From NCBI RefSeq assembly GCF_058153355.1, contig NZ_CM177019.1: a DNA stretch of 64,000 nt. The stretch is one strand, 5' to 3'. A program made the position numbers and the translations under genes. How positions within the stretch are numbered: position 1 is the stretch's first letter; each line of letters begins with the position of its first letter. The notes beneath the pieces were generated by a model. The model did not search any database, had not been told where the DNA came from, and saw nothing but the letters and a program-made list of their open reading frames with translations. Below, piece after piece: positions 1 through 64,000 of the stretch.

Positions 1-318
<318 letters not shown>

Positions 319-386
319 CCTTAAAGAACTGTGCTTTGCAGTGCTCACACAGATTGTCTGATGAAAATGAGCAGTAAAACCTCTAC

Positions 387-463
<77 letters not shown>

Positions 464-505
464 AATTTGCACCGCAAATTTGAAGAGGTTTTAACTACAT
501 GTTAT

Positions 506-581
506 GGGGCTATAGCTCAGCTGGGAGAGCGCCTGCTTTGCACGCAGGAGGTCTGCGGTTCGATCCCGCATAGCTCCACCA
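506..581 (+). tRNA. alaU: tRNA-Ala (anticodon UGC) in 16S-23S spacer
   Basis: 76 nt ggggctatagctcagctggg...tagctccacca, anticodon loop ttTGCac; typical Ile/Ala spacer type. Confidence 0.95.
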
Positions 582-764
582 TCTCTGTAGTGATTAAATA
601 AAAAATACTTCAGAGTGTACCTGCAAAGGTTCACTGCGAAGTTTTGCTCTTTAAAAATCTGGATCAAGCTGAAAATTGAAACACTGAACAACGAAAGTTG
701 TTCGTGAGTCTCTCAAATTTTCGCAACACGATGATGAATCGCAAGAAACATCTTCGGGTTGTGA

Positions 765-3669
<2,905 letters not shown>

Positions 3670-3762
3670 ACAACGCCGAAGGTGTTTTGGCGGATTGAGA
3701 GAAGATTTTCAGCCTGATACAGATTAAATCAGAACGCAGAAGCGGTCTGATGAAACAGAATT

Positions 3763-3882
3763 TGCCTGGCGGCCTTAGCGCGGTGGTCCCACCTGACCCC
3801 ATGCCGAACTCAGAAGTGAAACGCCGTAGCGCCGATGGTAGTGTGGGGTCTCCCCATGCGAGAGTAGGGAACTGCCAGGCAT
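3763..3882 (+). rRNA. rrf: 5S ribosomal RNA (copy 1)
   Basis: 120 nt tgcctggcggcc...gggaactgccaggcat, canonical E. coli 5S. Confidence 0.95.
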
Positions 3883-3894
3883 CAAATTAAGCGT

Positions 3895-3970
3895 GCTGAT
3901 ATGGCTCAGTTGGTAGAGCGCACCCTTGGTAAGGGTGAGGTCCCCAGTTCGACTCTGGGTATCAGCACCA
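3895..3970 (+). tRNA. thrV: tRNA-Thr (anticodon GGU) distal to 5S
   Basis: 76 nt gctgatatggctcagttggtagagcgcacccttGGTaagggtg...atcagcacca; the distal tRNA-Thr plus second 5S arrangement is, as I recall, specific to rrnD. Confidence 0.93.
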
Positions 3971-4007
3971 CTTTTTAGGTTAAAGTTCGGCAAATTAGAA
4001 AAGAATT

Positions 4008-4127
4008 GGTCTGGCGGCAGTAGCGCGGTGGTCCCACCTGACCCCATGCCGAACTCAGAAGTGAAACGCCGTAGCGCCGATGGTAGTGTGGGGTCTCCCC
4101 ATGCGAGAGTAGGGAACTGCCAGACAT
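4008..4127 (+). rRNA. rrf: 5S ribosomal RNA (copy 2, variant ends)
   Basis: 120 nt, near-identical to copy 1 except 5' ggtctggcggcag and 3' ctgccagacat; exact 5' end uncertain by 1 nt. Confidence 0.9.
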
Positions 4128-4132
4128 CAAAT

Positions 4133-4174
4133 AAAACAAAAGGCTCAGTCGGAAGACTGGGCCTTTTGTTTTAT
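4133..4174 (+). terminator. rrn operon terminator T1-like hairpin
   Basis: aaaacaaaaggctcagtcggaagactgggccttttgtttt: GC stem-loop followed by T-run immediately after 5S. Confidence 0.85.
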
Positions 4175-4307
4175 TTGATGTTTGTCGGTGAACACTCTCC
4201 CGAGTAGGACAAATCCGCCGGGAGCGGATTTGAACGTTGCGAAGCAACGGCCCGGAGGGTGGCGGGCAGGACGCCCGCCATAAACTGCCAGACATCAAAT
4301 CAAGCGA

Positions 4308-4335
4308 AAGGCCATCCGAAAGGATGGCCTTTTTG
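4308..4335 (+). terminator. rrn operon terminator T2-like hairpin
   Basis: aaaggccatccgaaaggatggccttttt; perfect 8 bp stem, GAAA loop, T-run; preceded by a duplicated 5S 3' fragment (ctgccagacatcaaat at 4285-4300). Confidence 0.85.
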
Positions 4336-4356
4336 CGTTTCGAATCCATGTACAAT

Positions 4357-5115
4357 TTAATGGATCACCTGCGATAAAAATGCCCTCGTACGCTCTGATT
4401 TAGGATGCGCAAAAAACTCATCCGGTGCAGCTTGTTCCACTATCTCCCCACGATCCATAAAAATCACCCTGTCAGCGACGGTTCGTGCAAACCCCATCTC
4501 ATGTGTTACACACAACATTGTCATACCCGACTGCGCCAGCCCAATCATCGTATCCAGCACTTCTTTCACCATCTCCGGATCGAGCGCCGATGTGGGCTCA
4601 TCAAACAACATAATTTTCGGCTTCATACACAGCGAGCGCGCAATGGCAACGCGTTGCTGCTGACCACCAGAAATCTGTCCGGGAAACTTCTGGGCATGTT
4701 CGGCAATTCTTACTCGCTCAAGATAATGCATCGCCAGAGCTTCAGCCTCTTTCTTAGGCATCTTGCGTACCCAAATCGGTGCCAGGGTACAGTTCTGTAG
4801 AACGGTCAGATGAGGGAAGAGATTGAAATGCTGAAAGACCATTCCCACTTCCTGCCTGACACGCTCAATATTGCGGATATCTTCATTAAGCTCGATGCCA
4901 TCTACCACGATTCGTCCCTGTTGATGTTCTTCCAGATGATTAATACAGCGAATGGTTGTCGATTTCCCCGAACCAGAAGGGCCACACAGAACGATTCGTT
5001 CTCCCGGTTGTACGGTTAAATTAATATTTTTCAGAACATGGAATTGTCCATACCATTTATTGACGTTTTCCAGCGTAATCATCGCGTTAGCAGGTTGCAG
5101 TAAAATTTGGCTCAT
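4357..5115 (-). CDS. yhdZ: Polar amino-acid ABC transporter ATP-binding protein
   Basis: 252 aa; Walker [10 protein letters not shown], signature [13 protein letters not shown], Walker [12 protein letters not shown]; K-12 synteny next to rrnD. Confidence 0.9.
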
Positions 5116-5122
5116 AGTGTCC

Positions 5123-6226
5123 TCAATGCGGTGTACGCCCGGTGTTAAAACGTTTTTCCAGATGTTGGCTATAACGTGACATGCTGAAACAGAAGATCCA
5201 GTAAATCAGTGCGGCGAAAACATAACCTTCCGTCGACATACCCAACCAGGCGGGATCGACAGTTGCCTGCTGCACACTACTGAAGAGATCGAACAGGCCG
5301 ATAATGATCACCAGACTGGTATCTTTAAAAAGTGCGATGATGGTATTCACCAGCCCAGGAATCACCAGCTTCAACGCCTGTGGCAGAATAACCAGCCCCT
5401 GGGTTTTCCAGTAACCCAACGCCAGAGACTCTGCCGCTTCATATTGCCCTTTAGGTAGCGCCTGTAATCCGCCTCGCACGACTTCCGCAACATATGCTGA
5501 CTGAAACAGGATCACGCCAACCAGCGCGCGGATCAATTTGTCGATACTGGTGCCTTCTGCCATAAACAACGGCAGCATGACCGAAGACATAAACAGAACG
5601 GTAATCAGCGGCACACCGCGCCAGAACTCGATAAAAATGACCGATAAGATACGCACAATCGGCATATGGGAGCGGCGACCTAACGCCAACAGGATCCCCC
5701 ACGGTAGCGCCCCCGCAATCCCAACTGATGCAATAATTAAAGTGAGCGTCAGCCCGCCCCATTGCCTGGTTTCAACCCGTTCAAGACCAAGAAACCCGCC
5801 ATACATCAGCCACCAGACAATCAGTGGGTAAATCACCGCCCAGACCGCAATATAGCGACCGCGATGCGGGAGTATTTTCCAGAACATTGGTGCGATAGAA
5901 ACAAGGCCAATCAGTAATGCCAGGTTAATTCGCCAGCGTTGGTCGTGTGGGTAAAGCCCATACATAAACTGACCAAATCGTTCGTGGATGAAGACCCAAC
6001 AGGCACCTGCTTTTGTGCAGTCGGCACGCGTTGAGCCAACCCAGTTAGCCTGCAAAAATGCCCAGTTCAGCAATGGTGGGATCAGTTCCCACATCAACCA
6101 TATGCAGCCAATAGTCAGCAGGCTATTGCTCCAGCTGGAGAACAGATTTTTCCGCACCCACACCATCGCGCGGCTTGTGTTATGGCTCGCCGGGCGCGGG
6201 GGATGAGACAGCAATACTTTTGTCAT
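5123..6226 (-). CDS. yhdY: Amino-acid ABC transporter permease
   Basis: Multi-TM protein with EAA-like loop; start set at second ATG (AAGGAG 5 nt upstream) giving 367 aa. Confidence 0.85.
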
Positions 6227-6235
6227 CATGACTCC

Positions 6236-7417
6236 TTAGCGTTCAACGATCGCGATGCGGCGGTTATAGATATTCATCAGCAGCGAGATAGTCAGGCTGA
6301 TAATCAGATAGACCGACATGGTCATGGCTATAGTCTCGATGGCTTGCCCCGTCTGGTTTAGTACGGTGCCAGCAAACAGCGAAACCATATCCGGATAGCC
6401 AATAGCGGCGGCAAGAGAGGAGTTTTTGACGATGTTGAGATACTGGCTGGTTAATGGAGGAATAATCACTCGCAGTGCCTGAGGAATAATGACCTGGCGT
6501 AGCGTAACCGGGTTGGGCAATCCCAGTGACCTGGCAGCTTCATGTTGACCATAAGGCACCGCCTGAATCCCGGCGCGGATAATCTCGGCGATAAATGCAG
6601 AGGTATAAACCGAAAGCGCCAGCGTTAAGGCTGCCAGTTCAGGAATTAAAACCATCCCGCCGCGGAAATTAAAACCTTGTAGGGCTGGAACATCCCAGTG
6701 CAGTGCCGCGCCAAAAAGCCATTGCGCCAGTAAAGGCAAGCCAATGATTAATCCAACGGCGAACGGCCAGGTTCGGCGCAGTTGTCCGGTCTTTATCTGG
6801 TGTTTTTTATTAAAGCGATATAGCCCAACAGAAAGGGCTATAGCCATAACAACAGCCAGGATAAATGCAAGGAACCCGTCTCCCAGCTGCGGCGACGGAA
6901 TATAAAGCCCACGATTGCTTAAAAAGGCCAGATCAAACGCACTCACTGCCTGGCGTGGTCCGGGCAAATTGCGCAACACGGCAAAGTACCAGAAGAAGAT
7001 TTGCAGTAGCGGCGGAATATTACGGAAGATCTCAATATAAATTGTGGAAAGCTTTCGTAGCAGCCAGTTATCCGAAAGTCGTGCCAGACCGATAAAGAAG
7101 CCCAGAACAGAAGCGAATACAATACACAATGCAGAAACCAGCAGCGTATTGAGTAAGCCAACAATGAAAACGCGTCCGTAGGTATCACCCTGCTGGTAAT
7201 CGATCAAATGCTGGACAATACCGAAGCCAGCGCCGCGATCCAGAAAGGCAAAACCCGAAGTAATGCCACGATTACTGAGATTCGTCACAGTGTTGTGAAA
7301 TAGCCAACCAACAATGCCGACAACAGCAACAACGGCAAGGATCTGGAATAACCAGGCGCGAACCGTAGGGTTGGCAAAGGAGAGTGAGCCTTTAACGGTT
7401 GAGCGGCGATGAGACAT
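6236..7417 (-). CDS. yhdX: Amino-acid ABC transporter permease
   Basis: Hydrophobic permease; start trimmed to ATG at 7417 (GAGG 6 nt upstream), 393 aa. Confidence 0.85.
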   Translation of the reverse strand: MSHRRSTVKGSLSFANPTVRAWLFQILAVVAVVGIVGWLFHNTVTNLSNRGITSGFAFLDRGAGFGIVQHLIDYQQGDTYGRVFIVGLLNTLLVSALCIVFASVLGFFIGLARLSDNWLLRKLSTIYIEIFRNIPPLLQIFFWYFAVLRNLPGPRQAVSAFDLAFLSNRGLYIPSPQLGDGFLAFILAVVMAIALSVGLYRFNKKHQIKTGQLRRTWPFAVGLIIGLPLLAQWLFGAALHWDVPALQGFNFRGGMVLIPELAALTLALSVYTSAFIAEIIRAGIQAVPYGQHEAARSLGLPNPVTLRQVIIPQALRVIIPPLTSQYLNIVKNSSLAAAIGYPDMVSLFAGTVLNQTGQAIETIAMTMSVYLIISLTISLLMNIYNRRIAIVER

Positions 7418-7484
7418 AGAAACCTCGGAAAGCATAACGCTGAAGAGAGCGCCGCCGTAGCGACGCTCGTTACCTCACACCGAC

Positions 7485-8510
7485 TTAACGCACGGGCGGC
7501 GCGTACTGAATACCGCCGTTATTCCAGAGATTATTTTGCCCACGTTTAATCTTCAGGGGGCTTTCTGAACCTACGTTACGCTCAAAAATTTCCGAGTAAT
7601 TACCCACCTGTTTGATGATGTTGTAAGCCCATTTATTATCCAGCTTCAGATCTTTACCGTAATCGCCCTCTTTACCCAGCAGATGCGCCATATCAGGCGT
7701 TGCAGGATTAGCCGCTTTTTCATCAACGTTTTGCGAATTAACGCCCATCTCTTCAGCATTCAGCATGGCGAAAAGCGTCCAGCGCACTATAGAGAACCAT
7801 TCATCATCGCCACGACGAACTACCGGCCCAAGCGGTTCTTTAGAGATAACTTCCGGTAAAACAATCCATTCAGCTGGGTTGCTTAATTTGATGCGCAGGG
7901 CATACAGTTGTGATTGATCCGAGGCCAGCGTATCGCAGCGGCCAGATTCCAGTGCCTTCGCGGATTCGTCAGAGCGATCGAAAGTCACTGGTGTGTACTT
8001 CATATTGTTTGCCTTGAAGTAATCGGCGACGTTGAGTTCGGTATCAGTACCCGCCTGAATACAGACTGTTGCGCCATCCAGTTCTTTCGCGCTTTTTAAT
8101 CCCGCTTTATCGTGCGTCAGGAAACCAATGCCGTCATAATAAGTGACGCCAGTAAATGCCATTCCCATACCGGCATCGCGAGAGGAAGTCCAGGTCGTAT
8201 TACGGGAGAGCAAATCCACCTCCCCTGACTGTAAAGCCGTGAAGCGTTCTTTTGCAGTGAGCGGGGTATATTTCACTTTCGTGTCGTCACCAAATACAGC
8301 TGCCGCAACACCACGACAAACATCTACATCAATACCTGAAAACTTACCGTCAGCATCGGCATAAGAGAACCCAGGTAATCCATCACTGATCCCGCATTGC
8401 ACAAAACCTTTTTTCTGAACGGCATCAAGCGTCGCGCCAGCATGCGCCTGATTTGCAACGGCAAGCAGCACGCTGGCGGCAGCCAGTGTGGCTATCATCA
8501 TCTTTTTCAT
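7485..8510 (-). CDS. yhdW: Periplasmic amino-acid binding protein of ABC transporter
   Basis: 341 aa with N-terminal signal peptide MKKMMIATLAAASVLLAVANQAHA; operon with yhdXYZ. Confidence 0.88.
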   Translation of the reverse strand: MKKMMIATLAAASVLLAVANQAHAGATLDAVQKKGFVQCGISDGLPGFSYADADGKFSGIDVDVCRGVAAAVFGDDTKVKYTPLTAKERFTALQSGEVDLLSRNTTWTSSRDAGMGMAFTGVTYYDGIGFLTHDKAGLKSAKELDGATVCIQAGTDTELNVADYFKANNMKYTPVTFDRSDESAKALESGRCDTLASDQSQLYALRIKLSNPAEWIVLPEVISKEPLGPVVRRGDDEWFSIVRWTLFAMLNAEEMGVNSQNVDEKAANPATPDMAHLLGKEGDYGKDLKLDNKWAYNIIKQVGNYSEIFERNVGSESPLKIKRGQNNLWNNGGIQYAPPVR

Positions 8511-8939
8511 AATGCTTCCTGTGAGGCGAAAATTATCGTTATAGGACGTTTGGGAAACGTCTTTTACCTGTCTGTGGCCATCCTCTTATAAGCAAAAGTA
8601 GTGCCAGCTTTTGCGCACGATTTCGCGTCGCAATAAGCTGAGTGTAGACAGGAAATAATAAAAACAGCGCCCCGCAATGGTGCGAAAATGAAACATGCGC
8701 CACATTTTGGCGCAAAATATTTACGCATTTTTACTAAGCAGAATAATGATTGTTAGCGTGAGTATATTTCTGGTAGGAATTGTGAAAATTAAATTGATGC
8801 GTTATTTCGAAAGCAGCGAAATAACGCGATATAACATGCTAAATCAGCAGGGAATTACACAGCAGAATATAGCAATATTTTATCTTATGGAGAGATACTG
8901 TATCGTTAAACAGAGCGCAGTACTCCGCGCCCTGTTCAG

Positions 8940-9161
8940 TTATTTCGACAGAGCGATGATCCCCATCGTCAGGCCAGCAACAGCTGCTGCCCCGCCAGCA
9001 ATAGCCCCAGCCGTTTCCCAGTTATCCTGAGTCGTGCCTTTCATACAGATATTGGTGTGAACCAGTTGACCCTGATCGTCATAAACCGGAACGCAGGGCG
9101 AATCGTGAGCACAGCCCGCCAGCAATGCGGTGAGCAATGCTACAGGAATTAATCTTTTCAT
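8940..9161 (-). CDS. yhdV: Small lipoprotein
   Basis: 73 aa; lipobox LLAGC in signal peptide MKRLIPVALLTALLAGC; Gly/Ala-rich C-terminus. Confidence 0.75.
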   Translation of the reverse strand: MKRLIPVALLTALLAGCAHDSPCVPVYDDQGQLVHTNICMKGTTQDNWETAGAIAGGAAAVAGLTMGIIALSK

Positions 9162-9413
9162 GGTGTTACCTCAGTAATAAACGCTAACGCTTAATAAGTT
9201 AACTCTCTTATTAACGAGCTGAATGCCATTTTATCACTGGAGGTTATAAATCTTGCGGCATGAATAATGACAAATTATGTGAATTGTAAAAATAGTGAAG
9301 GGAGCGGGAACTATAGAAAGTTTTTAAAGAGTGAGTAGAAGAATATCTTATTAATTTTTATGGGTTTCACTGAAAATAATAAAGGCACCCGAAAGCGCCT
9401 TTATGTTTCTGAT

Positions 9414-12400
9414 TTATCCTTTAAAGCAACGGCGGATAACCACAAAGAACACCGGCACGAAGAAGATTGCCAGCAACGTTGCAGAGACCATCCCGCCCAT
9501 TACCCCGATACCCACTGCGTTCTGCGCGCCACTGCCGGCACCGTTACTGATAGCTAGCGGTAATACGCCGAGAATAAAGGCGAGAGAGGTCATCAGGATA
9601 GGACGCAGACGCATACGTACTGCCACCAGTGTCGCTTCAACAACACCTTTACCCTCTTTCTCCATGAGATCTTTAGCGAACTCAACAATCAAAATAGCGT
9701 TTTTGGCCGACAAGCCAATTGTCGTTAGCAAGCCCACCATAAAGTAGACGTCATTTTTTTGATTAAAGAGTGTCGCCGCCAGTAGCACGCCGACAATCCC
9801 TAACGGCACGACTAACATAACCGAGACAGGAATTGACCAGCTTTCATAGAGTGCAGCAAGGCACAGGAAAACAACCACAAAGGAAATTGCTACCAGAGCG
9901 GGAGCTTGGTTTCCCGATAAGCGTTCCTGATATGACATACCCGTCCAGTCATAACCAATGCCAGCTGGTAATTGTGATGCAAGGTTTTCCATCAACGCCA
10001 TGGCATCGCCGGAACTGGTTCCTGGCGCGGCTTCCCCCTGAATCTCCATTGACGGCAGACCGTTGTAGCGCTCCAGTCGCGGAGAGCCATACACCCAATG
10101 TGCAGTGGTAAAGGCAGAGAATAGCACCATTTCGCCGTTGGCGCTGCGGACATAAAGTTTATCGACATCTTCTGGCAGCATACGGAATTTGGCATCCGCC
10201 TGAACATACACCTTTTTCACGCGACCACGGTCAATGAAGTCGTTAACGTAAGTCCCACCCAACGCCGTTGAAATGGTCTGATTGATGTCAGAAAGTGAAA
10301 CACCTAATGCCTGCGCCTTTTCCTGGTCAACTTCCAGTTTAAACTGCGCGGTGTCTTCCAGACCATTAGGACGCACGCTGACTAAGCTGGCAGGATGTTG
10401 CGCCGCCATGCCAAGCAACTGGTTACGGGCCTGGGTCAGGGCATCGTGACCCAGCCCAGCCTGATCAATTAACTCAAAGTCGAAACCCGTTGCCGTGCCC
10501 AGTTCAACAATGGCTGGCATATTGAATGGAATGACAAAACCGTCGCGGATCTTGCCCAATTCCATTTTGGCACGATGGATTACCGCTTCCGCACTGTTTT
10601 CGTCACCACTACGCTCTTCCCACGGTTTCAGACTGACGAAAGCCATACCGGCATTTTGTGCCTGGCCGCTGAAGCTAAAGCCGTTAACCGTAAAGACACT
10701 TTCTACGTTCGCTTTCTCGTTCTTCAGATAGTAATCCGTCACTTGATCCAACACTTTTTGCGTCCGCTCTTGCGTCGCGCCAGCGGGTAACTGAATCATA
10801 GTCAGAAAGACACCCTGATCCTCTTCAGGTAAGAAGGAAGACGGAAGACGTAAAAACAACACCACCATTCCAGCAACAATTAGTGCATAGATCAGTAAAT
10901 ATCGTCCTGTGGAACCGAGGATTTTGCCGACGCTGTTGGTGTAGTGGTTAACGCTATGATCGAAGGTGGTATTAAACCAGCCGAAGAAACCGCCCTTATT
11001 TTCGTGATGCTCAGCAGAGACGGGTTTGAGCAGTGTTGCACATAACGCTGGGGTAAGAATCAATGCCACCAGAACAGAAAGCGCCATTGCCGAAACGATG
11101 GTGATAGAGAACTGGCGGTAAATTGCCCCAGTAGAACCGCCGAAGAATGCCATTGGAATAAATACCGCTGACAGCACCATCGCGATACCCACCAGTGCGC
11201 CCTGGATTTGCGACATTGATTTTTCCGTCGCTTCTTTTGGCGGGAGCTTATCCTCCATCATCACGCGCTCGACGTTCTCCACCACCACTATCGCATCATC
11301 GACGAGCAGCCCGATGGCAAGCACCATCCCGAACATAGTTAGTGTATTGATGGAGTAACCAAAAGCGGCGAGGATGGCAAACGTCCCTAACAACACCACG
11401 GGTACCGCAATGGTGGGGATCAGCGTTGCTCGCATATTCTGCAAGAACAGATACATCACCAGGAACACCAGCATAATGGCTTCGAACAGCGTTTTTACCA
11501 CTTCGTGAATAGAAAGCTGGACGAATGGTGTGGTGTCATAAGGGTAGAGAACCTTCATTCCCTGCGGGAAGAATGGCTGTAATTCCGCCAGTTTTGCCTT
11601 AATGGCTTTCGCGGTATCGAGAGCATTCGCGCCGGTTGCCAGCTTAATACCCAGGCCCGCCGCCGGTTTACCGTTGATGCGAGCGATAACGTTATAGTTT
11701 TCACCGCCAAGTTCAACCCGTGCGACATCTTTCAGGCGTACCACCGAGCCGTCACTGTTTACGCGCAGGGTCACTTTGCCGAATTCTTCCGGATTTTTTA
11801 ACCGCGTCTGAGCAATAATCGAGGCGTTCAACTGTTGCCCTGGTAACGCTGGCGTTCCGCCCAACTGTCCGGCAGCGATCTGATCGTTCTGTACCTTCAA
11901 CTGGTTAATCACATCAACCGGCGTCAGTTTATATTTGTTTAGCAGATCGGCGTCCAACCAGATACGCATCGCATACTGTGCGCCGAAAAGCTGTACGTCA
12001 CCGACGCCATTCAGACGGCTAAGCGTATCTTTAACGTTAGAGGCCACATAGTCCGAGATATCGTCCTGTGTGGTGCCTGGGTTATCAGAGACAAAGCCCG
12101 CCACCATCAAATAGCTGCTACTGGACTTTTCAACACTGATCCCCTGCTGCTGTACCTCCTGCGGCAGCAACGGCGTGGCGAGCTGGAGTTTGTTCTGCAC
12201 CTGCACTTGCGCGATATCTGGATCGGTCCCGGACTGGAAGGTAAGGGTAATTGTCACGCTACCGGCGGAATCGCTGGTGGAGGACATATACATCAGGTTA
12301 TCGATACCATTCATATTCTGTTCGATAACCTGCGTCACCGTATCCTGCACGGTCTGCGCATCAGCGCCCGGATAGTTTGCCGAAACAGAAACTGCAGGCG

Positions 12401-12518
12401 GCGCAATGGTTGGGTATTGGGCGACGGGCAATTGTAGGATCGCCAGTACACCCGCCATCATCAGAATAATGGCCAGCACCCATGCAAATATCGGTCGTCG
12501 AATAAAAAAGTTTGCCAT
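9414..12518 (-). CDS. acrF: RND multidrug efflux pump inner-membrane transporter AcrF
   Basis: 1034 aa, 12-TM RND architecture, begins [23 protein letters not shown]; follows acrE. Confidence 0.95.
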
Positions 12519-12529
12519 GTCAGATTGCC

Positions 12530-13687
12530 TTACTTCGATGCAGTATCTGCGGGGGTATCGGTAGTGGCTTTAACCTGCTCTCCCGGACGCGCTTTTTGCA
12601 GGCCGCTGACAATGACTTGATCGCCAGATTTCAGCCCTTCGCTAATCAACCATTTATCGCCAATCGCCTGGCTGGCAACGACAGGGCGCGCTTCAACCTG
12701 ACTTTTATCGTTAACAATCAGCACGGTTGCATCACCACGCGGTGTGCGGCTAACGCCTTGTTGCGGGATAAGAATGGCATCAGGTTGGACGCCTTCATCA
12801 ATCCGTGCGCGCACAAACATACCAGGTAAAAGCGTATGTTGCGGGTTAGGGAAGACGGCACGTAGGGTTATGGAGCCGGTGCTTTCATCAACGGTAACAT
12901 CGGAGAATTGCAGCGTACCTTTCAGGGGATAGGTTTGACCGTTCTCCATGACCAACTCTACGTTGCTGGTGGCGTTCTCCTTATGCAAATTTCCTTGCTC
13001 TACGGATTGCTTCAGCCTCATAAAATCGTTGCTGGATTGGGTCACATCAACGTAGATAGGATCGAGCTGCTGGACAGTCGCCAGTTCAGTCGTTTGCCCA
13101 TTAGTGACAAGAGCGCCTTCGGTCACAGTAGATTTGCCGATACGTCCGCTAATTGGCGCAGTCACTTTGGTATAAGCGAGATTGATGCGAGCGCTTTCGA
13201 CCGTGGCTTTTGCGGCAATCACGGCGGCATCGGCCTGGCGAGCATCAGCAATGGCCTGGTCGTACTCCTGCTGACTGATGTATTTCGTACCCACGAGCGG
13301 AACGTAACGTTTTACCGTCAAATGCGCGATGGCGGCGGCGGCTTCACTTTTCGCCAGTTCGCCTTTCGCGCTGTCATAACTTGCCTGATAGGTCGCGGGA
13401 TCGATCTGGTACAGAGACTGGCCTGCTTGCACATCGCTGCCTTCAGTGAAATCGCGACTCAGTACGATCCCGCTAACCTGTGGGCGAACTTCGGCTATAC
13501 GGTAAGCATTGGTGCGGCCTGGTAATTCAGTCTTAACTTCTAACGGGGCCGTTTTCACAATATGAACGGTAACCTGCGGTTCACCGACGTGAGCTTTCTC
13601 TTCTCCCTTATCGTTACAACCGGCGATTAAAGCCGCGGAGATCAGAATAAAGGAGGGCAGGAGGAAAAACCTGGCATGTTTCGTCAT
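12530..13687 (-). CDS. acrE: RND efflux periplasmic adaptor (membrane fusion protein) AcrE
   Basis: 385 aa, lipoprotein signal (LIAGC), coiled-coil adaptor region; immediately upstream of acrF. Confidence 0.93.
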
Positions 13688-14085
13688 TACTATTCCTCAA
13701 AAAACCAAAAGCGCGTTATTTACCTAAAAAGGCAACGCGTTAACTCGCAGAAAGAAAAATACAGTTCGCTATCCTACAAATTATCATTCGTCGATGTAAG
13801 GAATAGTTATGAATACTGGCGTCTCAAGGCACATAAACACAAAAAAAGATTAATATTTTACTGTTTTATTTTGACGCGGGTTGAAAGAGGTAGAATCAAA
13901 TCCTCGTAAATTGAAATATATATTGATAGAGTGAATGTATTTTAGGTAAATAATAAACGTTATTTATTTGACGATTTATAGCAACTCAATATTAGTCTCT
14001 CGTATAAATATACATTAGGTGATAGATTAACCTTCGCTATTTTCTCATCCTGTGTCGAATATATTTATTTCCTGAATAATTAATC

Positions 14086-14748
14086 ATGGCAAAAAGAACC
14101 AAAGCTGAAGCCCTGAAGACCCGGCAAGAACTGATTGAAACTGCCATCGCCCAGTTTGCGCAGCATGGCGTAAGCAAGACGACGCTCAACGACATTGCCG
14201 ACGCCGCTAACGTTACGCGTGGCGCTATCTACTGGCACTTCGAGAACAAGACCCAACTGTTTAATGAGATGTGGTTGCAACAGCCTTCATTGCGGGAGTT
14301 AATCCAGGATCACTTGACTGCTGGGTTAGAGCATGACCCGTTTCAGCAATTGCGTGAAAAATTGATTGTTGGCTTGCAATATATTGCCAAAATTCCCCGC
14401 CAGCAGGCGTTGCTGAAAATCTTATATCACAAATGTGAATTTAATGATGAGATGCTGGCAGAGGGAGTGATACGCGAAAAGATGGGCTTTAATCCGCAGA
14501 CTCTCCGCGAAGTATTGCAGGCATGTCAGCAACAAGGTTGTATAGCAAATAATCTCGATTTAGATGTTGTGATGATTATTATTGATGGTGCCTTCAGCGG
14601 AATTGTTCAAAACTGGTTAATGAATATGGCGGGTTATGATCTTTATAAACAAGCACCCGCACTGGTCGATAACGTATTAAGAATGTTCATGCCAGATGAA
14701 AACATAACGAAATTAATTCATCAAACGAATGAATTAAGTGTCATATAA
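14086..14748 (+). CDS. acrS: TetR-family transcriptional repressor AcrS (EnvR)
   Basis: 220 aa with N-terminal TetR HTH (TRQELIETAIAQFAQHGVSKTTLNDIADAANVTRGAIYWHF); divergent from acrEF. Confidence 0.92.
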   Translation: MAKRTKAEALKTRQELIETAIAQFAQHGVSKTTLNDIADAANVTRGAIYWHFENKTQLFNEMWLQQPSLRELIQDHLTAGLEHDPFQQLREKLIVGLQYIAKIPRQQALLKILYHKCEFNDEMLAEGVIREKMGFNPQTLREVLQACQQQGCIANNLDLDVVMIIIDGAFSGIVQNWLMNMAGYDLYKQAPALVDNVLRMFMPDENITKLIHQTNELSVI

Positions 14749-14750
14749 AT

Positions 14751-14930
14751 TCACATTCTGTCCTGAAAATTCAGTTCGTCACAGTTAACCAGTTTTAGTG
14801 GATTAACTGAGTTCATATTGCGGCATTTGTCTGTTTCTGTTGCCAGCAGTTCAATCCACTGCATCAGTAAAGTATCAAACAGAAAAACGAAGACAGCGAA
14901 AACGACGAGCCACCAATACTTGCGAATCAT
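14751..14930 (-). CDS. yhdU: Small membrane protein YhdU
   Basis: Hydrophobic small ORF (MIRKYWWLVVFAVFVFLFDTLLMQW...); start chosen at internal ATG (59 aa) rather than the TTG of the ORF track. Confidence 0.55.
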   Translation of the reverse strand: MIRKYWWLVVFAVFVFLFDTLLMQWIELLATETDKCRNMNSVNPLKLVNCDELNFQDRM

Positions 14931-15013
14931 TACCTGAGCCTGTGCATGTTTAACCAAGTCTGGCAGGAAATATACACGAAATGAATAATCTGAAAACCAG
15001 GCTTACACTTCCT

Positions 15014-15898
15014 TTACTTTGCAATGAGATCGGGGGCAACTTCGCTTAACCGGCTTCGTTTTGACAGGTTGCCGGTCTTTCTTTTTTTCACTTTCGCCAG
15101 TTCTTCCGCAGAGTAATGCGATGCGACATCCAGCCGTCGAAGCCCCATTTTGATGTACTCGCTGTTGATCTCAATACCAATGAATTTTCGCCCGCTGGCG
15201 GCGGCTACGGCACCGGTAGTAAAGCTACCGGCAAACGGGTCGAGAACGATATCGCCTGGGTTGGAAGAGGCGAGAATAATGCGTTTCAGTAAGGCTTCCG
15301 GTTTTTGCGTCGGGTGATTCTCATATTCATCCATCAAATAACGCACGCGCGGAAAATCCCAGACGTTACCCGGTACTTTTTGATGATTGTAAGGCCGTGG
15401 AGGATTTTTGCGATAATCGATCAACGCGCGCTGCGCTCCGGTTTTGGCTTCAACCAGAATAGCATCACCGTTGAATGTGTAGTTCTTTGCGTCTTTCACC
15501 ATCATCAGGATGGGTTCGTACATGGAGCCGTAGTGTTTTTTCGCCTGCACTCCAGAACTGTCATATGACCAGACGATGCGACTTTTGATGGTAAAAAGTT
15601 TGCGGCACTGGAGATCGATAAAGGGCATGTTTTCCGTGCTGTTCATGATGTACATGCTGCCCTGCTTTTTCAGAACGCGGTGGCACTCTGCAATCACTTC
15701 AAACAGCCAGTCGATAAACAGATCTTCTTTCCAGGCTTCGATCAGACCATCAAAATTTTTACCGATGTTATACGGTGGGTCGGCAAAGATTAGATCTACA
15801 CTTTCGGCGGGGATCTTTTTAAGTTCGGTTAATGCATCACCCTGGATGATGGTCTTTGCTTCATTACCAAATCGGGTCGGTTCACATCCTGTTCTCAT
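15014..15898 (-). CDS. yhdJ: DNA adenine N6-methyltransferase (orphan, no restriction partner in window)
   Basis: Motif IV DPPY (FADPPYNIG) and C-terminal FDPFAGSFTTG AdoMet motif; ATG with GGGAG SD; 294 aa. Confidence 0.9.
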   Translation of the reverse strand: MRTGCEPTRFGNEAKTIIQGDALTELKKIPAESVDLIFADPPYNIGKNFDGLIEAWKEDLFIDWLFEVIAECHRVLKKQGSMYIMNSTENMPFIDLQCRKLFTIKSRIVWSYDSSGVQAKKHYGSMYEPILMMVKDAKNYTFNGDAILVEAKTGAQRALIDYRKNPPRPYNHQKVPGNVWDFPRVRYLMDEYENHPTQKPEALLKRIILASSNPGDIVLDPFAGSFTTGAVAAASGRKFIGIEINSEYIKMGLRRLDVASHYSAEELAKVKKRKTGNLSKRSRLSEVAPDLIAK

Positions 15899-15921
15899 GG
15901 TCACTCCCTTTGTGACACCTA

Positions 15922-15959
15922 TAAAAAAGGCGCTTCCCCATGCCGAGTAGCGCCTTTTT
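15922..15959 (-). terminator. Rho-independent terminator downstream of fis
   Basis: Palindromic aaaaaaggcgc...gcgccttttt hairpin with flanking A/T runs between fis stop and yhdJ start. Confidence 0.7.
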
Positions 15960-15983
15960 AATCAAGCATTTAGCTAACCTGAA

Positions 15984-16280
15984 TTAGTTCATGCCGTATT
16001 TTTTCAATTTTTTACGCAGCGTACCACGGTTGATGCCCATCATCAGCGCAGCACGGGTCTGGTTACCACGGGTGTATTGCATCACCATGTCCAACAGGGG
16101 CTGTTCTACTTCAGCCAGTACCAGCTCATAGAGGTCATTCACATCCTGACCGTTCAGTTGAGCAAAATAGTTCTTCAGTGCCTGTTTAACCGAGTCACGC
16201 AGGGGTTTTTGGGTTACCTGATCCTGAGAGTTAACGGTAGAAACGGTCAGTACGTCAGAATTTACGCGTTGTTCGAACAT
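15984..16280 (-). CDS. fis: Nucleoid-associated protein Fis
   Basis: 98 aa [98 protein letters not shown]. Confidence 0.98.
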
Positions 16281-16305
16281 AGTTCTGTCAGCTCTTTATT
16301 TCTGT

Positions 16306-17271
16306 TTACGCAAAATTTTCGAAGTATGCCTCCAACGCCTCCAGCTGTTCGCTGGCATCCTCAATGGCGTTGAATGTGCGCCGAAACTGGTCATTTGGAG
16401 CGTGTTCCTGGAGATACCAGGAAACGTGTTTACGTGCAATTCGGTACCCTTTTGCCGGACCATAAAAGTCATGCAGTTCCCGAACGTGCGCGCAAAGCAA
16501 GCGCTTAACCTCTGCCAAAGGCAGCGGGGGCAGCAACTCCCCAGTGTCCAGATAATGCTGGATTTCCCGAAAGATCCAGGGTCTTCCCTGAGCTGCGCGG
16601 CCTATCATCAGGGCATCCGCCCCTGTATAGTCGAGCACAGCTCTGGCTTTAAGCGGGTCAGTAATGTCGCCATTCGCGATAACCGGAATGGAAACTTTCT
16701 GCTTAACTGCCCGAATACTGTCGTACTCAGCTTCTCCATTGAACAAACAGGCGCGTGTACGGCCATGAATGGTCAGAGCCTGAATGCCACAGTCTTCAGC
16801 CAGTTGGGCAATCTCTTCGCAGTTACGGTGTTCCGGCGCCCAGCCGGTGCGAATCTTCAGGGTAACAGGAACGTCCACTGCATTGACGACCTCGGTAAGG
16901 ATCGATTTAACGACATCCGGGTACTGCAAGAGGGCTGAACCTGCGAGCTTGCGATTCACTTTTTTAGCCGGGCAACCCATATTGATATCAATAATCTGGG
17001 CACCGCTTTCCACGTTAATACGTGCTGCATCTGCCATTTCTTTCGGATCGCTACCGGCAATTTGCACGGTGCGAATACCGGGTTCATCAATGTGCACCAT
17101 CCGTAAACGAGATTTGTCGCTTTCCCAAACCTGTGGGTTAGAAGACATCATCTCGGATACTGTCAATCCGGCTCCCATCTCGTAGCACAACGTCCGAAAA
17201 GGTCTGTCTGTAATGCCAGCCATGGGCGCTGCGATCAGGCGATTTCTGAGCTGATATTGTCCGATGCGCAT
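16306..17271 (-). CDS. dusB: tRNA-dihydrouridine synthase B
   Basis: 321 aa FMN-dependent Dus fold; operon partner of fis. Confidence 0.95.
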
Positions 17272-17599
17272 GAGTTAAGAAATGACCATACTGTGACTGC
17301 AAGGCGGCGTATATTACGCATTTTTTGCACGAGATGAAAGGCCAAACTTTGACCAATCCTCTGAGATGGATCAAAGAATTGCATTTAAAATGAGCTTGGC
17401 GCGATAATTACTCATAAAAATCATTATATTAGAAAATAGTGACTAAAATTTACACTCCAAGAAATTTGAGTAAGTTCTCAATTTTTCTTTATGAATGAAA
17501 ATTTTGGCACGCAAATTTGCGTAAATAATCGGCAAATTAACGTGCCTTTTGTGACCTTGCTCGCACTTCGCCTTGCGTCACCATACGGCGATGCGAAGG
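17272..17599 (-). promoter_or_regulatory. AT-rich dusB-fis promoter region
   Basis: 328 bp AT-rich intergenic region upstream of dusB; individual sites not resolved by eye. Confidence 0.45.
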
Positions 17600-18481
17600 T
17601 TAATTCTTACGACCGGTAATGCGGCACCACTCTTCTTTTTCCACGACCGGGTCCAGAGCGAAGCTGTCGGCATAAGCTTCACAAACGCTCTCTGCCTGGC
17701 TTGCCAGAATACCGGAAAGGCCCAGCAAGCCACCTGAAACCGGCAGGACGCTGATTAACGGTGCCAGTTCACGTAATGGGCCTGCAAGGATGTTAGCGAC
17801 CACCACGTCGGCTTTCATTTCTTCTGGCTGATCTTTAGGTAGGTAGAGTTCCAGACGGTCAGAAACGCCATTACGTTCGGCGTTGTCGCGGCTGGCCTGA
17901 ATCGCCTGCGGATCAATATCAATACCAATGGCTTTTGCTGCACCCAGTTTCAGCGCCGCGATAGCCAGAATGCCGGAACCACAGCCAAAGTCGATGACCG
18001 TTTTACCGGTTAAATCGAGGCTGTCGAGCCATTGCAGGCACAGAGAGGTGGTTGGATGAGTCCCTGTACCAAACGCCAGACCTGGGTCTAACATTACGTT
18101 GACGGCGTTTTCGTCCGGCACATCACGCCAGCTTGGGCAGATCCACAGTCGTTCACCAAAGCGCATCGGGTGGAAATTATCCATCCATTCGCGCTCCCAG
18201 TCTTTATCTTCCAGTTGTTCGATTTTATGCGCAAAGCCCGCGCCGAGCAGAGGATGGTTTTCCAGAATTGCCACCACGTCGTTCATATCGGTTTCAGCGT
18301 CGAACAGACCAATCACATCGGTGTCGCCCCACAGGCGCGTTTCGCCCGGCAGCGGCTCAAACACAGGCGTATCGTGGGTATCCTGAAAAGTGATAGAAAC
18401 GGCACCCGCTTCCATCAGCGCATCGCTAAGATCTTCCGCGTTCGCGCCGGTAGTGTTCAGTTTCAGTTGGATCCAAGGCAT
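17600..18481 (-). CDS. prmA: Ribosomal protein L11 methyltransferase
   Basis: 293 aa, AdoMet motif [18 protein letters not shown]. Confidence 0.95.
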
Positions 18482-18492
18482 GGCAAAACTCT

Positions 18493-19944
18493 TTATTTAT
18501 CAGTAGTCAAAACGGTAGCTTGCGGGACGGATGTACCGAAACGGTTTCCGACCAGGAAAGCCAGCAAACTTAGCAGCAACGAGGGCACGATAGGGTGGAA
18601 GCCCAGGTACTGAATATTCAGCGTCGCGAGTACGGCATACAGTACGCCGCCAACGATCATCGCACTTAGCGCGCCTTTGGCGTTGGCGCGTTCCCAGTAA
18701 AGACCCAGCACCAGCGGCCACAGGAAAACGGCTTCCAGCCCACCGAAGGCCAGCAAATTCAGCCAGATGATCATTTCTGGCGGCTTCCAGGCGGCAAGCA
18801 GCAGCAACGCACCGAGAACCAACGTGATCACCGCCGACATCCGCTTCAGACGCGTCTCGTTTTGCATTTGATCCGGACGGATATTCAGATAGAGATCTTT
18901 AATGATCGTAGCGGAACTTTGCAGCAACTGGGCATTGATCGTCGACATGATCGCAGCCATAGGTGCAGCCAGGAAGATCCCGGCAGCAAACGGTGGCAGC
19001 ACTTTTACCATCAACGTCGGGATCACCAGGTCCGGTACGGTGAGATCGGGGATCACCGCCCGACCTAACGCTCCGGCCAGGTGCATACCGAACATCAGGA
19101 TTGCGACCACAATCGTACCGATGATGATCCCCCGATGTACGGCTTTGCTGTCTTTATAAGAGATACAGCGCACCGCAGTATGCGGCAGGCCAATCACGCC
19201 AAAACACACCAGCACCCAGAACGACGTCATAAACGCAGGTGACAGAATATCGTCAGCGCCTTGTGGCGTAACCAGTTGCGGATCGATGGTTTGCAGCGTC
19301 TCTACCGCATTGCTTAAGCCGCCAGCAGCATGGACCACGCCAATAAGCAGCACAATGGTGCCAATCAGCATCACCAGCCCTTGCATGGTGTCGTTCAGCA
19401 CGCTGGCGCGAAAGCCGCCAAAGGCGGTGTAGAGCGCAATGCTGATGCCAAAAATCAGCAAACCTGTTTCATAAGGGATACCCGCCGCGGTTTCCAGCAG
19501 GCGCGCACCGCCGATAAACTGCACGGTCATCGCACCAACGAACGCAACCAGCAAACTCAAACTCGCCAGCCACACCAGCAGGCGACTCTGGTAGCGGGCA
19601 AACAGCATATCGTTCAGCGTCACCGCATTGTAGCGGCGCGCGAGAATCGCGAACTTCTTGCCGAGAATACCGAGCGAAAGCCAGACCGCAGGTAGCTGAA
19701 TCATTGCCAGCAATACCCAACCCAGGCCGTATTTATAAGCAGCTCCTGGCCCGCCGATAAACGAACTGGCACTGATATAGGTCGCGGTGAGCGTCATCGC
19801 CAGCACAATACCGCCCATAGAGCGGCTACCGAGGAAATACTCATTAAGGAAGGTGCCGGTGCTCCGTTTACGCATCGCATAAACAGAGATACCGAACACC
19901 ACCACCAGATAGGCGACCAGCGGTAGAATCACTTCAAGCTGCAT
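18493..19944 (-). CDS. panF: Sodium/pantothenate symporter
   Basis: SSS-family multi-TM protein; start set at second ATG (SD GGAGG 6 nt upstream), 483 aa. Confidence 0.93.
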
Positions 19945-20176
19945 CGTCATCCTCCAGTGGGATATCGCGATAGATAAATTTCACCATCGCCCAGCACAGT
20001 CCAATAAACAGCAGCGGCGTCAGGATGCAAGCCATCTCAAACCAGCGTGGAAAGCCGGTAAAACCGGGGGTAACGCCAGGTAAGTAAGCGGATACTAACC
20101 ATACCGCCAGATACAAAAGGGTCAGCCCCAGCGCCCAGCGCGCCTCTTTATGGGCCTGAACAAAACGAGTGTCCAC
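19934..20176 (-). CDS. yhdT: Small membrane protein YhdT (cotranscribed with panF)
   Basis: 80 aa from GTG start preceded by AGGAGG at 9 nt spacing; overlaps panF start by 11 nt. Confidence 0.8.
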   Translation of the reverse strand: MDTRFVQAHKEARWALGLTLLYLAVWLVSAYLPGVTPGFTGFPRWFEMACILTPLLFIGLCWAMVKFIYRDIPLEDDDAA

Positions 20177-20268
20177 GGAAGGGGTCCTCCTCATGGGGGG
20201 ATACGAGAAACGGGCAATTCTACGGCAACTCTTCAGGCAGGGAAAATAATCTGACAGAAAATTGCCGT

Positions 20269-21225
20269 TCAGTGCTGCTGCAAAAAGTCTTCAATGTCAG
20301 TCAGTGAGGATATCCCTTCCATCGGACCTTGCCGCATTACCGCGAGCGCGCCGCTGGCATTTGCATATTGCAGCGCCTTGTGTGCCGGGATACCGGATAA
20401 GAAAAGAGTGACAAACGTTGCGCCAAAGCAGTCGCCTGCACCCGTTGGATCGATTATTTCGATATCGTGGCCTGCAACATGCTTGGCGTGTAATGTTCCG
20501 TTTTTAATCTTGTAATAGCTGGCCCCACGCTGGGCGCGTTTTATCGCCACATGTTTTACGCCGCCGTGGAGAAGATCGCTAACAATCTGTTCTTCTGACA
20601 GATTTTTGTGACGCGCGAAGAAAGGGAGTTCGCTTTCGCTGGGGATAAAAATATCCGTATATTCAATCAAATAATCGAGAGCCTGCGCCATTTCAGGAAT
20701 ACTCAGCATCTCTTTGCGAATATTGGGATCGAAAGAAACGGTGCCGCCAGCCGATTTGATCGTCGTTATTGCTTTACGCATGACATCGATCATGCGAAAT
20801 GAGAACAATGATGAGCCCACAATATGCAGATGGTTACACTGTTTTAGCAGATCCTTATCAATGTGCTCGGCAGTAAACAAACCGCAGGCGCTGTTAGGGA
20901 TATTAAAGACGAAATCCCGCTGCTGGGGATTTTGATAACTCACGAATGCCGTACCTGTTACGGCATTGTTCATAACATGGATCCCATCGGTAATGACACC
21001 TTCATGACGGAGGCGCTCTATAATGAGTCGGCCAAAATCATCATTACCAACACATCCGAAGAAGATGGCCCGATGGGACAGTTTTGCCACCTGAGCAGCA
21101 AAAATTGCTGGTGCACCGCTGGGAAATGGCCCGATAAACTCCCCAGGCTGAGTGAATTTTTGATGTGGGTTGCGGGACAAAAACTCGGCCAGCAATTCGC
21201 CCATAGCGCAGATAGTTATTGTCAC
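20269..21225 (-). CDS. PfkB-family sugar kinase (island kinase 1)
   Basis: C-terminal DPTGAGDCFGATF and N-terminal GxxxGGAP-like PSGAPAIF motifs; paralogous to ORF 26760-27722; start set at GTG 21225 (GAGG 6 nt upstream; aligns with N-terminus of paralog) instead of ORF-track 21279. Confidence 0.8.
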   Translation of the reverse strand: MTITICAMGELLAEFLSRNPHQKFTQPGEFIGPFPSGAPAIFAAQVAKLSHRAIFFGCVGNDDFGRLIIERLRHEGVITDGIHVMNNAVTGTAFVSYQNPQQRDFVFNIPNSACGLFTAEHIDKDLLKQCNHLHIVGSSLFSFRMIDVMRKAITTIKSAGGTVSFDPNIRKEMLSIPEMAQALDYLIEYTDIFIPSESELPFFARHKNLSEEQIVSDLLHGGVKHVAIKRAQRGASYYKIKNGTLHAKHVAGHDIEIIDPTGAGDCFGATFVTLFLSGIPAHKALQYANASGALAVMRQGPMEGISSLTDIEDFLQQH

Positions 21226-21235
21226 AAAACCCCTC

Positions 21236-22066
21236 TCATTCCTGAAGCCTTTCGCGATTGGACCAGGTAAAGCACTCATTACTGGTATAAAGGATAACGA
21301 AATCAGCCGACTGCAATTGTTGCTGATATTGTTCGTTAATGCTGCGGCTGACGATCACATTTTCTGCCTGATGCAAATGCCCGATAGCAGCCGTTGATGG
21401 CGCAGGATCGGCGGCAACGATAACTGTCTTATTCTGGGCATGATCGAAACAGAGCTGCCAGGCAGCGGCAAGTCTGGGAACGTTGATATTTAAAGTACCA
21501 TCAGCATCCAGATGGCTGATTTCCAGAATGCTGTGTGTAATGGTGAAATGCTGAAGTGCCTGTTCGAGCGGTTTTCCGGCCAGTGCGGTGTCGGGGCGCA
21601 GCATTTCACTGCCAGCCAGTATTATTTCGCCATCAATAAACTGATTTGCCAGCAGCGCATGTTCGGGATCGTTGGTGATCAGACGCAGTTTTTTCACTTC
21701 GCTGAGCAATGGAATGATCTTACGGCAGATTGTCCCATGTCCAAGAAATAGCGTGTCACGATCCCGAATTAACCGTGCGCAATGTCGTGCTATTTCCATT
21801 TGTTGTGCCAGAGACAATGGCGCGATCGGTTGTATCGCTTCTGGTTCAGAGGAGAGTGGTGTCGCAATAGCACCGCCAAATGATCGCTTTAAATATCCCT
21901 GTTGCTCCAGATAACTGAGATCGCCGCGGATCGTCACGCCAGAGACACCAAGTTGCGCAGATAAGTCATCAACTTTGATTTCACCCTGGGCGGCAACAAT
22001 TTCTGCAATTTTTAATCTGCGTTTCAGTAGGTTAGACGATTTTCTCGGCACGTTAACACTCTTCAT
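21236..22066 (-). CDS. DeoR-family transcriptional regulator
   Basis: 276 aa; N-terminal HTH RRLKIAEIVAAQGEIKVDDLSAQLGVSGVTIRGDLSYLEQQGYLKR typical of DeoR/GlpR/AgaR, C-terminal sugar-phosphate sensor domain; stop is 10 nt before kinase 1 start. Confidence 0.85.
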   Translation of the reverse strand: MKSVNVPRKSSNLLKRRLKIAEIVAAQGEIKVDDLSAQLGVSGVTIRGDLSYLEQQGYLKRSFGGAIATPLSSEPEAIQPIAPLSLAQQMEIARHCARLIRDRDTLFLGHGTICRKIIPLLSEVKKLRLITNDPEHALLANQFIDGEIILAGSEMLRPDTALAGKPLEQALQHFTITHSILEISHLDADGTLNINVPRLAAAWQLCFDHAQNKTVIVAADPAPSTAAIGHLHQAENVIVSRSINEQYQQQLQSADFVILYTSNECFTWSNRERLQE

Positions 22067-22239
22067 TGGCCTTTAATGCGTAACACTATAGCCCCTTGTA
22101 TTTTTCTTTGAAAGTTACCCTTCAATAATATCGACAATTCGAAAATAAAAGCATAGGGCAAAAATTGCAGCAAAAATAGCTTAATGCATTGAAAATAAAT
22201 GAATATTTCCATATCTGTCCAAAGGCATCATTGGTTTCA

Positions 22240-22254
22240 TTTTCAAAGTGAAAA
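22240..22254. promoter_or_regulatory. Candidate operator palindrome TTTTCA-AAG-TGAAAA
   Basis: Perfect 6-3-6 inverted repeat in divergent intergenic region between DeoR gene and aldolase operon. Confidence 0.4.
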
Positions 22255-22337
22255 ATAAATTAAGTTATTTTTTGTAAGTTATTTTGATGATATTCGACAT
22301 GCGTCACGCTTTTTACCGCTTTTGCTGTGCTAGTTTG

Positions 22338-22352
22338 CTTTCAAAATGAAAG
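22338..22352. promoter_or_regulatory. Candidate operator palindrome CTTTCA-AAA-TGAAAG
   Basis: Perfect 6-3-6 inverted repeat about 55 bp upstream of aldolase ATG; related copy ttcattttgtaaggtgaa at 22368-22385. Confidence 0.4.
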
Positions 22353-22379
22353 TGAAGATTCTCTTTCTTCATTTTGTAA

Positions 22380-23261
<882 letters not shown>

Positions 23262-23296
23262 GACGTTGTACCCTACAAAAACAATGAGGATTGTTT

Positions 23297-24187
23297 ATGA
23301 AAAATATTAAATTACTTGGTTCCGCTATGATGGTGAGCCTGGCATTGTTCTCGCAAAGTTCATTGGCAAAAGAGTATAAAATTGGAGCTTCATTATTAAC
23401 ACAGCAACACCCTTTTTATATCGACCTCGCAAATGCAATGAAAGAAGAGGCGAAAAAAGACAATGTCAATTTAAGTGTCTCTATTGCCAATCAGGATTTA
23501 AACAAACAGCTTTCTGATGTTGAGGATTTTATTACTAAAAAGGTAGATGCCATTATTATCTCTCCGGTCGATTCGAAAGGTGTCCAGGCAGCGATAATTA
23601 AAGCCGATAAGGCTGGTATTCCCGTTATCACCGTTGACGTTGCCGCGGAAGGCGTTCCGGTCGTATCGCATGTTGCGACCGATAATTACGCGGGAGGCGT
23701 TGAAGCTGGTAAGTTAATGGGCAAACTTTTGAATGGTAAAGGTACTGTAGCCATTATTTCTTATCCTGCACTACAATCGGTGGTTGCACGCGTTGATGGC
23801 TTTAAGAAAGGATTAAGCGATACGCCGGATATTAAAATTGTTGCGGAACAGCCTGGTATTACGCGCGCTGAAGCGTTAACGACTACGCAAAATATTATGC
23901 AGGCCAACGCCAACCTGAATGGTCTGTTTGGCTTTGGTGATGATGCGGCGCTGGCGGCGGTTATAGCGGCGAAATCTGCGCATAACGACAACATCAAAAT
24001 CATTGGTTTTGATGGTATGAAAGAAGCGCGAGATGCCGTTGATAGTGAAAAAACGTTTGCGGCCGTGATTCGGCAATATCCCGATCAAATGGGTGCTAAA
24101 GCCATAGATGCCGCTGTTGATCACCTCAATGGTAAACCGGTAGAGAAAATGATCCCGGTACAACCCGGCGTTTATACAGGTAAATAA
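23297..24187 (+). CDS. Periplasmic sugar-binding protein (RbsB-like)
   Basis: 296 aa from ATG 23297 (GAGGA 6 nt upstream); signal peptide MKNIKLLGSAMMVSLALFSQSSLA; PBP type I fold similar to ribose-binding protein. Confidence 0.82.
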   Translation: MKNIKLLGSAMMVSLALFSQSSLAKEYKIGASLLTQQHPFYIDLANAMKEEAKKDNVNLSVSIANQDLNKQLSDVEDFITKKVDAIIISPVDSKGVQAAIIKADKAGIPVITVDVAAEGVPVVSHVATDNYAGGVEAGKLMGKLLNGKGTVAIISYPALQSVVARVDGFKKGLSDTPDIKIVAEQPGITRAEALTTTQNIMQANANLNGLFGFGDDAALAAVIAAKSAHNDNIKIIGFDGMKEARDAVDSEKTFAAVIRQYPDQMGAKAIDAAVDHLNGKPVEKMIPVQPGVYTGK

Positions 24188-24247
24188 TAAACATCTTCAT
24201 TTCACAACAAAACGTTATCGACGTTTTGTTGTGACACCGAGGTCATT

Positions 24248-25669
24248 ATGACGGATGTTATTCTTGATGTTTCGCATATTGCGAAGACATTTGGTCATGT
24301 TCAGGCATTAAAAGATATTACACTCTCTTTACGTAAAGGGCGGGTACATACTTTATTAGGTGAGAATGGTGCCGGTAAATCGACATTAATGAAAATATTG
24401 GCCGGTGTTTATCCGCCAACCCAGGGAACAATAAAACTACGTGGTGAAACTATCACAATTAATAATCCGCAGCATTCACGTCAGTTAGGGATTGCTATTA
24501 TTTTTCAGGAACTGAGCCTGAGTAATAATATGACCGTGGCGGAAAATATTTATGCCAATAATGAACCGCGACGTTTTGGCATTATTAACGATAAAAAAAT
24601 GCTCGCAGATTGCCAGAATCTCCTCGCGGAACTGGGCATCCCACTGGATCCGCTGGAAATGGTCGGCAATATGTCGATGGCACATAGGCAACTGGTAGAA
24701 ATTGCCAAAGCCTTAAGCTATGCAGCAGATGTCGTGATTATGGATGAACCGACATCTTCGCTAAGTGATAATGAAGCAGAGATTCTGTTTAACATTATTG
24801 AGAAATTAAAGCAGCGAGGTTGTGCGGTTATTTATATCTCTCATCGCATGGATGAAATTATGCGGATTTCAGATGATATTTCGGTGATCCGCGACGGTGA
24901 GTATATCGCTACGCATGAAAAGAAAAACAGTGATATCCAGCATTTGATTGCCCAAATGGTTGGTCGGGAAATGAAAAATATTTGGCCAGCACGTCTTGGG
25001 GAAAAGCCGGATGAAAATATTCCTGCAAAACTGGAAGTAAAAAACCTTTCCCATCCTTCGCTTTTTAAAGAGGTCAGTTTCGCTGTGCGTCCGGGGGAAG
25101 TCCTCGGATTTTTTGGCCTGGTGGGGGCCGGGCGTTCCGATGTGATGAAGGCGCTATTTGGCCTCATTTCGTATCACGGGACTGTGTTGATTGATGGTAA
25201 GGAAGTCAGGATCGCTAATCCCAAACAGGCCATTGATCATGGCATTGCATTTGTGACCGAAAACCGCAAGGAAGAAGGGTTAGTGCTGATGCACGACGTC
25301 AATATGAACACGCACCACGTGGCGTTTCAATATAACGCTTCGCGGATGGGACTCATCAATCACCGACAAGAAGAGACGAAGACGCTGCAATCTATTGCCA
25401 GAATGAATACTAAAGTGAGTTCTGTACATCAGGCTGTGGGGGCGCTAAGCGGCGGTAATCAACAGAAAATCGTGTTATCGAAGTGGCTGGAGAAAACCCC
25501 ACGTATTTTATTGCTCGATGAGCCTACGCGCGGAGTGGATGTCGGCGCAAAATTTGAAATCTATAACGTGATACGTCAACTGGCTGCGGCAGGAACAGCA
25601 ATTATTCTGGTGTCCTCTGAACTGCCTGAAGTCATGGCACTTAGCGATCGTCTGGTGGTTAATGCGTAA
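24248..25669 (+). CDS. Sugar ABC transporter ATP-binding protein, two-domain RbsA-like; apparent frameshift truncates C-terminus (remaining 28 codons continue in the next frame to 25748)
   Basis: Two nucleotide-binding domains (Walker A GENGAGKST and GLVGAGRSD, signature LSGGNQQK, Walker B LLLDEPTRGVD); ORF stops after ...LSDRLVVNA, while the next frame reads MRNKTIADIYSCENLTQTQVMTAATGVR and ends directly before the permease ATG. Confidence 0.8.
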   Translation: MTDVILDVSHIAKTFGHVQALKDITLSLRKGRVHTLLGENGAGKSTLMKILAGVYPPTQGTIKLRGETITINNPQHSRQLGIAIIFQELSLSNNMTVAENIYANNEPRRFGIINDKKMLADCQNLLAELGIPLDPLEMVGNMSMAHRQLVEIAKALSYAADVVIMDEPTSSLSDNEAEILFNIIEKLKQRGCAVIYISHRMDEIMRISDDISVIRDGEYIATHEKKNSDIQHLIAQMVGREMKNIWPARLGEKPDENIPAKLEVKNLSHPSLFKEVSFAVRPGEVLGFFGLVGAGRSDVMKALFGLISYHGTVLIDGKEVRIANPKQAIDHGIAFVTENRKEEGLVLMHDVNMNTHHVAFQYNASRMGLINHRQEETKTLQSIARMNTKVSSVHQAVGALSGGNQQKIVLSKWLEKTPRILLLDEPTRGVDVGAKFEIYNVIRQLAAAGTAIILVSSELPEVMALSDRLVVNA

Positions 25670-25748
25670 TAAAACGATTGCCGATATTTATTCATGTGAA
25701 AATTTAACGCAGACACAGGTAATGACCGCTGCAACAGGAGTACGTTAA

Positions 25749-26738
25749 ATGACAGAGAAAACTCTTGCCAGTCCGAAACCTTCGGAAATTCCCATTGCAA
25801 ATAATTTTAAAAAAGTCTTCAGGCAATATGGCGGTATCCTCAGTGGAATGGTGGTGTTAATCATTCTGTTCAGTTTTATTAATGACAGTTTTTTTACTGC
25901 CAATAACATTACTAATATTATTCTTCAGGTTTCGATAATTGCAATTACCGCCTATGGAATGACTTATGTACTTTTGCTTGGCGATATTGATTTATCGGTC
26001 GGTTCAACCATTGCATTGATTGGCACATTTGCTGCGCTTGGGGCTTCATGGGGAATTCCATTTATTTTATTGGTCCCATTATCCATTATTGTAGCCCTGG
26101 CTCTGGGGATGATAAATGGTGGCTTGACGGCTATAGCGGGTATCCCTTCGTTTATTGTCACCGTTGCTACAATGGGGATCTTCCGTGGTATCGCTTATAT
26201 AGTGACCGATGGTATGCCCATCATGATTAAAGATGATGCCTTTCTGGCGCTGGGGAATGGAGAATTTCTCTATATACCGATTCCTATCTGGATATTAATC
26301 ATCTTATTGCTGATTAACCACTTCATTCTTACTAAAACAACCTTTGGACGAAAAATTTATATCACTGGTGGTAATAAAGAAGCGGCAGTCTATTCAGGGA
26401 TAAATGTCACCCGCTTGAAAATTAAAGTCTTTATGATTACAGCCGTGCTGGCAGGTATCAGCGGGATGATCCTCGCCTCACGCCTCTATTCCGGGCAACC
26501 GAATTCCGCGTTGAGCTACGAACTGGATGCTATTGCCGCGGCTGTACTGGGAGGCACCAGCCTGAACGGCGGCTATGGAACCGTGGTGGGGACGGTGATC
26601 GGCGCATTAACCATCGGCGTTATTAATAATGGCATGAACTTAATGAATGTTCCCTATTTTTACCAGATGGTGGTTAAAGGATTAGTCATTCTTGTAGCCG
26701 TTTATTTTGACGTAAGAAATAAAAGAAAACGCAGCTAA
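25749..26738 (+). CDS. Sugar ABC transporter permease (RbsC-like)
   Basis: 329 aa, about 10 TM segments, start codon abuts the frame-restored stop of the ATPase. Confidence 0.82.
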   Translation: MTEKTLASPKPSEIPIANNFKKVFRQYGGILSGMVVLIILFSFINDSFFTANNITNIILQVSIIAITAYGMTYVLLLGDIDLSVGSTIALIGTFAALGASWGIPFILLVPLSIIVALALGMINGGLTAIAGIPSFIVTVATMGIFRGIAYIVTDGMPIMIKDDAFLALGNGEFLYIPIPIWILIILLLINHFILTKTTFGRKIYITGGNKEAAVYSGINVTRLKIKVFMITAVLAGISGMILASRLYSGQPNSALSYELDAIAAAVLGGTSLNGGYGTVVGTVIGALTIGVINNGMNLMNVPYFYQMVVKGLVILVAVYFDVRNKRKRS

Positions 26739-26759
26739 TCATTTCAAGGAATTAATCAT

Positions 26760-27722
26760 ATGAGTAAGGTCTTCACAATTGGAGAAATTCTTGTTGAAAT
26801 TATGGCGAGTAAAATCGGCCAGCCATTTGATCAACCAGGTATCTGGAACGGCCCTTATCCCAGTGGTGCGCCCGCTATTTTTATCGACCAGGTGACACGT
26901 CTTGGCGTTCCGTGCGGCATCATTAGCTGTGTGGGGAATGATGGCTTTGGTGATATTAATATACATCGTTTGGCTGCTGATGGTGTGGATATCAGGGGGA
27001 TTTCAGTCTTACCTCTGGAAGCCACCGGTAGCGCCTTTGTTACTTATCATAACTCTGGCGATCGTGATTTTATTTTTAATATCAAGAATGCCGCTTGCGG
27101 TAAATTATCGGCGCAGCATGTTGATGAAAATATTCTGAAGGACTGTACCCATTTTCATATTATGGGTTCATCCCTGTTTTCATTCCATATGGTAGACGCA
27201 GTAAAGAAAGCGGTAACCATTGTAAAGGAGAATGGTGGCGTTATTTCTTTCGACCCTAATATTCGGAAAGAGATGCTCGATATTCCAGAAATGCGTGACG
27301 CCCTCCACTTTGTTCTTGAGTTAACAGATATCTATATGCCCAGCGAGGGAGAAGTGTTGCTCTTGTCGCCACACTCGACACCGGAGCGTGCAATCGCTGG
27401 TTTTCTTGAAGAAGGTGTTAAAGAGGTGATTGTGAAGCGCGGCAATCAAGGTGCCAGTTACTACTCCGCGAATGAGCAGTTTCATGTTGAGAGCTATCCG
27501 GTGGATGAAGTTGACCCGACCGGTGCGGGAGACTGCTTTGGTGGCGCGTGGATTGCCTGCCGCCAGCTAGGGTTTGACGCCCATCGGGCATTACAATATG
27601 CCAACGCCTGCGGTGCACTGGCGGTAACCCGACGTGGCCCAATGGAGGGAACGTCTCGCCTTGCGGAAATCGAAGCGTTCATCCAGCGCCATGACATGTC
27701 CATTCGGGAAGCAGCACAATGA
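26760..27722 (+). CDS. PfkB-family sugar kinase (island kinase 2)
   Basis: 320 aa; DPTGAGDCFGGAW anion-hole motif, PSGAPAIF N-terminal motif; paralog of kinase 1. Confidence 0.82.
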   Translation: MSKVFTIGEILVEIMASKIGQPFDQPGIWNGPYPSGAPAIFIDQVTRLGVPCGIISCVGNDGFGDINIHRLAADGVDIRGISVLPLEATGSAFVTYHNSGDRDFIFNIKNAACGKLSAQHVDENILKDCTHFHIMGSSLFSFHMVDAVKKAVTIVKENGGVISFDPNIRKEMLDIPEMRDALHFVLELTDIYMPSEGEVLLLSPHSTPERAIAGFLEEGVKEVIVKRGNQGASYYSANEQFHVESYPVDEVDPTGAGDCFGGAWIACRQLGFDAHRALQYANACGALAVTRRGPMEGTSRLAEIEAFIQRHDMSIREAAQ

Positions 27723-28765
27723 AAAACGAAATTTGGTCGTGGATTGGCGATCTCTCGCAGGTTGCCGGAATTAAACACTATGAGTTACGTAGTGGCAGAT
27801 CAAAGGGGACAGAAGCGTTTGATGTCCGTACTGGTGCGGGATTGGCATTTACGGTGGTAAAAGATCGCGCGCTGGATATTGCATGGGCCAGCTACAAGGA
27901 CACTGCGCTCTCTTTTATCACCCCCAACGGCATTGTCGCGCCTGCTTTTTTTGAGCCGCAGGGCAATGGATTTTTGCGTAGCTTCTACGCGGGATTACTG
28001 ACCACATGCGGACTTAGCTACATTGGGACGCCCTGTGAGGATGAAGGAGAAACGCTGGGATTACCCGGACGTTTGGCTGCGACACCAGCGGAAGAGGTGG
28101 GATATCGCACAGAACGGACCGACGACGGCATTGAATTTGTCATCAATGGCAAATTACGGGAAACGCGATTGTTCGGTGAAAATCTGACGTTGGAAAGGAC
28201 CATTCGCTGCCGCTATGGCGAAAATGTGCTGCGCATTGAAGACAAGGTGACTAATCATGGTTTCACCCGCCAGCCGCTGCAAATTCTTTATCACTTTAAT
28301 TACGGCTGGCCTTTATTATCGCCACAGGCAGAAATCTTGCTGTCGGCTAAAAGCGTAACGCCACGAACCCCGCATGCGGCGGAAGGGTTAACCAGTCATC
28401 TGGAGATTTGTACCCCACAGCCCGGTTTTGACGAGCAGGTTTACTATCTCACGTTGAATAGCGACAGTCAGGGGATGAGTAAAGTTGCGCTGGTGAACGC
28501 CGAACTGGGGTGGGGAATTTACGAGAAATTCGACACCATGCAGCTACCCAACTTTATCCAGTGGAAAAATTTAGGCGCGGGTGAATATGTTATGGGGCTG
28601 GAGGTCAGCAATAGTTTTCCTGACGGTCGTGATAAAGAACGAGCGCAGGGGCGTCTGCCCTTTATAGAGCCAAGGGAAACAAAGACATACTGCTTTGAGC
28701 TGGGAATTGTTGATGGCGATGCTGAAATTAGCGCGTTGAAAGCGGAAATTGCAGGCTACCGTTAG
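27719..28765 (+). CDS. Uncharacterised protein, possibly aldose-1-epimerase/mutarotase-like (DUF-type)
   Basis: 348 aa, no recognisable catalytic motif by eye; start overlaps kinase 2 stop by 4 nt (ATGA), so translationally coupled; family assignment is a guess. Confidence 0.5.
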   Translation: MKNEIWSWIGDLSQVAGIKHYELRSGRSKGTEAFDVRTGAGLAFTVVKDRALDIAWASYKDTALSFITPNGIVAPAFFEPQGNGFLRSFYAGLLTTCGLSYIGTPCEDEGETLGLPGRLAATPAEEVGYRTERTDDGIEFVINGKLRETRLFGENLTLERTIRCRYGENVLRIEDKVTNHGFTRQPLQILYHFNYGWPLLSPQAEILLSAKSVTPRTPHAAEGLTSHLEICTPQPGFDEQVYYLTLNSDSQGMSKVALVNAELGWGIYEKFDTMQLPNFIQWKNLGAGEYVMGLEVSNSFPDGRDKERAQGRLPFIEPRETKTYCFELGIVDGDAEISALKAEIAGYR

Positions 28766-28775
28766 TTAACGGTAA

Positions 28776-28810
28776 TAAAAACGCCGGGCAGCCTTAACAG
28801 GCCCGGCGTT
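28776..28810. terminator. Bidirectional hairpin between convergent island operon and accC
   Basis: Perfect 10 bp stem aacgccgggc/gcccggcgtt with 11 nt loop; T-run on minus-strand side (accC terminator), A-run on plus side. Confidence 0.7.
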
Positions 28811-28856
28811 AATTACGTTCTTTGCTAAGCGCGATGAAAACACCGCGCGACACAAA

Positions 28857-30206
28857 TTATTTTTCCTGAAGACCGAGTTTTTTCTCCAGATAGTGGATGT
28901 TAGTGCCACCATGCTGGAAGTTCTCGTCATTCATGATGCGAATCTGCAGATCAACGTTGGTTTTGATACCATCGATGATCAGCTCCTGCAGCGCATTCTT
29001 CATGCGGGCAATCGCTACGTCACGGTTTTCACCGTAGCAAATCAGCTTACCGATCATTGAGTCATAGTACGGCGGTACGGTGTAGCCCGCGTAGATATGA
29101 GACTCCCAACGCACGCCAAAACCGCCAGGTGCATGGAAACGGGTGATTTTGCCCGGACTTGGCAGGAAGGTGTTCGGATCTTCGGCGTTAATACGGCATT
29201 CCACCGCATGGCCGCGAACGTGAACTTCTTCTTGCTTGATCGACAGTGGCTGACCAGCAGCAATACGCAGTTGTTCTTTGATCAGGTCAACACCGGTGAT
29301 CATTTCAGTAACCGGGTGTTCTACCTGAATACGGGTGTTCATTTCGATGAAATAGAACTCGCCGTTTTCGAACAGAAACTCGAAAGTACCTGCACCGCGA
29401 TAGCCGATATCAACACACGCTTTAGCACAACGTTCACCGATGTAGCGACGCAGTTCCGGGGTAATGCCCGGTGCTGGCGCTTCTTCGACCACTTTCTGGT
29501 GACGACGCTGCATAGAGCAGTCACGTTCCGCCAGATAGATAGCGTTGCCCTGACCGTCCGCCAGTACCTGGATCTCGACGTGGCGAGGATTTTCCAGGTA
29601 TTTCTCCATGTAAACCATGTCGTTATTGAAAGCGGCTTTCGCTTCCGCACGGGTCATGGAGATGGATTGCGCCAGTTCAGCGTCGCCGCGTACTACACGC
29701 ATACCACGACCGCCGCCGCCGCCGGAGGCTTTGATAATCACCGGGTAACCAATGCGTTTTGCAATGGCGCGGTTTTTATCCATATCGTCGCCCAGCGGGC
29801 CGTCAGAACCCGGTACGCAAGGAACGCCCGCTTTTTTCATCGCGGCGATTGCGGATACTTTGTCACCCATCAGGCGAATGGTGTCTGCTTTCGGGCCGAT
29901 GAAGATAAAGCCGGAGCGTTCAACCTGCTCGGCAAAATTGGCGTTCTCGGAGAGGAAGCCGTAACCCGGATGGATTGCTACTGCGCCGGTGATTTCAGCG
30001 GCGCTGATGATTGCCGGGATGTTCAGATAACTTTTTACTGACGGAGCAGGGCCGATACAGACCGTTTCGTCTGCCAGTAATACGTGTTTTAGATCGCGAT
30101 CCGCACTGGAGTGCACAGCGACAGTCTTGATGCCCAGTTCTTTACAGGCACGAAGAATACGCAATGCAATCTCGCCGCGGTTGGCAATAACAATTTTATC
30201 CAGCAT
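28857..30206 (-). CDS. accC: Biotin carboxylase subunit of acetyl-CoA carboxylase
   Basis: 449 aa starting [33 protein letters not shown]; ATP-grasp motifs; start trimmed from ORF-track extension (GAGG SD). Confidence 0.97.
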
Positions 30207-30216
30207 GTTCGCCTCG

Positions 30217-30687
30217 TTACTCGATGACGACCAGCGGCTCGTCAAATTCTACCGGTTGTCCACTTTCGACCAGAATTGCTTTCACGGTACCGGATTTGTC
30301 CGCTTCGATCTGGTTCATCATTTTCATGGCTTCAACGATGCACAGGGTATCGCCCACGTTGACTTTCTGCCCCACTTCGATGAACGCTTTTGCGTCCGGG
30401 CTTGGGGTGCGGTAGAAAGTACCAACCATCGGGGAACGTACGATGTGACCACTGATTTCCGCTGCTGCTGGCGCTTCCATGGAAGGAACGGTCGCCGGAG
30501 CGGCTGCGTTAGATTGAGCTGGCTGCTGCATCATTGGTGCAGCGTAAGCTTGTTGCATCACAGGGAAACTTGCGGCAGGAGCTGCACGGCTGATGCGTAC
30601 TGACTCTTCGCCTTCGGAGATTTCCAGTTCGGAGATGCCTGATTCTTCAACCAGCTCGATCAGTTTTTTAATCTTACGAATATCCAT
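30217..30687 (-). CDS. accB: Biotin carboxyl carrier protein of acetyl-CoA carboxylase
   Basis: 156 aa; biotinylation motif [10 protein letters not shown]; Ala/Pro-rich linker. Confidence 0.97.
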
Positions 30688-31696
30688 GAGTGGGTTCCGT
30701 ACTCTTTGTTTAGTGTGATTGTGACAGGCGTTTCACCGCCGTCTGTAAAGCGTATGCCCCGACAGCTGTATGCATAGCGATAAATTCCAGCAGGCCGGGA
30801 CGCCGGTCTATTTTGCCCCAGAGTGTCAATGTTTAGACTTGACGGACATTGTGCAGCGATCTGCTGCTATCCTCCGGCAAAAAACAAAATATACCTTCGT
30901 TGCGCCAATGTCACCTTTTCCGCAGCGCAAAAACTGCGTCAGGGAGGACGAGGTCGCACATTATAACGATTTCGTAGCAATTGGCAGCTAAATACTGGTC
31001 TTATCAGGGAAGATAATCAACAGCTAACATGTAAATAACCTTCAACACCGTGTAATTTGCAACAAGCCGCACAATTCACGAAATTAGCGCTATCGTCGAC
31101 GGAACTTCTTATAACGTAAGGCTAAAAGCTGTAAAGCTAGCTCTGCGAAGATGAGGGGCTGCAATGAGATGATCCTCACAGACCACAAATAATGTAGGGA
31201 TGTCAGGATCGCGGCAAGATAGACGACATTACGCAGCGGTTGCTGGTGATTACTCAATTTTCACGGCATCGTCCGGATAGACGTCTATGCTAAAGCACGC
31301 AAAATCAACAAACTGACAATGCTCAGCATCAAATAGTTTTGAGTGGTTAATTTATAATCAAATAAAATCAGATTATTCACCCCTGGGATCAGAGTTAAGA
31401 TACAGATTAAGCGTAGCGTCACCCAGGCAAAGCGCCTTAAACCTAACAGACGACGGGACGTATCAATAATGACTATTTAGTGGAGTATCAAGGGTGTTTT
31501 CCACCGTTTGGTGACCCGTATCAATGCGCATCAATTTATGGTCAGTCGAAATCATGACTTTCCAGTTTGGATGATGTTGTACAACTTCATGACCAAGATG
31601 TTCGACGAAAGCTGTCCGGCTAACCGCTTTTCCCGTTAACCGATTGAATAATGATTTCAAAATGAGTTCCCTCTCTTATTATTCCCTGATAAATGG

Positions 31697-32671
31697 TTAG
31701 TTAACCTTCACCAGCGTGCGACCCTGGATCTGGTTATTAATGATGGCCTCGGCAAATTTCGGTGCCTCTGCCAGAGATATCTCTTTTGCCGCCTGGGTAT
31801 AGAATGATTCCGGTAAATCGGCGACCAGTCGCTGCCAGGCTTGTGCGCGGCGTGCTGGTGGCGTCATCACTGAATCCACCCCCTGTAAACGGACATTACG
31901 CAGAATAAATGGCATGACCGTGGTTGGCAGAGTAAAACCACCCGCCAGACCACAGGCCGCCACGCAGCCGCCGTAATTCATTTGCGCCAGCACTTTCGCC
32001 AGCACTTTGTCGCCAACGGTGTCAATTGCCCCAGCCCAGAGTTGTTTTTCCAGAGGACGGGATTCGGCAAACTCATCGCGAGGGAGAATACGGCTGGCAC
32101 CTAAACTTTTCAGATATTCATGGGTACTTTCGCGACCGGAAACGGCAACGACCTGATAACCCAACTTATGCAGCAGCGCCACGGCGGTACTGCCGACGCC
32201 ACCACTGGCACCCGTTACGACAATCTCGCCGTCCTGCGGGCGAACACCGGCATCTTCCAGCGCCATCACACACAGCATGGCGGTAAAACCGGCAGTACCG
32301 ATAATCATTGCTTTACGCGCGTCCAGCCCTTGCGGCATGGCAACCAGCCAGTCACCTTTCACTCGCGCCTGCTCCGCCAGCCCACCCCAGTGGTTTTCAC
32401 CAACGCCCCAGCCAGTGAGTAACACGTCCTGACCGGCATGAAAACGCGGATCTTCGCTGGTGCGTACAGTTCCGGCAAAATCGATCCCAGGAATCATCGG
32501 AAAATTACGGATGATTTTTCCCTTACCAGTAATCGCCAGCGCATCTTTGTAGTTCAGGCTCGACCAGTGAACATCGACCGTGACATCGCCCTCCGGAAGG
32601 TGACTTTCGTCCAGAGTCTGTACCGATGCGAGAGTTTTGCCGTCCTGCTGTTCTAAAAGTAACGCCTGCAT
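31697..32671 (-). CDS. acuI: NADPH-dependent acryloyl-CoA reductase / quinone oxidoreductase-like MDR protein
   Basis: 324 aa medium-chain dehydrogenase/reductase fold with GASGGVGS nucleotide motif; K-12 yhdH position. Confidence 0.88.
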   Translation of the reverse strand: MQALLLEQQDGKTLASVQTLDESHLPEGDVTVDVHWSSLNYKDALAITGKGKIIRNFPMIPGIDFAGTVRTSEDPRFHAGQDVLLTGWGVGENHWGGLAEQARVKGDWLVAMPQGLDARKAMIIGTAGFTAMLCVMALEDAGVRPQDGEIVVTGASGGVGSTAVALLHKLGYQVVAVSGRESTHEYLKSLGASRILPRDEFAESRPLEKQLWAGAIDTVGDKVLAKVLAQMNYGGCVAACGLAGGFTLPTTVMPFILRNVRLQGVDSVMTPPARRAQAWQRLVADLPESFYTQAAKEISLAEAPKFAEAIINNQIQGRTLVKVN

Positions 32672-32822
32672 AAGTGGTCCTCATGTGCATGATGGATTGG
32701 AAAATAATTTCTGAAGACTATACTCGCTAATGGAAAAGCAAAGCCGATGAAGCGCAATAAATTGCGAGATAAATCTGATTTGCTAGTATGCCCGCTTCCT
32801 CACTATCGGAGTTAACACAAGG

Positions 32823-34763
32823 ATGAGATTAACGACGAAATTTTCGGCCTTTGTTACGCTGCTCACTGGGTTAACAATTTTTGTGACTTTGCTGGGCTGT
32901 TCGCTAAGTTTCTACAATGCCATTCAGTATAAGTTTAGTCATCGCGTTCAGGCAGTGGCAACGGCGATTGATACCCACCTTGTGTCGAATGACTTCAGCG
33001 CATTAAGGCCACAAATTACCGAATTAATGATGTCAGCAGATATCGTTCGTGTAGACCTGCTGCACGGCGATAAACAGGTATACACACTGACCAGAAATGG
33101 TAGTTATCGTCCGGTTGGCACCAGCGATCTGTTTCGCGAACTGAGCGTTCCGTTGATAAAGCATCCGGGGATGTCGCTGCGTCTGGTTTATCAGGATCCG
33201 ATGGGCAACTATTTCCATTCGTTGATGACCACCGCGCCGCTCACGGGGGCGATTGGCTTTATCATTCTTATGCTCTTCCTGGCGGTACGCTGGTTACAAC
33301 GGCAACTTGCCGGGCAAGAATTGCTGGAAACCCGGGCTACTCGTATCTTAAACGGTGAGCGTGGCTCTAATGTGTTGGGAACCATCTATGAATGGCCGCC
33401 CAGAACCAGCAGTGCGCTGGATACGCTGCTTCGTGAAATTCAGAACGCACGCGAACAACACAGCCGTCTTGATACGCTGATCCGCTCTTATGCCGCCCAG
33501 GACATGAAAACCGGCCTCAATAACCGACTCTTCTTCGATAATCAGTTAGCAACGTTACTGGAAGATCAGGAAAAAGTAGGTACCCACGGGATCGTGATGA
33601 TGATTCGTCTACCGGATTTCAATATGTTGAGCGATACCTGGGGGCACAGCCAGGTTGAAGAACAGTTCTTCACTCTGACGAATCTGCTGTCGACATTTAT
33701 GATGCGCTACCCTGGCGCACTGCTGGCGCGTTACCACCGCAGTGATTTTGCTGCGCTGTTGCCGCACCGGACGTTAAAAGAGGCTGAGAGCATAGCCAGT
33801 CAGTTAATCAAAGCCGTCGATACCTTGCCGAACAATAAAATGCTCGATCGCGACGATATGATCCACATTGGTATCTGTGCCTGGCGTAGTGGTCAGGATA
33901 CCGAGCAGGTAATGGAACATGCAGAGTCTGCCACGCGTAATGCGGGATTGCAGGGCGGCAATAGCTGGGCTATTTACGATGACTCGTTGCCTGAAAAAGG
34001 ACGCGGTAATGTTCGCTGGCGTACGCTTATCGAGCAAATGCTGAGTCGCGGCGGCCCGCGCCTTTATCAAAAACCGGCGGTTACTCGCGAAGGTCAGGTT
34101 CATCATCGAGAACTCATGTGCCGCATCTTCGATGGTAATGAAGAGGTTAGCTCGGCGGAGTATATGCCGATGGTCTTGCAGTTTGGCTTATCGGAAGAGT
34201 ATGACCGCCTGCAAATCAGCCGTCTGATTCCACTATTGCGTTACTGGCCGGAGGAAAATCTGGCGATTCAGGTTACCGTTGAGTCGCTGATTCGCCCGCG
34301 TTTTCAGCGTTGGCTGCGCGATACGTTAATGCAATGTGAAAGATCGCAACGAAAACGCATAATTATTGAACTTGCAGAGGCCGATGTAGGTCAACATATC
34401 AGTCGTTTACAACCTGTTATTCGTTTAGTGAATGCTTTAGGGGTACGGGTAGCCGTCAACCAGGCTGGTTTGACGCTGGTAAGCACCAGTTGGATCAAAG
34501 AACTTAATGTTGAGTTACTCAAGCTCCATCCGGGGCTGGTCAGAAACATTGAGAAGCGAACGGAGAATCAGCTGCTGGTTCAAAGCCTGGTGGAAGCCTG
34601 CTCCGGGACCAGCACCCAGGTTTACGCCACCGGCGTGCGTTCGCGAAGCGAGTGGCAGACCCTGATTCAGCGCGGTGTTACAGGTGGGCAAGGGGATTTT
34701 TTCGCGTCCTCACAGCCACTTGATACTAACGTGAAAAAATATTCACAAAGATACTCGGTTTAA
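32823..34763 (+). CDS. csrD: RNase E specificity factor CsrD (degenerate GGDEF-EAL protein)
   Basis: 646 aa; N-terminal TM segments, then GGDEF-like and EAL-like domains. Confidence 0.9.
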   Translation: MRLTTKFSAFVTLLTGLTIFVTLLGCSLSFYNAIQYKFSHRVQAVATAIDTHLVSNDFSALRPQITELMMSADIVRVDLLHGDKQVYTLTRNGSYRPVGTSDLFRELSVPLIKHPGMSLRLVYQDPMGNYFHSLMTTAPLTGAIGFIILMLFLAVRWLQRQLAGQELLETRATRILNGERGSNVLGTIYEWPPRTSSALDTLLREIQNAREQHSRLDTLIRSYAAQDMKTGLNNRLFFDNQLATLLEDQEKVGTHGIVMMIRLPDFNMLSDTWGHSQVEEQFFTLTNLLSTFMMRYPGALLARYHRSDFAALLPHRTLKEAESIASQLIKAVDTLPNNKMLDRDDMIHIGICAWRSGQDTEQVMEHAESATRNAGLQGGNSWAIYDDSLPEKGRGNVRWRTLIEQMLSRGGPRLYQKPAVTREGQVHHRELMCRIFDGNEEVSSAEYMPMVLQFGLSEEYDRLQISRLIPLLRYWPEENLAIQVTVESLIRPRFQRWLRDTLMQCERSQRKRIIIELAEADVGQHISRLQPVIRLVNALGVRVAVNQAGLTLVSTSWIKELNVELLKLHPGLVRNIEKRTENQLLVQSLVEACSGTSTQVYATGVRSRSEWQTLIQRGVTGGQGDFFASSQPLDTNVKKYSQRYSV

Positions 34764-34941
34764 CCTGCCGTTTAATCCGTTTTCACGTAGAATAACGCGC
34801 GCTGCGTCTCATGGGAGTGTGCTTGTCTGCTCGCCAGATTGTTGCAGCACATATGCAGATGAATGACCTTACGCGGTTGCAAACAGGCGAGGAATGCTGC
34901 TGATGCATTAAGCCTTTCTGGACTCAGGCAGAGATTTGTAA

Positions 34942-36111
<1,170 letters not shown>

Positions 36112-36176
36112 TCGGATACAGGCAGGGGAAGCGTCTGTTTACCCTGCTTGGTCTGATACGAGAATACGCATAACTT

Positions 36177-37768
<1,592 letters not shown>

Positions 37769-37776
37769 AGGTTTCT

Positions 37777-38370
37777 ATGACTTCTCTGTATTTAGCTTCC
37801 GGTTCTCCGCGTCGTCAGGAGTTACTTGCGCAACTTGGCGTGACCTTTGAACGTATTGTTACGGGCATTGAGGAGCAGCGTCAGCCGCAGGAGAGCGCGC
37901 AGCAATATGTTGTGCGTCTGGCGCGCGAGAAAGCACAGGCGGGTGTCACGCACACGGCGCAGGATCTCCCGGTGCTGGGTGCGGATACTATCGTTATCCT
38001 GAATGGAGAAGTGCTGGAGAAACCGCGCGACGCAGATCATGCGGCGCAGATGTTGCGCAAACTATCGGGTCAGACCCATCAGGTGATGACGGCAGTGGCG
38101 TTGGCCGACAGTCAGCACATTCTCGATTGCCTGGTGGTCACCGATGTGACGTTCAGAACGTTAACAGACGAAGACATCGCGGGCTATGTCGCCAGCGGAG
38201 AACCGTTAGATAAAGCAGGTGCATACGGTATTCAGGGGTTGGGTGGCTGTTTTGTCAGGAAGATAAATGGCAGCTATCACGCCGTAGTCGGCTTACCGCT
38301 GGTTGAAACGTATGAATTATTAAGTAATTTTAACGCACTGCGTGAGAAAAGGGATAAACATGACGGCTGA
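37777..38370 (+). CDS. yhdE: Maf-family nucleoside triphosphate pyrophosphatase
   Basis: 197 aa, begins [22 protein letters not shown] (Maf signature). Confidence 0.92.
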
Positions 38371-39829
38371 ATTGTTGGTAAACGTAACGCCTTCGGAAAC
38401 GCGAGTGGCGTATATTGATGGCGGTATTCTGCAGGAAATTCATATTGAACGTGAGGCGCGACGCGGAATAGTAGGCAATATCTACAAGGGTCGTGTAAGT
38501 CGTGTACTTCCGGGTATGCAGGCGGCTTTTGTAGATATTGGGCTGGATAAAGCCGCGTTTCTTCATGCATCCGACATCATGCCGCATACTGAGTGTGTGG
38601 CGGGTGAAGAGCAAAAGCAATTCACGGTGCGCGACATCTCGGAACTGGTCCGTCAGGGGCAAGATCTGATGGTGCAGGTGGTGAAAGATCCGCTTGGTAC
38701 TAAAGGTGCGCGCCTGACCACCGATATCACTCTGCCATCTCGCTATCTGGTTTTTATGCCAGGTGCTTCTCATGTTGGGGTTTCCCAACGTATCGAAAGC
38801 GAATCCGAACGTGAACGCCTGAAAAAAGTGGTCGCGGAGTATTGCGACGAGCAGGGCGGGTTTATCATCCGTACTGCAGCGGAAGGTGTTGGTGAGGCTG
38901 AACTGGCCTCCGATGCCGCTTATCTGAAACGTGTCTGGACCAAAGTCATGGAGCGTAAAAAGCGCCCGCAGACCCGTTATCAGCTATACGGCGAACTGGC
39001 GTTGGCGCAGCGTGTTCTGCGTGATTTCGCCGACGCCGAGCTGGACCGCATTCGCGTTGACTCGCGCCTGACTTACGAAGCATTGCTGGAGTTTACCTCG
39101 GAGTACATTCCCGAGATGACCAGCAAGCTGGAGCATTACACAGGCCGCCAACCGATTTTCGATCTCTTTGATGTTGAAAACGAAATCCAGCGGGCGCTGG
39201 AACGCAAAGTTGAACTAAAATCCGGTGGCTATCTGATTATCGACCAGACCGAAGCGATGACCACCGTGGACATCAATACCGGGGCGTTTGTCGGTCATCG
39301 CAATCTGGACGACACCATCTTCAATACCAATATTGAAGCGACGCAGGCTATTGCTCGCCAGTTACGGTTGCGTAACCTGGGCGGGATCATCATTATTGAT
39401 TTCATCGACATGAATAATGAAGATCACCGTCGCCGCGTGTTGCATTCGCTGGAGCAGGCGTTGAGCAAAGACCGGGTGAAAACCAGCGTTAATGGTTTTT
39501 CGGCGCTGGGGCTGGTGGAGATGACGCGTAAACGCACTCGCGAAAGCATTGAGCACGTACTATGTAACGAATGCCCAACCTGTCACGGTCGCGGAACGGT
39601 GAAAACCGTGGAAACGGTATGCTATGAAATCATGCGCGAGATTGTTCGTGTACACCATGCTTACGATTCCGACCGTTTCCTGGTCTATGCTTCTCCGGCA
39701 GTAGCCGAAGCCTTGAAAGGCGAAGAGTCACACTCGCTGGCGGAAGTGGAAATTTTCGTTGGCAAACAGGTTAAAGTACAAATTGAACCGCTCTATAACC
39801 AGGAGCAGTTTGACGTCGTAATGATGTAA
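38360..39829 (+). CDS. rng: Ribonuclease G
   Basis: 489 aa from ATG 38360 ([22 protein letters not shown]...), S1 domain and RNase E/G catalytic core; overlaps yhdE end by 11 nt. Confidence 0.95.
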
Positions 39830-39896
39830 ACAGATGCTGGGCCGCCATCCGGCAAAGGGTTTTTGAGTCACATTTTTAGCAGACAAGGAGTGACGG

Positions 39897-42800
39897 GTGA
39901 GGCGATTGCCGGGGATTTTACTGCTTACTGGAGCCGCGCTCGTTGTGATCGCTGCCCTGCTGGTTAGCGGCCTGCGTATTGCTTTACCGCATCTTGACGC
40001 CTGGCGTCCGGAAATCCTCAACAAAATAGAATCCGCGACTGGCATGCCGGTAGAAGCCAGCCAGCTCTCAGCCAGCTGGCAGAATTTTGGCCCGACGCTT
40101 GAAGCGCGCGACATCCGTGCAGAGCTAAAAGATGGCGGCGAATTTTCGGTTAAACGCGTTACGCTGGCGCTGGATGTCTGGCAGAGCTTGTTACATATGC
40201 GCTGGCAGTTTCGTGACCTCACTTTCTGGCAGCTGCGCTTTCGCACCAACACTCCTATCACCAGCAGCGGTGGTAATGATAGCCTGGAAGCCAGTCACAT
40301 CAGCGATCTGTTTCTTCGTCAGTTCGACCATTTCGATCTCCGTGACAGCGAAGTCAGTTTCCTGACGCCATCCGGTCAGCGTGCTGAGCTGGCGATTCCA
40401 CAACTCACCTGGCTAAACGATCCACGTCGACACCGTGCGGAAGGCCAGGTAAGCCTCTCCAGCCTTACCGGTCAGCACGGCGTGATGCAGGTGCGCATGG
40501 ATTTGCGCGATGATGAGGGGTTGTTAAGCAATGGTCGAGTCTGGCTCCAGGCGGATGACATCGACCTGAAGCCGTGGCTCGGTAAATGGATGCAGGACAA
40601 TATTGCGCTGGAAACGGCACAGTTCTCCCTTGAAGGCTGGATGACGATCGACAAAGGCGATGTAACCGGCGGTGACGTCTGGCTGAAACAGGGCGGTGCC
40701 AGCTGGTTGGGCGAGAAGCAAACGCATACGCTGTCGGTGGATAATCTGACCGCGCATATTACGCGTGAAAACCCGGGCTGGCAGTTCTCTATTCCCGACA
40801 CACGGATCACGATGGACGGCAAACCCTGGCCGAGCGGAGCATTGACGCTGGCCTGGATACCGGAACAGAACGTTGGCGGCAAAGACAATAAACGCAGTGA
40901 CGAACTCCGGATTCGCGCCAGTAATCTGGAGCTGGCAGGCCTGGAGGGCGTACGCCCGCTGGCCGCGAAACTTTCACCTGCACTTGGTGATGTTTGGCGC
41001 TCCACACAACCGAGCGGCAAGATTAACACTCTGGCGCTGGATATCCCGCTTCAGGCGGCAGACAAGACCCGTTTTCAGGCATCGTGGAGCGATCTGGCCT
41101 GGAAGCAATGGAAATTATTACCGGGTGCGGAACACTTCTCCGGGACGCTTTCCGGCAGCGTAGAAAATGGTTTGCTTACCGCGTCGATGAAGCAGGCAAA
41201 GATGCCTTACGAAACGGTATTCCGTGCGCCACTGGAAATCGCAGACGGCCAGGCTACGATAAGCTGGCTGAACAATGACAAAGGTTTCCAGCTGGATGGG
41301 CGTAATATTGACGTTAAAGCCAAAGCCGTCCATGCGCGCGGCGGTTTTCGTTACCTGCAACCTGCTAACGATGAACCCTGGCTGGGTATTCTGGCTGGCA
41401 TCAGTACCGATGATGGTTCACAAGCCTGGCGCTATTTCCCGGAAAACTTGATGGGTAAAGACCTGGTTGATTACTTAAGTGGCGCGATTCAGGGCGGTGA
41501 AGCGGATAACGCGACGCTGGTTTATGGTGGTAATCCGCAACTCTTCCCCTATAAACACAATGAAGGTCAGTTTGAAGTGCTGGTGCCGCTGCGCAACGCG
41601 AAGTTTGCCTTCCAGCCGGACTGGCCTGCGTTAACGAACCTCGATATTGAACTGGACTTTATTAACGACGGTTTATGGATGAAAACCGATGGCGTTAATC
41701 TGGGCGGTGTGCGGGCCACTGATCTCACCGCAGTGATCCCTGACTACTCGAAAGAAAAACTGCTGATTGACGCTGACATTAAAGGTCCGGGTAAAGCCGT
41801 TGGCCCTTACTTTGATGAGACACCGTTGAAAGATTCTCTGGGTGCGACCCTGCAAGAACTCCAGCTCGACGGCGATGTGAATGCTCGCTTACATCTCGAT
41901 ATTCCGCTAAACGGCGAACTGGTTACCGCGAAAGGTGAAGTGACGCTGCGTAACAACAGTCTGTTTATCAAACCGCTTGATAGCACACTGAAAAATTTGA
42001 GCGGTAAATTCAGCTTTATCAATGGCGATCTGCAAAGCGAACCACTGACAGCAAGCTGGTTTAATCAGCCATTGAACGTGGATTTTTCCACCAAAGAAGG
42101 GACGAAAGCCTACCAGGTCGCGGTGAATCTCAACGGTAACTGGCAACCCGCGAAAACTGGCGTTCTGCCTGCAGCGGTGAACGAAGCATTGAGTGGCAGC
42201 GTGGCGTGGGATGGTAAAGTGGGCATTGAGCTGCCTTATCAAGCTGGCGCGACGTATAACGTAGAGCTAAACGGCGATTTGAAGAATGTGAGCAGTCACT
42301 TACCTTCACCGTTAGCCAAACCTGCGGGTGAACCACTGCCGGTAAACGTTAAGGTTGATGGCAATCTCAACAGTTTTGATTTAACCGGACAGGCTGGTGC
42401 GGATAACCATTTCAATAGCCGCTGGTTGCTTGGTCAAAAGCTGACGCTCGATCGTGCTATTTGGGCGGCAGACAGTAAAACGCTCCCGCCGTTGCCGGAA
42501 CAAAGTGGCGTTGAACTCAATATGCCGCCGATGAATGGTGCCGAGTGGCTGGCCCTGTTCCAGAAAGGTGCGGCGGAGAGTGTCGGTGGTGCAGCGAGTT
42601 TCCCACAACACATAACGTTACGTACGCCTATGTTGTCGCTGGGAAATCAGCAATGGAATAACCTGAGTATTGTTTCGCAACCGACGGCAAATGGCACCCA
42701 GGTTGAGGCGCAAGGGCGTGAAATCAACGCCACGCTGGCGATGCGTAATAACGCGCCGTGGCTGGCGAATATCAAATATCTTTATTACAACCCGAGCGAG

Positions 42801-43697
42801 GCGAAAACTCGTGGTGATTCAACGCCGTCATCACCTTTCCCGACAACGGAGCGCATTAACTTCCGTGGCTGGCCGGACGCACAAATACGATGCGCAGAGT
42901 GCTGGTTCTGGGGGCAAAAATTCGGTCGTATTGACAGTGATCTCACCATTTCTGGCGATACATTAACGCTGACCAATGGACTGATTGATACCGGTTTCTC
43001 GCGGCTCACTGCCGATGGTGAATGGGTTAATAATCCGGGGAATGAACGTACCTCGCTGAAAGGAAAACTGCGCGGGCAGAAAATTGATGCCGCCGCAGAA
43101 TTTTTTGGTGTCACGACGCCCATACGCCAGTCGTCATTTAATGTGGATTACGATTTACACTGGCGTAAAGCACCGTGGCAGCCAGATGAGGCGACGTTGA
43201 ATGGCATCATTCATACTCAACTGGGTAAAGGCGAAATTACCGAAATCAATACCGGACATGCCGGGCAATTGCTGCGCTTATTGAGCGTAGATGCCCTGAT
43301 GCGTAAGCTGCGTTTTGATTTCAGAGACACTTTTGGCGAAGGGTTCTATTTTGACTCCATTCGCAGCACCGCGTGGATTAAAGACGGCGTTATGCACACC
43401 GACGACACGCTGGTGGATGGCCTGGAGGCGGATATCGCCATGAAAGGGTCGGTAAATCTGGTACGTCGCGACCTGAATATGGAAGCGGTTGTCGCACCAG
43501 AGATTTCTGCGACGGTGGGCGTGGCTGCGGCTTTTGCGGTTAACCCCATTGTTGGAGCGGCAGTATTTGCAGCCAGTAAAGTGCTGGGGCCGCTGTGGAG
43601 CAAAGTCTCCATTTTGCGCTATCACATTTCGGGTCCGCTGGACGATCCGCAAATCAACGAAGTGTTGCGCCAACCGCGTAAAGAAAAAGCGCAATGA
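39897..43697 (+). CDS. yhdP: AsmA-like large envelope protein YhdP
   Basis: 1266 aa, N-terminal TM anchor, GTG start with AAGGAG SD. Confidence 0.92.
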   Translation: MRRLPGILLLTGAALVVIAALLVSGLRIALPHLDAWRPEILNKIESATGMPVEASQLSASWQNFGPTLEARDIRAELKDGGEFSVKRVTLALDVWQSLLHMRWQFRDLTFWQLRFRTNTPITSSGGNDSLEASHISDLFLRQFDHFDLRDSEVSFLTPSGQRAELAIPQLTWLNDPRRHRAEGQVSLSSLTGQHGVMQVRMDLRDDEGLLSNGRVWLQADDIDLKPWLGKWMQDNIALETAQFSLEGWMTIDKGDVTGGDVWLKQGGASWLGEKQTHTLSVDNLTAHITRENPGWQFSIPDTRITMDGKPWPSGALTLAWIPEQNVGGKDNKRSDELRIRASNLELAGLEGVRPLAAKLSPALGDVWRSTQPSGKINTLALDIPLQAADKTRFQASWSDLAWKQWKLLPGAEHFSGTLSGSVENGLLTASMKQAKMPYETVFRAPLEIADGQATISWLNNDKGFQLDGRNIDVKAKAVHARGGFRYLQPANDEPWLGILAGISTDDGSQAWRYFPENLMGKDLVDYLSGAIQGGEADNATLVYGGNPQLFPYKHNEGQFEVLVPLRNAKFAFQPDWPALTNLDIELDFINDGLWMKTDGVNLGGVRATDLTAVIPDYSKEKLLIDADIKGPGKAVGPYFDETPLKDSLGATLQELQLDGDVNARLHLDIPLNGELVTAKGEVTLRNNSLFIKPLDSTLKNLSGKFSFINGDLQSEPLTASWFNQPLNVDFSTKEGTKAYQVAVNLNGNWQPAKTGVLPAAVNEALSGSVAWDGKVGIELPYQAGATYNVELNGDLKNVSSHLPSPLAKPAGEPLPVNVKVDGNLNSFDLTGQAGADNHFNSRWLLGQKLTLDRAIWAADSKTLPPLPEQSGVELNMPPMNGAEWLALFQKGAAESVGGAASFPQHITLRTPMLSLGNQQWNNLSIVSQPTANGTQVEAQGREINATLAMRNNAPWLANIKYLYYNPSEAKTRGDSTPSSPFPTTERINFRGWPDAQIRCAECWFWGQKFGRIDSDLTISGDTLTLTNGLIDTGFSRLTADGEWVNNPGNERTSLKGKLRGQKIDAAAEFFGVTTPIRQSSFNVDYDLHWRKAPWQPDEATLNGIIHTQLGKGEITEINTGHAGQLLRLLSVDALMRKLRFDFRDTFGEGFYFDSIRSTAWIKDGVMHTDDTLVDGLEADIAMKGSVNLVRRDLNMEAVVAPEISATVGVAAAFAVNPIVGAAVFAASKVLGPLWSKVSILRYHISGPLDDPQINEVLRQPRKEKAQ

Positions 43698-43771
43698 TTT
43701 GACGAGGGCGCGTAATTGCCCCAATCTCATATGATAATCGTTGCCAAAGGCCAACGAGCCGGAACATAACC

Positions 43772-43806
43772 GTAGGCCGGATAGGGCGTTCACGCCGCAT
43801 CCGGCA
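43772..43806. repeat. REP (repetitive extragenic palindromic) element
   Basis: gtaggccggatagggcgttcacgccgcatccggcag matches E. coli REP consensus. Confidence 0.8.
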
Positions 43807-43837
43807 GCCGTAAAAAATCCTCTACTGCAGTAACTAA

Positions 43838-45298
<1,461 letters not shown>

Positions 45299-45425
45299 TA
45301 ATTTCAGTATTTTCAGAAGGATAATTAATCCTTCTCCGTGTACGAACGGTCCCCTTGCCCCTCTGTGGAGAAGGTTAGGGGAACCCGTTGGCACAGGTTT
45401 GTACAACGTAACAGTACAATATGAA

Positions 45426-46355
45426 TTACTTCTCTTTCCCGCGCCCGTGCATTTCCTGAAACAATTTACCGACCTCAACAAAATAATCCGTCAGTGAGTT
45501 GATCACGACCTGTACCTTCAGCGGCAGCTTATCTTTTTCGGTATACAACGCATAAACCGGGCGTGGATCTGACTGGTAACGTGGCAGCAGGATCTCGAGT
45601 TCCCCGCGATTGATCTCGTTGATCACCCACATCAGCGGCACGTAGGCGATCCCAGCGCCTGCAGTCAGCCAGCGCACCAGCGTCATCGGATCATTAGTCA
45701 CAAATCTCCCTTGCGGGATCAGGCGAGTCGAGATCCCTTCCGGTGCGATCAGTTCAAATTCATTGTCGGGCCGCACGCTGTATTCAAGCCATGAATGGCT
45801 ACTTAAATCGGCGGGTTTTTCCGGTATGCCGTATTGTGTGAGATAGCTTTTTGCGGCGCACACCACCATTGGCATCGCGCCCAGACGGCGGGAAAACAGG
45901 CTGGAATCTTGCAACGCGCCGACGCGGATCACCACATCCAGACCGTCGGCAATCAGGTCGGGGGCAGGAATTCCGGTAACCAGATTAACGCTCAAACCTG
46001 GGTATTCTTTCAGCATTTTGGCTGTTAGCCCGGCGAGAACATTTTGTGCCATAGTTGAAGAACAGCCAATGCGCAGCGTCCCGATGGGGGTGTTATTGAA
46101 GGCATACAGTTGCTCATGAACATCCTGCACTTCATGAAGCATCCGACGGCAGCCCTGGTAGTAAATTCTACCGGCTTCGGTCAGGCCAATGCTGCGTGTG
46201 CTACGGTTTAACAGCTTTACCTGCAACTCATCTTCCAGTTTTGACACCGTCTGACTGATGGACGAAACGCTCATCTGTAGCTGTCTGGCGGCGGCGGTAA
46301 AAGAGCCAAATTCAACTACTTTGGCAAACACCGACATGCGTTTTAGTCGTTCCAT
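45426..46355 (-). CDS. aaeR: LysR-family regulator AaeR
   Basis: 309 aa with N-terminal LysR HTH; divergent from aaeXAB. Confidence 0.92.
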   Translation of the reverse strand: MERLKRMSVFAKVVEFGSFTAAARQLQMSVSSISQTVSKLEDELQVKLLNRSTRSIGLTEAGRIYYQGCRRMLHEVQDVHEQLYAFNNTPIGTLRIGCSSTMAQNVLAGLTAKMLKEYPGLSVNLVTGIPAPDLIADGLDVVIRVGALQDSSLFSRRLGAMPMVVCAAKSYLTQYGIPEKPADLSSHSWLEYSVRPDNEFELIAPEGISTRLIPQGRFVTNDPMTLVRWLTAGAGIAYVPLMWVINEINRGELEILLPRYQSDPRPVYALYTEKDKLPLKVQVVINSLTDYFVEVGKLFQEMHGRGKEK

Positions 46356-46536
46356 TATTCACTCTGACTTAAAAGTGATTTAGATCACATAATATAGATA
46401 ACAGCATAACAGTTACGTTAATATATTAAATATCAATCTACAGCAATGTGCTCTCGCCCGGCTTTCCATGCCCTTCTCTGCGGCGACAGATGCTGAAAAT
46501 AATAACGCCTGCTCTCTCTATACAACCAAGGTCAAC

Positions 46537-46740
46537 ATGAGTCTGTTTCCCGTTATCGTGGTGTTTGGGCTGTCCTTCCCACCGATATTTTTCGAATTGC
46601 TTTTATCACTGGCGATTTTCTGGCTGGTGCGCCGGGTACTTGTGCCAACAGGTATCTACGACTTTGTCTGGCATCCGGCGTTGTTCAACACCGCGCTCTA
46701 TTGCTGCTTGTTTTATTTGATATCGCGACTGTTCGTTTGA
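46537..46740 (+). CDS. aaeX: Small membrane protein AaeX
   Basis: 67 aa from ATG 46537 ([31 protein letters not shown]...); ORF-track upstream extension rejected. Confidence 0.85.
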
Positions 46741-46747
46741 GGTTGAA

Positions 46748-47680
46748 GTGAAAACACTAATAAGAAAATTCTCCCGTACGGCCATCACGGTCGTATTAGT
46801 CATTCTGGCCTTCATCGCAATTTTTAATGCCTGGGTCTATTACACCGAATCCCCGTGGACGCGTGACGCGCGCTTTAGCGCTGACGTCGTTGCGATCGCG
46901 CCGGACGTTTCTGGACTCATTACCCAGGTGAATGTTCATGATAACCAGCTGGTGAAAAAAGGACAGGTACTGTTCACCATCGACCAGCCGCGTTATCAAA
47001 AGGCGCTTGAGGAAGCGCAAGCCGATGTTGCTTATTATCAGGTACTGGCACAGGAGAAACGCCAGGAGGCCGGACGTCGTAACCGTCTCGGTGTGCAGGC
47101 GATGTCTCGCGAAGAGATCGATCAGGCCAACAACGTACTACAAACGGTTCTGCATCAGTTAGCGAAAGCGCAGGCGACCCGCGATCTGGCAAAACTGGAT
47201 CTTGAACGCACGGTGATCCGCGCGCCAGCAGATGGCTGGGTGACCAACCTCAACGTCTATACCGGTGAGTTTATTACCCGTGGATCAACGGCGGTTGCGC
47301 TGGTGAAACAGAACTCCTTCTATGTACTGGCCTATATGGAAGAAACTAAGCTGGAAGGGGTGCGCCCTGGGTATCGTGCAGAGATCACGCCGCTTGGCAG
47401 TAACAAAGTGCTGAAAGGGACTGTTGATAGTGTTGCCGCTGGGGTCACCAACGCCAGCAGCACGCGTGACGACAAAGGGATGGCGACCATCGACTCTAAC
47501 CTTGAATGGGTGCGTTTGGCGCAACGTGTTCCGGTTCGTATTCGTCTCGACAACCAGCAAGAGAACATCTGGCCTGCGGGCACCACTGCTACAGTGGTGG
47601 TCACTGGCAAACAAGATCGCGACGAAAGCCAGGATTCGTTCTTCCGTAAAATGGCCCATCGCCTGCGTGAGTTTGGTTAA
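46748..47680 (+). CDS. aaeA: p-Hydroxybenzoic acid efflux pump subunit AaeA (membrane fusion protein)
   Basis: 310 aa HlyD-like adaptor, GTG start. Confidence 0.92.
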
Positions 47681-47685
47681 TCACG

Positions 47686-49653
47686 ATGGGTATTTTCTCC
47701 ATTGCTAACCAACATATTCGCTTTGCGGTAAAACTGGCGACCGCCATTGTACTGGCGCTGTTTGTTGGCTTTCACTTCCAGCTGGAAACGCCACGCTGGG
47801 CGGTACTGACAGCGGCGATTGTTGCCGCCGGTCCGGCCTTTGCTGCGGGAGGTGAACCGTATTCTGGCGCTATTCGCTATCGTGGCTTTTTGCGCATCAT
47901 CGGCACATTTATTGGCTGTATTGCCGGACTGGTGATCATCATTGCGATGATCCGCGCACCATTATTGATGATTCTGGTGTGCTGTATCTGGGCCGGTTTT
48001 TGTACCTGGATATCCTCGCTGGTACGAATAGAAAACTCGTATGCGTGGGGGCTGGCCGGTTATACCGCGCTGATCATTGTGATCACCATTCAGCCGGAAC
48101 CATTGCTTACGCCGCAGTTTGCCGTCGAACGTTGTAGCGAGATCGTTATCGGTATTGTGTGTGCAATTATGGCGGATTTGCTCTTTTCTCCGCGATCGAT
48201 CAAACAAGAAGTGGATCGAGAGCTGGAAAGTTTGCTGGTCGCGCAATATCAATTAATGCAACTCTGTATCAAGCATGGCGATGGTGAAGTTGTCGATAAA
48301 GCCTGGGGCGATCTGGTGCGACGCACCACGGCGTTACAAGGTATGCGCAGCAACCTGAATATGGAATCTTCCCGCTGGGCGCGGGCCAATCGACGTTTAA
48401 AAGCGATCAACACGCTATCGCTGACGCTGATTACCCAATCCTGCGAAACTTATCTTATTCAGAATACGCGCCCGGAATTGATCACTGATACTTTCCGCGA
48501 ATTTTTTGACACGCCGGTAGAAACCGCGCAGGACGTCCACAAGCAGCTCAAACGCCTGCGGAGAGTTATCGCCTGGACCGGGGAACGGGAAACGCCTGTC
48601 ACCATTTATAGCTGGGTCGCGGCGGCAACGCGTTATCAGCTTCTCAAGCGCGGCGTTATCAGTAACACAAAAATCAACGCTACTGAAGAAGAGATCCTGC
48701 AAGGCGAACCGGAAGTCAAAGTAGAGTCAGCCGAACGTCATCATGCGATGGTTAACTTCTGGCGAACCACACTTTCCTGCATTCTGGGGACGCTTTTCTG
48801 GCTGTGGACGGGCTGGACTTCCGGCAGTGGTGCAATGGTGATGATTGCGGTAGTGACGTCACTGGCAATGCGTTTGCCGAATCCACGCATGGTGGCGATC
48901 GACTTTATTTATGGGACGCTGGCGGCGCTGCCGTTAGGGCTACTCTACTTTTTGGTGATTATCCCTAATACCCAACAAAGCATGTTATTGCTGTGTATTA
49001 GCCTGGCAGTGCTGGGATTCTTCCTTGGCATTGAAGTACAGAAACGGCGATTGGGCTCGATGGGGGCGCTGGCCAGCACCATAAACATTATCGTGCTGGA
49101 TAACCCGATGACTTTCCATTTCAGTCAGTTTCTCGACAGCGCATTAGGGCAAATCGTCGGCTGTGTGCTCGCGTTCACCGTTATTTTGCTGGTGCGGGAT
49201 AAATCGCGCGACAGGACTGGACGTGTACTGCTTAATCAGTTTGTTTCTGCCGCTGTTTCCGCGATGACTACCAATGTGGCACGTCGTAAAGAGAATCACC
49301 TCCCGGCACTTTATCAGCAGCTGTTTTTGCTGATGAATAAGTTCCCAGGGGATTTGCCGAAATTTCGCCTGGCACTGACGATGATTATCGCGCACCAGCG
49401 CTTGCGTGATGCGCCGATCCCGGTCAACGAGGATTTATCGGCGTTTCACCGGCAAATGCGCCGCACAGCAGACCATGTGATATCTGCCCGTAGCGATGAT
49501 AAACGTCGTCGGTACTTTGGCCAGTTGCTGGAAGAACTGGAAATCTACCAGGAAAAGCTACGCATCTGGCAAGCACCACCGCAGGTGACGGAACCAGTAC
49601 ATCGGCTTACGGGTATGCTCCATAAGTATCAACATGCGTTGACCGATAGTTAA
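47686..49653 (+). CDS. aaeB: p-Hydroxybenzoic acid efflux pump subunit AaeB
   Basis: 655 aa FUSC-type membrane protein. Confidence 0.92.
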
Positions 49654-49656
49654 GTC

Positions 49657-49686
49657 AAAACCGACGCCAAAAGCGTCGGTTTTTTC
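49657..49686 (+). terminator. Rho-independent terminator after aaeB
   Basis: aaaaccgacgccaaaagcgtcggttttttc. Confidence 0.85.
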
Positions 49687-49744
49687 ATGGCTATACTTAG
49701 CAATGAACGGCAGAACTCGCCGCGAAACGTGACGGTGGCAACAG

Positions 49745-50017
49745 ATGAATATTTATACCTTTGATTTTGATGAGATTGAGAGTCAGGAGGATTTTTATCG
49801 CGACTTTAGCCAAACCTTTGGTCTGGCAAAAGATAAAGTACGCGATCTCGACTCTCTATGGGATGTGTTAATGAACGATGTCCTGCCGCTACCACTTGAG
49901 ATTGAATTTGTTCATCTGGGAGAGAAAACGCGTCGCCGTTTTGGCGCATTAATATTGCTGTTTGATGAGGCAGAGGAAGAGCTGGAAGGGCATTTGCGTT
50001 TTAATGTTCGTCATTAG
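49745..50017 (+). CDS. yhcO: Barstar-like small protein YhcO
   Basis: 90 aa [27 protein letters not shown]... Confidence 0.85.
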
Positions 50018-50072
50018 CGCAAAAAAAAGCCCCCGAACCGGGGGCAATATCGTCGGACAAGACGATGAGGGT

Positions 50073-50336
50073 TTATTTGTACAGTTCAGCCGTAGCGTGC
50101 CAGGTGTCACCGCTACGAGCTTCAGTAATCTGGTAGGCCGTTGCGCCTTTCTCTTCCGCTTTTTTGTTCAGCATTTCACGCATATCCATTGGCGAAGACG
50201 CCACACCACTTACGGATACGGTCCCGATTGCTTCACGATTTTGTGCTTGTGCAGCATCAATGGAGTCGGCAGCGAATGCACCGAAAGAGAGAACAGAAAG
50301 TACGCTTAATGCAGCAACAGTGGTTTTGATTTTCAT
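50073..50336 (-). CDS. yhcN: Periplasmic stress-induced protein YhcN (DUF1471)
   Basis: 87 aa from ATG 50336 with signal peptide MKIKTTVAALSVLSVLSFGAFA; GAGG SD; hairpin 50032-50056 followed by T-run on minus strand acts as its terminator. Confidence 0.85.
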   Translation of the reverse strand: MKIKTTVAALSVLSVLSFGAFAADSIDAAQAQNREAIGTVSVSGVASSPMDMREMLNKKAEEKGATAYQITEARSGDTWHATAELYK

Positions 50337-50700
50337 GATTTTTACCTCGACATAATCTTTTAGCTGGGCCTTTGTTTCGTGACCCATATCACAAAATCAA
50401 GTATACACTAATTATTGAACTAATTAATACCACGCTAACTGTTTCAGTTGATACTAAGTGTTAAAAGTGTGAGTTTTAATAACAAAAAAGAATTAAAAAC
50501 ACGGTTATTTATTATTAATTCTATTATTTTCAATTAGATAATGAATTTTGCATAATGTGCTTTTTTTAACTCATGTATTCATTATGTGAATGATGTGTCG
50601 CGCTAAAACGCACTATCCGTTAAATTAATCGTAGGAGAAAGCAGGGGGATGAGAGGGAAAAGCAACATTTTCCCCGCCGCCAGAAGCGACGGGGCAGAGA

Positions 50701-51174
<474 letters not shown>

Positions 51175-51530
51175 TCACCCGATATGGTGGTTGATACAAC
51201 ATTATTGTGCATACAGATGAATTTTTATGCAAACAGTCAGCCCTGAAGAAGGCTGAAATAATGTTATGAAAGAGCGGGATTTTATCAAATTTCGTTATTG
51301 AGAAACATGCCTGCGTCACGGCATGCAAATTCTGCTTAAAAGTAAATTAATTGTTATCAAATTGATGTTGTTTTGGCTGAACGGTAGGGTATATTGTCAC
51401 CACCTGTTGGAATGTTGCGCTAATGCATAAGCGACTGTTAATTACGTAAGTTAGGTTCCTGATTACGGCAATTAAATGCATAAACGCTAAACTTGCGTGA
51501 CTACACATTCTTGAGATGTGGTCATTGTAA

Positions 51531-52544
<1,014 letters not shown>

Positions 52545-52569
52545 TTGATTAGCGGATAATAAAAAACCG

Positions 52570-52581
52570 GAGCACAGACTC
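52570..52581. repeat. IS4 target-site duplication, left copy (gagcacagactc)
   Basis: Identical 12 bp directly flanks both IS ends (other copy 54008-54019). Confidence 0.85.
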
Positions 52582-54007
52582 TAATGCCAGTCAGTTAAGC
52601 AACTGACTGGCTCTTTTTCGGGGCTGTGGGGTATTTCCAGGGCCTCTCCTTTACCACTCTCGGGAAGGCCCTTTCCCTTCTTGTCGGTAATTTCACAAGT
52701 TGTCCCATACTTGCAAGATCGCGCATCAGCTCCGGTATACGTCCCGGTGAAGCGCCCTGCAATGTCATCAGCATTCTCATCACCATTCCGCATGATTCTG
52801 AGAAACTCAGTTGATTCGGCCAGTAACCTTTCAGATGTTCCGCCATTTTAATCATCTGATATCTCACCAGATTATAAGCCAGTAAGACACCCCACAGCTC
52901 TTGCTCCACAAGCTCCGGCTTTTTACTTCTCAGCGTCAGCCTGCTCAGTTGCATCGTCTGTTTTATCTCCCTGTATCCCAGTTCGATTTCCCAGCGATGA
53001 CTGTACAGATCCGCCATTTCTCCTCCGGGGAAGCGCATGGCGTCCGTCATCGACGTCAGCAGATGGCAGACTTTTCCTTTGCGCGTCACGGTCAGCAGGC
53101 GGGCTGTCACTTCATTTCCCAGTCCCGGCCACTTTTTTCGTGCCTGCGGGCTGGTTTTCAGCTTCACCAGATGATCGCCTTTACCCAGTTTTCTGATCTC
53201 TTCATATTGCGCTCCCTTTCTGAGAGGTATCATCCAGTGGCGGTGTTCTCCCGCCAGGCTCCAGGCATTTAACAGTCCCAGTGAGTAATAACCTTTATCC
53301 ATTAACGTCAGAGTGTTATCGCCGGTTTGTTCTATAAGTTGCTCAGCAAGCTCATTTTCGCTGTTCTTCATCGTGCCGAAGGCTGCAGCCGTCAGCAGAT
53401 GGCTGGTCAGTTCCATCTGGCAGACCATTTTGACCTGCGGGTAGAGCGCCGGGTTCCCGGCATGTGTCTGGCGGGGGAAGGCTGCATCGTTCTCTGGTGT
53501 ATCCGGTGTGCGCCAGAACACACCATCGATGGCCAGCAGGGTCAGGCCGCACCAGTGCGGATGCGGCGTGGCGTTATGCCAGAGCTGCGCTGTTTTCGTG
53601 AACACGCGGCGGACAGCCTCACTTCCCAGGCGCTGGCGGGCCTGAATAACGGCACTGGGGGCAACGAAGGGGCGATTGCCCGGCAGCATGATGTCCAGGC
53701 GATTCACAATCTGGTGAAGAGGTTCTTTACGCTCAAGCGCCATGCCAACAATACACCAGACCATCATTTCGAGGGGAAGACGGCGCTTGCGTAGCGTTAC
53801 AGTACCTGATTCGGCAAGGCAACGAGAGATGAGTTCGGGGTCGAGGTAATCCCCCAGAGAAGTCAGTGGGTTACGCAGAGAATCGTAACGGGATACCAGA
53901 TCAAGAGCCTGTCCAATGTGCATAAAAAAATCCGGAAACAAGTGAGCGTTTCCGGATTCTTACACAGCCACTGGATCGGTCAACTGATCCTTAACTGATC
54001 GGCATTA
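52582..54007 (-). mobile_element. IS4 insertion sequence, complete (1426 bp)
   Basis: Terminal 18 bp inverted repeats taatgccagtcagttaag (left) / reverse complement of cttaactgatcggcatta (right), 16/18 match; single DDE transposase ORF; flanked by 12 bp direct repeats. Confidence 0.9.
52595..53923 (-). CDS. IS4 transposase
   Basis: 442 aa from ATG 53923 ([40 protein letters not shown]...), DDE transposase; length and N-terminus match my recollection of IS4 InsG. Confidence 0.88.
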
Positions 54008-54019
54008 GAGCACAGACTC
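54008..54019. repeat. IS4 target-site duplication, right copy (gagcacagactc)
   Basis: See left copy; joining the flanks rebuilds aaaaaaccggagcacagactccggtttttt, the mdh/degS bidirectional terminator. Confidence 0.85.
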
Positions 54020-54044
54020 CGGTTTTTTGTTTTGAGCGCACGAC

Positions 54045-55112
54045 TTAATTGGTTGCCGGATATTCCTGAATGGTGACCTGCAGCGTTAACTGCTTATCAT
54101 CACGCATCACGACAACCGGGATCACCGAGCCAGGGCGAATTTCCGCCACCTGATCCATCGTCTCCAGAGCAGAGATGGCCGGTTTGTTATCCACCGAAAT
54201 AATCAAATCATTGACCTGTATACCCGCATTCGCCGCCGGGCCGTCAGGTGACACTTCATTAACCACGATCCCTTGCAGTTGATCTATACCACCGCCCTGC
54301 GCGTGCAGTGGTGCGATCTCACGTCCGCCGATACCAATGTAGCCGCGGATCACGCGACCATCGCGGATCAGCTTATCCATAATTTTGGTTGCTAACTGGA
54401 AAGGAATCGCAAAGCCGATGCCTTCCGGCGTTTCGCCATCGTTACTCTTATCAAACGACAGCGTGTTAATGCCCATCAGTTCGCCCAGCGAGTTCACCAG
54501 TGCGCCGCCAGAGTTACCGTGGTTAATGGAAGCATCGGTTTGCAGGAAGTTTTGCCGCCCGGTCGGGTTCAGACCAATTCGACCCGTGGCACTAATAATC
54601 CCCTGGGTAATGGTCTGCCCGAGGTTGTACGGGTTACCGATCGCCAGTACCACGTCACCAATGTGCGGTACGCGACGTGCATTGATTGGAATGGTAGGTA
54701 AACCGCCAGTGGCATTAATTTTAAGTACCGCCAGATCGGTTAGAGAGTCAGATCCCACCAGCAATGCTTCAAATACACGTCCATCTTGTAAGGCGACGAT
54801 GATCTGATCGGCGTCGTTGATGACGTGTTTATTGGTGATGATATAACCGCGTTGATCCATGATTACACCGGATCCCAGGGTGCGGATCTCAAGCTGGTTG
54901 TGAGAGTTGGTGTTCAAACCACGGTTGTAAACGTTAACCACCGCTGGCGCGGCGCGGCGAACCGCCAGATTATAGCTGGCAGGCGTCTCATCGGTACTGT
55001 CAAATTGCGGAGTGGAAAGCGGGTTAAGGCTGCGCAGTGAAGGCATGGCAACCAGCAGAATAGCGCCGACAATTAATCCAATCGCAACGGAACGTAAGAG
55101 CTTCACAAACAT
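54045..55112 (-). CDS. degS: Periplasmic serine endoprotease DegS
   Basis: 355 aa, N-terminal TM anchor, trypsin-like domain (GNSGGAL), single PDZ. Confidence 0.95.
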   Translation of the reverse strand: MFVKLLRSVAIGLIVGAILLVAMPSLRSLNPLSTPQFDSTDETPASYNLAVRRAAPAVVNVYNRGLNTNSHNQLEIRTLGSGVIMDQRGYIITNKHVINDADQIIVALQDGRVFEALLVGSDSLTDLAVLKINATGGLPTIPINARRVPHIGDVVLAIGNPYNLGQTITQGIISATGRIGLNPTGRQNFLQTDASINHGNSGGALVNSLGELMGINTLSFDKSNDGETPEGIGFAIPFQLATKIMDKLIRDGRVIRGYIGIGGREIAPLHAQGGGIDQLQGIVVNEVSPDGPAANAGIQVNDLIISVDNKPAISALETMDQVAEIRPGSVIPVVVMRDDKQLTLQVTIQEYPATN

Positions 55113-55201
55113 GATGGAGGCGTCATTAAAAAAGGGAACGGCAGCAGCATACCACGAGTTAACCGGACATCACACGTCAGCCTGATGCCCGGTTTACGAC
55201 A

Positions 55202-56569
55202 TTAACGCATCAGCAAATAGATGCTTTCATTGCCGCGTACAATTTGCAGGGCGATGATGGCCGGTTTTGCCGCCAGCACTTTACGCATTTCAGCAATCGA
55301 GTTCACCCGATCGCGGTTGACGCCAATGATCACATCGTCTTTTTGCAAGCCTGCCTGAGCAGCTGGGCTTCCTTTGACAACCTCATCGATCTTAATACCT
55401 TTGCCGCCATCTTTTAGCTGACCATCGCTCAACGTTGCACCTTCCAGCGCTGGCGTGATCATTTCAGCGCTGGCCGACGAAGAGGTGCTGGTATCGAGCG
55501 TCACTTCTACTTCCAGTGGTTTGCCGTTACGCAGCAGGCCAAGCTTCACTTTCGTGCCCGGCTCGGTGGTTGCGATACGAGAGCGCAACTCAGCAAAGCT
55601 ATTCAGCGGTTTGCCGTTGAGGCTGGTAATAATATCGCCCGCTTTGATGCCCGCTTTTGCCGAGCCAGAACCTGGCAACACTTCGCTGACAAACGCGCCA
55701 CGCTGCACGTCAAGGTTGAAGGCTTTGGCGATATCGGCACTCATCTCGGTGCCTTTGATGCCTAACAGACCGCGTTTGATTTCACCAAAGTCGATAAGCT
55801 GCTGCGCCAGTGTTCGCGCCATATTACTGGGGATGGCAAATCCAATCCCGACGCTCCCACCGCCAGGCGCAAGGATTGCAGTGTTGATGCCAATTAACTC
55901 ACCGTTAAGGTTTAACAGTGCACCGCCGGAGTTACCGCGGTTAATGGAAGCATCTGTCTGGATAAAGTTTTCAAGACCTTCAAGATTCAACCCGCTGCGG
56001 CCTAATGCGGAAACAATGCCAGAGGTGGCGGTTTGCCCAAGGCCAAATGGGTTACCGACTGCCACGGCAAAATCACCGACGCGCAGTTTGTCTGAGTCGG
56101 CAATGGCGATTTGCGTTAATTTACTCGGGTTTTGAATTTGCAAAAGGGCGATATCGCTTTGGTCATCGCTACCAATCAGTTTTGCATCAAACTCGCGCCC
56201 ATCATTGAGTTGAATACTGATTTTCTGTGCCTGTTTAATTACATGGTTGTTGGTCAGAACATAGCCTTTACTGGCGTTGATGATGACACCGGAGCCTAAA
56301 CCTTCGAAAGGTTGTGCAGGTTGATCCGGTAAATCATCACCAAAAAACTTTTTGAATTCTTCCGGGATTTTCTGTCCCTGACTGGCCGTTCCTTCCACTC
56401 GTACGCTCACCACTGCCGGAAGCACTTTTTCCAGCATTGGGGCCAGACTGGGGAGAGGGGCCTGATCGGCAACCTGGCCTGGAATCGACGCAACGGCCTG
56501 AAATGACGCCGAGAGAGTTAACCCGACACTTAACGCTAATGCACTCAACAGCTGGGTTTGTTTTTTCAT
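55202..56569 (-). CDS. degQ: Periplasmic serine endoprotease DegQ
   Basis: 455 aa from ATG 56569 (MKKQTQLLSALALSVGLTLSASFQAVA signal peptide), GNSGGAL catalytic motif, two PDZ domains. Confidence 0.95.
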   Translation of the reverse strand: MKKQTQLLSALALSVGLTLSASFQAVASIPGQVADQAPLPSLAPMLEKVLPAVVSVRVEGTASQGQKIPEEFKKFFGDDLPDQPAQPFEGLGSGVIINASKGYVLTNNHVIKQAQKISIQLNDGREFDAKLIGSDDQSDIALLQIQNPSKLTQIAIADSDKLRVGDFAVAVGNPFGLGQTATSGIVSALGRSGLNLEGLENFIQTDASINRGNSGGALLNLNGELIGINTAILAPGGGSVGIGFAIPSNMARTLAQQLIDFGEIKRGLLGIKGTEMSADIAKAFNLDVQRGAFVSEVLPGSGSAKAGIKAGDIITSLNGKPLNSFAELRSRIATTEPGTKVKLGLLRNGKPLEVEVTLDTSTSSSASAEMITPALEGATLSDGQLKDGGKGIKIDEVVKGSPAAQAGLQKDDVIIGVNRDRVNSIAEMRKVLAAKPAIIALQIVRGNESIYLLMR

Positions 56570-56722
56570 TATTCCTGCTCTCGTACCTGAATGATAAGAA
56601 AAGAGATTCAAAACAGTTTGATGTTATTGAATTTTCAGACGGCTAACAATGAGACACCAGATTAAATGATAGTCGGGGAGGGAAAGAAGAGGAGGGCGCA
56701 ATGGCTGCGCCCGAAAAATAAA

Positions 56723-57121
56723 TTAGTCGCGCTTCGCGCCAGTACGCAGCAGGCCTGACGCGCCTTCAGAATAGTCGCGTGGCATTTGCACCGGTGCCTG
56801 ATCGTTGCTGGCTTCGGACTCTGCCAGACGATTACGGAACGGGTTTGCTTCAGCAGACAGTTCCGGCAGCAGGCTGCTGGAGCTTTTCGCCATGTGTTGA
56901 TACAGCTGGCGATAGTCGTGCGCCATGGTATCCAGTAATTCCGCGCTGCGGGCAAAGTGGCTAACCAGCTCTTCGCGATACTCGTCCAGTTCAGCTTTAT
57001 TCTTTTCCAGTTCGTACTGCAACGCCTGTTGCTGGCGTAGTTTACGATTACCAAAACGCATGGCCACAGCACCAATAATGATGCCGACGACTAACCCAAT
57101 TAGCGCATATTCCCAGGTCAT
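56723..57121 (-). CDS. yhcB: Inner-membrane cell-division-associated protein YhcB (ZapG)
   Basis: 132 aa from second ATG (GGGAG SD 6 nt upstream), N-terminal TM helix then coiled coil. Confidence 0.9.
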   Translation of the reverse strand: MTWEYALIGLVVGIIIGAVAMRFGNRKLRQQQALQYELEKNKAELDEYREELVSHFARSAELLDTMAHDYRQLYQHMAKSSSSLLPELSAEANPFRNRLAESEASNDQAPVQMPRDYSEGASGLLRTGAKRD

Positions 57122-57314
57122 GAACATCTCCCGTTGTCTTTTGTTTCCGTAGGGTGTTGGCTTCAGGCTCCATGCCTGCGGCTGATTATGCCACTATAAC
57201 CGTTAATTCCACAGAAGTGGAATCCCGACTGCATATCGCGTAGTGTAGAACGGCCTTTTTTTCGTCAACCGTGAACAACGGCGCACCGATTATTCAAGGA
57301 ATAACAATAAGATC

Positions 57315-58442
57315 ATGCAAAGCGTTACCCCAACATCGCAATACCTGAAGGCGCTCAATGAAGGCAGCCATCAACCCGACGACGTTCAAAAAGAGGCCGT
57401 CAGCCGCCTGGAAATTATTTATCAGGAACTCATCAATAGCACGCCTCCAGCCCCCAGGACGAGTGGGCTAATGGCGCGGGTCGGTAAGCTGTGGGGTAAA
57501 CGCGAAGACACACAGCATACGCCAGTGCGTGGCTTATATATGTGGGGCGGGGTAGGACGCGGGAAAACCTGGCTGATGGACCTTTTCTATCAAAGCCTGC
57601 CGGGAGAGCGGAAACAGCGTCTGCACTTTCACCGTTTTATGCTGCGGGTACATGAAGAGCTAACTGCTTTGCAGGGGCAGACCGATCCGCTGGAAATTAT
57701 TGCCGATCGCTTTAAAGCAGAAACTGACGTGCTCTGTTTTGACGAATTTTTTGTTTCTGATATTACCGATGCCATGCTACTTGGCGGCCTGATGAAAGCC
57801 CTGTTCGCCCGCGGTATTACCCTGGTAGCGACGTCAAATATTCCGCCGGACGAACTTTATCGAAATGGCCTGCAACGTGCGCGTTTTTTGCCTGCAATCG
57901 ATGCCATTAAACAGAATTGTGATGTAATGAACGTGGACGCCGGTGTTGATTATCGACTGCGTACGCTCACTCAGGCGCACCTGTGGCTTTCGCCACTCAA
58001 CGATGAAACCCGGACGCAAATGGACAAACTATGGTTGGCGCTGGCGGGGGCGAAACGAGAAAATTCACCGACGTTAGAAATCAACCATCGGCCATTGGCG
58101 ACAATGGGCGTCGAGAACCAGACGCTGGCGGTCTCTTTTACTACGCTGTGCGTCGACGCCCGCAGTCAGCATGACTATATTGCGCTCTCACGCCTCTTTC
58201 ACACGGTCATGTTGTTTGATGTACCAGTTATGACGCGGTTGATGGAGAGCGAAGCGCGGCGCTTTATTGCGCTGGTGGATGAGTTTTACGAGCGCCATGT
58301 CAAATTAGTGGTGAGTGCAGAAGTGCCGCTGTATGAAATTTATCAGGGCGATCGGCTGAAGTTTGAGTTCCAGCGTTGCCTGTCACGTCTGCAAGAGATG
58401 CAAAGCGAAGAGTATCTGAAGCGCGAGCATTTAGCGGGTTAA
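57315..58442 (+). CDS. zapE: Cell division AAA-family ATPase ZapE
   Basis: 375 aa, Walker A GGVGRGKTWLMD. Confidence 0.92.
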   Translation: MQSVTPTSQYLKALNEGSHQPDDVQKEAVSRLEIIYQELINSTPPAPRTSGLMARVGKLWGKREDTQHTPVRGLYMWGGVGRGKTWLMDLFYQSLPGERKQRLHFHRFMLRVHEELTALQGQTDPLEIIADRFKAETDVLCFDEFFVSDITDAMLLGGLMKALFARGITLVATSNIPPDELYRNGLQRARFLPAIDAIKQNCDVMNVDAGVDYRLRTLTQAHLWLSPLNDETRTQMDKLWLALAGAKRENSPTLEINHRPLATMGVENQTLAVSFTTLCVDARSQHDYIALSRLFHTVMLFDVPVMTRLMESEARRFIALVDEFYERHVKLVVSAEVPLYEIYQGDRLKFEFQRCLSRLQEMQSEEYLKREHLAG

Positions 58443-58573
58443 AACCTGCCACAAATCACAAAAAGGGGTCGATCTTTGACCCCGACTTCTCTATAATCCT
58501 GCGACCCCACGTTACAAGAAAGTTTTTTTCCCAAAACTTTTTGTGTGCTGGCATAGGCTATTCGAAGGGGTAG

Positions 58574-59089
<516 letters not shown>

Positions 59090-59101
59090 TCGGGATTATA
59101 G

Positions 59102-59497
<396 letters not shown>

Positions 59498-59529
59498 TTG
59501 GTTTCTGCTCCGGCAGAAAACAATTTGCG

Positions 59530-59557
59530 AAAAAAACCCGCTTCGGCGGGTTTTTTT
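59530..59557 (+). terminator. Rho-independent terminator of rplM-rpsI operon
   Basis: aaaaaaacccgcttcggcgggttttttt. Confidence 0.9.
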
Positions 59558-59890
59558 ATGGCTAAAATCTGAATCAGCGTAAAAAAAGGAATGTTGATTT
59601 TTGCTGTCGCCTGACAGACAGAAAACAAAAACCACATCGCCGATAAGGGACTAAGTCAACCATTTCAGACTAAAGCGCATCTCTTTTTCCCCATTTCCGG
59701 CATCGACTCACCACAAAGGTCACAAAATCTGGTAAACTATCATCCAATTTTCTGCCCAAATGTCGGGTATTGCTCATTTTTTGTTTGATTTTCGAACAAA
59801 GAGAGTCGTTCCTTACTGGGTAACACAACTTCTGACTGGCCACCTGGTGGCTGGTAGCAGTAAAAATTCTGACTATACCTGGAGGTTTTC

Positions 59891-60529
59891 ATGGCTGTCG
59901 CTGCCAACAAACGTTCGGTAATGACGCTGTTTTCCGGTCCTACTGACATCTATAGCCATCAGGTCCGCATTGTGCTGGCTGAGAAAGGTGTAAGTTTCGA
60001 GATCGAACACGTGGAAAAGGACAATCCGCCTCAGGATCTGATTGACCTCAACCCGAATCAGAGCGTTCCGACCCTGGTGGATCGTGAGCTGACCCTGTGG
60101 GAATCTCGCATCATTATGGAATATCTGGATGAGCGTTTCCCGCATCCGCCACTGATGCCTGTTTACCCGGTAGCTCGCGGTGAAAGCCGTCTGTACATGC
60201 ATCGCATCGAAAAAGACTGGTACACGCTGATGAACACCATCATCAACGGTTCAGCTTCTGAAGCAGATGCCGCACGTAAGCAACTGCGCGAAGAACTGCT
60301 GGCGATTGCGCCGGTCTTCGGTCAGAAGCCGTACTTCCTGAGCGATGAGTTCAGCCTGGTCGATTGCTACCTTGCTCCGCTGCTGTGGCGTCTGCCGCAA
60401 CTGGGTATCGAGTTCAGCGGTCCGGGTGCGAAAGAGCTGAAAGGCTATATGACCCGCGTCTTTGAACGTGACTCTTTCCTTGCTTCTTTAACTGAAGCAG
60501 AACGTGAAATGCGTCTGGGCCGGAGTTAA
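59891..60529 (+). CDS. sspA: Stringent starvation protein A
   Basis: 212 aa GST-like fold MAVAANKRSVMTLFSGPTDIYSHQVRIVLAEKGV... Confidence 0.97.
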   Translation: MAVAANKRSVMTLFSGPTDIYSHQVRIVLAEKGVSFEIEHVEKDNPPQDLIDLNPNQSVPTLVDRELTLWESRIIMEYLDERFPHPPLMPVYPVARGESRLYMHRIEKDWYTLMNTIINGSASEADAARKQLREELLAIAPVFGQKPYFLSDEFSLVDCYLAPLLWRLPQLGIEFSGPGAKELKGYMTRVFERDSFLASLTEAEREMRLGRS

Positions 60530-60534
60530 TCTGT

Positions 60535-61032
60535 ATGGATTTGTCACAGCTAACACCACGTCGTCCCTATCTGCTGCGTGCATTCTATGAGTGGTTGCTG
60601 GATAACCAGCTCACGCCGCACCTGGTGGTGGATGTGACGCTCCCTGGCGTGCAGGTTCCTATGGAATATGCGCGTGACGGGCAAATCGTACTCAACATTG
60701 CGCCGCGTGCTGTCGGCAATCTGGAACTGGCGAATGATGAGGTGCGCTTTAACGCGCGCTTTGGTGGCATTCCGCGTCAGGTTTCTGTGCCGCTGGCTGC
60801 CGTGCTGGCTATCTACGCCCGTGAAAATGGCGCAGGCACGATGTTTGAACCTGAAGCTGCCTACGATGAAGATGCCAGCATCATGAATGATGAAGAGGCA
60901 TCGGCAGACAACGAAACCGTTATGTCGGTTATTGATGGCGACAAGCCAGATCACGATGATGACACTCATCCTGACGATGAACCACCGCAGCCACCACGCG
61001 GTGGTCGACCGGCATTACGCGTTGTGAAGTAA
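60535..61032 (+). CDS. sspB: ClpXP adaptor / stringent starvation protein B
   Basis: 165 aa MDLSQLTPRRPYLLRAFYEWLLDNQLTPHLVV..., acidic tail ending RGGRPALRVVK. Confidence 0.97.
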   Translation: MDLSQLTPRRPYLLRAFYEWLLDNQLTPHLVVDVTLPGVQVPMEYARDGQIVLNIAPRAVGNLELANDEVRFNARFGGIPRQVSVPLAAVLAIYARENGAGTMFEPEAAYDEDASIMNDEEASADNETVMSVIDGDKPDHDDDTHPDDEPPQPPRGGRPALRVVK

Positions 61033-61036
61033 AAGG

Positions 61037-61062
61037 AAAACAGGCCCTGGCGGCCTGTTTTG
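61037..61062. terminator. Bidirectional terminator between sspB and dcuD
   Basis: aaaacaggccctggcggcctgttttg; A/T runs on both sides. Confidence 0.8.
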
Positions 61063-61075
61063 TCTTCTTTATCGC

Positions 61076-62443
61076 TTAATAAAATAGCGTGATTGTGGCA
61101 ATCATATTCACCACGAAACCGACTGCCATGGGGATCGCTGTCCGCTTCACCACTGCAAAAGGCGAAACACCTGCAATTCCTGATGTAACGACCACCACCG
61201 CAGTAATCGGCGAAACAGCGCGCGCTAGCGTCGTGGCAAAATGCATCGGCATAATCATTACAACCGCTGGTACATGTAGTCCGGCTGCGATATTCGGAAT
61301 AAGACTGGCAAATGACATAAATGGCGCATTGCCTGAGCCCATCACAATGGCACAAATGGCAATGACCAGCGCCATAATAATCATCACGCCAATACCGCCC
61401 AGACCAGAATGCTCCGCACCCCTGATAACCGCATCGACAGTGCCAATCGTCGTTAAGCCTTTCGCAAATATTTCACCCGCGACCACCAGCGTTACCACGT
61501 TGGCAAACTGCGTACCCATGCCGTCAAAAAACGCCTGCACATCGTCCATTGTTTCGCGCAAGTTATGCTTGCGGAAGAACTCAACAAACATCGTCACCGT
61601 CAAACTCAGTAACATCACCACCACCAGATGCAGTTCTGACTGCATCAGCCCGACGTGGGCGAGGAACAGCGAGCCGAGCATCAGGATTAACGGCATCACC
61701 GGTAAAATGGCGTAATAGAGCGGCGGGACATTATCGAGAGCTTTTTGCTCTGCCTGTTCGTGATTGATATTTTTATCTTTTTTGTCGAAAGCGCGTTGCA
61801 CGAAAAAGTGAGAGATCGCTACCGAGATAATGACGCAAGAGGCGACCGGAAGCTGGTAGTGGAAGAAGTAAGTGGCAATTTTCATTCCTGCCACCTGGGC
61901 CGCAAAAATAGAGTTCGTTTCCAGAATCCCCCACTCAATGGACATCGTGGTTGCGATAACTGCCACCGCAGAGAGTCGACTTACTCCCAGACTCACTAGT
62001 GTTGGAAATAAGGTGACCATCAGCAACATACCCAGACCGGAGGCGCTGGTAATAAACTGCGCCATGATTTGGCCGATAACGTAAGTTGCCGACAGAATAA
62101 GATACGGCGAGCGAATGAGTTTTAACGGGCGGCTTAACAAGCTCACCATCGCCCGACTGGCTCCTATGCGCTCCATGTAGCGGGCATACCCGCCCACCGC
62201 CATAATCGACAACCCTAACCCGGCAATGCGGTTGGACAGCATGCGCAGGATTTCATTATAAATATCGACGATCAAGTAGCCGCTGCTTTTGGCGGGATCG
62301 AGCACACCACCGAACCCTAACCAGACACCGCACATCATCAGGAAGATACCTGCGGCAGCCAGCACCACCTGAGGTTTGTAGTTTTTCAGGATCAAATAGC
62401 CCATCGTAATTAATACGATGACAGATATAATTATGCCGAACAT
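61076..62443 (-). CDS. dcuD: DcuC-family anaerobic C4-dicarboxylate transporter homolog
   Basis: 455 aa polytopic membrane protein from ATG 62443 (GGAG SD 7 nt upstream). Confidence 0.85.
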
Positions 62444-62823
62444 TGTTGAACTCCGTGTCAAAAGAAAACGGTCAATCCCATAAACGGCAGATTGAAAACA
62501 GTGATGTTATATTTTTTGCAAGGCTATTTATGGTGTTGGTGTCGTATTTTTTAATTCTGGATGAGGCAATTTTTCATTATAAAATATGCATTTATGATTA
62601 TTTTGTAAGAACATGTTCGTAATATTCATAATGCTTGTGAATAGTCTTATGAATAATTCATTCAGGATGTTTTTATCTGCGTTACACTAATTTTTCGCAA
62701 TAGTTAATTATTCAGTTAATTATAGTAATGATGAGGCACAAAGAGAAAATCCCGCCATTTCCCCCTACTTTCAATCCTGTGATAGGATGTCACTGATGAT
62801 GTTAATCACACTGACCTTACAGA

Positions 62824-63615
62824 ATGGGCCTTATGAACGCATTTGATTCGCAAACCGAAGATTCTTCACCTGCAATTGGTCGCAACTTGCGCAGCCGCCC
62901 GCTGGCGCGTAAAAAACTCTCCGAAATGGTGGAAGAAGAGCTGGAACAGATGATCCGCCGTCGTGAATTTGGCGAAGGTGAACAATTACCGTCTGAACGC
63001 GAACTGATGGCGTTCTTTAACGTCGGGCGTCCTTCGGTGCGTGAAGCGCTGGCAGCGTTAAAACGCAAAGGTCTGGTGCAAATAAACAACGGCGAACGCG
63101 CCCGCGTCTCACGTCCTTCTGCGGACACCATCATCGGCGAGCTTTCCGGCATGGCGAAAGATTTCCTTTCTCATCCTGGCGGGATTGCCCATTTCGAACA
63201 ATTACGTCTGTTCTTTGAATCCAGCCTGGTGCGCTATGCGGCTGAACACGCCACCGATGAGCAAATCGATTTGCTGGCAAAAGCACTGGAAATCAACAGT
63301 CAGTCGCTTGATAACAACGCGGCATTCATTCGTTCAGACGTTGATTTCCACCGCGTGCTGGCGGAGATCCCCGGTAACCCAATCTTCATGGCGATCCACG
63401 TTGCCCTGCTCGACTGGCTGATCGCCGCACGTCCAACCGTGGCTGATCAGGCTCTGCACGAGCATAACAACGTTAGCTATCAACAGCATATTGCGATCGT
63501 TGATGCGATCCGCCGCCACGATCCCGATGAAGCCGATCGCGCGTTGCAATCGCATCTCAACAGCGTCTCTGCTACCTGGCACGCCTTCGGTCAGACCACC
63601 AACAAAAAGAAATAA
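62824..63615 (+). CDS. nanR: GntR/FadR-family repressor of sialic acid catabolism NanR
   Basis: 263 aa [76 protein letters not shown]... Confidence 0.95.
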
Positions 63616-63678
63616 TGCCACTTTAGTGAAGCAGATCGCATTATAAGCTTTCTGTATGGGGTGTTGCTTAATTGATCT

Positions 63679-63701
63679 GGTATAACAGGTATAAAGGTAT
63701 A
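63679..63701 (+). promoter_or_regulatory. NanR operator: three direct GGTATA repeats in nanA promoter
   Basis: GGTATA at 63679-63684, 63688-63693 and 63696-63701 (ctGGTATAacaGGTATAaaGGTATAtcg), about 40 bp upstream of nanA ATG. Confidence 0.85.
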
Positions 63702-63736
63702 TCGTTTATCAGACAAGCATCACTTCAGAGGTATTT

Positions 63737-64000
63737 ATGGCAACGAATTTACGTGGCGTAATGGCCGCACTCCTGACTCCTTTTGATCAACAACAAGCAC
63801 TGGATAAAGCGAGTCTGCGTCGCCTGGTTCAGTTCAATATTCAGCAGGGCATCGACGGTTTATACGTGGGTGGTTCTACCGGCGAAGCCTTTGTACAAAG
63901 CCTTTCCGAGCGTGAACAGGTACTGGAAATCGTCGCCGAAGAGGCGAAAGGCAAGATTAAACTCATCGCTCATGTAGGTTGCGTCAGCACTGCTGAAAGC
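63737..64000 (+). CDS. nanA: N-acetylneuraminate lyase, N-terminal 88 codons (partial; runs off window)
   Basis: [88 protein letters not shown]; not in ORF track because no stop within window. Confidence 0.93.

Follow-up and report, generated by a model that had tools for sequence, protein, structure and literature searches.

In Escherichia coli K-12, the distal part of the rrnD ribosomal RNA operon and its neighbour are annotated as rrlD, rrfD (b3274), thrV, rrfF (b3272) and yhdZ. This end of the operon, with its two 5S rRNA genes, was reportedly sequenced by Duester and Holmes in 1980. A full-text search of the literature for rrfF returned strain lists only. The distal gene of K-12, rrfF, reads TGTCTGGCGGCAG...CTGCCAGACAT and has a U-A pair between positions 3 and 117, whereas rrfD and the other 5S genes of E. 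coli have C3-G117 there. All of these genes have in common the three-helix junction fold and the flanking motifs AGAAUU and CAUCAAAU, which we take to be the RNase E processing sites of 5S precursors.

Among the compensatory changes of bacterial 5S rRNA, switches between AU and GC pairs by way of G.U intermediates are the commonest kind, and they often affect helix I (Cheng et al. 2012, PMC3433437). The difference between the 5S genes of rrnD belongs to the same class of change and lies in the same helix, and in both cases the wobble intermediate is rare and A.C is almost never seen. The published switches are between orthologs in different species, whereas the one described here is between paralogs within one operon.

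The window analysed here is a stretch of 64,000 nucleotides that begins inside an rRNA operon. A sequence-only reading of this stretch had proposed a second 5S rRNA gene at 4008–4127 whose end changes compensate each other.

The rrnD operon in the window

The first gene in the window is the 3’ end of a 16S rRNA gene (rrsD, 1–318, plus strand; Rfam SSU_rRNA_bacteria, 316 bits, model positions 1216–1533), which is cut by the window start. It is followed on the same strand by two spacer tRNA genes, tRNA-Ile(GAU) at 387–463 and tRNA-Ala(UGC) at 506–581, each found by both ARAGORN and the Rfam tRNA model, and by a full-length 23S rRNA gene (rrlD, 765–3669; Rfam LSU_rRNA_bacteria, 2865.9 bits). Downstream of the 23S gene are a proximal 5S gene (rrfD, 3763–3882, plus strand), a tRNA-Thr(GGU) gene (thrV, 3895–3970, plus strand; found by ARAGORN and identical to K-12 thrV when aligned), and the distal 5S gene (rrfF, 4008–4127, plus strand), so that thrV lies between the two 5S genes. 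After the terminators comes a convergent neighbour, an ORF of 252 amino acids at 4357–5115 on the minus strand, which is annotated in K-12 and in the best-matching genomes as yhdZ, the ATPase of an amino-acid ABC transporter. The spacer between the 16S and 23S genes also has a match to the Rfam model StyR-44 just upstream of the 23S gene (649–757, 124.9 bits); StyR-44 is a described element of enterobacterial rrn spacers.

Because the gene order, as assembled from Rfam, ARAGORN and ORF evidence, and the yhdZ neighbour match those of K-12, the operon was assigned to rrnD. The gene at 4008–4127 lies downstream of 23S, 5S and tRNA-Thr(GGU) genes and adjoins yhdZ, and judging by this placement it is almost certainly rrfF, the distal (second) of the two 5S genes in rrnD of E. 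coli. A 701-base query around it had a match in 5425 of 5426 complete E. coli genomes, and its best full-length matches are annotated with two 5S genes, tRNA-Thr and yhdZ. The gene would be co-transcribed after 23S, rrfD and thrV, with the transcript ending at the terminators T1 and T2.

Comparison of the two 5S genes

Both 5S genes matched Rfam RF00001 over their full length – the distal gene with 90.2 bits (E 2.6e-20 to 6e-19, model positions 1–120 of 120) and the proximal gene with 93.2 bits (E 9e-20), against a gathering score of 38. The Rfam 5S model spans E. coli positions 3–118, so the ranges reported for the two genes are 3765–3880 and 4010–4125. A match of this strength is far beyond chance, and the second 5S gene had been placed correctly by the sequence-only reading. 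Its 5’ end, which had been left uncertain by 1 nt, is now settled: K-12 rrfF is 120 nt long and aligns base for base with the window gene, and position 1 of the distal copy is therefore 4008.

The proximal copy reads TGCCTGGCGGCCT...CTGCCAGGCAT and the distal copy reads GGTCTGGCGGCAG...CTGCCAGACAT. Pairwise alignment of the two genes with 10-nt flanks identified five differing positions in 120 nt. From the proximal to the distal copy, these are T>G at position 1 (4008), C>T at position 3 (4010), CT>AG at positions 12–13 in loop A (4019–4020) and G>A at position 117 (4124). The three end changes had been recognised from the letters of the sequence, but the list was incomplete, with the loop A dinucleotide overlooked. 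The alignment to the proximal copy had no insertions or deletions in the distal one, and from position 14 to position 116 the distal copy is identical to the proximal copy and to the K-12 5S genes, with helices II–V and the internal loops intact.

Loop A positions 12–13 are CU in the window rrfD, CG in K-12 rrfD and AG in rrfF. The window rrfD has one difference from K-12 rrfD (b3274), at position 13: it reads CU at 3774–3775 (CG in K-12), and the U13 variant is also found in other E. coli strains.

The window rrfF agrees with K-12 rrfF in its place (after thrV, and before T1/T2 and yhdZ), in its length, and in 119 of 120 bases, including U3, A12, G13 and A117. The one unlike base is position 1, which is T in K-12 and G in the window. 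The flanks also differ, at spacer base 3994 (A versus G) and at bases 4175 and 4178 of the T1 stem. A comparison with the 5S genes of K-12 had been proposed on the basis of the sequence; it found the same U3 and A117 in rrfF, and a different position 1.

Compensation of the 3:117 pair in helix I

In the covariance-model alignment, U 4010 and A 4124 stand opposite each other in the outermost paired columns of helix I, its first and its last, where copy 1 has C and G. The pair 4010:4124 is canonical, and no non-canonical flag was raised at the 3:117 columns in either copy. C3-G117 in the proximal copy has become U3-A117 in the distal copy, and both this alignment and minimum-energy folding agree with the proposal that the C-to-U change at 3 and the G-to-A change at 117 keep a base pair in helix I. 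Unconstrained minimum-energy folds gave one architecture for all copies, with helix I kept in each: it has 10 bp in copy 1, in K-12 rrfD and in K-12 rrfF, and 9 bp in copy 2. The helix I that closes the three-way junction is present in copy 2, where the probability of the 3:117 pair is 0.999.

The energies of the alleles were computed on one common fold. The predicted values were −50.7 kcal/mol for the standard C3-G117, −48.6 kcal/mol for U3-A117 (K-12 rrfF), −48.0 kcal/mol for the U3.G117 wobble and −43.5 kcal/mol for the C3.A117 mismatch, with −47.8 kcal/mol for the window allele, which has G1 as well as U3-A117. The C3.A117 mismatch also frays the neighbouring pairs, with the probability of 2:118 falling to 0.63. 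Given these allele energies and the fraying caused by C.A, the 3:117 pair is, in the folding model, truly compensated – the route through U.G is predicted to be nearly neutral and the route through C.A costly. With U.G predicted to be almost as stable as U-A, the thermodynamic case for selection would gain little from the second change.

In an alignment of 38 proximal and distal 5S genes from Enterobacterales, no pair of helix I other than 3:117 had both of its bases changed. Among the distinct rows of this alignment, the pair was UA in 12, CG in 10 and UG in one, and it was unpaired in none. Its covariation score of 0.112, compared to 0.067 for shuffled alignments, was reached by none of 500 shuffles, and the signal collapsed once the partners were slid by 1–3 columns.

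Alleles of rrfF in E. coli genomes

Allele counts were made in 5426 complete E. coli genomes using short queries, in which a central mismatch kills the megablast seed, so that a match is near-exact. The rrfF-specific spacer followed by TGTCTGG (U1, U3) was found in 5258 genomes, and the same spacer followed by GGTCTGG, the window version (G1, U3), in 8 genomes. U3 is thus present in the rrfF context in at least 5266 of the 5426 genomes. A flank-independent 30-mer with A117 was found in 5364 genomes (98.9%), at 5415 places; 51 E. coli genomes have the A117 3’ end at two places.

The T1 flank is common to other operons and polymorphic between a long and a short terminator form, and G117 was therefore counted with a synthetic 148-mer consisting of the rrfF spacer, U3 and G117. 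It matched at 100% in 27 genomes, a lower bound in that genomes with the short terminator would rank lower. These U3.G117 assemblies, at least 27, include BL21(DE3), TOP10, Origami2 and E. coli C. Laboratory strains, whose K-12 ancestor has A117, account for many of these 27 assemblies, and some of the cases may be polishing artefacts or recent gene conversions.

The rrfF spacer followed by TGCCTGG (C3) had a single true case, the K-12 derivative PG20180060, in which A117 is kept and a C.A mismatch results. Of the other two matches to this query, one belongs to a different operon and one is the assembly of strain H1, which has N at exactly positions 3 and 117. The H1 and PG20180060 cases, too, may be gene conversions or polishing artefacts.

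With U-A near-fixed, U.G rare and C.A almost absent, the distribution of alleles is the one predicted by a constraint on pairing. By these counts U3-A117 is an already known allele of rrfF that is ordinary in E. coli (ca. 97–99% of genomes).

U3-type 5S genes across Enterobacterales

A scan of 100,044 species-representative genomes for GTCTGGCGGCNNTAGCGCGGTGG yielded at least 120 stretches, and all of those among the matches listed were from Enterobacterales. The matches listed include 119 full-length U3-type 5S genes, of which 109 have A117 and 10 have G117, which forms a wobble pair; C and U are absent from position 117, and the pair is open in none of the genes. Because the 3’ base is outside the search pattern, the association of U3 with A117 was not built into the search. 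As the sample was picked by the U3 pattern, it shows that U3 goes with A117, and is not a measure of how often distal genes revert to C3-G117.

Among the matches listed, a U3 gene follows tRNA-Thr in Escherichia, Salmonella, Citrobacter, Enterobacter, Leclercia, Lelliottia, Kluyvera, Kosakonia, Klebsiella indica, Trabulsiella, Silvania, Pseudocitrobacter, Photorhabdus and others. The full order of a C-G 5S gene, tRNA-Thr and a U-A 5S gene was found at a minimum of 22 loci, from 10 named genera and one Enterobacteriaceae MAG; the preceding 5S gene was C3-G117 in the 22 listed loci that reach far enough upstream. Salmonella, Citrobacter, Enterobacter, Leclercia, Kluyvera, Kosakonia and Photorhabdus are among the genera with this order. 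Some Morganellaceae (Providencia, Xenorhabdus and Arsenophonus) have the same U3-A117 pair as rrfF, but their 5S genes differ from it in loop A and in bases of helices IV and V. In these three genera the pair is found at several loci per genome, none of them after tRNA-Thr among the matches listed.

Persistence of U3-A117 in the distal copy

The interior of the distal gene (positions 4–116) differs from its own proximal copy at a mean of 0.9 positions, versus a mean of 2.9 for the distal copies of other genomes, and in all of the 19 genomes compared the proximal partner is the nearer of the two. A genus-specific loop A dinucleotide is common to both copies in 14 of the 19. This closeness to the proximal copy and this sharing of the loop A dinucleotide indicate that the 5S interior is under concerted evolution. 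From Escherichia to Photorhabdus, the 3:117 pair has nevertheless remained C-G in proximal genes and U-A in distal ones (loci L018–L125).

The block of homology between the two 5S copies of the window is 137 nt long (3754–3890 and 3999–4135), and positions 3 and 117 are each ca. 12 nt inside its edge. RecA-dependent exchange usually requires a longer stretch of perfect homology than ca. 12 nt for its initiation.

We infer both an evolutionary path for the pair and a reason for its escape from homogenisation. U3-A117 would be an old compensated substitution, with the nearly neutral U3.G117 wobble as its most likely intermediate. Positions 3 and 117 would be kept paired by purifying selection on helix I, and gene conversion would homogenise the 5S interior but seldom reach these two positions, since each is so near an edge of the homology block. 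On the 3’ side, the T1–T2 region is ca. 94% identical to that of another operon; because homology runs on through T1–T2, the argument from the edge of homology is clean for position 3 only. The homology with other operons on the 3’ side is in keeping with the greater number of genomes that have U3.G117 (at least 27) than C3.A117 (one). The retention of A117 may need selection, or may simply reflect a low rate of conversion.

A role for selection could be put more strongly. U3-A117 would then be a paralog-specific signature that selection has actively kept from Escherichia to Photorhabdus despite the concerted evolution of the interior, as the mark of a distinct 5S isoform or of a requirement in tRNA-Thr-5S processing, and we consider this improbable. 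Slightly less probable still is that the U3-A117 distal 5S is a functionally specialised isoform under positive selection across Enterobacterales, serving for example the processing of the tRNA-Thr-5S precursor or a subpopulation of ribosomes. In favour of such an isoform, the paralog-specific pair persists from Escherichia to Photorhabdus beside an interior homogenised in every one of the 19 genomes, and A117 is kept in nearly all E. coli though its 3’ flank is homologous to other operons. The swap of one pair near the end of helix I, on the other hand, changes the predicted stability by ca. 2 kcal/mol; U3-A117 is not tied to the distal position in Providencia, Xenorhabdus and Arsenophonus; the sample across species was ascertained on U3; and proximity to the homology edge explains the persistence without selection for a difference between the copies.

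Integrity of rrfF and the base at position 1

The G at 4008 replaces a U that pairs with A119, and this change is uncompensated. Because G1 cannot pair with A119, helix I of the window gene has 9 bp and not 10, at a predicted cost of ca. 0.8 kcal/mol. G1 was found in 8 of the 5426 genomes: Z0117EC0005, E200086, E400634, E500002, E600003, 100117, 100248 and AST85. These are separate assemblies, with identical flanks, of strains from different hosts and countries. G1 goes together with further changes specific to the lineage, at 3994, 4175 and 4178. Since it recurs in eight separate assemblies and is linked to these changes, G1 is a real, rare, lineage-specific polymorphism.

Of 23 distinct sequences from Enterobacterales, 9 likewise lack the 1:119 pair, so its loss is no sign of decay, and the upstream motif AGAAUU is unchanged in copy 2. 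From the folding model, G1 is predicted to be harmless, with no functional effect. As far as its sequence goes, position 1 is the only unusual base of the window rrfF.

That copy 2 is a decaying duplicate, a pseudogene left by tandem duplication of a 5S gene and tolerated given the seven other 5S genes, is very improbable. It is an eighth 5S gene, it scores 3 bits below copy 1, and the terminal pair has been lost through G1 in the window lineage; against this, it has no indels, its sole change within a helix other than that terminal pair is the compensated one at 3:117, and its allele, near-fixed among the 5426 E. coli genomes, is found in many genera; the terminal pair is also open in the 9 sequences noted above. 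The identity of positions 14–116 to copy 1 argues that the gene is not decaying, and the sole uncompensated change is at 1:119. Copy 2 most likely encodes a working 5S rRNA, and its operon position and conservation suggest that it is expressed and incorporated into ribosomes. The sequence-only reading had likewise preferred a functional 5S allele to a decaying pseudogene, and on the sequence evidence that part of it stands; the allele is not peculiar to the window but is the standard allele of rrfF, already present in K-12.

It is barely credible that the differences, especially G1, stem from errors of sequencing or assembly: polishing errors are common in rRNA genes, which are repeated, the H1 assembly has its Ns at just the two paired positions, and several laboratory-strain assemblies have U3 with G117 where the K-12 ancestor has A117, but more than 5200 assemblies and the K-12 reference have U3 and A117, and G1 has identical flanks in all eight assemblies and is linked to changes in the spacer and terminator.

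Terminators and surroundings

Two terminators follow rrfF on the plus strand. T1 (4142–4176) is a hairpin, GGCTCAGTC/GACTGGGCC, followed by a T-rich run. In the window lineage its stem is part of a 35-nt inverted repeat (4116–4150 and 4155–4189, 89% complementary), in which the final 12 nt of the 5S gene, together with its 3’ trailer, pair with sequence farther downstream. This stem is lengthened by T4175 and A4178, two bases specific to the lineage, where K-12 has C and T. T2 (4310–4334) is a hairpin, GGCCATCC/GGATGGCC, followed by TTTTT, and is conserved in K-12 and in loci with the short form of the region.

Just before the T2 hairpin, the 3’ end of the 5S gene is repeated. The sequence AACTGCCAGACATCAAAT is found in its original place at 4115–4132 and again 168 bp downstream at 4283–4300, on the plus strand (direct-repeat family D2, 90% over 30 nt), and the repeat, like the 5S end, carries the A (at 4292). 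In the short form, found in E. coli SCPM-O-B-8794 and in E. whittamii, rrfF is joined directly to T2, and the repeat is absent from the short-form loci L033 and L086. Only 4073 of the 5426 E. coli genomes cover at least 80% of the window between 3700 and 4400. The repeat is best explained by a 168-bp duplication, or by a deletion between direct repeats. In another operon, of strain 3359, both the 5S end and the repeat have G.

A functional covariation of A4292 with U3 was considered and rejected, as the repeat is absent after most of the listed U3-type genes elsewhere and in some Escherichia. Sub-threshold Rfam matches to MicC, STnc40, RtT and RNAI at or between the terminator hairpins were far below the gathering cut-offs and were disregarded.

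Two accessory elements lie farther along the window. A 1.4-kb IS4 element is located between degS and mdh at ca. 52582–54007, with its transposase ORF at 52595–53941 on the minus strand; it is absent from Z0117EC0005 and present, with the same flanks, in IAI39, CE10, VR50 and others. An 8.4-kb island between accC and yhdT (ca. 20270–28765) encodes a sugar ABC transporter, two sugar kinases, an aldose 1-epimerase, a class II tagatose-bisphosphate aldolase and a DeoR regulator. This island was found in 1422 of the 5426 E. coli genomes, with a best identity to the window of 98.8%.

Significance

The result confirms that a textbook case of a compensated base pair had been recognised correctly in raw sequence read with no tools, and that rrnD has an intact distal 5S gene; otherwise it matters little. 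The U1>G change in rrfF is rare and might be useful for marking a lineage. The 3:117 pair, which is paralog-specific in many genera while the interior of the gene is homogenised, illustrates on a small scale how gene conversion between rRNA genes may be limited near the edge of a homology block.

Follow-up and report, generated by a model that had tools for sequence, protein, structure and literature searches.

The window analysed here is a 64,000-nucleotide stretch of contig NZ_CM177019.1 (NCBI RefSeq assembly GCF_058153355.1), and its local genes all lie on the minus strand: acrF (9414–12518), yhdV (8940–9161), which encodes a 73-aa lipoprotein, and yhdW (7485–8510), which is intact (341 aa) in the window and frameshifted in K-12. 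This layout agrees with the annotation of the K-12 homologue, namely acrF, a membrane protein, a frameshifted substrate-binding protein, yhdX and yhdY. The yhdV–yhdW spacer contains a perfect 11-bp inverted repeat at 8799–8827, with arms at 8799–8809 and 8817–8827 (100% complementary) separated by a 7-nt spacer. It reads gcgttatttcg-aaagcag-cgaaataacgc on the plus strand and GCGTTATTTCG-CTGCTTT-CGAAATAACGC on the minus strand, the sense strand of yhdV and yhdW. On K-12 it falls at about 3,418,746–3,418,774, a placement made on a derivative of MG1655 length and good to some 15 bp. With 112 nt to the yhdV stop on one side and 288 nt to the yhdW ATG on the other, the coordinates bear out the initial annotation, which had described a perfect 11-bp dyad with a 7-nt spacer about 110 bp after yhdV and about 290 bp before yhdW; the second dyad listed there, gcgcca-cattt-tggcgc at 8697–8713, is also present and can be extended to 7-bp arms at 8696–8714. 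Two open reading frames in or overlapping the spacer were set aside: an 11-codon frame (MLYRVISLLSK), whose stop falls within the promoter-side arm, lacks a ribosome-binding site and loses its ATG in three other Escherichia lineages (L002–L004, described below), and a plus-strand frame of 111 aa (8695–9030) runs antisense to yhdV and was treated as spurious.

Perfect repeats of this class are not a composition effect. When perfect inverted repeats with arms of 11 bp or more and a loop of 3–10 nt are counted, the window has seven distinct ones, and 60 dinucleotide-preserving shuffles of it average 0.07; such repeats are thus about 100 times commoner in the window than in the shuffles. The six others lie at 4307–4332, 24203–24233, 49657–49683, 52586–52611, 53929–53958 and 59530–59557; the one at 24203–24233 reads CACAACAAAACGTTATCGACGTTTTGTTGTG, and those starting at 4307, 49657 and 59530 have A and T tracts and look like classical terminators. 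Being palindromic and intergenic, the 11-bp repeat could in principle belong to a repeated palindromic family (REP/BIME, ERIC or MITE) or to a known structured RNA family. However, it is a single-copy feature, found at a median of one place per genome and a maximum of two among 5,355 E. coli genomes at BLAST sensitivity, which speaks strongly against a repeated family, and an Rfam scan of 8300–9400 with E up to 10 returned only sub-threshold noise: no hit was better than E = 1.7, and those overlapping the repeat had E = 1.8 or worse, far below gathering scores. Membership in either kind of family is thus improbable in the extreme.

Directly 3′ of the yhdV stop codon lies a GC-rich hairpin (8907–8938, minus strand; 14-bp stem, −21.9 kcal/mol, z = −5.7), followed by a short T tail, so that the whole intrinsic terminator spans 8899–8938. 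This hairpin is the true yhdV terminator and was overlooked in the initial annotation. The comparison covered 80 related loci, 77 of them non-Escherichia, drawn from Escherichia, Citrobacter, Enterobacter, Kosakonia, Cedecea and other genera; in nearly all, yhdV is followed by an orthologous AAAGCGCGG...CCGCGCTTTT hairpin (A-tract/GCGCGG...CCGCGC/T-tract), and the stems differ in sequence across loci with their pairing kept. The T-tract is polymorphic within E. coli: it is interrupted (CTCTGTTT) in the window and in most aligned strains and reads CTCTTTTT in K-12, ST131 and ST95, and the d'Aubenton-Carafa d-score is accordingly +20 for the K-12 allele versus −7 to −19 for the window allele. 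Because its U-tract is interrupted and its d-score is low, the yhdV terminator looks leaky in this strain. The shift in d-score from about −7 to +20 with the T-tract allele suggests that lineages may not all show the same degree of read-through into the yhdW control region.

The 11-bp repeat had itself been proposed as the intrinsic (Rho-independent) terminator of yhdV, and it does provide a hairpin on the correct strand downstream of this gene. The region of the repeat folds with −13.9 kcal/mol (z = −2.8) in the sense direction and −14.7 kcal/mol (z = −2.2) in the antisense direction. The stem-loop itself, over 29 nt, reaches −12.4 to −13.9 kcal/mol with G-C at five of its 11 pairs, compared with −21.9 kcal/mol for the yhdV hairpin. 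Its 3′ tail, AUCAAUUUAAUUUUC, has only four T in the first 8 nt (nT = 0.92), and a terminator scan that requires at least five T in the 8 nt after the stem did not call the repeat, owing to this U-tract rule. The d-score is −59 for the sense strand and −63 for the antisense strand; a terminator reading on the plus strand, where a T-run is also lacking, was rejected at the latter value. The terminator reading of the initial annotation is not borne out by these figures: stem stability, U-tract and position all speak against it, since a canonical and conserved terminator hairpin stands between the repeat and the yhdV stop. That the repeat terminates yhdV transcription intrinsically is very improbable. 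In the supplement of a Term-seq study (PMC7815308), no entry was found for yhdV or acrF, and we assume that acrEF-yhdV was perhaps not expressed there. The same data set does list one antisense RNA 3′ end early in the yhdW gene, at K-12 position 3419118 on the minus strand, corresponding to about 8441–8455 on the plus strand of the window, which is unrelated to the 11-bp repeat. The Cappable-seq and SMRT-Cappable-seq supplements gave no entry for the coordinate range or the genes of the locus.

On the yhdW side of the spacer, a sigma-54 promoter (CTGGCACTACTTTTGCT; 8591–8607, minus strand) lies 70 nt from the yhdW ATG and is the exact motif mapped by sigma-54 ChIP-seq in K-12 (PMC4591121); from this motif, the yhdW start site would be at about 8580. 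An NtrC ChIP-seq peak, not base-resolved, has been assigned to yhdWXYZ (PMC4066584), and genomic SELEX with the RpoN holoenzyme also recovers the yhdV–yhdW spacer (PMC8743547). Using the 17-bp NtrC consensus TGCACCAnnnTGGTGCA from the latter study, two NtrC-like boxes with canonical spacing were predicted on the minus strand, each matching 10 of 14 consensus positions: box A, the 17-mer TGCGCCAAAATGTGGCG at 8698–8714, centred at about −126 relative to that start site, and box B, CGCACCATTGCGGGGCG at 8668–8684, centred at about −96 and 30 bp from box A. Their placement fits the criteria for NtrC sites, namely about 100–140 bp upstream of a sigma-54 promoter and a pair about three helical turns apart, and the NtrC/sigma-54 control region of yhdWXYZ extends over about 8580–8714. 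The sigma-54 promoter is found with no or one mismatch in almost all of the 80 related loci, and both boxes occur at equivalent positions across genera in an alignment of 80 sequences (79 related loci and the window).

The second dyad (8696–8714, minus strand) overlaps box A. It had been put forward, like the 11-bp repeat, either as an intrinsic terminator or as a regulator-binding dyad, and the second of these readings is supported by the overlap with a predicted NtrC box (10/14) whose position is kept across genera. The first is not, as the d-score is −14, though a simple scan does flag the dyad as terminator-like. The second dyad is therefore better described as a putative regulator site, a predicted NtrC-like box, than as a terminator. 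The 19-bp palindrome has a spacer 2 bp too long for an NtrC box, and the part kept across genera, TGCnCnA-nnn-TGTGGC, is offset by 2 bp from the 6-bp palindrome, because of which the perfect 6-bp palindrome in E. coli is partly coincidental.

Further elements were observed around this control region. A 12-mer, CTGTCTACACTC (8640–8651, minus strand), separates box B from the sigma-54 promoter and hardly varies among the genera examined; it sits where IHF sites usually lie, and has no known match to the IHF consensus. Of the 80 related loci, 26 have a third NtrC-like box (TGCTTYAnnnnGGTGCA, 10–12/14) that abuts the yhdV terminator; in loci such as L075 and L077 it is found at about −435 from the yhdW ATG, and it is degenerate in Escherichia and Citrobacter. 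The 5′ UTR of yhdW contains a small hairpin, GACGTTTCCCAAACGTC (8545–8561, minus strand), with compensatory stem changes across genera (GGCGTT...AACGCC, AGCGTT...AACGCT and others), and a conserved ATAACGATAA with a C/A-rich stretch is located between this hairpin and the start codon. The hairpin may be a post-transcriptional control element. Just upstream of box A is a perfect CpxR-type direct repeat, GTAAA-N5-GTAAA (8720–8734, minus strand), which has a 6-nt spacer in the other aligned E. coli, including K-12, because of a 1-bp indel; yhdW has been listed among CpxR-regulated genes (PMC9600279).

Within E. coli, a 701-bp region matches 5,378 of 5,426 complete genomes with 90–99.4% identity, which assigns the window to this species. 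A 33-bp segment, made up of the 11-bp repeat extended by 2 bp at either end, was compared across 5,355 E. coli genomes: 3,891 have it unchanged, 1,389 carry one mismatch and 75 carry two. Among 11 aligned strains taken across identity classes, changes are confined to the two outermost positions of the distal arm: strains of ST131 and ST95 have G to A at distal-arm position 1, and O157:H7 carries a C-to-T change at position 2 that still allows a G-U pair in the sense RNA. A rarer variant, in strain FCI1, breaks the innermost pair of the repeat. The 25-bp core has no segregating site in the 11 diverse strains, compared with 0.15 per site in the distal spacer (8755–8939), and the longest invariant run of that spacer, 37 bp at 8789–8825, covers the core (permutation P = 0.03, in a test that was post hoc and on genomes that are phylogenetically related). 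The corresponding 37-mer is identical in 5,213 of 5,355 genomes, while the full 87-bp sequence is common to just 11, and this contrast between a near-invariant block and a varying region suggests purifying selection. There is thus moderate evidence, from these alignments, for constraint, or for a locally low substitution rate, at the core within E. coli.

The situation is different outside the species. Conservation across Enterobacteriaceae had been named as a check on the 11-bp repeat, and it gives a split answer: the repeat is kept within E. coli and has no counterpart in the 77 non-Escherichia loci, where the spacer holds a single long perfect repeat, that of the yhdV terminator. The same 77 loci retain the sigma-54 promoter, the NtrC-like boxes and the yhdV terminator. 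Other Escherichia lineages hold altered forms. In L002, a separate species-representative genome named E. coli, the repeat is represented by TTATTTCGAAccTTCGAAATAA with the stem-loop kept (−9.2 kcal/mol), and in L003 (E. whittamii) by a 7-bp stem (−4.6 kcal/mol). L004 (strain E69) departs from E. coli at 12 of 22 positions in the distal arm and loop, and the hairpin is essentially lost (z = −0.85); its proximal control region is nearly identical to that of E. coli. What all four Escherichia lineages have in common is limited to the promoter-side arm with its flank (TCGAAATAAC[G/A]CAT...), and a pair of half-sites with a 6–7-nt spacer is retained in E. coli, L002 and L003, so that it is the distal arm and the loop that turn over. 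Judged from these comparisons, the 11-bp repeat is a young palindrome restricted to Escherichia. The Escherichia spacer has also lost the distal NtrC-like box of other genera, which suggests relaxed constraint.

The conservation within E. coli could reflect protein binding. Under this possible but rather doubtful explanation, the 11-bp repeat, or its promoter-side arm and flank TCGAAATAACGCATCAATTTAA, would be a DNA operator for a protein modulating yhdWXYZ. That protein could be a regulator binding as a dimer or one of nucleoid type (Nac, Lrp, H-NS or a factor yet to be characterised), and would act on the sigma-54 promoter 233 bp downstream or on a weak sigma-70-like promoter whose −35 element adjoins the repeat on its downstream side. 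The dyad symmetry is perfect, the loop and the 3′ flank are invariant besides the arms, neither of which a simple hairpin needs, and the half-site pair keeps its 6–7-nt spacing in E. coli, L002 and L003. The sigma-70-like match, TTTTCA-16-TATACT at 8788–8761, would put the dyad centre at about −59, but such matches are no more numerous than in shuffles. In the literature, yhdV appears among the genes regulated by Nac and Lrp, and yhdW among the direct targets of Lrp, so that proteins do bind in the vicinity of the repeat. On the other hand, conservation of the repeat stops at the genus Escherichia, whereas the regulated operon and the remainder of its control region are conserved further afield; no second similar site was found in E. 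coli genomes at BLAST sensitivity; and the sequence was found in no paper in a relevant context, with a full-text search for both half-site 9-mers returning only unrelated primer or shRNA matches. As to the comparison with known amino-acid regulator sites that had been suggested, no 17-mer in 8790–8840 reaches 10/14 of the published NtrC consensus, so the repeat does not match an NtrC box. It is not known to fit, in sequence as well as spacing, any of the Nac, Lrp, CRP, FNR, ArgR, IHF, NagC, ArcA and H-NS nucleation motifs. A separate sequence, ATAAAATATTGCTAT (8869–8883, minus strand), fits the Nac-type pattern ATA-N9-TAT. One version of this explanation has the dyad bound, as an operator or a distal upstream activator site, by a so far uncharacterised protein peculiar to Escherichia, which would give the NtrC/sigma-54-controlled yhdWXYZ amino-acid transporter operon a second input. 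This version is distinctly unlikely, and would explain why a 37-bp block is near-invariant in more than 5,200 E. coli genomes with variable flanks. If the palindrome does bind a protein, it would constitute a lineage-specific input to the yhdWXYZ transporter operon. This transporter was recently linked to antibiotic homeostasis and gut colonisation in a 2026 preprint, which ties presence or absence of the yhdW binding protein to different YhdWXYZ roles (bioRxiv 10.64898/2026.05.04.722672).

Alternatively, the repeat could function as an RNA stem-loop on transcripts reading through from yhdV, serving as a back-up aid to pausing or termination or protecting 3′ ends after Rho-dependent termination, and thereby insulating the NtrC enhancer and the sigma-54 promoter from upstream transcription. 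Its sense orientation downstream of yhdV is compatible with such a role, as is the interruption of the terminator U-tract here and in most E. coli (d-score −7 to −19 versus +20 in K-12). Palindromy is kept in different forms in three Escherichia lineages, the O157 variant preserves pairing through G-U, and C outnumbers G on the sense strand of the spacer, as in a Rho loading site. However, the stem is modest and AT-rich and has no U-tract, and protection of 3′ ends would already be provided by the yhdV hairpin, which is stronger and lies upstream. The structure is lost in L004, other genera have no equivalent second hairpin, and the B2 and FCI1 variants break pairs without compensation. Moreover, the searched Term-seq tables contain no 3′ end at the repeat, a result to be read with the assumption that expression of acrEF-yhdV there is uncertain. 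Such a functional hairpin is unlikely.

The sequence of the repeat points to an origin in the adjacent gene. The 3′ end of yhdV, TCGCT-CTGTCGAAATAAC (encoding Ser-Lys-stop; 8929–8947, minus strand), resembles the loop plus promoter-side arm, TCGCTGCTTTCGAAATAAC, with the last 18 nt of yhdV matching at 17 of 19 aligned positions. The local alignment score of 26 was reached by none of 300 shuffles (16.0 ± 2.3). An exact copy of the 9-mer GTTATTTCG occurs at 8939–8947, and with up to one mismatch there are four copies in the 147 bp of 8801–8947, compared with 16 in the remaining ~64 kb. One additional distal half-site copy, GTTATATCG (8827–8835, minus strand; 8/9 match), stands in tandem with the distal arm, so that the distal arm of E. 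coli is tandemly duplicated (GTTATATCGC-GTTATTTCGC), an 11-bp indel relative to the cryptic-clade relatives L002 and L003, which do not have the copy. Local direct and inverted duplication of the yhdV end may thus have built the palindrome: the loop and the promoter-side arm would derive from the yhdV end, and the other arm would be an inverted copy, itself tandemly duplicated in E. coli. Quasi-palindromes can become perfect through template switching or slippage, and the step from an imperfect to a perfect palindrome probably took this route. In line with quasi-palindromes of template-switch origin, close lineages differ by clustered, simultaneous changes in one arm, the arms are exact complements and the adjacent half-site is tandemly duplicated. 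In contrast to them, the lineages differ in the loop as well, and a simple template switch would not account for this.

Combined with the above analysis, the reading that we tentatively prefer, with somewhat less than even confidence, is that the 11-bp repeat is a duplication-derived palindrome with at most a passive role as an RNA stem-loop. It would sit in a fast-evolving, AT-rich spacer between the yhdV terminator (8907–8938) and the control region (~8580–8714), a spacer that appears to be decaying in Escherichia. If transcription reads through the apparently leaky yhdV terminator, the sense transcript could fold into the stem-loop of −12 to −14 kcal/mol, which would at most pause RNA polymerase or slow 3′-exonucleases because it has no U-tract. 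In favour of this reading are the absence of the repeat from the 77 non-Escherichia loci in spite of the control elements kept there, the turnover of distal arm and loop among Escherichia lineages with the promoter-side arm alone fixed, the match to the yhdV end with its cluster of four 9-mer copies, and the loss in Escherichia of functional-looking spacer elements of other genera such as the distal NtrC-like box. Single-copy status, the d-score of −59, the missing U-tract and the lack of an Rfam match point in the same direction. The reduced polymorphism of the core (0 sites in 25 bp versus 0.15 per site) and the 37-bp invariant run argue against it, as does the ~100-fold excess of such perfect repeats over shuffles, most of the others in the window looking functional. 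The repeat does not act as a terminator and does not belong to the conserved enhancer, and in our judgement it probably lacks any regulatory role of its own.

Like intrinsic terminator hairpins, such as the AAAGCGCGG-loop-CCGCGCTTTT structure of yhdV, the repeat is a short stem-loop of the sense transcript downstream of a gene, but it is AT-rich (5/11 G-C), has no U-tract and has a strongly negative d-score, other genera have nothing like it at the orthologous position, and it comes after a genuine terminator. The NtrC upstream activator boxes (TGCACCAnnnTGGTGCA, as at glnAp2) have a likely relative at this locus in the second dyad, which overlaps such a box at the right distance from a sigma-54 promoter and with a partner 30 bp away, whereas the 11-bp repeat shares no sequence with them and lies about 107 bp further upstream. 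With dyad-symmetric transcription-factor operators it shares a perfect two-fold symmetry, a location upstream of a regulated operon and maintenance within the species; it differs from them in that it matches no known motif, is not conserved beyond the genus and has no further copies. The main value of the analysis is a corrected annotation of the intergenic region, with a yhdV terminator at 8907–8938, a sigma-54 promoter with two NtrC-like boxes, and a palindrome outside both. The palindrome is an ordinary, minor, genus-restricted feature and, if its origin is as proposed, a tidy example of a perfect palindrome arising from a gene 3′ end by local duplication. Natural variants of the region exist that could be used as knock-outs: in E. 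coli JE86-ST02 (L091), an IS1 element is inserted about 20 bp to the yhdV side of the 11-bp repeat, and about 70 of the 5,426 E. coli genomes are without the 87-bp region.

Follow-up and report, generated by a model that had tools for sequence, protein, structure and literature searches.

An eight-gene segment between yhdT and accC corresponds to the Escherichia coli tag locus for D-tagatose catabolism and carries a frameshifted tagB

The segment at positions 20177-28856 of the analysed DNA, a stretch of 64,000 nucleotides from contig NZ_CM177019.1 of assembly GCF_058153355.1 (here called the window), was assigned with a probability of about 0.9 to the E. coli tag locus, an accessory locus for D-tagatose catabolism in which tagK-tagR is divergent from tagYABCDE. 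The locus itself is already known, having been published in E. coli Nissle 1917 by Ha (2022) and Park (2025). The window copy is a member of it with a damaged allele.

The segment contains eight genes in 8,680 bp, in place of a spacer of 108 bp by which yhdT adjoins accC in K-12 MG1655. The window matches K-12 as far as the start codon of yhdT (20175/20176), and homology is taken up again from the accC stop (28857). A preliminary description, made from the sequence alone, had reported eight open reading frames absent from K-12, their gene families and their two divergent units; the positions of the frames, the MG1655 comparison and the profile matches were in good agreement with it. In the Nissle annotation, ECOLIN_RS18670-18705 have the same order, orientation and position as the eight genes; both loci share their promoters, CRP site and operators, and the proteins are 96.6-99.3% identical to their orthologues. 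The window alone shows a +1 frameshift in tagB and the TagE substitutions H116P and G319R. All features are collected in Table 1.

Table 1. Features of the tag locus and its flanks (window coordinates)
Feature	Position	Strand	Remarks
yhdT	19934-20176	-	Left core flank; GTG start here
tagK	20269-21204	-	Second PfkB-family sugar kinase, 'reg' operon; 98.1% aa identity to ECOLIN_RS18705
tagR	21236-22066	-	DeoR/GlpR-family repressor of tag operon; 99.3% identical to ECOLIN_RS18700
tagR-tagY control region	22067-22406		Intergenic, 340 bp, 32% GC; element definitions from PMC12226905
Preg	-10 22085-22090; -35 22107-22112	-	Element defined in PMC12226905
Extra CTTWCAAAR copies	22106-22114; 22270-22278	-	Both conserved
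Palindrome	22241-22253
CRP site	22293-22308		Sequence prediction; exact match to published site
Ptag	-35 22310-22315; -10 22331-22336		Transcription start about 22343
tagO1	22338-22356		One mismatch to published operator
tagO2	22362-22380	-	Exact match to published operator
tagY	22407-23261	+	Class II tagatose-1,6-bisphosphate aldolase, GatY-like; 97.5% identical to ECOLIN_RS18695
tagA	23297-24187	+	Periplasmic sugar-binding protein, RbsB-like
tagA-tagB stem-loop	24193-24243	+	Intercistronic; perfect 15-bp inner stem, 24202-24234
tagB	24248-25669	+	Tandem-NBD ABC ATPase, frameshifted; 473 aa instead of 499
Extra T in tagB	25659/25660		Single T to TT
tagC	25749-26738	+	ABC permease, RbsC/AraH-like
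tagD	26760-27722	+	D-tagatose kinase, yields tagatose-6-P; 98.8% identical to ECOLIN_RS18675
tagE	27719-28765	+	DUF4432 protein, 348 aa, galactose-mutarotase fold
TagE H116P codon	28064-28066		CCC vs CAC
TagE G319R codon	28673-28675		AGG vs GGG
GC-rich hairpin, 10-bp	28780-28810		Minus-strand U-run after hairpin; accC terminator, also closes tag operon
Second right-edge hairpin	28829-28848
accC	28857-30206	-	Right core flank

The right edge had been described as abutting the accC terminator hairpin. The terminator is indeed there (folding z = -5.3 on the minus strand and -3.6 on the plus strand), although its sequence is not that of the K-12 accC terminator. The island shows a GC content of 0.460 against 0.509 in the remaining window, the lowest value for any 8.7-kb stretch of the 64 kb. 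Both 60-nt lines quoted earlier for their AT-richness were recomputed, at 35% and 36.7% GC. In comparison with the B2 allele, the window island appears mosaic-like.

In Nissle 1917, deletion of the six operon genes, or of tagD alone in frame, resulted in no growth on tagatose, while the six genes on a plasmid made K-12, BL21 and W grow on this sugar; complementation was part of the same study. Growth required pfkA and not pfkB, and tagatose induced the tag genes from 40-fold to more than 1000-fold as determined by qRT-PCR; growth on and induction by D-tagatose concern only Nissle and the plasmid-bearing laboratory strains (PMC9720028). According to the published Nissle pathway, free D-tagatose is brought in by the Rbs-type ABC importer TagABC, phosphorylated by TagD to tagatose-6-phosphate and by the chromosomal PfkA to tagatose-1,6-bisphosphate, which the GatY-like aldolase TagY cleaves to DHAP and glyceraldehyde-3-P. 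The route proposed in the preliminary description thus stands for ABC uptake, a kinase and class II aldol cleavage, except that the second phosphorylation was shown to need the host PfkA. D-tagatose, the published substrate, had been the first candidate named.

The importer is of the Rbs type (CUT2): a periplasmic binding protein (Peripla_BP_4) is joined by a BPD_transp_2 permease and by a single ATPase that carries two ABC domains; this assignment was made by NCBIfam similarities, the Pfam families being read from the Citrobacter farmeri orthologues (87-92% identical). The stem-loop between tagA and tagB had a minimum free energy of -21.6 kcal/mol (z = -6.2) and was also recovered as an inverted repeat. 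TagD reached 413.4 bits on the NCBIfam tagatose kinase model NF049991, just short of the cutoff of 420, and it was assigned because of its identity to the genetically tested ECOLIN_RS18675, not because of this score. A protein near-identical to TagD is found in PDB entries 3iq0/3k9e (722.6 bits over residues 1-320). TagK is 51% identical to TagD and obtained 343.2 bits on the same equivalog model; since this is under the cutoff, the label 'tagatose kinase' is unwarranted for it. The true start of tagK is probably the GTG at 21225, which follows GAGGGG and is kept in C. farmeri. TagK would share a steadily expressed transcript with the repressor, and it may make the phosphorylated inducer.

The closest NCBIfam similarity of TagR was AgaR. 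Its role as repressor is backed by reporter assays and TagR overexpression, in work where transcription start sites were mapped by dRNA-seq and catabolite repression was described (PMC12226905). In the published Nissle scheme TagR represses Ptag, tagatose lifts this repression and glucose blocks induction. In the window, Preg and the Ptag -10 are in place, and the Ptag -35 reads TTTTTA vs the published TTTTTG. The two additional conserved copies of CTTWCAAAR in the intergenic region appear operator-like and are a new detail.

The last gene of the operon had been called uncharacterised. TagE was found to be a DUF4432 protein with a galactose mutarotase fold (TM about 0.6, Foldseek E values of 1e-13 to 1e-9). 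DUF4432 is its only Pfam family, with no sequence-profile membership in PF01263, no NCBIfam model matched it and no alignment to the one GalM sequence tried was returned by hhalign. The motif contexts LHG, xHxxN and GLE occur in a common order in TagE and GalM, and TagE would retain the His/His/Glu constellation of galactose mutarotase, as judged from motif context and overall fold rather than from a residue-level superposition; the first His is a Pro in the window copy. The enzyme would most likely open and re-close the sugar ring and supply a tagatofuranose usable by a 6-kinase, because imported tagatopyranose has its O6 locked in the ring. Genes for DUF4432 proteins adjoin many different sugar pathways.

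Similar arrangements are known from other systems. Sinorhizobium meliloti and Agrobacterium tumefaciens likewise take up free tagatose by an ABC importer followed by a PfkB-type 6-kinase, but tagatose-6-P is there converted by a 4-epimerase to fructose-6-P, whereas the tag route uses PfkA and then a dedicated aldolase (PMC9720028). The slot of the epimerase is occupied in the tag locus by the unrelated DUF4432 protein. The tag route ends in a class II tagatose-1,6-bisphosphate aldolase, and so do the E. coli routes for galactitol (gat) and N-acetylgalactosamine (aga/kba) and the Klebsiella oxytoca PTS pathway for tagatose. TagY exceeded the NCBIfam cutoffs for the GatY/KbaY family (TIGR01858, 473.8 vs 443.55) and for the GatY subfamily (523.2 vs 383), and the repressor is of the DeoR family with an AgaR-like layout, as in gat/aga-type pathways. 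Those pathways, however, use PTS import and a GatZ/KbaZ partner subunit, in contrast to the ABC importer and kinase of the tag locus, where no GatZ-like gene is present. From rbsDACBK the tag locus differs by the added aldolase, while it resembles it in the Rbs-type binding protein, tandem-NBD ATPase, single permease and PfkB kinase. The role proposed for TagE would be that of the ring-form converter RbsD, a pyranase to which its mutarotase beta-sandwich fold is unrelated; GalM (PF01263) is alike in fold and motif order, but gives no detectable sequence-profile match.

The operon had been described as having short or overlapping junctions, and the damage in tagB and tagE was overlooked. An extra T in tagB, seen against all four E. 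coli compared, causes a +1 frameshift by which the last 26 residues are lost; the former C-terminal coding sequence continues in another frame to 25747, and removal of the extra T restores a 499-aa TagB with a tail identical to that of Nissle. Because of the frameshift, the tagB-tagC junction measures 79 nt here against 0 nt in intact alleles. The lesion would remove the end of the ATPase and uncouple tagC; against impairment, tagC has its own AGGAG ribosome-binding site. Matches over this part of tagB came from 1,420 complete E. coli genomes, every one of which differs from the window 69-mer and therefore lacks the frameshift allele; the allele was also missing from the species-representative genomes. 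The truncated protein still has both Walker and signature regions and might, judged by sequence, keep activity, though the ATPase family profiles reach 30-36 positions past the truncation point. Among 114 TagE homologues, 113 have His at position 116 and 109 have Gly at position 319, and the exact 71-mers of the window around the two substituted codons were found in no genome. H116P may leave growth unaffected. Private changes in the island number 12 non-synonymous and 25 synonymous, while the flanks have 1 and 16 (Fisher p = 0.043); this excess is confounded, because accessory genes normally outpace accC, accB and panF. The window copy is probably impaired, because of the tagB frameshift and of the proline at a near-invariant histidine of TagE.

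It is rather doubtful that this copy is fully functional, in which case the extra T would have arisen in sequencing or assembly, or the truncation would be tolerated, and the changes in TagE would be neutral. In favour of this, only one base is affected, no lesion of this kind is present in the remaining seven genes, the control region has been conserved, and downstream the old frame is still perfect, which an error would explain as well as a mutation of very recent date. The T lies, however, outside any long homopolymer, and it is the sole genuine coding indel in 31.5 kb relative to the closest genome, which speaks against a generally error-prone assembly. Furthermore, two further private changes fall on near-invariant TagE residues, and the family profiles cover the 26 lost TagB residues, which different genera have conserved. 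As regards the substrate, free D-tagatose is rare in nature, and it could be supposed that the locus evolved for another or additional natural sugar served by TagK and TagE, tagatose being merely a laboratory substrate. That TagK is unnecessary for the plasmid-borne phenotype and scores well under the tagatose kinase cutoff, and the diverse neighbourhoods of DUF4432 genes, would agree with this. Induction by tagatose above 1000-fold, full growth on it, the loss of growth upon tagD deletion and the TagD score of 413 bits on the curated model make it quite unlikely. A novel carbohydrate pathway, as the preliminary description had claimed, is scarcely credible: the RefSeq product names are generic ('sugar kinase', 'substrate-binding domain-containing protein'), but two dedicated experimental papers treat exactly this locus (PMC9720028, PMC12226905), with 97-99% protein identity to the studied strain. 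Orthology of the whole operon to a characterised pathway had been named in advance as what would remove the novelty; the match to ECOLIN_RS18670-18705, with D-tagatose as known substrate, refutes it.

That E. coli gained the island recently by horizontal transfer, an origin favoured in the preliminary description and also suggested from GC deviation and phylogroup B2 enrichment (PMC9720028), seems unlikely too. The GC deviation was confirmed, the island lying 4-5 points under its flanks, and a survey of the kind proposed earlier showed a patchy spread, the locus being present in 1,422 (26%) of the 5,426 complete genomes of E. coli. By phylogroup, it occurs in 93% of B2, 73% of F and less than 7% elsewhere. 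Against this, the same eight-gene locus was found at the identical yhdT/accC site in C. farmeri and in a Superficieibacter-like contig, where the low GC is kept and the nucleotide identity of the island to the window (74-82%) resembles that of the non-essential flanking genes (78-83%). The divergence of the island from the B2 allele (1-6% per gene, about 8.5% in the control region) is accompanied by a similar or lower 1-4% in the flanking core. Features of an integrative island or mobile element, reported as missing in the preliminary description, were likewise not seen: there is no integrase, transposase, tRNA/att target or flanking direct repeat, the nearest tRNA being at 3895, the repeat search giving nothing meaningful and none of the eight proteins matching a mobility family.

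The presence of the locus at the same site in C. farmeri with core-like divergence suggests that the tag locus is old, syntenic and repeatedly lost rather than recently imported. Its age and its synteny across genera would explain the lack of mobility genes, and presence or absence would follow most simply from deletion and from homologous recombination through the conserved flanks. What is new here, for a locus already known from Nissle 1917, is the private T of tagB, the H116P and G319R substitutions of TagE, the synteny with C. farmeri and the two extra operator-like motifs.

The interval between yhdT and accC contained eight open reading frames in two divergent units. In K-12 MG1655 the accC-yhdT spacer is only 108 bp. 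Since the K-12 homology of the window ends at the yhdT start codon and restarts at the accC stop codon, those 108 bp are replaced here by 8,680 bp. A megablast search of complete E. coli genomes found the segment in 1,422 of 5,426, each with one full-length copy, and the carriers included UTI89, ST131 and Nissle 1917. Ha et al. (2022, PMC9720028) describe in Nissle 1917 a region of 8.5 kb with eight genes, located between accC and yhdT and missing in K-12, and Park et al. (2025, PMC12226905) provide the names tagK, tagR, tagY, tagA, tagB, tagC, tagD and tagE as well as mapped control elements. A gene-by-gene comparison of the window with Nissle gave 96.6-99.3% identity for all eight proteins, with the same order and orientation and, except for the truncated ATPase, the same lengths. 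As the Nissle proteins, the gene order and the published control elements all match, the segment is the tag locus and no new island.

The pathway has been established in Nissle 1917 and in complemented strains (PMC9720028). Nissle lacking tagYABCDE, or tagD alone, lost growth on D-tagatose, while a plasmid with the six genes conferred such growth on K-12, BL21(DE3) and W; in K-12 with this plasmid, pfkA was needed and pfkB was dispensable. The operon was induced by tagatose from 40-fold to more than 1000-fold. According to the same work, the sugar is imported by the ABC transporter, phosphorylated by TagD to tagatose-6-P and by PfkA to tagatose-1,6-bisphosphate, and cleaved by TagY into DHAP and G3P. 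The family assignments were as follows. TagY scored above the cutoff of the curated tagatose-bisphosphate aldolase models, and TagA, TagB and TagC were similar to ribose, arabinose and xylose ABC components. Against the NCBI tagatose-kinase model (cutoff 420), TagD reached 413 bits and TagK only 343 bits. A protein near-identical to TagD has a deposited structure (3iq0/3k9e), labelled "putative ribokinase II". The preliminary description was thus right in placing eight extra genes at a site where K-12 has none, and its outline of ABC uptake, kinase and class II aldol cleavage agrees with the published route. The novelty that it claimed does not hold by its own criterion, the locus being orthologous to the published D-tagatose pathway: locus, substrate, pathway and regulation were already known from the 2022 and 2025 papers.

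Features of the tag locus and its surroundings (window positions, unless another contig is named)
Feature	Position	Strand	Remarks
yhdT	19934-20176	minus	left flank
tagK start codon	21225		GTG, probable start; annotated ATG at 21204 less likely
Extra copy of TagR operator core (CTTWCAAAR / TTTCAAAGTGAAA)	22106-22114	minus	candidate; overlaps Preg -35
Palindrome in control region	22241-22253		
Extra copy of CTTWCAAAR	22270-22278	minus	candidate operator
CRP site	22293-22308		exact match to PMC12226905
tagO1	22338-22356		one mismatch to PMC12226905
tagO2	22362-22380	minus	exact match to PMC12226905
tagA-tagB intercistronic stem-loop	24193-24243		15-bp perfect inner stem, -21.6 kcal/mol, z = -6.2
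Extra T in tagB	25659-25660		TT
TagE H116P	28064-28066		CCC vs CAC; His in 113/114 DUF4432 homologues
TagE G319R	28673-28675		AGG vs GGG; Gly in 109/114 DUF4432 homologues
accC	28857-30206	minus	right flank
MsrQ/YedZ-like heme-binding subunit remnant	31105-31458	minus	between accB and acuI
tag locus in other genera (L012 and L013, C. farmeri; L014, Superficieibacter-like contig)	2217-11047		

The GC content of the segment was 0.460 against 0.509 elsewhere, the minimum of the window, with 0.32 in the intergenic control region and 0.42-0.45 in the transporter genes. The AT-richness noted earlier was therefore confirmed, as was the lack of mobility genes: none of the eight proteins resembled an integrase or transposase, and a PHROG search for mobility or phage functions gave no relevant match. 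The nearest tRNA lies at position 3895 of the window. A search for flanking direct or inverted repeats returned chance-level short matches and the tagK/tagD paralogue signal only, and no structured RNA family was found by Rfam in 19900-31700 at E ≤ 1.

Low GC has been taken as a sign of horizontal acquisition, both in the preliminary description and in PMC9720028. Comparison with other genera argues against it. Two assemblies of Citrobacter farmeri and one Superficieibacter-like contig had all eight tag genes at yhdT/accC, with the low GC kept. The nucleotide identity to these copies was 74-82%, and that of the neighbours panF, yhdT, acuI and csrD was 78-83%. Relative to the B2 allele, the island differed by 1-6% per gene, similar to or above the flanking core genes. 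This cross-genus synteny and core-like divergence speak against the published recent transfer and fit an old syntenic locus, repeatedly lost or exchanged via its conserved flanks, a history that would also account for the lack of mobility genes. When 20177-28856 was compared with four further sequences (L001, L002, L006 and L007), a mosaic appeared: the control region was 99.4% identical to 2020CK-00188 and 92.4% to Z0117EC0005, another close relative, while tagK and tagY were nearer to Z0117EC0005. This suggests homologous recombination between lineages inside the locus. A deletion scar was also considered for the K-12 spacer, of which the left third was weakly like the yhdT-tagK spacer (equalled by 29 of 500 shuffles) and the terminator part weakly like the tagE-accC spacer (9 of 500), in collinear positions; because of the weakness of these likenesses the scar reading is suggestive only and was not relied upon.

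Beyond the right flank, the MsrQ/YedZ-like remnant spans residues 76-193 and is 53% identical to the intact gene of C. farmeri, and its MsrP-like partner is wholly missing. It corresponds to the K-12 pseudogenes yrdE/yrdF and represents a second decayed accessory unit adjoining the tag locus. The left part of the window (1-20000) carries a partial rrn operon (tRNA-Ile, tRNA-Ala, 23S, 5S, tRNA-Thr and a second 5S) followed by yhdWXYZ, acrEF, acrS, yhdJ, fis and dusB. Identity of at least 99% over this flank was reached by only 10 of 5,468 E. coli records, which makes the source lineage a rare one in the collection of complete genomes.

The window copy differs from the published locus in tagB, which has one extra T relative to UTI89, 2020CK-00188, Z0117EC0005 and Nissle. 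As a result, TagB has 473 aa (ending DRLVVNA) instead of 499 aa, and a gap of 79 nt separates the tagB stop from the tagC start; both genes abut when the extra T is absent. Removing the T in silico restored the 499-aa protein, with a tail identical to that of Nissle and conserved in Citrobacter, and family profiles run 30-36 positions past the truncation point. In all 1,420 complete E. coli genomes with a match at this site, the sequence differed from the 69-mer of the window, so that none of them has the allele, and the exact 33-mer across the frameshift had no match in the species-representative genome collection. The extra T, the sole genuine coding indel in 31.5 kb relative to the nearest genome, could be a sequencing error. 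The transporter of this strain is probably impaired. TagE is perhaps impaired too, since it carries two substitutions at conserved positions, both private: the exact sequence of the window around codon 116 or 319 was present in no E. coli genome searched. Judged from these alleles, the damage to this copy appears to be recent. Of the private changes in the island, 12 were non-synonymous and 25 synonymous, against 1 and 16 in flanking genes; relaxed selection was set aside as an explanation, the p value of 0.043 being marginal and confounded by gene class.

TagE matched DUF4432 strongly (339 bits). A profile search of PDB sequences gave no relative other than 3ty1, which is uncharacterised. 3ty1 was also the top fold match (TM 0.89) of the AlphaFold model (pLDDT 92), followed at TM ~0.6 (E 1e-13 to 1e-9) by galactose mutarotases and hexose-6-phosphate mutarotase. 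The near-invariant residues of TagE lie in contexts parallel to the catalytic motifs of GalM, with the order kept: H116 in LGLHGR, its LHG being like that around His104 of GalM (QLHGG); H192 in LYHFNYG, as H175 in TNHVYFN; and E295 in MGLEVS, as E309 in LALESE. From motif context we infer that the three residues are equivalent to H104, H175 and E309, and H116 is the likely catalytic histidine. An hhalign comparison of the DUF4432 alignment with E. coli GalM produced no alignment; in the GalM-seeded homologue search, the best 120 matches were all at least 76% identical, too close for a useful profile. In a 2-ketohexopyranose the ring oxygen is O6, so that a 6-kinase is confined to the minor furanose and open-chain forms. 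TagE may thus be a ketohexose ring-opening mutarotase, a "tagatose pyranase" that would bring imported tagatopyranose into the furanose form for TagD. Such a catalyst would be useful after the importer, which is the case for RbsD in the ribose operon. Elsewhere, DUF4432 genes adjoin sugar transporters, kinases, dehydrogenases and aldolases of varied kinds, which fits a generic accessory role.

TagK is 51% identical to TagD. Its start is probably the GTG, which is preceded by the Shine-Dalgarno sequence GAGGGG, is conserved in C. farmeri, where it is called as the start, and gives back the N-terminal beta-strand seen in TagD; the annotated ATG would truncate the protein. The usual effectors of DeoR-family repressors are phosphorylated intermediates, and for this reason TagK is a plausible maker of the true TagR effector. 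As a sensor kinase, it would phosphorylate the first tagatose molecules to the effector that releases TagR. TagK was missing from the plasmid of the pfkA experiment (PMC9720028), and its induction is only ~2-fold, a roughly steady expression alongside the repressor.

In the control region, the Preg hexamers and the Ptag -10 were in place. CTTWCAAAR occurred five times in 64 kb, four of them within these 340 bp. When E. coli, C. farmeri and the Superficieibacter-like contig were aligned, the columns of both extra copies showed no variation, and the palindrome block was largely kept. The copy overlapping the Preg -35 suggests possible autoregulation, and the other copy and the palindrome, ~70-100 bp upstream of tagO1, suggest possible looping. 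Four conserved operator motifs, instead of the two published, would permit a repression loop. The tagA-tagB stem-loop, of which the consulted portions of PMC9720028 and PMC12226905 make no mention, may act in mRNA stability or processing and so set the ratio of binding protein to membrane components.

The combined reading, in which TagE is a tagatose pyranase, TagK a sensor kinase, four motifs form a repression loop and the strain bears a very recent natural loss-of-function allele, is tentative, with a probability of roughly 0.3. The locus is already in use as a tagatose-inducible expression system, and the additions made here (strain lesions, cross-genus synteny, extra operator motifs and the proposals for TagE and TagK) are incremental. 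Testable hypotheses are now at hand for tagE, tagK and the additional putative TagR operators; if that for tagE is true, TagE would be the first member of DUF4432 to have its role defined. Since a naturally occurring allele combines a fresh frameshift in the importer ATPase gene with a substitution of H116, the likely catalytic residue of TagE, carriage of the tag locus is no guarantee of a tagatose-positive phenotype, which bears on the claimed advantage of B2 and pathogenic E. coli from tagatose in the diet.

Follow-up and report, generated by a model that had tools for sequence, protein, structure and literature searches.

The 92-bp spacer that separates tagK from yhdT in E. coli genomes carrying a D-tagatose island is probably the promoter and leader region of the yhdT-panF-prmA operon, located directly after tagK. 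We analysed it within a stretch of 64,000 nucleotides of contig NZ_CM177019.1 (assembly GCF_058153355.1), hereafter the window, and its features are collected in Table 1. Since the spacer appears to contain a deeply conserved promoter core belonging to the operon, we regard the tagK-yhdT junction as ordinary, with no rewiring of the operon. Promoters kept beside insertion points, as well as operon ends that lack intrinsic terminators, are commonplace in E. coli.

On the minus strand, the TGA stop of tagK occupies 20271-20269 and the GTG start of yhdT 20176-20174, so that the two same-strand genes are exactly 92 bp apart. RefSeq annotates the same layout (DeoR regulator, sugar kinase, 92 bp, yhdT with GTG, panF, prmA) in an E. 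coli genome of 99.4% identity, and the distance given in the preliminary description, which had a 'kinase 1' ending 92 bp upstream of the yhdT GTG on the same strand, is therefore exact. The spacer is thus short, with yhdT translation beginning at its end. For tagK we follow the RefSeq start; its longest open reading frame begins further out, at 21279.

Table 1. Features of the tagK-yhdT junction and its surroundings, in window coordinates
Feature	Position	Strand	Remarks
prmA, ribosomal protein L11 methyltransferase	17600..18481	-	last gene of the downstream unit
panF, sodium/pantothenate symporter	18493..19944	-	overlaps the end of yhdT
yhdT, DUF997/YhdT family	19934..20176	-	80 aa, GTG start
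Small hairpin, Shine-Dalgarno pairing with the start codon (CCAUG.AGGAGG...CCUUCCGUGG)	20173..20196	-	-12 kcal/mol
tagK-yhdT spacer	20177..20268	-	92 bp
Shine-Dalgarno of yhdT, GAGGAGG	20186..20192	-	9 nt before GTG
Invariant 18-nt block, TTGCCGTAGAATTGCCCG	20211..20228	-	-10-like TAGAAT (20222-20217), then C/G-rich stretch
Inverted-repeat hairpin, ACGGCAAUUUU...AAGAGUUGCCGU	20222..20268	-	3' untranslated part of the tagRK transcript, no U-tract
Invariant TTTTCCC, candidate weak -35	20240..20246	-	upstream of the block
tagK, second island sugar kinase ('kinase 1' of the preliminary description)	20269..21204	-	start as in RefSeq
tagR, DeoR-family repressor	21236..22066	-	first gene of the tagR-tagK 'reg' operon; open reading frames, RefSeq, published naming
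Preg promoter, TTCAAA-16-TATAGT	22085..22112	-	consensus scan; hexamers and spacing equal to published Preg
Strong hairpin with U-run between convergent accC and tagE	28775..28812	.	z = -5.5

This island has already been described as the D-tagatose locus of E. coli Nissle, in which the kinase is tagK and the DeoR gene is tagR. According to two reports on Nissle 1917 (Ha et al. 2022, PMC9720028; Park et al. 2025, PMC12226905), the tag locus consists of the catabolic and transport genes tagYABCDE and a divergent 'reg' pair, tagR-tagK, located between accC and yhdT. The gene order of the window (accC, tagEDCBAY, tagR tagK, yhdT panF prmA) agrees with this: the eight genes, the insertion site and the Preg hexamers are the same, the TagR operator sequences in the tagR-tagY spacer are alike, and the Nissle spacer is 98.6% identical to that of the window over a 211-nt query spanning the gap. 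The island was found in 1421 of 5426 complete E. coli genomes (roughly one quarter), and the spacer is present at 98% identity or higher in every one of these; carriers belong mostly to phylogroup B2 (PMC9720028). The two Nissle papers leave the tagK-yhdT spacer, the termination of tagRK and the expression of yhdT-panF undiscussed (PMC9720028, PMC12226905), and no account of how the spacer is transcribed came up in literature searches on yhdT, panF, promoter and tagatose. The function of tagK is called unexplored in the later report (PMC12226905). tagK has a paralogous kinase in the island, tagD (26760-27722), with which it shares about 50% amino-acid identity.

Scanning one genome per species with the TagK protein, we searched for tagK genes that lie next to yhdT. 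The arrangement tagR-tagK-yhdT-panF is not confined to E. coli: besides Escherichia, two Trabulsiella species, Klebsiella spallanzanii, Superficieibacter and Serratia sp. H1w have it. The gap measures 96 bp in both Trabulsiella odontotermitis and T. guamensis and 98 bp in K. spallanzanii, and it is expanded to 282 bp in Superficieibacter electus (L006, 4937-5218) and to 378 bp in Serratia sp. H1w (L010, 4937-5314). yhdT also directly follows tagK in Enterobacter sp. ENT03, at a gap of about 88 bp, in a locus that ends within the first yhdT codons. Six sequences representing three genera were formally aligned, and Enterobacter sp. ENT03 was compared separately.

All 18 columns of the block TTGCCGTAGAATTGCCCG are invariant in the six aligned sequences, and the block is unchanged in Enterobacter sp. 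ENT03 as well, so that E. coli, Trabulsiella, K. spallanzanii and this Enterobacter share it base for base. In the short-gap forms it is preceded by TTTTCCC at a fixed spacing, with 11 variable nucleotides in between. To appreciate this conservation, we note that invariant third-codon positions in these six sequences amount to no more than 15% in tagK, 25% in panF and 37% in yhdT, whereas second codon positions of the flanking genes are 81-92% invariant. The invariance of the block against such variable third positions implies purifying selection as strong as that acting on positions that determine amino acids.

The block has the appearance of a promoter core. Its TAGAAT hexamer matches TATAAT in five of six bases, including the A at position 2 and the T at position 6, and three overlapping -35 candidates lie upstream, each with three of six matches: TTTCCC (17 nt from the -10), TTTTCC (18 nt) or TTCCCT. 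The candidate promoter thus scores 8 of 12, and a site of this quality (5/6 plus 3/6) is expected by chance in about 6-11% of 92-nt stretches. Because this consensus score is modest, the case for a promoter rests on conservation and positional homology. A consensus scan of the gap passed over the candidate. We infer that the block is an active promoter from which sigma-70 RNA polymerase most likely starts near 20211-20209, giving a predicted 5' leader of about 34 nt with the strong Shine-Dalgarno GAGGAGG and the GTG start; yhdT-panF-prmA would then be driven by a promoter of its own within the spacer. As for published start-site maps, yhdT, panF and b3257 were not found in the supplements of Kim 2012, and the site at prmA -87 was the only relevant one among the entries listed from Mendoza-Vargas 2009. 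A CRP-like half-site noticed by eye, TGTCA (about 20256-20252), was discarded as too weak and wrongly spaced.

The positional homology becomes evident when genomes devoid of the island are included. In the nine examined, accC lies directly upstream of yhdT: E. coli K-12, Salmonella, Enterobacter, Klebsiella variicola, Intestinirhabdus, Cronobacter, [Enterobacter] lignolyticus, Serratia plymuthica and Yersinia ruckeri. A TA[ACG]AAT hexamer is found 30-48 nt before the yhdT start codon in each of the 18 anchored upstream regions. In all nine island-free genera, K-12 included, the hexamer reads TACAAT or TAAAAT and is followed by a C/G-rich stretch, and the near-invariant block is 22 nt long, reaching about 15 nt past the hexamer. 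The block reads GGTACAATCCCCGCTTTCTTCA in the island-free Enterobacteriaceae, TGCCGTAAAATCCCCTACC in Yersinia and Serratia, and TTGCCGTAGAATTGCCCGTTTC in the island type, which has TTGCCGTA-AAT in common with Yersinia and CCCG..TTTCT in common with K-12. The equivalent site of Serratia sp. H1w, TTGGCA-16-TAAAAT, matches the sigma-70 consensus in 10 of 12 bases. Judged from these alignments, the spacer block represents the form taken in the island haplotype by an element that precedes yhdT throughout the Enterobacterales. The form of this element (a -10-like hexamer, a C/G-rich stretch, and a leader of some 30-45 nt with a Shine-Dalgarno) is that of a promoter core.

The C/G-rich stretch after the -10 is itself strongly conserved, as CCCCGC or TGCCCG, in all 18 yhdT upstream regions (20211-20216 in the window). 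C/G-rich sequences of this kind typify promoters that respond to growth rate or to the stringent response. We may speculate that such sensitivity would suit an operon that contains prmA and lies just upstream of dusB-fis.

We also considered that the block might mainly serve a purpose other than initiation, as the binding site of a regulator or as an element of the mRNA leader, with its resemblance to a -10 being secondary. The 18 invariant bases, like the 22-nt block of the island-free genomes, exceed what sigma-70 contacts at a -10 alone would need, so an additional or different role is conceivable, and a direct repeat TTGCC-N6-TTGCC places its two copies one helical turn apart. We nevertheless find this quite unlikely: the TTGCC repeat is missing from the island-free versions, and the only feature common to all 18 sequences is TA[ACG]AAT at its fixed place. 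Nor does the region resemble a TagR operator or a known RNA family; an Rfam 15 scan of 19800-22500 gave just two chance-level snoRNA matches, one eukaryotic and one archaeal, whose 21 and 15.3 bits fall well short of the gathering score of 45. Moreover, a regulator site overlying a promoter would add to the promoter function proposed here and would not replace it.

Does the spacer still contain the native yhdT promoter? In K-12 the accC-yhdT intergenic region is 108 bp long and comprises a strong terminator, GGCCGGAUUUUCCGGCC followed by U6, and GGTACAATCCCCGCTTTCTTCACCCATCAGGGACAAAAA before the ATG. Megablast similarity between the window and island-free genomes starts only at the second base of the yhdT start codon, and on the accC side window and K-12 diverge right after the accC stop codon; these two codons are the haplotype boundaries. 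The flanking genes differ from K-12 uniformly, by about 3%, with no rise toward the yhdT or accC junctions. At first the whole intergenic region therefore seems to have been replaced, and for the -35 area and the terminator this is indeed the case: the upstream part of the K-12 region (CTGGGGA...) is absent from the window, and where K-12 has a strong accC terminator insulating the operon from upstream, the window has tagK without a terminator. However, the two regions share TA[ACG]AAT, CCCG..TTTCT, a leader of 30-40 nt and a Shine-Dalgarno, and their downstream genes are alike, panF overlapping yhdT in both. K-12 differs here in having TACAAT, 31 nt to the start codon and ATG, whereas the window has TAGAAT, 40 nt and GTG. 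The downstream regions of more distant tagK homologues, at loci away from yhdT, bear no similarity to the gap, so the island-borne part of the spacer cannot be delimited from them.

These comparisons bear on the idea that the junction is a passive one, at which the island removed the native promoter and left yhdT-panF-prmA to be expressed mainly by read-through from the tagR-tagK promoter. It would account for a gap without a canonical terminator, for homology to K-12 that begins only at the yhdT start codon, for the missing K-12 accC terminator and CTGGGGA region, and for a candidate promoter that reaches only 8 of 12. On the other hand, it would leave the selection on 18 nucleotides, conserved far above silent sites, unexplained, and the invariant -10-like block is homologous to that of all the island-free genera; we therefore hold such a passive junction to be unlikely. 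The suggestion of the preliminary description that the island had displaced the native yhdT promoter is likewise not supported, since the invariant TAGAAT block corresponds in position and sequence to the TACAAT/TAAAAT block in every island-free genus examined, and the window departs from the island-free type only upstream of the -10, in the -35 area and the former accC terminator. Because the promoter core stands before yhdT across the Enterobacterales, the island did not remove the -10 and leader: by homology, these native elements are retained and not displaced.

We were not able to find a terminator-like site at 20177-20268 by consensus scan. The gap offers neither of the features by which intrinsic terminators are recognised, a G+C-rich stem of five or more pairs closed by a loop of just 3-8 nt, and a run of U directly after the stem. 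What it does contain is an inverted repeat with perfect 7-nt arms, ACGGCAA (20268-20262) and TTGCCGT (20228-20222), separated by 33 nt; the 3' arm is made up of the first seven bases of the conserved promoter block. The pairing extends to an 11-pair stem by an A/U-rich extension, and the stem is followed by AGAAUUGC (AGAAUUGCCCGUUUCUCG), not by a U-tract. The preliminary description had called this a weak long-loop inverted repeat and had seen no clear terminator; the scan and the lack of a U-tract bear out the second statement, while 'weak' does not hold for the hairpin on its own, since a 55-nt segment picked to contain it folds at -15.7 kcal/mol (z = -3.0). Like intrinsic terminators, the E. 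coli hairpin forms a stable stem-loop that follows the stop codon immediately; unlike them, it has a long interior of 33 nt, no U-tract and no conservation.

One could accordingly imagine that this hairpin (20268-20222) is a partial or factor-assisted terminator, or a stabiliser of the tagR-tagK 3' end, and that the two transcription units are largely insulated from each other. In addition to its stability when folded alone, structures in two relatives would fit. In Trabulsiella odontotermitis (L005 4923-4950; L007 and L011 agree) the tagK stop codon lies within a different element, a 7-pair hairpin with UUUUUU after it. This could plausibly serve as a weak terminator, and E. coli has no such element at the corresponding position. 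The spacer of Serratia sp. H1w contains GGCCGG-U7 (GGCCGGUUUUUUU) just upstream of the promoter, placed like the accC terminator of island-free genomes. But in a 131-nt context the E. coli hairpin is unremarkable (z = -0.85), the 55-nt segment having been chosen to suit it, and AGAAUUGC takes the place of a U-tract. The pairing is also lost when the six aligned sequences of three genera are folded to a consensus, and Enterobacter sp. ENT03, folded separately, has no comparable hairpin (z = +0.84). We consider termination or 3'-end protection by this hairpin very unlikely.

K. spallanzanii likewise has no comparable terminator-like structure after tagK. At more distant tagK homologues elsewhere, inspection by eye often shows a sequence resembling a hairpin plus T-run after the gene. 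The terminator-less state is thus real for E. coli, but it is not shared by all and shows no obvious sign of selection. In Serratia sp. H1w the spacer also contains inverted repeats of the CCCTCTCCC/GGGAGAGGG type, which resemble repetitive extragenic elements.

At the far side of the island the situation is different: the strong hairpin between the convergent accC and tagE is followed by UUUUU (UUUUUAUU) and stands in for the K-12 accC terminator, so that transcription of accBC would be blocked there. The accC-tagE spacer (28766-28856) has only the TTTTTATTAC tail in common with the K-12 accC terminator, implying that the island haplotype possesses a different accBC terminator.

With no canonical intrinsic terminator between tagK and yhdT, read-through from the tagR-tagK unit is physically plausible. 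Its source would be Preg, a mapped and nearly constitutive promoter whose start site was placed by dRNA-seq 11 nt before tagR (PMC12226905). Since nothing recognisable stops the polymerase after tagK, Preg transcripts probably continue into yhdT-panF-prmA, which would give the operon a second, nearly constitutive input on top of its own promoter. The same source states that dRNA-seq revealed only two start sites 'within the 8.5 kb region' (PMC12226905). Between the stop codons of tagK and tagE we count 8,497 bp, which matches this figure, and we therefore take the statement as leaving the 92-bp spacer outside.

The preliminary description had further proposed that such read-through would link pantothenate uptake to island regulation. 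On tagatose, tagR-tagK rise only about 2-fold by qRT-PCR, while tagYABCDE rise about 40- to more than 1000-fold, according to the two reports (PMC9720028, PMC12226905). No site resembling a TagR operator was found in the gap: with 3 mismatches allowed, the 19-mers tagO1 and tagO2 gave four matches in the 64 kb, all at 22230-22380, where the tagR-tagY spacer contains an exact tagO2 match and a tagO1 match with 2 mismatches (22338-22380). Given the 2-fold range of tagRK and a spacer devoid of TagR operators, any coupling would be small, and the proposed link is weak at most. It is improbable that the lost insulation is functional, in the sense that Preg read-through materially feeds yhdT-panF-prmA in a tagatose- or TagR-responsive manner and so rewires pantothenate uptake and L11 methylation. 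If it were, it might act together with the hairpin that pairs the ribosome-binding site of yhdT with its start codon.

This small hairpin appears in the consensus fold of the three genera, Trabulsiella and K. spallanzanii included, with almost no covariation, and its stability is at the level of shuffled sequence (z = -0.29). In the folding model it could damp the translation of yhdT and, by coupling, of panF. Island-bearing E. coli start yhdT with GTG and K-12 with ATG, and both are found in Trabulsiella; the difference fits the pairing in the hairpin, which would be U-G or U-A. In island-type sequences the Shine-Dalgarno reads GA(A/G)GAGG or GGAAGA. Another ATG in frame, 18 nt further upstream (20192-20194), would yield an 86-aa open reading frame, as called in some databases. 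We rejected it as the true start; it has no Shine-Dalgarno, K. spallanzanii has ATA in its place, and in Enterobacter sp. ENT03 it falls out of frame.

The tag island, its genes and Preg are already published; what we add is only a specific and conserved candidate promoter of yhdT, together with the observation that tagRK appears to have no terminator, and the significance beyond annotation is small. The cross-genus alignment provides a testable position for the poorly documented promoter of yhdT. When this locus is engineered, or when RNA-seq data covering it are read, transcripts running from tagK into yhdT-panF-prmA are to be expected. Vanet and colleagues reportedly described the co-transcription of panF and prmA in 1993 (in J Bacteriol).

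A genome labelled E. coli, that of E69 (L003, CP089930.1), differs from the window by about 5% in the DNA of panF-prmA, compared with about 3% for K-12. Its spacer is that of the window except for two substitutions, both of which fall outside the conserved blocks.

Follow-up and report, generated by a model that had tools for sequence, protein, structure and literature searches.

A repressor-linked second kinase in the D-tagatose island of Escherichia coli as a candidate low-level tagatose kinase

The D-tagatose utilization island of Escherichia coli Nissle 1917, the tag locus (tagK-tagR / tagYABCDE), has been described by Ha et al. 2022 iScience (PMC9720028) and Park et al. 2025 Microb Cell Fact (PMC12226905). 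TagABC imports D-tagatose, TagD phosphorylates it to tagatose-6-phosphate (a product deduced from PfkA dependence), the host glycolytic enzyme PfkA converts this to tagatose-1,6-bisphosphate, and TagY splits the bisphosphate into DHAP and G3P (PMC9720028). In-frame deletion of tagD in Nissle abolishes both growth on tagatose and its consumption, and the six-gene operon without tagK suffices in K-12, B and W strains (four laboratory strains); a K-12 ΔpfkA strain given the six-gene operon, on a plasmid without tagK, does not grow on tagatose (PMC9720028). TagR is the repressor of the tag operon, and dRNA-seq in Nissle found two transcription start sites only, one for each operon (PMC12226905). 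Induction of tagRK is about 2-fold, against >1000-fold for tagYAB (flux genes, 40- to >1000-fold), and free tagatose was assumed by the authors to be the TagR effector. The island, the tagatose pathway and the role of TagD are therefore already known, and the 51% identity between the two kinases was remarked in 2022 (PMC9720028). The name tagK, used here for kinase 1, follows the Nissle nomenclature of 2025.

Two other pathways resemble this one in part. As summarized in PMC9720028 (citing Kohlmeier 2019 and Wichelecki 2015), the ABC-type pathway of Sinorhizobium meliloti and Agrobacterium tumefaciens combines a tagatose kinase with a GatZ-family tagatose-6-phosphate 4-epimerase. The ABC transporter and the kinase are homologous to those of the tag locus, and TagD is 57–61% identical to the Burkholderiaceae members of this epimerase-route group, but in such clusters the epimerase takes tagatose-6-phosphate to fructose-6-phosphate, there is neither an aldolase nor a counterpart of kinase 1, and a single kinase shares its operon with the regulator. 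The PTS-type pathway of Klebsiella and Salmonella, in which tagKTH is inserted in gatYZABCD, is summarized in the same paper (citing Shakeri-Garakani 2004). It shares with the tag locus the GatY-type aldolase and a divergent pair of DeoR regulator and kinase 1 ortholog, whereas PTS uptake yields tagatose-1-phosphate and the second phosphorylation falls to a FruK-type kinase (TIGR03828, 311.6 bits against a cut-off of 292). In our reading of locus L006, the Salmonella regulator and kinase are STM3252 and STM3251, the paper giving the span STM3251–STM3256 only. The names collide: the Klebsiella 'tagK' is the FruK-type enzyme and not an ortholog of Nissle tagK.

A similar layout is known from enteric AI-2 uptake, where the repressor gene lsrR is co-transcribed with lsrK, encoding the kinase that makes its phospho-inducer, divergently from an ABC operon, and where the kinase is expressed weakly and near-constitutively. 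The tag locus shares both this weak expression of the kinase and the arrangement of a repressor-kinase operon set divergently against one for ABC transport and catabolism, but the lsr protein families (a SorC regulator and an FGGY kinase) are unrelated and, unlike in lsrR-lsrK, a phospho-sugar inducer is hypothesized for the tag system.

The tag island and its two PfkB kinases

The eight-gene island in the window, that is, the whole 64,000-nucleotide stretch of DNA that was analyzed, is the published D-tagatose utilization island. It is inserted between yhdT and accC and comprises two divergent operons, tagR-tagK and tagYABCDE, with the following features:

20269–21225, minus: tagK (kinase 1), PfkB kinase of 318 residues from GTG 21225; PF00294; 311/318 residues as in Nissle TagK
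21226–21238, minus: tagR-tagK junction, TGA 21238–21236, Shine-Dalgarno GAGGGG and a 4-nt spacer, then GTG 21225
21236–22066, minus: tagR, DeoR-family repressor (HTH_DeoR and DeoRC); 274/276 identical to Nissle TagR
22085–22112, minus: Preg promoter, TTCAAA-16 nt-TATAGT, driving tagR-tagK; from a scan and a match to the Nissle hexamers and spacing (PMC12226905)
22338–22356, plus: operator tagO1 at Ptag, 18/19 match to the published operator (PMC12226905)
22362–22380, minus: operator tagO2 at Ptag, 19/19 match to the published operator (PMC12226905)
22407–23261, plus: tagY, GatY-like class II D-tagatose-1,6-bisphosphate aldolase (PF01116, NF009374, TIGR01858)
23297–24187, plus: tagA, periplasmic sugar-binding protein of the ABC transporter (Peripla_BP_4); RefSeq coordinates transferred from locus L001
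24248–25748, plus: tagB, ABC ATPase, frameshifted; from alignment to locus L001
25749–26738, plus: tagC, ABC permease (BPD_transp_2); 326/329 identical to Nissle
26760–27722, plus: tagD (kinase 2), D-tagatose kinase; 316/320 identical to Nissle ECOLIN_RS18675
27719–28765, plus: tagE, putative DUF4432/aldose-1-epimerase-like protein (PF14486, 339.4 bits)

The identification rests on eight syntenic genes, the yhdT/accC site, near-identical products and the TagR operators; gene order, orientation and promoter hexamers are also those of Nissle. Protein identity to the Nissle locus is 97–99%, whereas nucleotide identity per island gene is only 94–99%. The exception is tagB, in which an extra T at about 25659 leads to a stop at 25669 and a product of 473 instead of the expected 499 residues; this 1-bp frameshift is private to the present copy, unlike Nissle, and none of 1420 E. 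coli genomes has the same insertion. The island is carried by 1419 of 5426 complete E. coli genomes. The end of tagD and the beginning of tagE overlap by 4 nt, and an NCBIfam search with tagE gave no match.

An earlier, sequence-only reading of this DNA had described the two kinases as PfkB paralogs that sit in separate transcription units alongside a bisphosphate aldolase, and our analysis bears this out. The kinases align with 157/311 identities (50%) and 67% positives (BLASTP, E = 4e-115), far beyond chance, and score 153.5 (kinase 1) and 144.3 bits (kinase 2) against PF00294 (cut-off 25.8). The minus-strand operon runs from the DeoR regulator to kinase 1, the plus-strand operon starts with the aldolase and has kinase 2 in fifth place, and this aldolase is of the GatY type (TIGR01858, 473.8 bits, cut-off 443.55; NF009374 GatY, 523.2 bits, cut-off 383). 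Among the motifs said to be shared, PSGAPAIF, DPTGAGDCFG, ALQYANA(S/C)GALAV and GPMEG are indeed present in both kinases, but TIGExL and RGPMEG are exact only in kinase 2, kinase 1 having AMGELL and RQGPMEG. The same reading preferred GTG 21225 over the overextended open-reading-frame start at 21279 for kinase 1, and rightly so, as judged from the junction and from ortholog alignment, in which an aligned ATG or GTG start is found in 32/32 kinase 1 orthologs; the RefSeq start, ATG 21204, is wrong.

Kinase 2 is about 99% identical to the crystal structures PDB 3IQ0/3K9E, and an AF2 model of kinase 1 (pLDDT 92.5) resembles them with TM scores of 0.93–0.96. Both kinases have the ribokinase-like α/β fold with a β-sheet lid, which for kinase 1 is predicted from the model, and both contain the GAGD catalytic aspartate and the sugar loop (DPTGAGD, with D258 in TagD and D265 in TagK, and SGAPA). 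These motifs are invariant across 89 family members, except for one sequence from the clade of kinase 1 with Gly at the catalytic Asp.

The suggestion that one of the kinases is LacC/FruK-like did not survive. LacC, FruK and Pfk-2 have the PfkB superfamily fold and the catalytic GAGD aspartate in common with both kinases, but the latter score only 49.7 (kinase 1) and 45.2 bits (kinase 2) against TIGR03168 (cut-off 216.4), and 47.2 and 41.0 bits against TIGR03828 (cut-off 292). The 304-residue kinase of the K. pneumoniae PTS cluster, used as a positive control, scores 311.3 and 311.6 bits with these two models. No LacC/FruK/Pfk-2 structure is among the best 50 structural neighbors of kinase 1. 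The best match of both kinases is instead the tagatose-kinase model NF049991 (cut-off 420), which kinase 2 misses by 6.6 bits (413.4; its Yersinia ortholog scores 426.6) and kinase 1 by more (346.4), with 363–369 bits for the orthologs of kinase 1 and 450–488 for epimerase-route kinases. Kinase 2 is the D-tagatose kinase and catabolic-flux enzyme TagD, because it is 316/320 identical to the Nissle protein whose deletion abolishes growth on tagatose.

An old kinase lineage tied to the repressor

Kinase 1 falls into a distinct clade of the tagatose-kinase family and is not a recent spare copy. This K clade, defined here by monophyly together with location right behind a DeoR regulator of the TagR type, has a bootstrap support of 100/100, and the transporter-linked D clade, which includes TagD, one of 99/100. 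The K-clade gene lies directly downstream of the regulator, on the same strand, in 33/33 species (14 ABC-type and 19 PTS-type). The clade is an old lineage, being monophyletic across Enterobacterales and Orbales, and occurs both with an ABC transporter plus TagD and with a PTS plus a FruK-type tagatose-1-phosphate kinase; TagR-operator-like motifs are kept in the PTS-type loci too. In 25 of the 31 orthologs measured, the start lies 9–11 nt past the stop of the regulator gene, and the tagR-tagK junction is the same in Nissle. Translation of the K-clade gene appears to be coupled to that of the TagR-type repressor. The adjacency itself could reflect inherited synteny rather than functional coupling, because operons of a regulator and a kinase are found in Burkholderiaceae too.

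Growth on tagatose does not require kinase 1: heterologous hosts grow without tagK, and an island that naturally lacks it occurs in Enterobacter sp. BIGb0383. This dispensability and that natural absence, together with truncated copies in Sodalis and Erwinia endophytica and the fact that a few B2 strains have tagK annotated as a pseudogene (PMC9720028), are what one would expect of a redundant duplicate without a specific role that is drifting to loss. We nevertheless consider this explanation very improbable: kinase 1 is under purifying selection, with dN/dS values of 0.05–0.10 that are near those of tagD and tagY, its catalytic residues are intact, the translational-coupling junction has been kept, and the clade as a whole is an old lineage spanning Enterobacterales and Orbales.

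Sugar pocket and candidate role of kinase 1

Sugar contacts were examined with V. cholerae fructokinase (VcFRK; D26, D30, G45, A46, N49, R176, D266 and F113) as reference in the K clade (33 sequences), the enterobacterial D clade (16) and the epimerase-route clade (40). The homologous positions E9, E13, G36, A37, I40, R169 and F104 show 100% identity across the three clades, and the catalytic contact D258 is shared by every sequence except one of the K clade, in which it is Gly; overall, 83/313 alignment columns are invariant. No Arg or Lys has been gained at the sugar-contact positions of the K clade relative to bona fide tagatose kinases. Because the pocket of kinase 1 is that of tagatose kinases, free D-tagatose is, on sequence grounds, most likely still its substrate. 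At the lid position that corresponds to VcFRK E110, TagK has Gln, as do 16/33 K-clade members, and VcFRK E110Q is >100-fold slower; the K-clade lid tip also differs (loss of G100, K109P), and these two lid-tip changes belong to a systematic set of lid-tip and pocket-adjacent substitutions that further includes I42A, W/L29F and Y/W264F.

We propose, with middling confidence, that the locus is the published tag island in which TagK acts as a low-level, repressor-coupled kinase of free tagatose, for priming or salvage. TagK would work at a low, near-constitutive level, possibly with slow turnover, since Gln here replaces the acidic lid residue by which the ATP γ-phosphate is steered, and would make the first tagatose-6-phosphate while the catabolic operon is still shut. 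Most DeoR-family repressors sense a phosphorylated sugar; if TagR does so as well, this tagatose-6-phosphate would prime induction, after the pattern of lsrR-lsrK. The other possible role is the scavenging of free tagatose in PTS-type systems. Counting against a free-tagatose kinase is the non-growing ΔtagD Nissle strain, which retains tagK (PMC9720028). Since this strain shows no detectable tagatose consumption, the in vivo tagatose flux through TagK must be very small, if there is any.

A different TagK substrate would explain the Tag-negative phenotype of ΔtagD, with tagK intact, equally well. Kinase 1 might act on another free ketohexose or polyol (D-sorbose, D-psicose, D-fructose or a tagatose anomer, for example) that arrives by other routes and feeds into the same regulator or aldolase; two kinases for two related substrates were the alternative offered by the sequence-only reading. 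The lid-tip differences and the scores of this separate lineage (346–369 bits, always below the tagatose-kinase cut-off) could indicate altered specificity, but we regard a second substrate as unlikely. The hydrogen-bonding contact positions deduced from VcFRK are shared by the clades apart from the single Gly noted above, K-clade genes have been found only within tagatose clusters, where they are tied to a TagR-type repressor and its operators, and no extra transporter or catabolic enzyme accompanies the kinase.

A narrower form of the free-tagatose reading, which we put forward only tentatively and hold to be rather doubtful, is that TagK-type enzymes are TagR-coupled priming kinases whose first tagatose-6-phosphate is the true TagR inducer, the whole forming a portable sensor module. 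If so, a module of operator, repressor and kinase would have been combined with ABC/TagD or PTS/FruK-type modules in Enterobacterales and Orbales, and an lsrRK-like logic would serve a dietary rare sugar.

The second phosphorylation

The sequence-only reading had further proposed that two sequential phosphorylations produce a ketose-1,6-bisphosphate in the presence of a bisphosphate aldolase. Such a route, from the free ketose by way of its 6-phosphate and 1,6-bisphosphate to a class II aldolase, is present for D-tagatose, but its second step by either paralog is unsupported, as the six-gene operon without kinase 1 suffices by using host PfkA (PMC9720028). The corresponding explanation, that kinase 1 is a tagatose-6-phosphate 1-kinase and that TagD and then TagK make tagatose-1,6-bisphosphate for TagY, seems improbable to us. 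The pathway needs this activity and the island offers no other candidate; K-clade kinases occur together with the aldolase route and are missing from clusters of the epimerase route (PMC9720028); adjoining gat genes produce tagatose-6-phosphate in Klebsiella and Salmonella; and the inability of TagK to replace TagD in vivo fits a different substrate. Nor is the PfkA-dependence result a test of this model, because the plasmid lacked tagK. Yet four laboratory strains use the operon without tagK, an island without it occurs naturally, and tagK rises only about 2-fold when flux genes rise 40- to >1000-fold. The pocket is as in free-tagatose kinases, with no basic residue gained, and TagK is far from LacC/FruK/Pfk-2 by profile (49.7 bits against 216.4) and by fold ranking. 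Finally, the K-clade kinase is kept in gat-less PTS clusters that have no local source of tagatose-6-phosphate and a FruK-type kinase of their own, as in Gilliamella, Zophobihabitans, Izhakiella and Tatumella.

The tagatose island and its two PfkB kinases

The two kinases lie in an eight-gene insertion of the window, flanked by yhdT (19934-20176, minus strand) and accC (28857-30245, minus strand), in surroundings typical of Escherichia (envR, yhdJ, fis, dusB, prmA, and panF on one side; accCB, acuI, and csrD on the other). The whole region is matched over at least 80% of its length in 1419 of 5426 complete E. coli genomes. The island is the locus published for E. coli Nissle 1917 as tagK-tagR / tagY-tagA-tagB-tagC-tagD-tagE (PMC9720028, PMC12226905). 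Its proteins are 97–99% identical to those of Nissle (TagK 311/318, TagD 316/320, TagR 274/276), and it carries the published hexamers of Preg, the tagR-tagK promoter, as well as both TagR operators (tagO1 18/19, tagO2 19/19).

Genes of the island, in order of transcription
Minus strand: DeoR-family regulator, tagR
20269-21225, minus strand: kinase 1, tagK, directly downstream of tagR
Plus strand: tagatose-1,6-bisphosphate aldolase, tagY
Plus strand: sugar-binding protein, tagA
24248-25748, plus strand: ABC ATPase, tagB
Plus strand: permease, tagC
26760-27722, plus strand: kinase 2, tagD, fifth gene of the operon
Plus strand: DUF4432 protein, tagE

As the sequence-only reading had proposed, both kinases belong to the PfkB family (50% identity over 311 residues, E 4e-115) and sit in separate transcription units, kinase 1 behind the DeoR regulator on the minus strand and kinase 2 in the plus-strand operon. 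The motifs quoted as shared are present, but "TIGExL" and "RGPMEG" are exact in kinase 2 only. An identity of 51% between the kinases was noted in the 2022 paper (PMC9720028), and kinase 2 is ~99% identical to the crystal structures 3IQ0 and 3K9E, deposited as "putative ribokinase II". The observation itself is known: the pair of paralogs, the island, the pathway, and its regulation have all been published. Also in the literature are the growth on the sweetener D-tagatose that the island gives B2-phylogroup E. coli, including probiotic Nissle and many extraintestinal pathogens, and the tagatose-inducible expression system that it underlies. The "inducible directed evolution" paper (NAR 2022) concerns a B. 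licheniformis PTS pathway, a locus other than the E. coli island.

Growth of Nissle on D-tagatose requires the six-gene tagYABCDE operon, which is also enough to confer such growth on K-12, B, and W strains; with tagD deleted in frame, both growth and tagatose consumption are lost (PMC9720028). Operon-carrying K-12 fails to grow without pfkA but grows without pfkB (PMC9720028), which indicates that host PfkA turns tagatose-6-P into the 1,6-bisphosphate. The island has just one transcription start site for each of its two operons (PMC12226905), and published induction on tagatose is ~2-fold for tagRK and >1000-fold for tagYAB. The literature has shown that TagD carries the catabolic flux, that PfkA and TagY finish the route, and that TagR is the repressor. 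Sequential phosphorylation by the two paralogs, as initially modelled, holds in so far as two steps feed a ketose-bisphosphate aldolase, but the published second kinase is PfkA and the sufficient plasmid lacks kinase 1. The suggested LacC/FruK-like character was not borne out: TIGR03168 scores 49.7 bits (kinase 1) and 45.2 bits (kinase 2) against a cut-off of 216.4, and there is no LacC, FruK, or Pfk-2 among the top 50 structural neighbours of the kinase 1 AlphaFold model (pLDDT 92.5, pTM 0.93), whose neighbours are TagD itself (TM 0.93–0.96), then KDG kinases, fructokinases, IolC, and ribokinases. The best profile match of both kinases is the NCBIfam tagatose-kinase model (346.4 bits for kinase 1, 413.4 for kinase 2), followed by KDG kinase, fructokinase, IolC, and ribokinase.

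The proposed start of kinase 1 at GTG 21225 is right, with the Shine-Dalgarno sequence, the ortholog alignment, and β-strand 1 of the AlphaFold model in agreement. On the minus strand, the junction reads ...CAG GAA TGA GAGGGG TTTT GTG ACA ATA..., in which the tagR stop (21238-21236) is followed by a strong Shine-Dalgarno sequence and then the GTG. The aligned codon is ATG or GTG in all 32 orthologs; of the 31 in which the distance was measured, 25 have the start 9–11 nt past the stop of the regulator gene. ATG 21279 (the ORF maximum) and ATG 21204 (the RefSeq/PGAP start, 936 bp) were rejected, both lacking a Shine-Dalgarno sequence. The RefSeq Met position is Ile or Leu in 24/32 orthologs. Residues 4–8 of the AlphaFold model form β-strand 1 (pLDDT ~95), aligned to β-strand 1 of 3IQ0, so the RefSeq start would remove the first β-strand. 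The RefSeq/PGAP annotations of E. coli tagK (WP_032185217.1 and WP_001298584.1; 3170-4105 in locus L001 and 1650-2585 in locus L083) are seven codons too short, which matters for cloning.

A repressor-linked kinase clade

Homologs nearer to kinase 1 than kinase 2 is (57–89% identity) occur in Klebsiella, Yersinia, Serratia, Salmonella, Citrobacter, Buttiauxella, Gilliamella, and others. Comparison of 73 loci from species-representative genomes and eight context loci, with neighbours annotated by BLAST, revealed three cluster architectures.

Cluster architectures among the compared loci
ABC type: (DUF4432 or GatZ)-TagD-TagC-TagB-TagA-aldolase, divergent from regulator-kinase; E. coli, Enterobacter, Trabulsiella, Superficieibacter, K. 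spallanzanii, Serratia, Yersinia, Budvicia, Erwinia
PTS type: (gat genes)-EIIA/HPr-EIIBC-FruK-type kinase-aldolase, divergent from regulator-kinase; K. pneumoniae, K. oxytoca, K. grimontii, Salmonella, Kluyvera, Lelliottia, Citrobacter, Buttiauxella, Gilliamella, Zophobihabitans, Izhakiella, Tatumella
Epimerase type: regulator-(ABC)-kinase-GatZ-like epimerase, without aldolase; Burkholderiaceae, Halomonas, others

A joint tree groups the regulator-linked kinases into one clade (K clade, bootstrap 100/100) and the transporter-linked enterobacterial TagD proteins into another (D clade, 99/100), which rules out kinase 1 as a recent E. coli duplicate of tagD. Each of the 33 K-clade genes (14 in ABC-type clusters, 19 in PTS-type clusters) directly follows a TagR-type regulator, and TagR-operator-like motifs (CTTTCAAAATGAAAG) occur between regulator and aldolase genes in clusters of both types. 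Thus, regulator, operator, and K-clade kinase behave like a single module, joined to differing uptake and catabolic modules. The 2022 paper described homologs of the repressor/kinase 1 pair as confined to Enterobacterales and suggested a limited role (PMC9720028); the association of the K clade with both ABC- and PTS-type tagatose systems goes beyond it.

The PTS clusters count against kinase 1 as the sugar-phosphate kinase of the initial model, acting on tagatose-6-P; this role is distinctly unlikely overall. Their 304-aa kinase is of genuine 1-phosphofructokinase type (311.6 bits against a cut-off of 292), so that a second-step kinase is already present, yet they keep the K-clade gene; and no gat genes that might supply tagatose-6-P lie beside the clusters of Gilliamella, Zophobihabitans, Izhakiella, and Tatumella.

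The name "tagK" denotes the FruK-type tagatose-1-P kinase in Klebsiella and Salmonella (tagKTH; loci L004 and L006) and collides with its 2025 use in Nissle for the repressor-linked PfkB paralog. The Salmonella tag island is STM3251-STM3256 in the literature, and on one reading of locus L006 the unnamed ortholog of Nissle tagK is STM3251; a literature search on the Salmonella and Klebsiella orthologs (STM3251; tagatose-1-phosphate/gatY) gave no functional data. Two uncultured Gilliamella MAGs carry R>K> and then, in convergent orientation, D<C<B<A<, without an aldolase in the vicinity (L032), and Y>A>B>C>D> facing a convergent regulator and lacking K (L077), indicating that Orbales hold PTS-type, ABC-type, and mixed layouts.

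The sugar pocket and the role of TagK

tagK is clearly under purifying selection (dN/dS 0.05–0.10, slightly above the 0.03–0.04 of tagD), and it is very improbable that it is a decaying duplicate. Across the K, D, and epimerase-route clades, 83 of 313 alignment columns are invariant. Sugar-contact positions were mapped by homology from the published ligand contacts of V. cholerae fructokinase, VcFRK (PMC6240065).

Positions mapped from VcFRK to TagD
VcFRK D26, sugar OH: TagD E9
VcFRK D30, sugar OH: TagD E13
VcFRK G45/A46, main-chain contacts: TagD G36/A37
VcFRK N49, sugar contact: TagD I40
VcFRK R176, sugar O2 / γ-P: TagD R169
VcFRK D266, catalytic base: TagD D258
VcFRK F113, lid: TagD F104

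Positions E9, E13, G36/A37, I40, R169, and F104 show 100% identity across the K clade, the D clade, and the epimerase-route proteins, and the catalytic Asp D258 is kept throughout except in one K-clade sequence, which has Gly. At the second lid position, F106 (VcFRK F115), K- and D-clade proteins have Phe, and 30 of 40 epimerase-route proteins have Tyr. K-specific swaps are mostly conservative and hydrophobic (I10L, I14F, I42A, I55F, L202F, Y/W264F, C267L). The three-clade alignment contains no K-clade-specific Arg or Lys gain able to bind a substrate phosphate, which also speaks against tagatose-6-P as the substrate; the sole K-clade changes in this search, K149R, E222H, and D/E180Q, lie by sequence position outside the mapped sugar-contact and catalytic motifs. 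The one systematic K-clade difference near catalysis is at the lid tip, where G100 is lost and K109 is replaced by Pro. The equivalent of the acidic VcFRK E110 is Gln in the window's TagK (Q102) and in 16/33 K-clade members; VcFRK E110Q is >100-fold slower (PMC6240065). With the tagatose-kinase model (cut-off 420), the K clade scores a uniform 346–369 bits, the D clade 413–427, and epimerase-route proteins 450–488.

From this conservation, we infer that TagK retains a tagatose-kinase pocket; it would be made alongside TagR at a low and almost constitutive level. tagK is probably translationally coupled to tagR, given the conserved spacing and a Shine-Dalgarno sequence overlapping the tagR stop. 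The most economical role would be that of a low-flux kinase for free tagatose, which could either yield the first tagatose-6-P before the catabolic operon is derepressed or scavenge free tagatose in PTS-type systems. The former is attractive because DeoR-family repressors usually respond to sugar phosphates; the effector of Lactococcus LacR is tagatose-6-P. The architecture of the tag island parallels that of lsrR-lsrK. The case that TagK has the same chemistry, as a tagatose kinase, in a regulatory or salvage role is about evenly balanced. The main counter-evidence is that Nissle ΔtagD, with tagK intact, shows no growth and no detectable tagatose consumption, so that either the tagatose flux through TagK is very small or its substrate is different; action on a different free substrate seems rather unlikely.

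Heterologous experiments and a natural tagK-less island show that TagK is dispensable: Enterobacter sp. BIGb0383 (L051, 2800-10945) carries tagR and tagYABCD at the same panF/yhdT site, with no tagK in the island by tblastn. If TagK makes the real inducer, the current model, in which TagR binds free tagatose, and the design of tagatose-inducible circuits would need revision, and the same sensor module would explain tagatose regulation in Klebsiella, Salmonella, Yersinia, and bee-gut Gilliamella. A sequence search of the PDB found no solved TagR relatives at E ≤ 0.001. The remaining interest lies in the role of the repressor-linked kinase clade and its link to ABC- and PTS-type systems.

Operator-like site, tagB, and tagE

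A third TagR-operator-like site, CTTTGAAAATGAAAC (22234-22248, minus strand), matches the tagO1 core at 13/15 positions and is located in the interval from Preg to Ptag, the tagY operon promoter, ~100 bp upstream of tagO1. It is absent from the description in the 2025 paper (PMC12226905), was not found at the same stringency in loci L010 and L011, and might be used for DeoR-type looping or for autoregulation. The stretch from the tagK stop to yhdT (20177-20268) yielded no intrinsic-terminator-like site; its sole repeat, inverted and weak, has 7-bp arms (ACGGCAA...TTGCCGT) around a 33-nt loop. tagRK transcripts may run on into yhdT-panF-prmA.

tagB has a 1-bp insertion at 25655-25669, an extra T (GGTGGTTAATG versus GGTGGTAATG), which frameshifts the ABC ATPase at codon ~471, giving 473 aa instead of 499 with loss of the C-terminal 28 residues. 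Since none of 1420 complete E. coli genomes with the island has the insertion, the alternatives are a sequencing error and a private loss of tagatose uptake in the window's strain.

The last gene of the ABC-type operon varies, being DUF4432 (tagE) in E. coli, Enterobacter, Superficieibacter, and K. spallanzanii and GatZ-like in Serratia sp. H1w (L016) and Budvicia diplopodorum (L067), while the operons of Yersinia (L002) and Trabulsiella (L012, L014, L019) have no gene after the kinase; this variation suggests that tagE is accessory rather than a core step. Four nucleotides (ATGA, 27719-27722) are shared by the tagD stop and the tagE start. One public protein record (P0122, 493 aa) is a TagD-TagE fusion of PfkB and DUF4432, which probably arose by a frameshift at the tagD/tagE junction.

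Follow-up and report, generated by a model that had tools for sequence, protein, structure and literature searches.

The locus raises the question of why a gene for a two-domain sugar ABC ATPase stops short of its expected end: does it carry a real mutation, or an error of sequencing or assembly, and what would the break mean for the importer? Our analysis of the window (the whole 64,000-nt stretch of DNA considered here) favors with high probability one explanation for all the observations, namely that a real, inherited insertion of one T in a small E. coli clone truncates the ATPase TagB, with predicted loss of importer function.

From sequence comparison, the frameshifted gene is identified as tagB, encoding the fused two-domain ATPase of the E. 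coli D-tagatose importer. Like the corresponding regions of strains N96, CE10, and Nissle, the window contains, between yhdT and accC, the genes tagK-tagR divergent from tagY-tagA-tagB-tagC-tagD-tagE (gene names tagK, tagR, tagY, tagA, tagB, tagC, tagD, and tagE are from PMC12226905). The tag cluster of E. coli Nissle 1917, situated between the same two genes, has been characterized experimentally (Ha et al., iScience 2022, PMC9720028): deletion of the six-gene operon or of the kinase gene (tagD) abolished growth on D-tagatose, and the operon conferred such growth on K-12, B, and W strains. The published deletions are the six-gene and tagD ones only, with no single tagB knockout reported (PMC9720028). 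Nissle TagB (ECOLIN_RS18685 / HW372_RS02455) shares both gene order and chromosomal site with the window copy (97.0% nucleotide identity over 1553 nt to ECOLIN_RS18685; six amino-acid differences after in-silico repair); it is, however, an intact protein of 499 aa in a strain that grows on D-tagatose, whereas the window copy is truncated at residue 471 by an extra T.

The other genes of the cluster are all full length. The operon begins with tagY (22407..23261, + strand), encoding a GatY-like tagatose-bisphosphate class II aldolase (NF009374, 523 bits; TIGR01858 above its cut-off), followed by tagA (23297..24187, +) for a periplasmic RbsB-like sugar-binding protein of 296 aa, the length annotated in orthologues. 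Downstream of tagB are tagC (25749..26738, +), encoding an AraH/RbsC-like permease of 329 aa, tagD (26760..27722, +) for tagatose kinase of the PfkB family, and tagE (27719..28765, +) for a protein of the DUF4432/aldose-1-epimerase family. On the opposite strand, tagR (21236..22066, −) encodes the divergent DeoR-family repressor (PMC12226905), and downstream of it tagK (20269..21204, −) encodes a second PfkB sugar kinase; the end given for tagK is the annotated start of the orthologue (936 nt), the open frame extending upstream to 21279. The 413.4 bits scored by E. coli TagD against NF049991 (TagKinase) fall just below the cut-off of 420, and RefSeq labels the protein only "sugar kinase". Since deletion of the tagD orthologue in Nissle makes the strain Tag− (PMC9720028), this cut-off appears to exclude the E. 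coli tagatose kinase.

TagB consists of two nucleotide-binding domains (NBDs) in one chain of about 500 aa, and aligns over its full length to the profiles of XylG, AraG, RbsA, MglA, and AlsA. With these CUT2 fused ATPases it shares two ABC_tran domains, an asymmetric distribution of motifs between NBD1 and NBD2, and the pairing of its gene with those for an RbsC/AraH-type permease and an RbsB-type binding protein. The motifs are found at positions 38, 142, 164, 197, 290, 400, 421, and 455. In NBD1, a canonical Walker A (GENGAGKST, position 38) and the H-loop histidine His199 are combined with a degenerate signature (MSMAHRQ); NBD2, which lacks the H-loop histidine, pairs a canonical signature, LSGGNQQK (position 400), with a degenerate Walker A (GAGRS, Arg296). 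The initial annotation had compared the protein with two-domain sugar ABC ATPases and its C-terminus with RbsA/AraG-type proteins, and this holds for the fused two-domain architecture but not for an assignment to RbsA or AraG: repaired TagB scores below the NCBIfam cut-offs of all named equivalogs considered (RbsA, AraG, XylG, MglA, AlsA, YtfR, and LsrA), with score/cut-off values of 554/699 for XylG, 550/689 for AraG, and 512/745 for RbsA. TagB is therefore a distinct paralogue with another substrate, D-tagatose according to PMC9720028. The best matches of a PDB sequence search were generic ABC domains only, with no solved RbsA-type fused ATPase among them.

The truncated tagB occupies 24248..25669 (+) and encodes 473 aa ending in ...SSELPEVMALSDRLVVNA (...RLVVNA). 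It retains two ABC_tran domains; residues 1-471 are native and are followed by non-native N and A and a TAA stop at 25667-25669, and the NCBIfam profile matches end at about position 471-477 of 500-513. The remainder of the gene lies out of frame at 25662..25748 (+), starting at the Met472 codon: this 28-aa open reading frame, MRNKTIADIYSCENLTQTQVMTAATGVR, corresponds exactly to residues 472-499 of the orthologous protein and keeps the original TAA, at 25746-25748, adjoining the permease ATG at 25749. This layout, including the entry to the second frame at atg 25662, had been noted in the initial annotation and agrees with the list of open reading frames; its reading of the downstream frame as an ABC ATPase C-terminus is borne out by the identity to orthologous residues 472-499.

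Alignment with orthologues, a comparison that had been proposed earlier, pinpointed the lesion. The genes in N96, CE10, and Nissle 1917 are intact and have one T fewer, each with a 1500-nt CDS for 499 aa and its TAA directly before the permease ATG, while the span 24248-25748 is 1501 nt in the window. The sole length difference in the alignment is between CTGGTGGTTAATGCG in the window and CTGGTGGTAATGCG or CTGGTGGTGATGCG in orthologues, i.e., CTGGTGG-T-TAATG, with the inserted T being 25659 or 25660 (25659..25660, +; TT against a single T; GGT->GGTT, codon 471/472). The proposal of a one-nucleotide insertion at the 3' end of the ATPase gene was thus right, and its placement near 25661 was within two bases, although the base is a T and not the "a" that had been suggested. 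Of 5,426 complete E. coli genomes searched by megablast with positions 24248-25800 (1553 nt), 1,420 contain the locus, and the full-length matches among those listed all had 1552 nt against the 1553 nt of the query. The 88 nt downstream of the insertion match the CE10 and Nissle orthologues with 100% identity, which makes chance an implausible source of the downstream frame. In-silico removal of one T yields a TagB of 499 aa with two differences from N96 (I258V and I307V), its residues 472-499 being identical to those of the N96, CE10, and Nissle orthologues. The one-T insertion shifts the tagB frame, adds N and A, and ends translation at 25667-25669, so that residues 472-499 are lost; a single indel relative to intact orthologues, leading to a premature stop, is the lesion expected of a frameshift pseudogene.

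Such a difference could in principle be an artefact, with tagB truly intact and the extra T introduced during consensus calling or polishing. Assemblies err most often by single-base indels; the window, which covers an rRNA operon as well as an IS element, probably comes from a long-read or hybrid assembly; and a 61-nt query over the site, carrying the frameshifted allele, had no exact match in any of the 1420 complete genomes of E. coli that contain the locus. The extra T nevertheless recurs in contigs assembled independently from two public read runs, as well as in another assembly at NCBI. The exact 473-aa TagB is present in a contig of the Logan assembly of read run SRR28786219, which differs from the window only by C29126T over 21,422 nt. 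Further carriers were traced through the exact TagE allele of the window. The NCBI assembly GCA_043012465.1 has the extra T together with C29126T, and no gene is called in its tagB slot; the Logan assembly of SRR8656992 has the extra T and the 473-aa product together with G24536A, which changes TagB by V97M. The lesion is thus reproducible in independent sequence data and common to three genotypes, including that of the window, separated by single SNPs.

The sequence context also argues against an error. The site is a simple T->TT without a long homopolymer, and in a census of indels against N96 (about 62 kb at roughly 1.2% divergence) the tagB T was the sole frame-changing indel in coding sequence, all others being intergenic or in rRNA spacers. 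An error-prone assembly was rejected on the basis of this census; a pair of indels at 27224/27230 in tagD, considered as a frameshift, was rejected as a same-length substitution patch. In two assemblies, consecutive NCBI protein accessions skip TagB, and there is no protein record for the gene, which implies that tagB is annotated as a pseudogene in both. We consider an artefact exceedingly improbable. Of the two options left by the initial annotation, real mutation or sequencing/assembly indel, the former is favored: because SNP-distinct genotypes from independent read sets share the extra T, the sequence data indicate a real insertion that has been inherited in a single small clone, which is E. 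coli judging by the names NCBI gives to neighboring exact-match proteins. All three genotypes might descend from one strain in the laboratory, or represent repeated isolation of it, and inheritance within a clone does not mean that the allele is widespread in nature. The exact frameshifted 39-mer was found neither in GTDB representative genomes nor in JGI metagenome contigs; given also the lack of a match in the 1420 E. coli genomes, the allele is rare.

A search with repaired TagB against a collection of 5.8 billion proteins returned homologues of 99% to 57% identity, almost all of them 496-528 aa long. Four close relatives, 446-467 aa long, show internal in-frame deletions but retain the ending ...QVMTAATGVR. 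Among thousands of homologues, no split TagB and none ending at the truncation point was found; close homologs naturally ending in ...RLVVNA, which would have spoken against a frameshift, are therefore missing, as no homologue in the 57% to 99% identity range ends in ...RLVV. In an alignment of 24 sequences reaching down to 57% identity, M472, L486, M492, A495, and G497 of the lost segment are invariant, and K475, T487, and V491 nearly so. Repaired TagB aligns with the XylG, AraG, and RbsA models up to their last positions, and scores higher than the truncated form (554.1 vs 534.7, 549.5 vs 534.9, and 511.7 vs 492.0 bits, respectively); this gain of 15-20 bits removes the other ground on which the frameshift had been open to doubt, that the downstream frame might not align to ABC ATPase C-termini. 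The 28-aa peptide alone had no match in NCBIfam, being too short for the profiles. Separately, the 90%-identity protein cluster that holds TagB (499 aa) also contains many 329-aa TagC permeases, perhaps chained via read-through fusion ORFs at the TAAATG junction, a database quirk affecting cluster sizes.

The AlphaFold model of repaired TagB has a mean pLDDT of 85.5, with values of 84-95 over the last 30 residues. Its C-terminus is formed by strands 468-473 and 476-482 and helix 488-496, mirroring strands 210-215 and 218-224 and helix 230-238 of NBD1. According to the model, the truncation removes the end of strand 468-473, all of strand 476-482, and the C-terminal helix of NBD2. ABC dimers are arranged head-to-tail, an ATP site being built from the Walker A of one NBD and the signature of the other. 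In TagB, the single consensus ATP site would combine the NBD1 Walker A (GAGKST) and His199 with the LSGGN signature of NBD2; as NBD2 supplies the canonical signature in this arrangement, the only consensus site would require a folded NBD2. Partial loss of the NBD2 core sheet would cause misfolding or destabilization, abolishing ATP-driven tagatose uptake and rendering the strain Tag−. Judging from conservation and the structural model, tagatose import is likely lost through misfolding or instability of NBD2.

One could argue that truncated TagB remains partly or fully active, alone or together with a separately translated 28-aa remnant that reassembles with it non-covalently as a split ATPase. 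Only 28 of the 499 residues are removed, and all nucleotide-binding motifs, including Walker, signature, and D-loop motifs, are retained; the two ORFs jointly encode every native residue, and tagC, tagD, tagE, and the remaining cluster are intact. Moreover, the native Met472 codon supplies an ATG at 25662 that overlaps the stop region (TAATGCGTAA), lies 5 nt before the new stop, and is preceded by GGTGG at a distance of 3 nt; an ATG-stop overlap of this sort can permit termination-reinitiation. A spacing of 3 nt is, however, poor for a Shine-Dalgarno-like element, the lost strands are conserved and belong to the core sheet of NBD2, and the homologue search described above yielded no split or similarly ending protein; the V97M change in one member of the clone hints at relaxed constraint, as an anecdotal point. 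We regard retained function as improbable overall. Residual activity of the truncated protein, for which the already degenerate ATP site of NBD2 itself and the small number of lost residues could be invoked, is unlikely. As for the natural split ATPase, in which reinitiation at ATG 25662 after the TAA at 25667-25669 would provide a strand-plus-helix peptide of 28 aa complementing the 473-aa fragment, we deem it very improbable; were it true, the clone would retain attenuated tagatose import.

Under the preferred reading, a truncated and nonfunctional TagB, the downstream genes need not be silenced. The native TAAATG stop-start junction between tagB and tagC is lost, but tagC keeps an AGGAG Shine-Dalgarno sequence at 25736-25740 (8 nt upstream of its ATG), no more than 79 nt are left untranslated, and a search of this gap for a + strand terminator as a cause of polarity on tagC found none. 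Strong polarity is hence not expected, and these sequence features suggest that expression of tagC, tagD, and tagE probably persists.

Programmed +1 ribosomal frameshifting, or some other recoding, could restore full-length TagB as a regulatory device: the two frames overlap from 25572 to 25669, and GGTGG lies just upstream. Known cases of the prfB or IS-transposase type combine conservation among orthologues with a slippery site, and tagB has neither. No slippery codon able to re-pair occurs at GTT-A, AAT-G, or GCG-T (CTG GTG GTT AAT GCG TAA), and the frameshift is clone-specific, absent from the 1420 E. coli genomes, from GTDB representatives, and from metagenomes, whereas programmed frameshifts stay conserved among orthologues. 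The probability of recoding is negligible. Transcriptional slippage was also considered and rejected, there being no homopolymer at the site and no conservation.

The age of the mutation can be gauged from repaired tagB, in which synonymous and nonsynonymous substitutions number 40:6 relative to Nissle, 29:6 relative to CE10, 4:2 relative to N96, and 15:1 relative to one further orthologue. No substitutions were found downstream of codon 471 in comparison with these orthologues. This pattern indicates a recent insertion in a gene that was under purifying selection until recently. In the clone member represented by SRR8656992, the G->A change at window position 24536 places V97M near the Q-loop region; it may fit relaxed constraint on a pseudogene, although it is a single, anecdotal event.

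The window thus has a frameshift pseudogene of an ordinary kind, restricted to one clone and derived from a known gene of a known accessory sugar cluster; it involves no new mechanism. It resembles other strain-specific frameshift pseudogenes of E. coli accessory catabolic operons, with a single lesion in one lineage and the cluster otherwise intact. Pseudogenes have been reported in the tag cluster for the tagE homologue in H305 and the tagK homologues in S88 and H252 (PMC9720028); these are likewise strain-specific, while in the window the gene affected is tagB, encoding the ATPase. In E. coli NR1430 (NZ_AP040186.1, 2149189-2153975), tagB was observed to be disrupted independently: IS1 interrupts it at about nt 786 and is followed by chromosomally integrated F-plasmid transfer genes traL, traA, traY, and traM. 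A cluster of 301-aa "partial" TagB proteins with 175 members may relate to the NR1430 disruption. Together with NR1430, the window provides a small data point on the sporadic decay of an accessory sugar-utilization island. The clone is predicted to be unable to use D-tagatose despite carrying the whole tag cluster. Tagatose use across phylogroups has been inferred from whether the cluster is present (PMC9720028), and such inference would overcall the phenotype of this clone, as the whole cluster is present with tagB frameshifted. The frameshift could also act as a clone-specific marker; no open question is affected by it.

Several other features of the window were observed in passing. An IS4-type element of 1426 bp (52582-54007) is situated between mdh and degS, with a transposase ORF at 52595..53941 (−), ends TAATGCC...GGCATTA, and a 12-bp target duplication GAGCACAGACTC; it is missing from N96, the closest complete genome. 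Short-read contigs of the clone break at the site of this element, which suggests the same IS4 insertion and several IS4 copies in the genome of that clone. Between yhdZ and the second 5S gene, immediately after the rRNA operon, the window has a 12-nt insertion relative to N96 (4305-4316, CGAAAGGCCATC) within the hairpin-like GGCCATCCGAAAGGATGGC, which is probably variation in a terminator stem. Finally, N96 has between accB and acuI a 65-aa hypothetical gene and, next to it, an annotated "cytochrome b family protein" pseudogene fragment interrupted by an internal stop; the same remnant appears to be present in the window at about 31090-31460 (corresponding to 12842-13210 of the N96 locus sequence compared), where no gene is called in two related contigs.

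What the first reader, a model, noticed from the sequence alone, without database searches (positions are those of the whole stretch)
27719..28765. Translationally coupled 348 aa protein of unknown function at the operon's end
The last operon gene encodes a 348 aa soluble protein with no signal peptide and no motif I can assign. Its start overlaps the kinase 2 stop (ATGA), which implies stoichiometric co-expression with the kinase. Position and size fit a sugar or sugar-phosphate isomerase, epimerase or mutarotase-like accessory enzyme, but this is a guess. It is the least understood component and the likeliest to specify the substrate.
Basis: inference. Interest (0 to 1): 0.5.

Follow-up and report, generated by a model that had tools for sequence, protein, structure and literature searches.

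The report
Tagatose operon's mutarotase-like last gene
The gene is the already published but biochemically untested last gene (tagE) of the E. coli D-tagatose operon; it encodes a mutarotase-fold protein that probably interconverts ring forms of the sugar for the kinase, and this strain's copy has lost a near-invariant active-site histidine.

Summary
There is an intact 348-codon ORF at 27719-28765(+), and its ATG overlaps the TGA of the upstream PfkB kinase (ATGA).

The 8.5-kb island between yhdT and accC is the published E. coli Nissle D-tagatose cluster, tagK-tagR / tagYABCDE. This gene is tagE, annotated "aldose 1-epimerase family". Its activity has never been tested.

The family keeps a GalM-like His/His/Glu set (H116, H192, E295, each in at least 344 of 348 relatives). 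It is under purifying selection (dN/dS 0.05-0.08). Elsewhere it sits next to mannosidases, lyxose/mannose isomerases and sugar kinases.

My best reading is inferred, not shown: a cytoplasmic mutarotase that opens the dominant tagatopyranose form so that the 6-kinase receives furanose, as RbsD does for RbsK and GalM for GalK.

This lineage's allele carries H116P and G319R, and tagB has a frameshift. All three are absent from 5,426 complete E. coli genomes but recur in independent assemblies, so the operon is probably disabled here.

Ordinary and already known; modest interest.

The parts
27719..28765 (+). tagE coding sequence (348 aa plus TAG): DUF4432, galactose-mutarotase-fold protein, last gene of tagYABCDE
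27719..27722 (+). ATGA: the tagE start codon overlaps the tagD (tagatose kinase) stop codon
   Evidence: Read directly. Conserved in L001, L008, L009 and L011.
27706..27711 (+). SD-like GGGAAG, 7 nt before the ATG, inside the 3' end of tagD
   Evidence: Read directly. GGGAAG or AGGAAG is kept in orthologous operons of three genera. Function inferred.
28064..28066 (+). Codon 116, CCC = Pro, where the family has His (LGLHGR). Aligns with GalM His104 (LHGG)
   Evidence: His in 345 of 348 other DUF4432 proteins, Pro in none. All E. coli cluster representatives have His. No complete E. coli genome matches the 61-mer exactly. hhalign and motif alignment to GalM.
28292..28294 (+). Codon 192, His (LYHFNYG), candidate catalytic acid. 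Aligns with GalM His175 (NHVYFNL)
   Evidence: His in 347 of 348. hhalign alignment. Role inferred.
28433..28435 (+). Codon 239, Glu (DEQVYY), possible counterpart of the sugar-binding Asp243 of GalM
   Evidence: Glu in 316 of 348. Its position between the second His and the Glu fits, but hhalign did not align it to D243. Weak.
28601..28603 (+). Codon 295, Glu (MGLEVSNSFPDG), candidate catalytic base. Aligns with GalM Glu309 (GLALESEFLPDS)
   Evidence: Glu in 344 of 348. hhalign alignment. Role inferred.
28673..28675 (+). Codon 319, AGG = Arg, where the family has Gly (EPGE turn)
   Evidence: Gly in 291 of 348. Window-specific against L001 and L008. No exact 61-mer in 5,426 genomes.
28780..28810 (.). 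10-bp GC-rich hairpin (AACGCCGGGC ... GCCCGGCGTT) between the convergent tagE and accC; probable shared terminator
   Evidence: RNA fold -25.3 kcal/mol, z -2.6. The T-run lies on the accC side. The simple terminator scan did not call it.
26760..27722 (+). tagD, PfkB-family D-tagatose kinase, the gene coupled to tagE
   Evidence: Pfam PfkB. NCBIfam TagKinase 413 bits against a cutoff of 420. Deleting the Nissle orthologue abolishes growth on tagatose (PMC9720028).
22407..26738 (+). Upstream genes of the same operon: tagY aldolase (22407-23261), tagA binding protein (23297-24187), tagB ATPase (24248-25669, frameshifted) and tagC permease (25749-26738)
   Evidence: Pfam and NCBIfam. Annotation of L001. 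A single TSS upstream of tagY in Nissle (PMC12226905).
25657..25660 (+). Extra T (GGTT here, GGT in all other genomes) that frameshifts tagB. Stop at 25667-25669, 473 aa instead of 499 aa
   Evidence: Alignment to L001. None of 1,420 cluster-bearing genomes shares it. The same frameshift is in the independent assembly L095, where no tagB CDS is called.
20269..22066 (-). Divergent reg operon: tagR (DeoR repressor, 21236-22066) and tagK (second PfkB kinase, annotated 20269-21204)
   Evidence: Pfam. L001 annotation. PMC12226905.

Best explanation
The gene is tagE, the sixth and last gene of the D-tagatose-inducible operon tagYABCDE of E. coli. It encodes a cytoplasmic enzyme with the galactose-mutarotase beta-sandwich fold (Pfam DUF4432).

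Proposed mechanism (inferred). Like GalM, it uses a Glu base (E295) and a His acid (H192), with a second His (H116) positioning the ring oxygen, to open and re-close the hemiketal ring of the free sugar. D-tagatose is imported by the ribose-type ABC system TagABC and exists mainly as alpha-pyranose. In that form O6 is part of the ring. The PfkB kinase TagD phosphorylates O6, so it needs the furanose or open-chain form. TagE would speed the pyranose-to-furanose interconversion and feed the kinase to which it is translationally coupled. It would be an accessory, rate-enhancing step rather than an essential one. RbsD (ribose pyranase) does the same for RbsK, and GalM for GalK.

In the strain sequenced here the allele carries H116P and G319R at near-invariant positions, and the transporter ATPase gene tagB is frameshifted. 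TagE is therefore probably crippled and the operon probably non-functional in this lineage.

Shown: the ORF, the coupling, the family, the fold, the conservation pattern, the operon identity, the mutations and their recurrence in independent assemblies. Inferred: the catalytic residue roles, the substrate being free tagatose, the pyranose-to-furanose direction, and the loss of function.
For: Identity and context. The island lies between yhdT and accC and has the same eight genes as the Nissle tag cluster. PMC9720028 and PMC12226905 show that the six-gene operon confers growth on tagatose, that all six genes are induced more than 40-fold, and that there is one TSS.

Active site. H116, H192 and E295 are conserved in 345, 347 and 344 of 348 relatives. 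A profile-profile alignment places them on GalM H104, H175 and E309. The L. lactis GalM active site comprises R71, H96, H170, D243 and E304 (PMC5622589; mutant structures are listed).

Selection. dN/dS is 0.05-0.08 between genera.

Coupling. The ATGA overlap is conserved in three genera. galK and galM overlap in the same way in K-12.

Free-sugar-level role. In 88 loci the tightest neighbours are GH38 mannosidases (14 within 1.5 kb), D-lyxose/mannose isomerases (17) and PfkB kinases (13). Sugar kinases lie within 5 kb in 21 of 47 fully flanked loci. The closest non-enterobacterial relatives sit beside PfkB kinases, cupin isomerases and ribose-type ABC transporters.

Chemistry. D-tagatose is predominantly alpha-D-tagatopyranose (PMC12429656). 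rbsUDK provides the pyranase-plus-kinase precedent (PMC3146418).

Mutations.. The exact allele and the frameshift are present in other assemblies.
Against: No DUF4432 protein has been assayed. Two literature searches on DUF4432, tagatose and mutarotase found nothing functional.

Sequence similarity to true aldose 1-epimerases is undetectable. Pfam Aldose_epim gives no hit even at E 10. hhalign is not significant (E 0.42 and 0.076). The residue equivalences therefore rest on a weak alignment plus motif resemblance, and I could not superpose coordinates.

Ketose ring interconversion is comparatively fast without an enzyme (own knowledge). Alpha- and beta-proteobacterial tagatose clusters with the same kinase and transporter lack a DUF4432 gene. 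Any contribution may therefore be small.

No tagE deletion has been tested.

In many loci the obvious sugar is an aldose (mannose released by GH38 or GH92), so the family need not be ketose-specific. About 40% of fully flanked loci show no recognisable sugar genes nearby.
Confidence: 0.55

Rival explanations
1. TagE is a sugar-phosphate mutarotase, like YeaD or yeast Ymr099c (hexose-6-phosphate mutarotase). It would interconvert the alpha and beta furanose anomers of D-tagatose 6-phosphate, the product of TagD, so that PfkA receives the anomer it accepts.
Against: In other phyla the gene sits at the free-sugar end of pathways, directly after glycosidases and before transporters and isomerases. 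Furanose phosphate anomers interconvert quickly, and no such helper is known for fructose 6-phosphate (own knowledge). The structural match to 6-P mutarotases is no better than to GalM-type enzymes.
Confidence: 0.12
2. TagE is a conventional aldose mutarotase whose real substrate is not tagatose. It would act on a lyxo- or manno-configured aldose (D-lyxose, D-mannose or D-talose) or on another natural substrate of the island, perhaps the one served by the second kinase TagK.
For: The most frequent tight partners in other phyla are D-lyxose/mannose isomerases and alpha-mannosidases, which points to mannose or lyxose. TagK and TagE are both functionally unassigned. The D-tagatopyranose ring has the same stereochemistry as D-lyxopyranose, so a lyxose- or mannose-type pocket could be ancestral (stereochemical reasoning, own knowledge).
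Against: The E. coli island has no isomerase or glycosidase that would produce or consume such an aldose. tagE is induced by tagatose, within the operon that suffices for growth on tagatose. It is coupled to the tagatose kinase in three genera.
Confidence: 0.15
3. TagE is not a mutarotase at all. It would be either a true epimerase or isomerase (for example a replacement for tagatose-6-phosphate 4-epimerase) or a non-catalytic sugar-binding or regulatory protein.
For: It is positionally equivalent to the S. meliloti Tag-6-P epimerase gene, as the authors noted. The GalM-like fold also occurs as a non-catalytic domain in many glycosidases and lyases. No activity data exist.
Against: The pathway is complete without an epimerase: TagD, PfkA and TagY suffice. 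No GalM-fold protein is known to invert a non-anomeric carbon (own knowledge). Near-invariant His/His/Glu at GalM-equivalent motifs and dN/dS of 0.05-0.08 indicate a conserved catalytic site. The best structural matches are free-standing enzymes, not accessory domains.
Confidence: 0.06
4. In this particular strain the gene is a decaying relic. Whatever TagE does elsewhere, here the operon is being lost, and the 348-aa ORF is intact only because the damage is recent.
For: H116P hits a residue that is His in 345 of 348 relatives. G319R hits one that is Gly in 291 of 348. Against the closest genome, 4 of the 7 differences in tagE are non-synonymous, compared with 14 of 95 in the other genes. The tagB frameshift removes 26 C-terminal residues, and the gene is not called as a CDS in the matching NCBI assembly. 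All three changes are absent from 5,426 complete genomes but are real, being seen in 5 contigs and 2 NCBI protein records.
Against: Lineage-specific changes across the operon are still mostly synonymous (32 synonymous, 9 non-synonymous). The truncated TagB might retain function. H-to-N mutants of the equivalent GalM histidine were stable enough to crystallise with sugar bound (1NSU), so residual activity is possible. This reading is compatible with the best explanation rather than a true alternative to it.
Confidence: 0.6

Closest known systems
tagE (ECOLIN_RS18670 / HW372_RS02470) of the E. coli Nissle 1917 D-tagatose cluster (Ha et al. 2022, PMC9720028; 2025, PMC12226905)
   Same: Same locus (between tagD and accC, in the yhdT-accC island) and same eight-gene organisation. 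About 97% amino-acid identity to the main E. coli cluster representative. Same RefSeq name, 'aldose 1-epimerase family protein'.
   Different: This allele has Pro116 and Arg319 where other E. coli copies have His and Gly. The tagB gene upstream is frameshifted. The published work never tested the gene's function.
3TY1, KPN_04629 of Klebsiella pneumoniae (structural-genomics 'putative aldose 1-epimerase'), the only solved DUF4432 structure
   Different: Only 25-26% identical. It belongs to a 402-aa subfamily with a Sec signal peptide, encoded as an isolated gene between tpx and tyrR rather than in a sugar operon. No function is assigned.
Galactose mutarotase GalM / aldose 1-epimerase (EC 5.1.3.3; Pfam PF01263)
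   Different: No detectable sequence homology. The predicted substrate is a 2-ketohexose, not an aldose. The anomeric carbon would be quaternary, so the pocket must accommodate a CH2OH group.
RbsD (D-ribose pyranase) and FucU family
   Same: The proposed job is the same: convert the imported pyranose into the furanose needed by a PfkB-family kinase, encoded within a ribose-type ABC transporter operon (precedent; TagA, TagB and TagC resemble RbsB, RbsA and RbsC).
   Different: Unrelated fold and sequence. This is functional analogy only, and it is inferred.
YihR (sulfoquinovose mutarotase), YeaD (hexose-6-P mutarotase) and YphB of E. coli K-12
   Same: All are GalM-fold accessory enzymes embedded in or next to sugar pathways. 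yphB is the last gene of an ABC-transporter operon, and yihR sits with a PfkB kinase and an aldolase.
   Different: They belong to Pfam Aldose_epim, and TagE does not. Their substrates are aldoses or aldose phosphates.

Membership tests
Pfam DUF4432 (PF14486) | Score above the curated gathering threshold over the whole domain | tested here: met
   339.4 bits against a cutoff of 32.5, residues 29-329 on profile positions 2-303 of 304. All 34 aligned homologues also match.
E. coli tag operon gene tagE | Located directly downstream of the tagatose kinase gene, as the last gene of tagYABCDE, in the island between yhdT and accC | tested here: met
   Gene order and flanks match the descriptions in PMC9720028 and PMC12226905.
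E. coli tag operon gene tagE | Near-identity to the E. coli protein cluster | tested here: met
   97% identity to P0001, the representative of 2,319 member sequences. The window protein is a member of that cluster.
Galactose mutarotase-like fold (free-standing mutarotases) | Beta-sandwich fold superposable on GalM, YeaD or Ymr099c | tested here: met
Aldose 1-epimerase family proper (Pfam Aldose_epim PF01263, EC 5.1.3.3) | Sequence match to the Aldose_epim profile | tested here: not met
   No hit for any of 34 family members even at E 10. hhalign against GalM and its paralogues gives E 0.42 and 0.076.
Aldose 1-epimerase family proper | Catalytic Glu base and His acid (L. lactis E304 and H170; E. 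coli E309 and H175) | tested here: inconclusive
   E295 and H192 are present here and near-invariant in the family (344 and 347 of 348). They align to E309 and H175 in a statistically weak profile alignment. No coordinate superposition was possible.
Aldose 1-epimerase family proper | Second active-site His (L. lactis H96; E. coli H104) | tested here: not met
   The family has His in 345 of 348 members, but this allele has Pro116.
Aldose 1-epimerase family proper | Measured mutarotase activity | not testable with these tools
   No assay exists for any DUF4432 protein in the searched literature.
RbsD/FucU pyranase family | Homology to RbsD or FucU | tested here: not met
   The only Pfam hit is DUF4432, and the structural neighbours are all GalM-like. 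This is considered only as a functional analogue.
Tagatose-6-phosphate 4-epimerase (S. meliloti / A. tumefaciens type) | Homology to the epimerase encoded at the equivalent position in alphaproteobacterial tag clusters | tested here: not met
   No aldolase- or GatZ-type domain. The authors of PMC9720028 also report that the sequences are highly divergent.

The most novel reading that the evidence does not exclude
DUF4432 would be a separate, large clade (about 4,900 clusters at 50% identity) of GalM-fold mutarotases specialised for lyxo-configured rings. That class covers D-mannose and D-lyxose next to mannosidases and lyxose isomerases, and D-tagatose in Enterobacteriaceae, because the D-tagatopyranose ring is D-lyxopyranose carrying a CH2OH on the anomeric carbon. 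TagE would then be the first enzyme known to catalyse ring-form interconversion of a free 2-ketohexose, a 'tagatose pyranase' that supplies furanose to a PfkB kinase. It would have reached by convergence the job that RbsD does for ribose.
Probability: 0.3. Interest if true: 0.45.

Novelty: already known. Interest (0 to 1): 0.25.

Why it matters
The tag cluster lets E. coli, especially phylogroup B2 and the probiotic Nissle 1917, grow on the sweetener D-tagatose. It is also being developed as an inducible expression system. tagE and tagK are its only unassigned genes.

Showing that TagE is a ketose ring-form interconverting enzyme would give a function to a DUF family of several thousand clusters. 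It would also explain the family's recurrent place in mannoside and rare-sugar loci, and it might improve engineered tagatose or rare-sugar pathways.

For this window the practical message is smaller. The gene is a known, annotated accessory enzyme, and in this lineage the operon is probably disabled.

Tried and rejected
(1) Sequence bridges to true mutarotases failed. hhalign of the family alignment against E. coli GalM alone found only a spurious 21-column match. Against GalM, YeaD, YihR, YphB and orthologues it gave a full-length but non-significant alignment (E 0.076). Pfam Aldose_epim did not hit any member at E 10. A profile search of PDB sequences found only 3TY1.

(2) A homologue search with GalM, meant to build a diverse profile, returned only orthologues at 76% identity or more. 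It was of little use.

(3) The AFDB fold library was not available, so I could not check for curated UniProt names among structural neighbours.

(4) Domain fusions were uninformative. Longer family members carry only N-terminal extensions or a probably mis-merged Lon domain. The 493-aa kinase::DUF4432 protein in an E. coli is an internal-deletion product, not a natural fusion.

(5) The genomic context of the solved-structure subfamily (3TY1-like) is an isolated exported gene between tpx and tyrR, which says nothing about substrate.

(6) The idea that the odd residues are sequencing errors is rejected. The exact protein and the frameshift recur in independent assemblies.

(7) The idea that the whole operon has long been under relaxed selection in this lineage is rejected. 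Lineage-specific changes are 32 synonymous against 9 non-synonymous.

(8) The simple terminator scan did not call the hairpin after tagE. Folding shows it.

(9) Literature searches for DUF4432 function, a tagatose mutarotase, or lyxose isomerase together with a mutarotase found nothing relevant.
Full report
**1. The observation**

- Its ATG (27719-27721) overlaps the TGA (27720-27722) of the upstream PfkB-kinase ORF 26760..27722, giving ATGA.
- A purine-rich GGGAAG lies 7 nt upstream, at 27706-27711.
- RefSeq annotation of the closest complete E. coli genome calls the same start and the same 4-nt overlap.
- The overlap and the SD-like motif are kept in orthologous operons of Escherichia, Superficieibacter and Enterobacter.
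- A 10-bp GC-rich hairpin (28780-28810, -25.3 kcal/mol) follows the stop, and accC converges from the other strand. It is therefore the last gene of its operon.
- The N-terminus has no hydrophobic signal segment.

**2. What the protein is**

It is a full-length member of Pfam DUF4432 (PF14486; 339 bits against a cutoff of 32.5; E 1.8e-101). No NCBIfam model covers it.

The only solved relative by sequence is 3TY1, a structural-genomics "hypothetical aldose 1-epimerase" from Klebsiella (E 2.6e-29).

An AlphaFold2 model built on 34 homologues is confident (pLDDT 91, pTM 0.90). Its structural matches are:

At the sequence level the link to true aldose 1-epimerases is invisible. Pfam Aldose_epim does not hit any of 34 members even at E 10, and hhalign is not significant. 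It is therefore a separate family with the mutarotase fold, not a member of Aldose_epim.

The family is large: 4,905 cluster representatives at 50% identity with E 0.001 or better, and 1,542 with E 1e-30 or better.

**3. The locus is already published**

The 8.5-kb block 20269-28765 lies between yhdT (19934-20194) and accC (28857-). On the + strand it encodes:
- a GatY-type class II tagatose-bisphosphate aldolase;
- a ribose-type ABC transporter (binding protein, ATPase, permease);
- a PfkB kinase that scores 413 bits on NCBIfam "tagatose kinase" (cutoff 420);
- this gene.

A DeoR regulator and a second PfkB kinase are transcribed divergently. About 26% of complete E. coli genomes (1,422 of 5,426) carry the block at 95-99% identity.

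This is the "EcN tag cluster" of Ha et al. 2022 (PMC9720028). It sits between accC and yhdT and is absent from K-12.
- The six-gene operon is necessary for growth on D-tagatose, and it confers that growth on K-12.
- Deleting the kinase abolishes growth, and PfkA is needed for the second phosphorylation.
- All six genes are induced more than 40-fold by tagatose.

The 2025 follow-up (PMC12226905) named the genes tagK-tagR / tagYABCDE, found a single transcription start upstream of tagY, and showed that TagR is a tagatose-responsive repressor.

Our gene is tagE. Both papers call it a putative aldose 1-epimerase and state that its function was not tested.

**4. Evidence that it is a working enzyme with mutarotase-type chemistry**

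I compared 348 other DUF4432 sequences, drawn from database hits and 88 genomic loci.

| Position | Motif | Residue | Conserved in |
|---|---|---|---|
| 116 | LGLHGR | His | 345 of 348 |
| 192 | LYHFNYG | His | 347 of 348 |
| 239 | (none given) | Glu | 316 of 348 |
| 295 | GLEPxN | Glu | 344 of 348 |

- These motifs resemble GalM's LHGG (His104), NHVYFNL (His175) and GLALESEF (Glu309) in both order and local sequence.
- A greedy profile-profile alignment, although statistically weak (E 0.076), puts H116, H192 and E295 exactly on those three residues.
- The active site of L. lactis GalM is R71, H96, H170, D243 and E304 (PMC5622589). The PDB holds the H96N, H170N, D243N/A and E304Q/A mutants.
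- Between genera, tagE has dN/dS of 0.05-0.08, like its operon neighbours. It is maintained by selection.

I could not superpose coordinates, so the residue equivalences remain inferred.

**5. What neighbourhoods elsewhere say**

I examined 88 loci: 80 from one-genome-per-species contigs and the rest from metagenomic contigs.
- **Enterobacteriaceae.** In four genera (Escherichia, Superficieibacter, Klebsiella spallanzanii, Enterobacter) the gene is always the last gene of the tag operon, next to accC.
- **Bacteroidota.** About 14 loci share the arrangement GH92/GH38 alpha-mannosidases > DUF4432 > (MFS) > D-lyxose/mannose isomerase > PfkB kinase > mannitol-dehydrogenase family.
- **Bacillus and Paenibacillus.** ABC transporter > lyxose isomerase > DUF4432.
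- **Firmicutes.** Fucose_iso_C isomerase > DUF4432 > class II aldolase > FGGY kinase.
- **Closest non-enterobacterial relatives (52-57% identity).** These sit beside PfkB kinases, cupin isomerases and a ribose-type ABC transporter.

Counts within 1.5 kb: lyxose isomerase in 17 of 88 loci, GH38 in 14 of 88, PfkB in 13 of 88. Among the 47 loci with at least 5 kb on both sides, a sugar kinase lies within 5 kb in 21, and some recognisable sugar-catabolic gene in 27.

The gene's position, after glycosidases and before transporter, isomerase and kinase, points to action on free sugars.

**6. Proposed mechanism (inferred)**

D-tagatose exists predominantly as alpha-D-tagatopyranose (PMC12429656). In a 2-ketohexopyranose O6 is the ring oxygen, so a 6-kinase must use the furanose or open-chain form (chemistry, own knowledge).

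TagE, made by translational coupling with the kinase, would catalyse ring opening and closure, with Glu295 as base and His192 as acid. That would keep the minor furanose pool replenished.

There are two precedents:
- RbsD, the ribose pyranase encoded with ribokinase (PMC3146418; RbsD biochemistry from own knowledge).
- GalM, whose gene likewise overlaps galK in K-12.

There is also a stereochemical observation (own reasoning). The D-tagatopyranose ring (C3-C5 = L,L,R) is the D-lyxopyranose ring with CH2OH on the anomeric carbon, and D-mannose is D-lyxose with CH2OH on C5. This would tie the tagatose context to the lyxose/mannose-isomerase and mannosidase contexts. It is a hypothesis, not a result.

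Several points argue against a large role:
- Ketose tautomerisation is relatively fast without an enzyme.
- Alpha- and beta-proteobacterial tagatose clusters lack the gene.
- No tagE mutant exists.

I put this explanation at about 0.55. The rivals are a Tag-6-P anomerase of YeaD type (0.12), an aldose mutarotase for another substrate (0.15), and a non-mutarotase role (0.06).

**7. This strain's copy is damaged**

The window protein has Pro at 116, where 345 of 348 relatives and every other E. coli cluster representative have His and none has Pro. It has Arg at 319, where 291 of 348 have Gly.

Against the closest complete genome (98.7% identity over the island), tagE has 7 nucleotide differences, 4 of them non-synonymous. 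In the other seven genes 14 of 95 differences are non-synonymous.

Upstream, tagB carries an extra T (GGTT at 25657-25660). It ends at 25669, giving 473 aa instead of 499 aa, and leaves a 79-nt gap before tagC.

None of the 5,426 complete genomes has an exact 61-mer across any of the three sites. The changes are nevertheless not read errors:
- The exact TagE protein is in NCBI (EGO8352985.1, HFG3509897.1) and on five contigs.
- The exact truncated TagB is in an independent assembly.
- Contig DAXYJU010000036.1 of GCA_043012465.1 matches the window with 2 mismatches in 19,047 bases. It has the same frameshift and no CDS called for tagB.

Lineage-specific changes across the operon are still mostly synonymous (32 against 9), so the damage is recent. 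The operon is probably non-functional in this lineage. That is inferred and was not tested.

**8. Verdict**

- It is wrong that the gene is unassignable and wrong that it specifies the substrate.
- The gene and operon are already described and annotated. What remains open is the biochemical activity of TagE and of DUF4432 in general.
- Interest is modest (0.25).
- The most novel reading still open is a GalM-fold "tagatose pyranase" within a lyxo-sugar mutarotase family. It deserves roughly 0.45 if true, and I give it about 0.3 probability.

Noticed in passing
window 25657-25669 (tagB, 24248-25669): A one-base T insertion frameshifts the ABC-transporter ATPase gene. The product is 473 aa instead of 499 aa, with a 79-nt gap before tagC. 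None of the 1,420 other cluster-bearing complete genomes has it, but an independent NCBI assembly of the same lineage does, and there the gene is not called as a CDS.
   Followed up: yes
L008 (E. coli E69, CP089930.1) compared with window 20269-28765: The species-representative E. coli genome carries a much more divergent tag island (dS 0.38-0.76 per gene against the window; TagE 94% identical), whereas 1,421 other genomes are 95-99% identical. Two old allele classes or separate acquisitions seem to coexist in E. coli.
   Followed up: partly
L093 8001-9209, L094 4469-5677; proteins P0390-P0509: The solved structure 3TY1 belongs to a different DUF4432 subfamily: 402-aa proteins with a clear Sec signal peptide (MKIKFAFTLLAVLVSGHAAA/K). 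They are encoded as an isolated gene between tpx and tyrR in many Enterobacterales. Superficieibacter electus has both paralogues on one contig. A periplasmic mutarotase-fold protein of unknown role.
   Followed up: partly
L013, L029, L032, L035, L036, L042, L050, L051, L053, L064, L077 and others: Bacteroidota share a conserved operon: GH92/GH38 alpha-mannosidases > DUF4432 > (MFS) > D-lyxose/mannose isomerase > ~400-aa PfkB kinase > mannitol-dehydrogenase family. It looks like an uncharacterised route from mannoside to mannose to fructose to fructose phosphate.
   Followed up: partly
L003 8496-13643; L006 1432-7085; L027: Firmicutes have a cluster of AraC regulator, FGGY kinase, class II (FbP-type) aldolase, a ~470-aa Fucose_iso_C isomerase, DUF4867 and DUF4432. 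The sugar is unknown.
   Followed up: no
proteins P0011, P0016, P0019 (E. coli tagE variants): Disrupted tagE alleles are present in public E. coli data: a 292-aa N-terminally frameshifted form (290 member sequences), a 213-aa form (127 members), and a 493-aa TagD::TagE fusion made by an internal deletion. Some may be assembly artefacts.
   Followed up: no
window 22085-22112 (- strand): [quoted passage not shown]
   Followed up: partly
window 20269-21279 (- strand): The mechanical ORF for the second kinase (336 aa) runs 25 codons upstream of the annotated start (311 aa, 20269-21204) and overlaps the end of tagR. The longer ORF is probably an artefact of ORF extension.
   Followed up: partly
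L002 2798-3838 and 3832-4980 (E. coli K-12 galM and galK): galM, the classical mutarotase gene, is also the last gene of its operon, and its start overlaps the end of galK by 7 nt. This is the same kinase-to-mutarotase coupling seen for tagD-tagE.
   Followed up: yes
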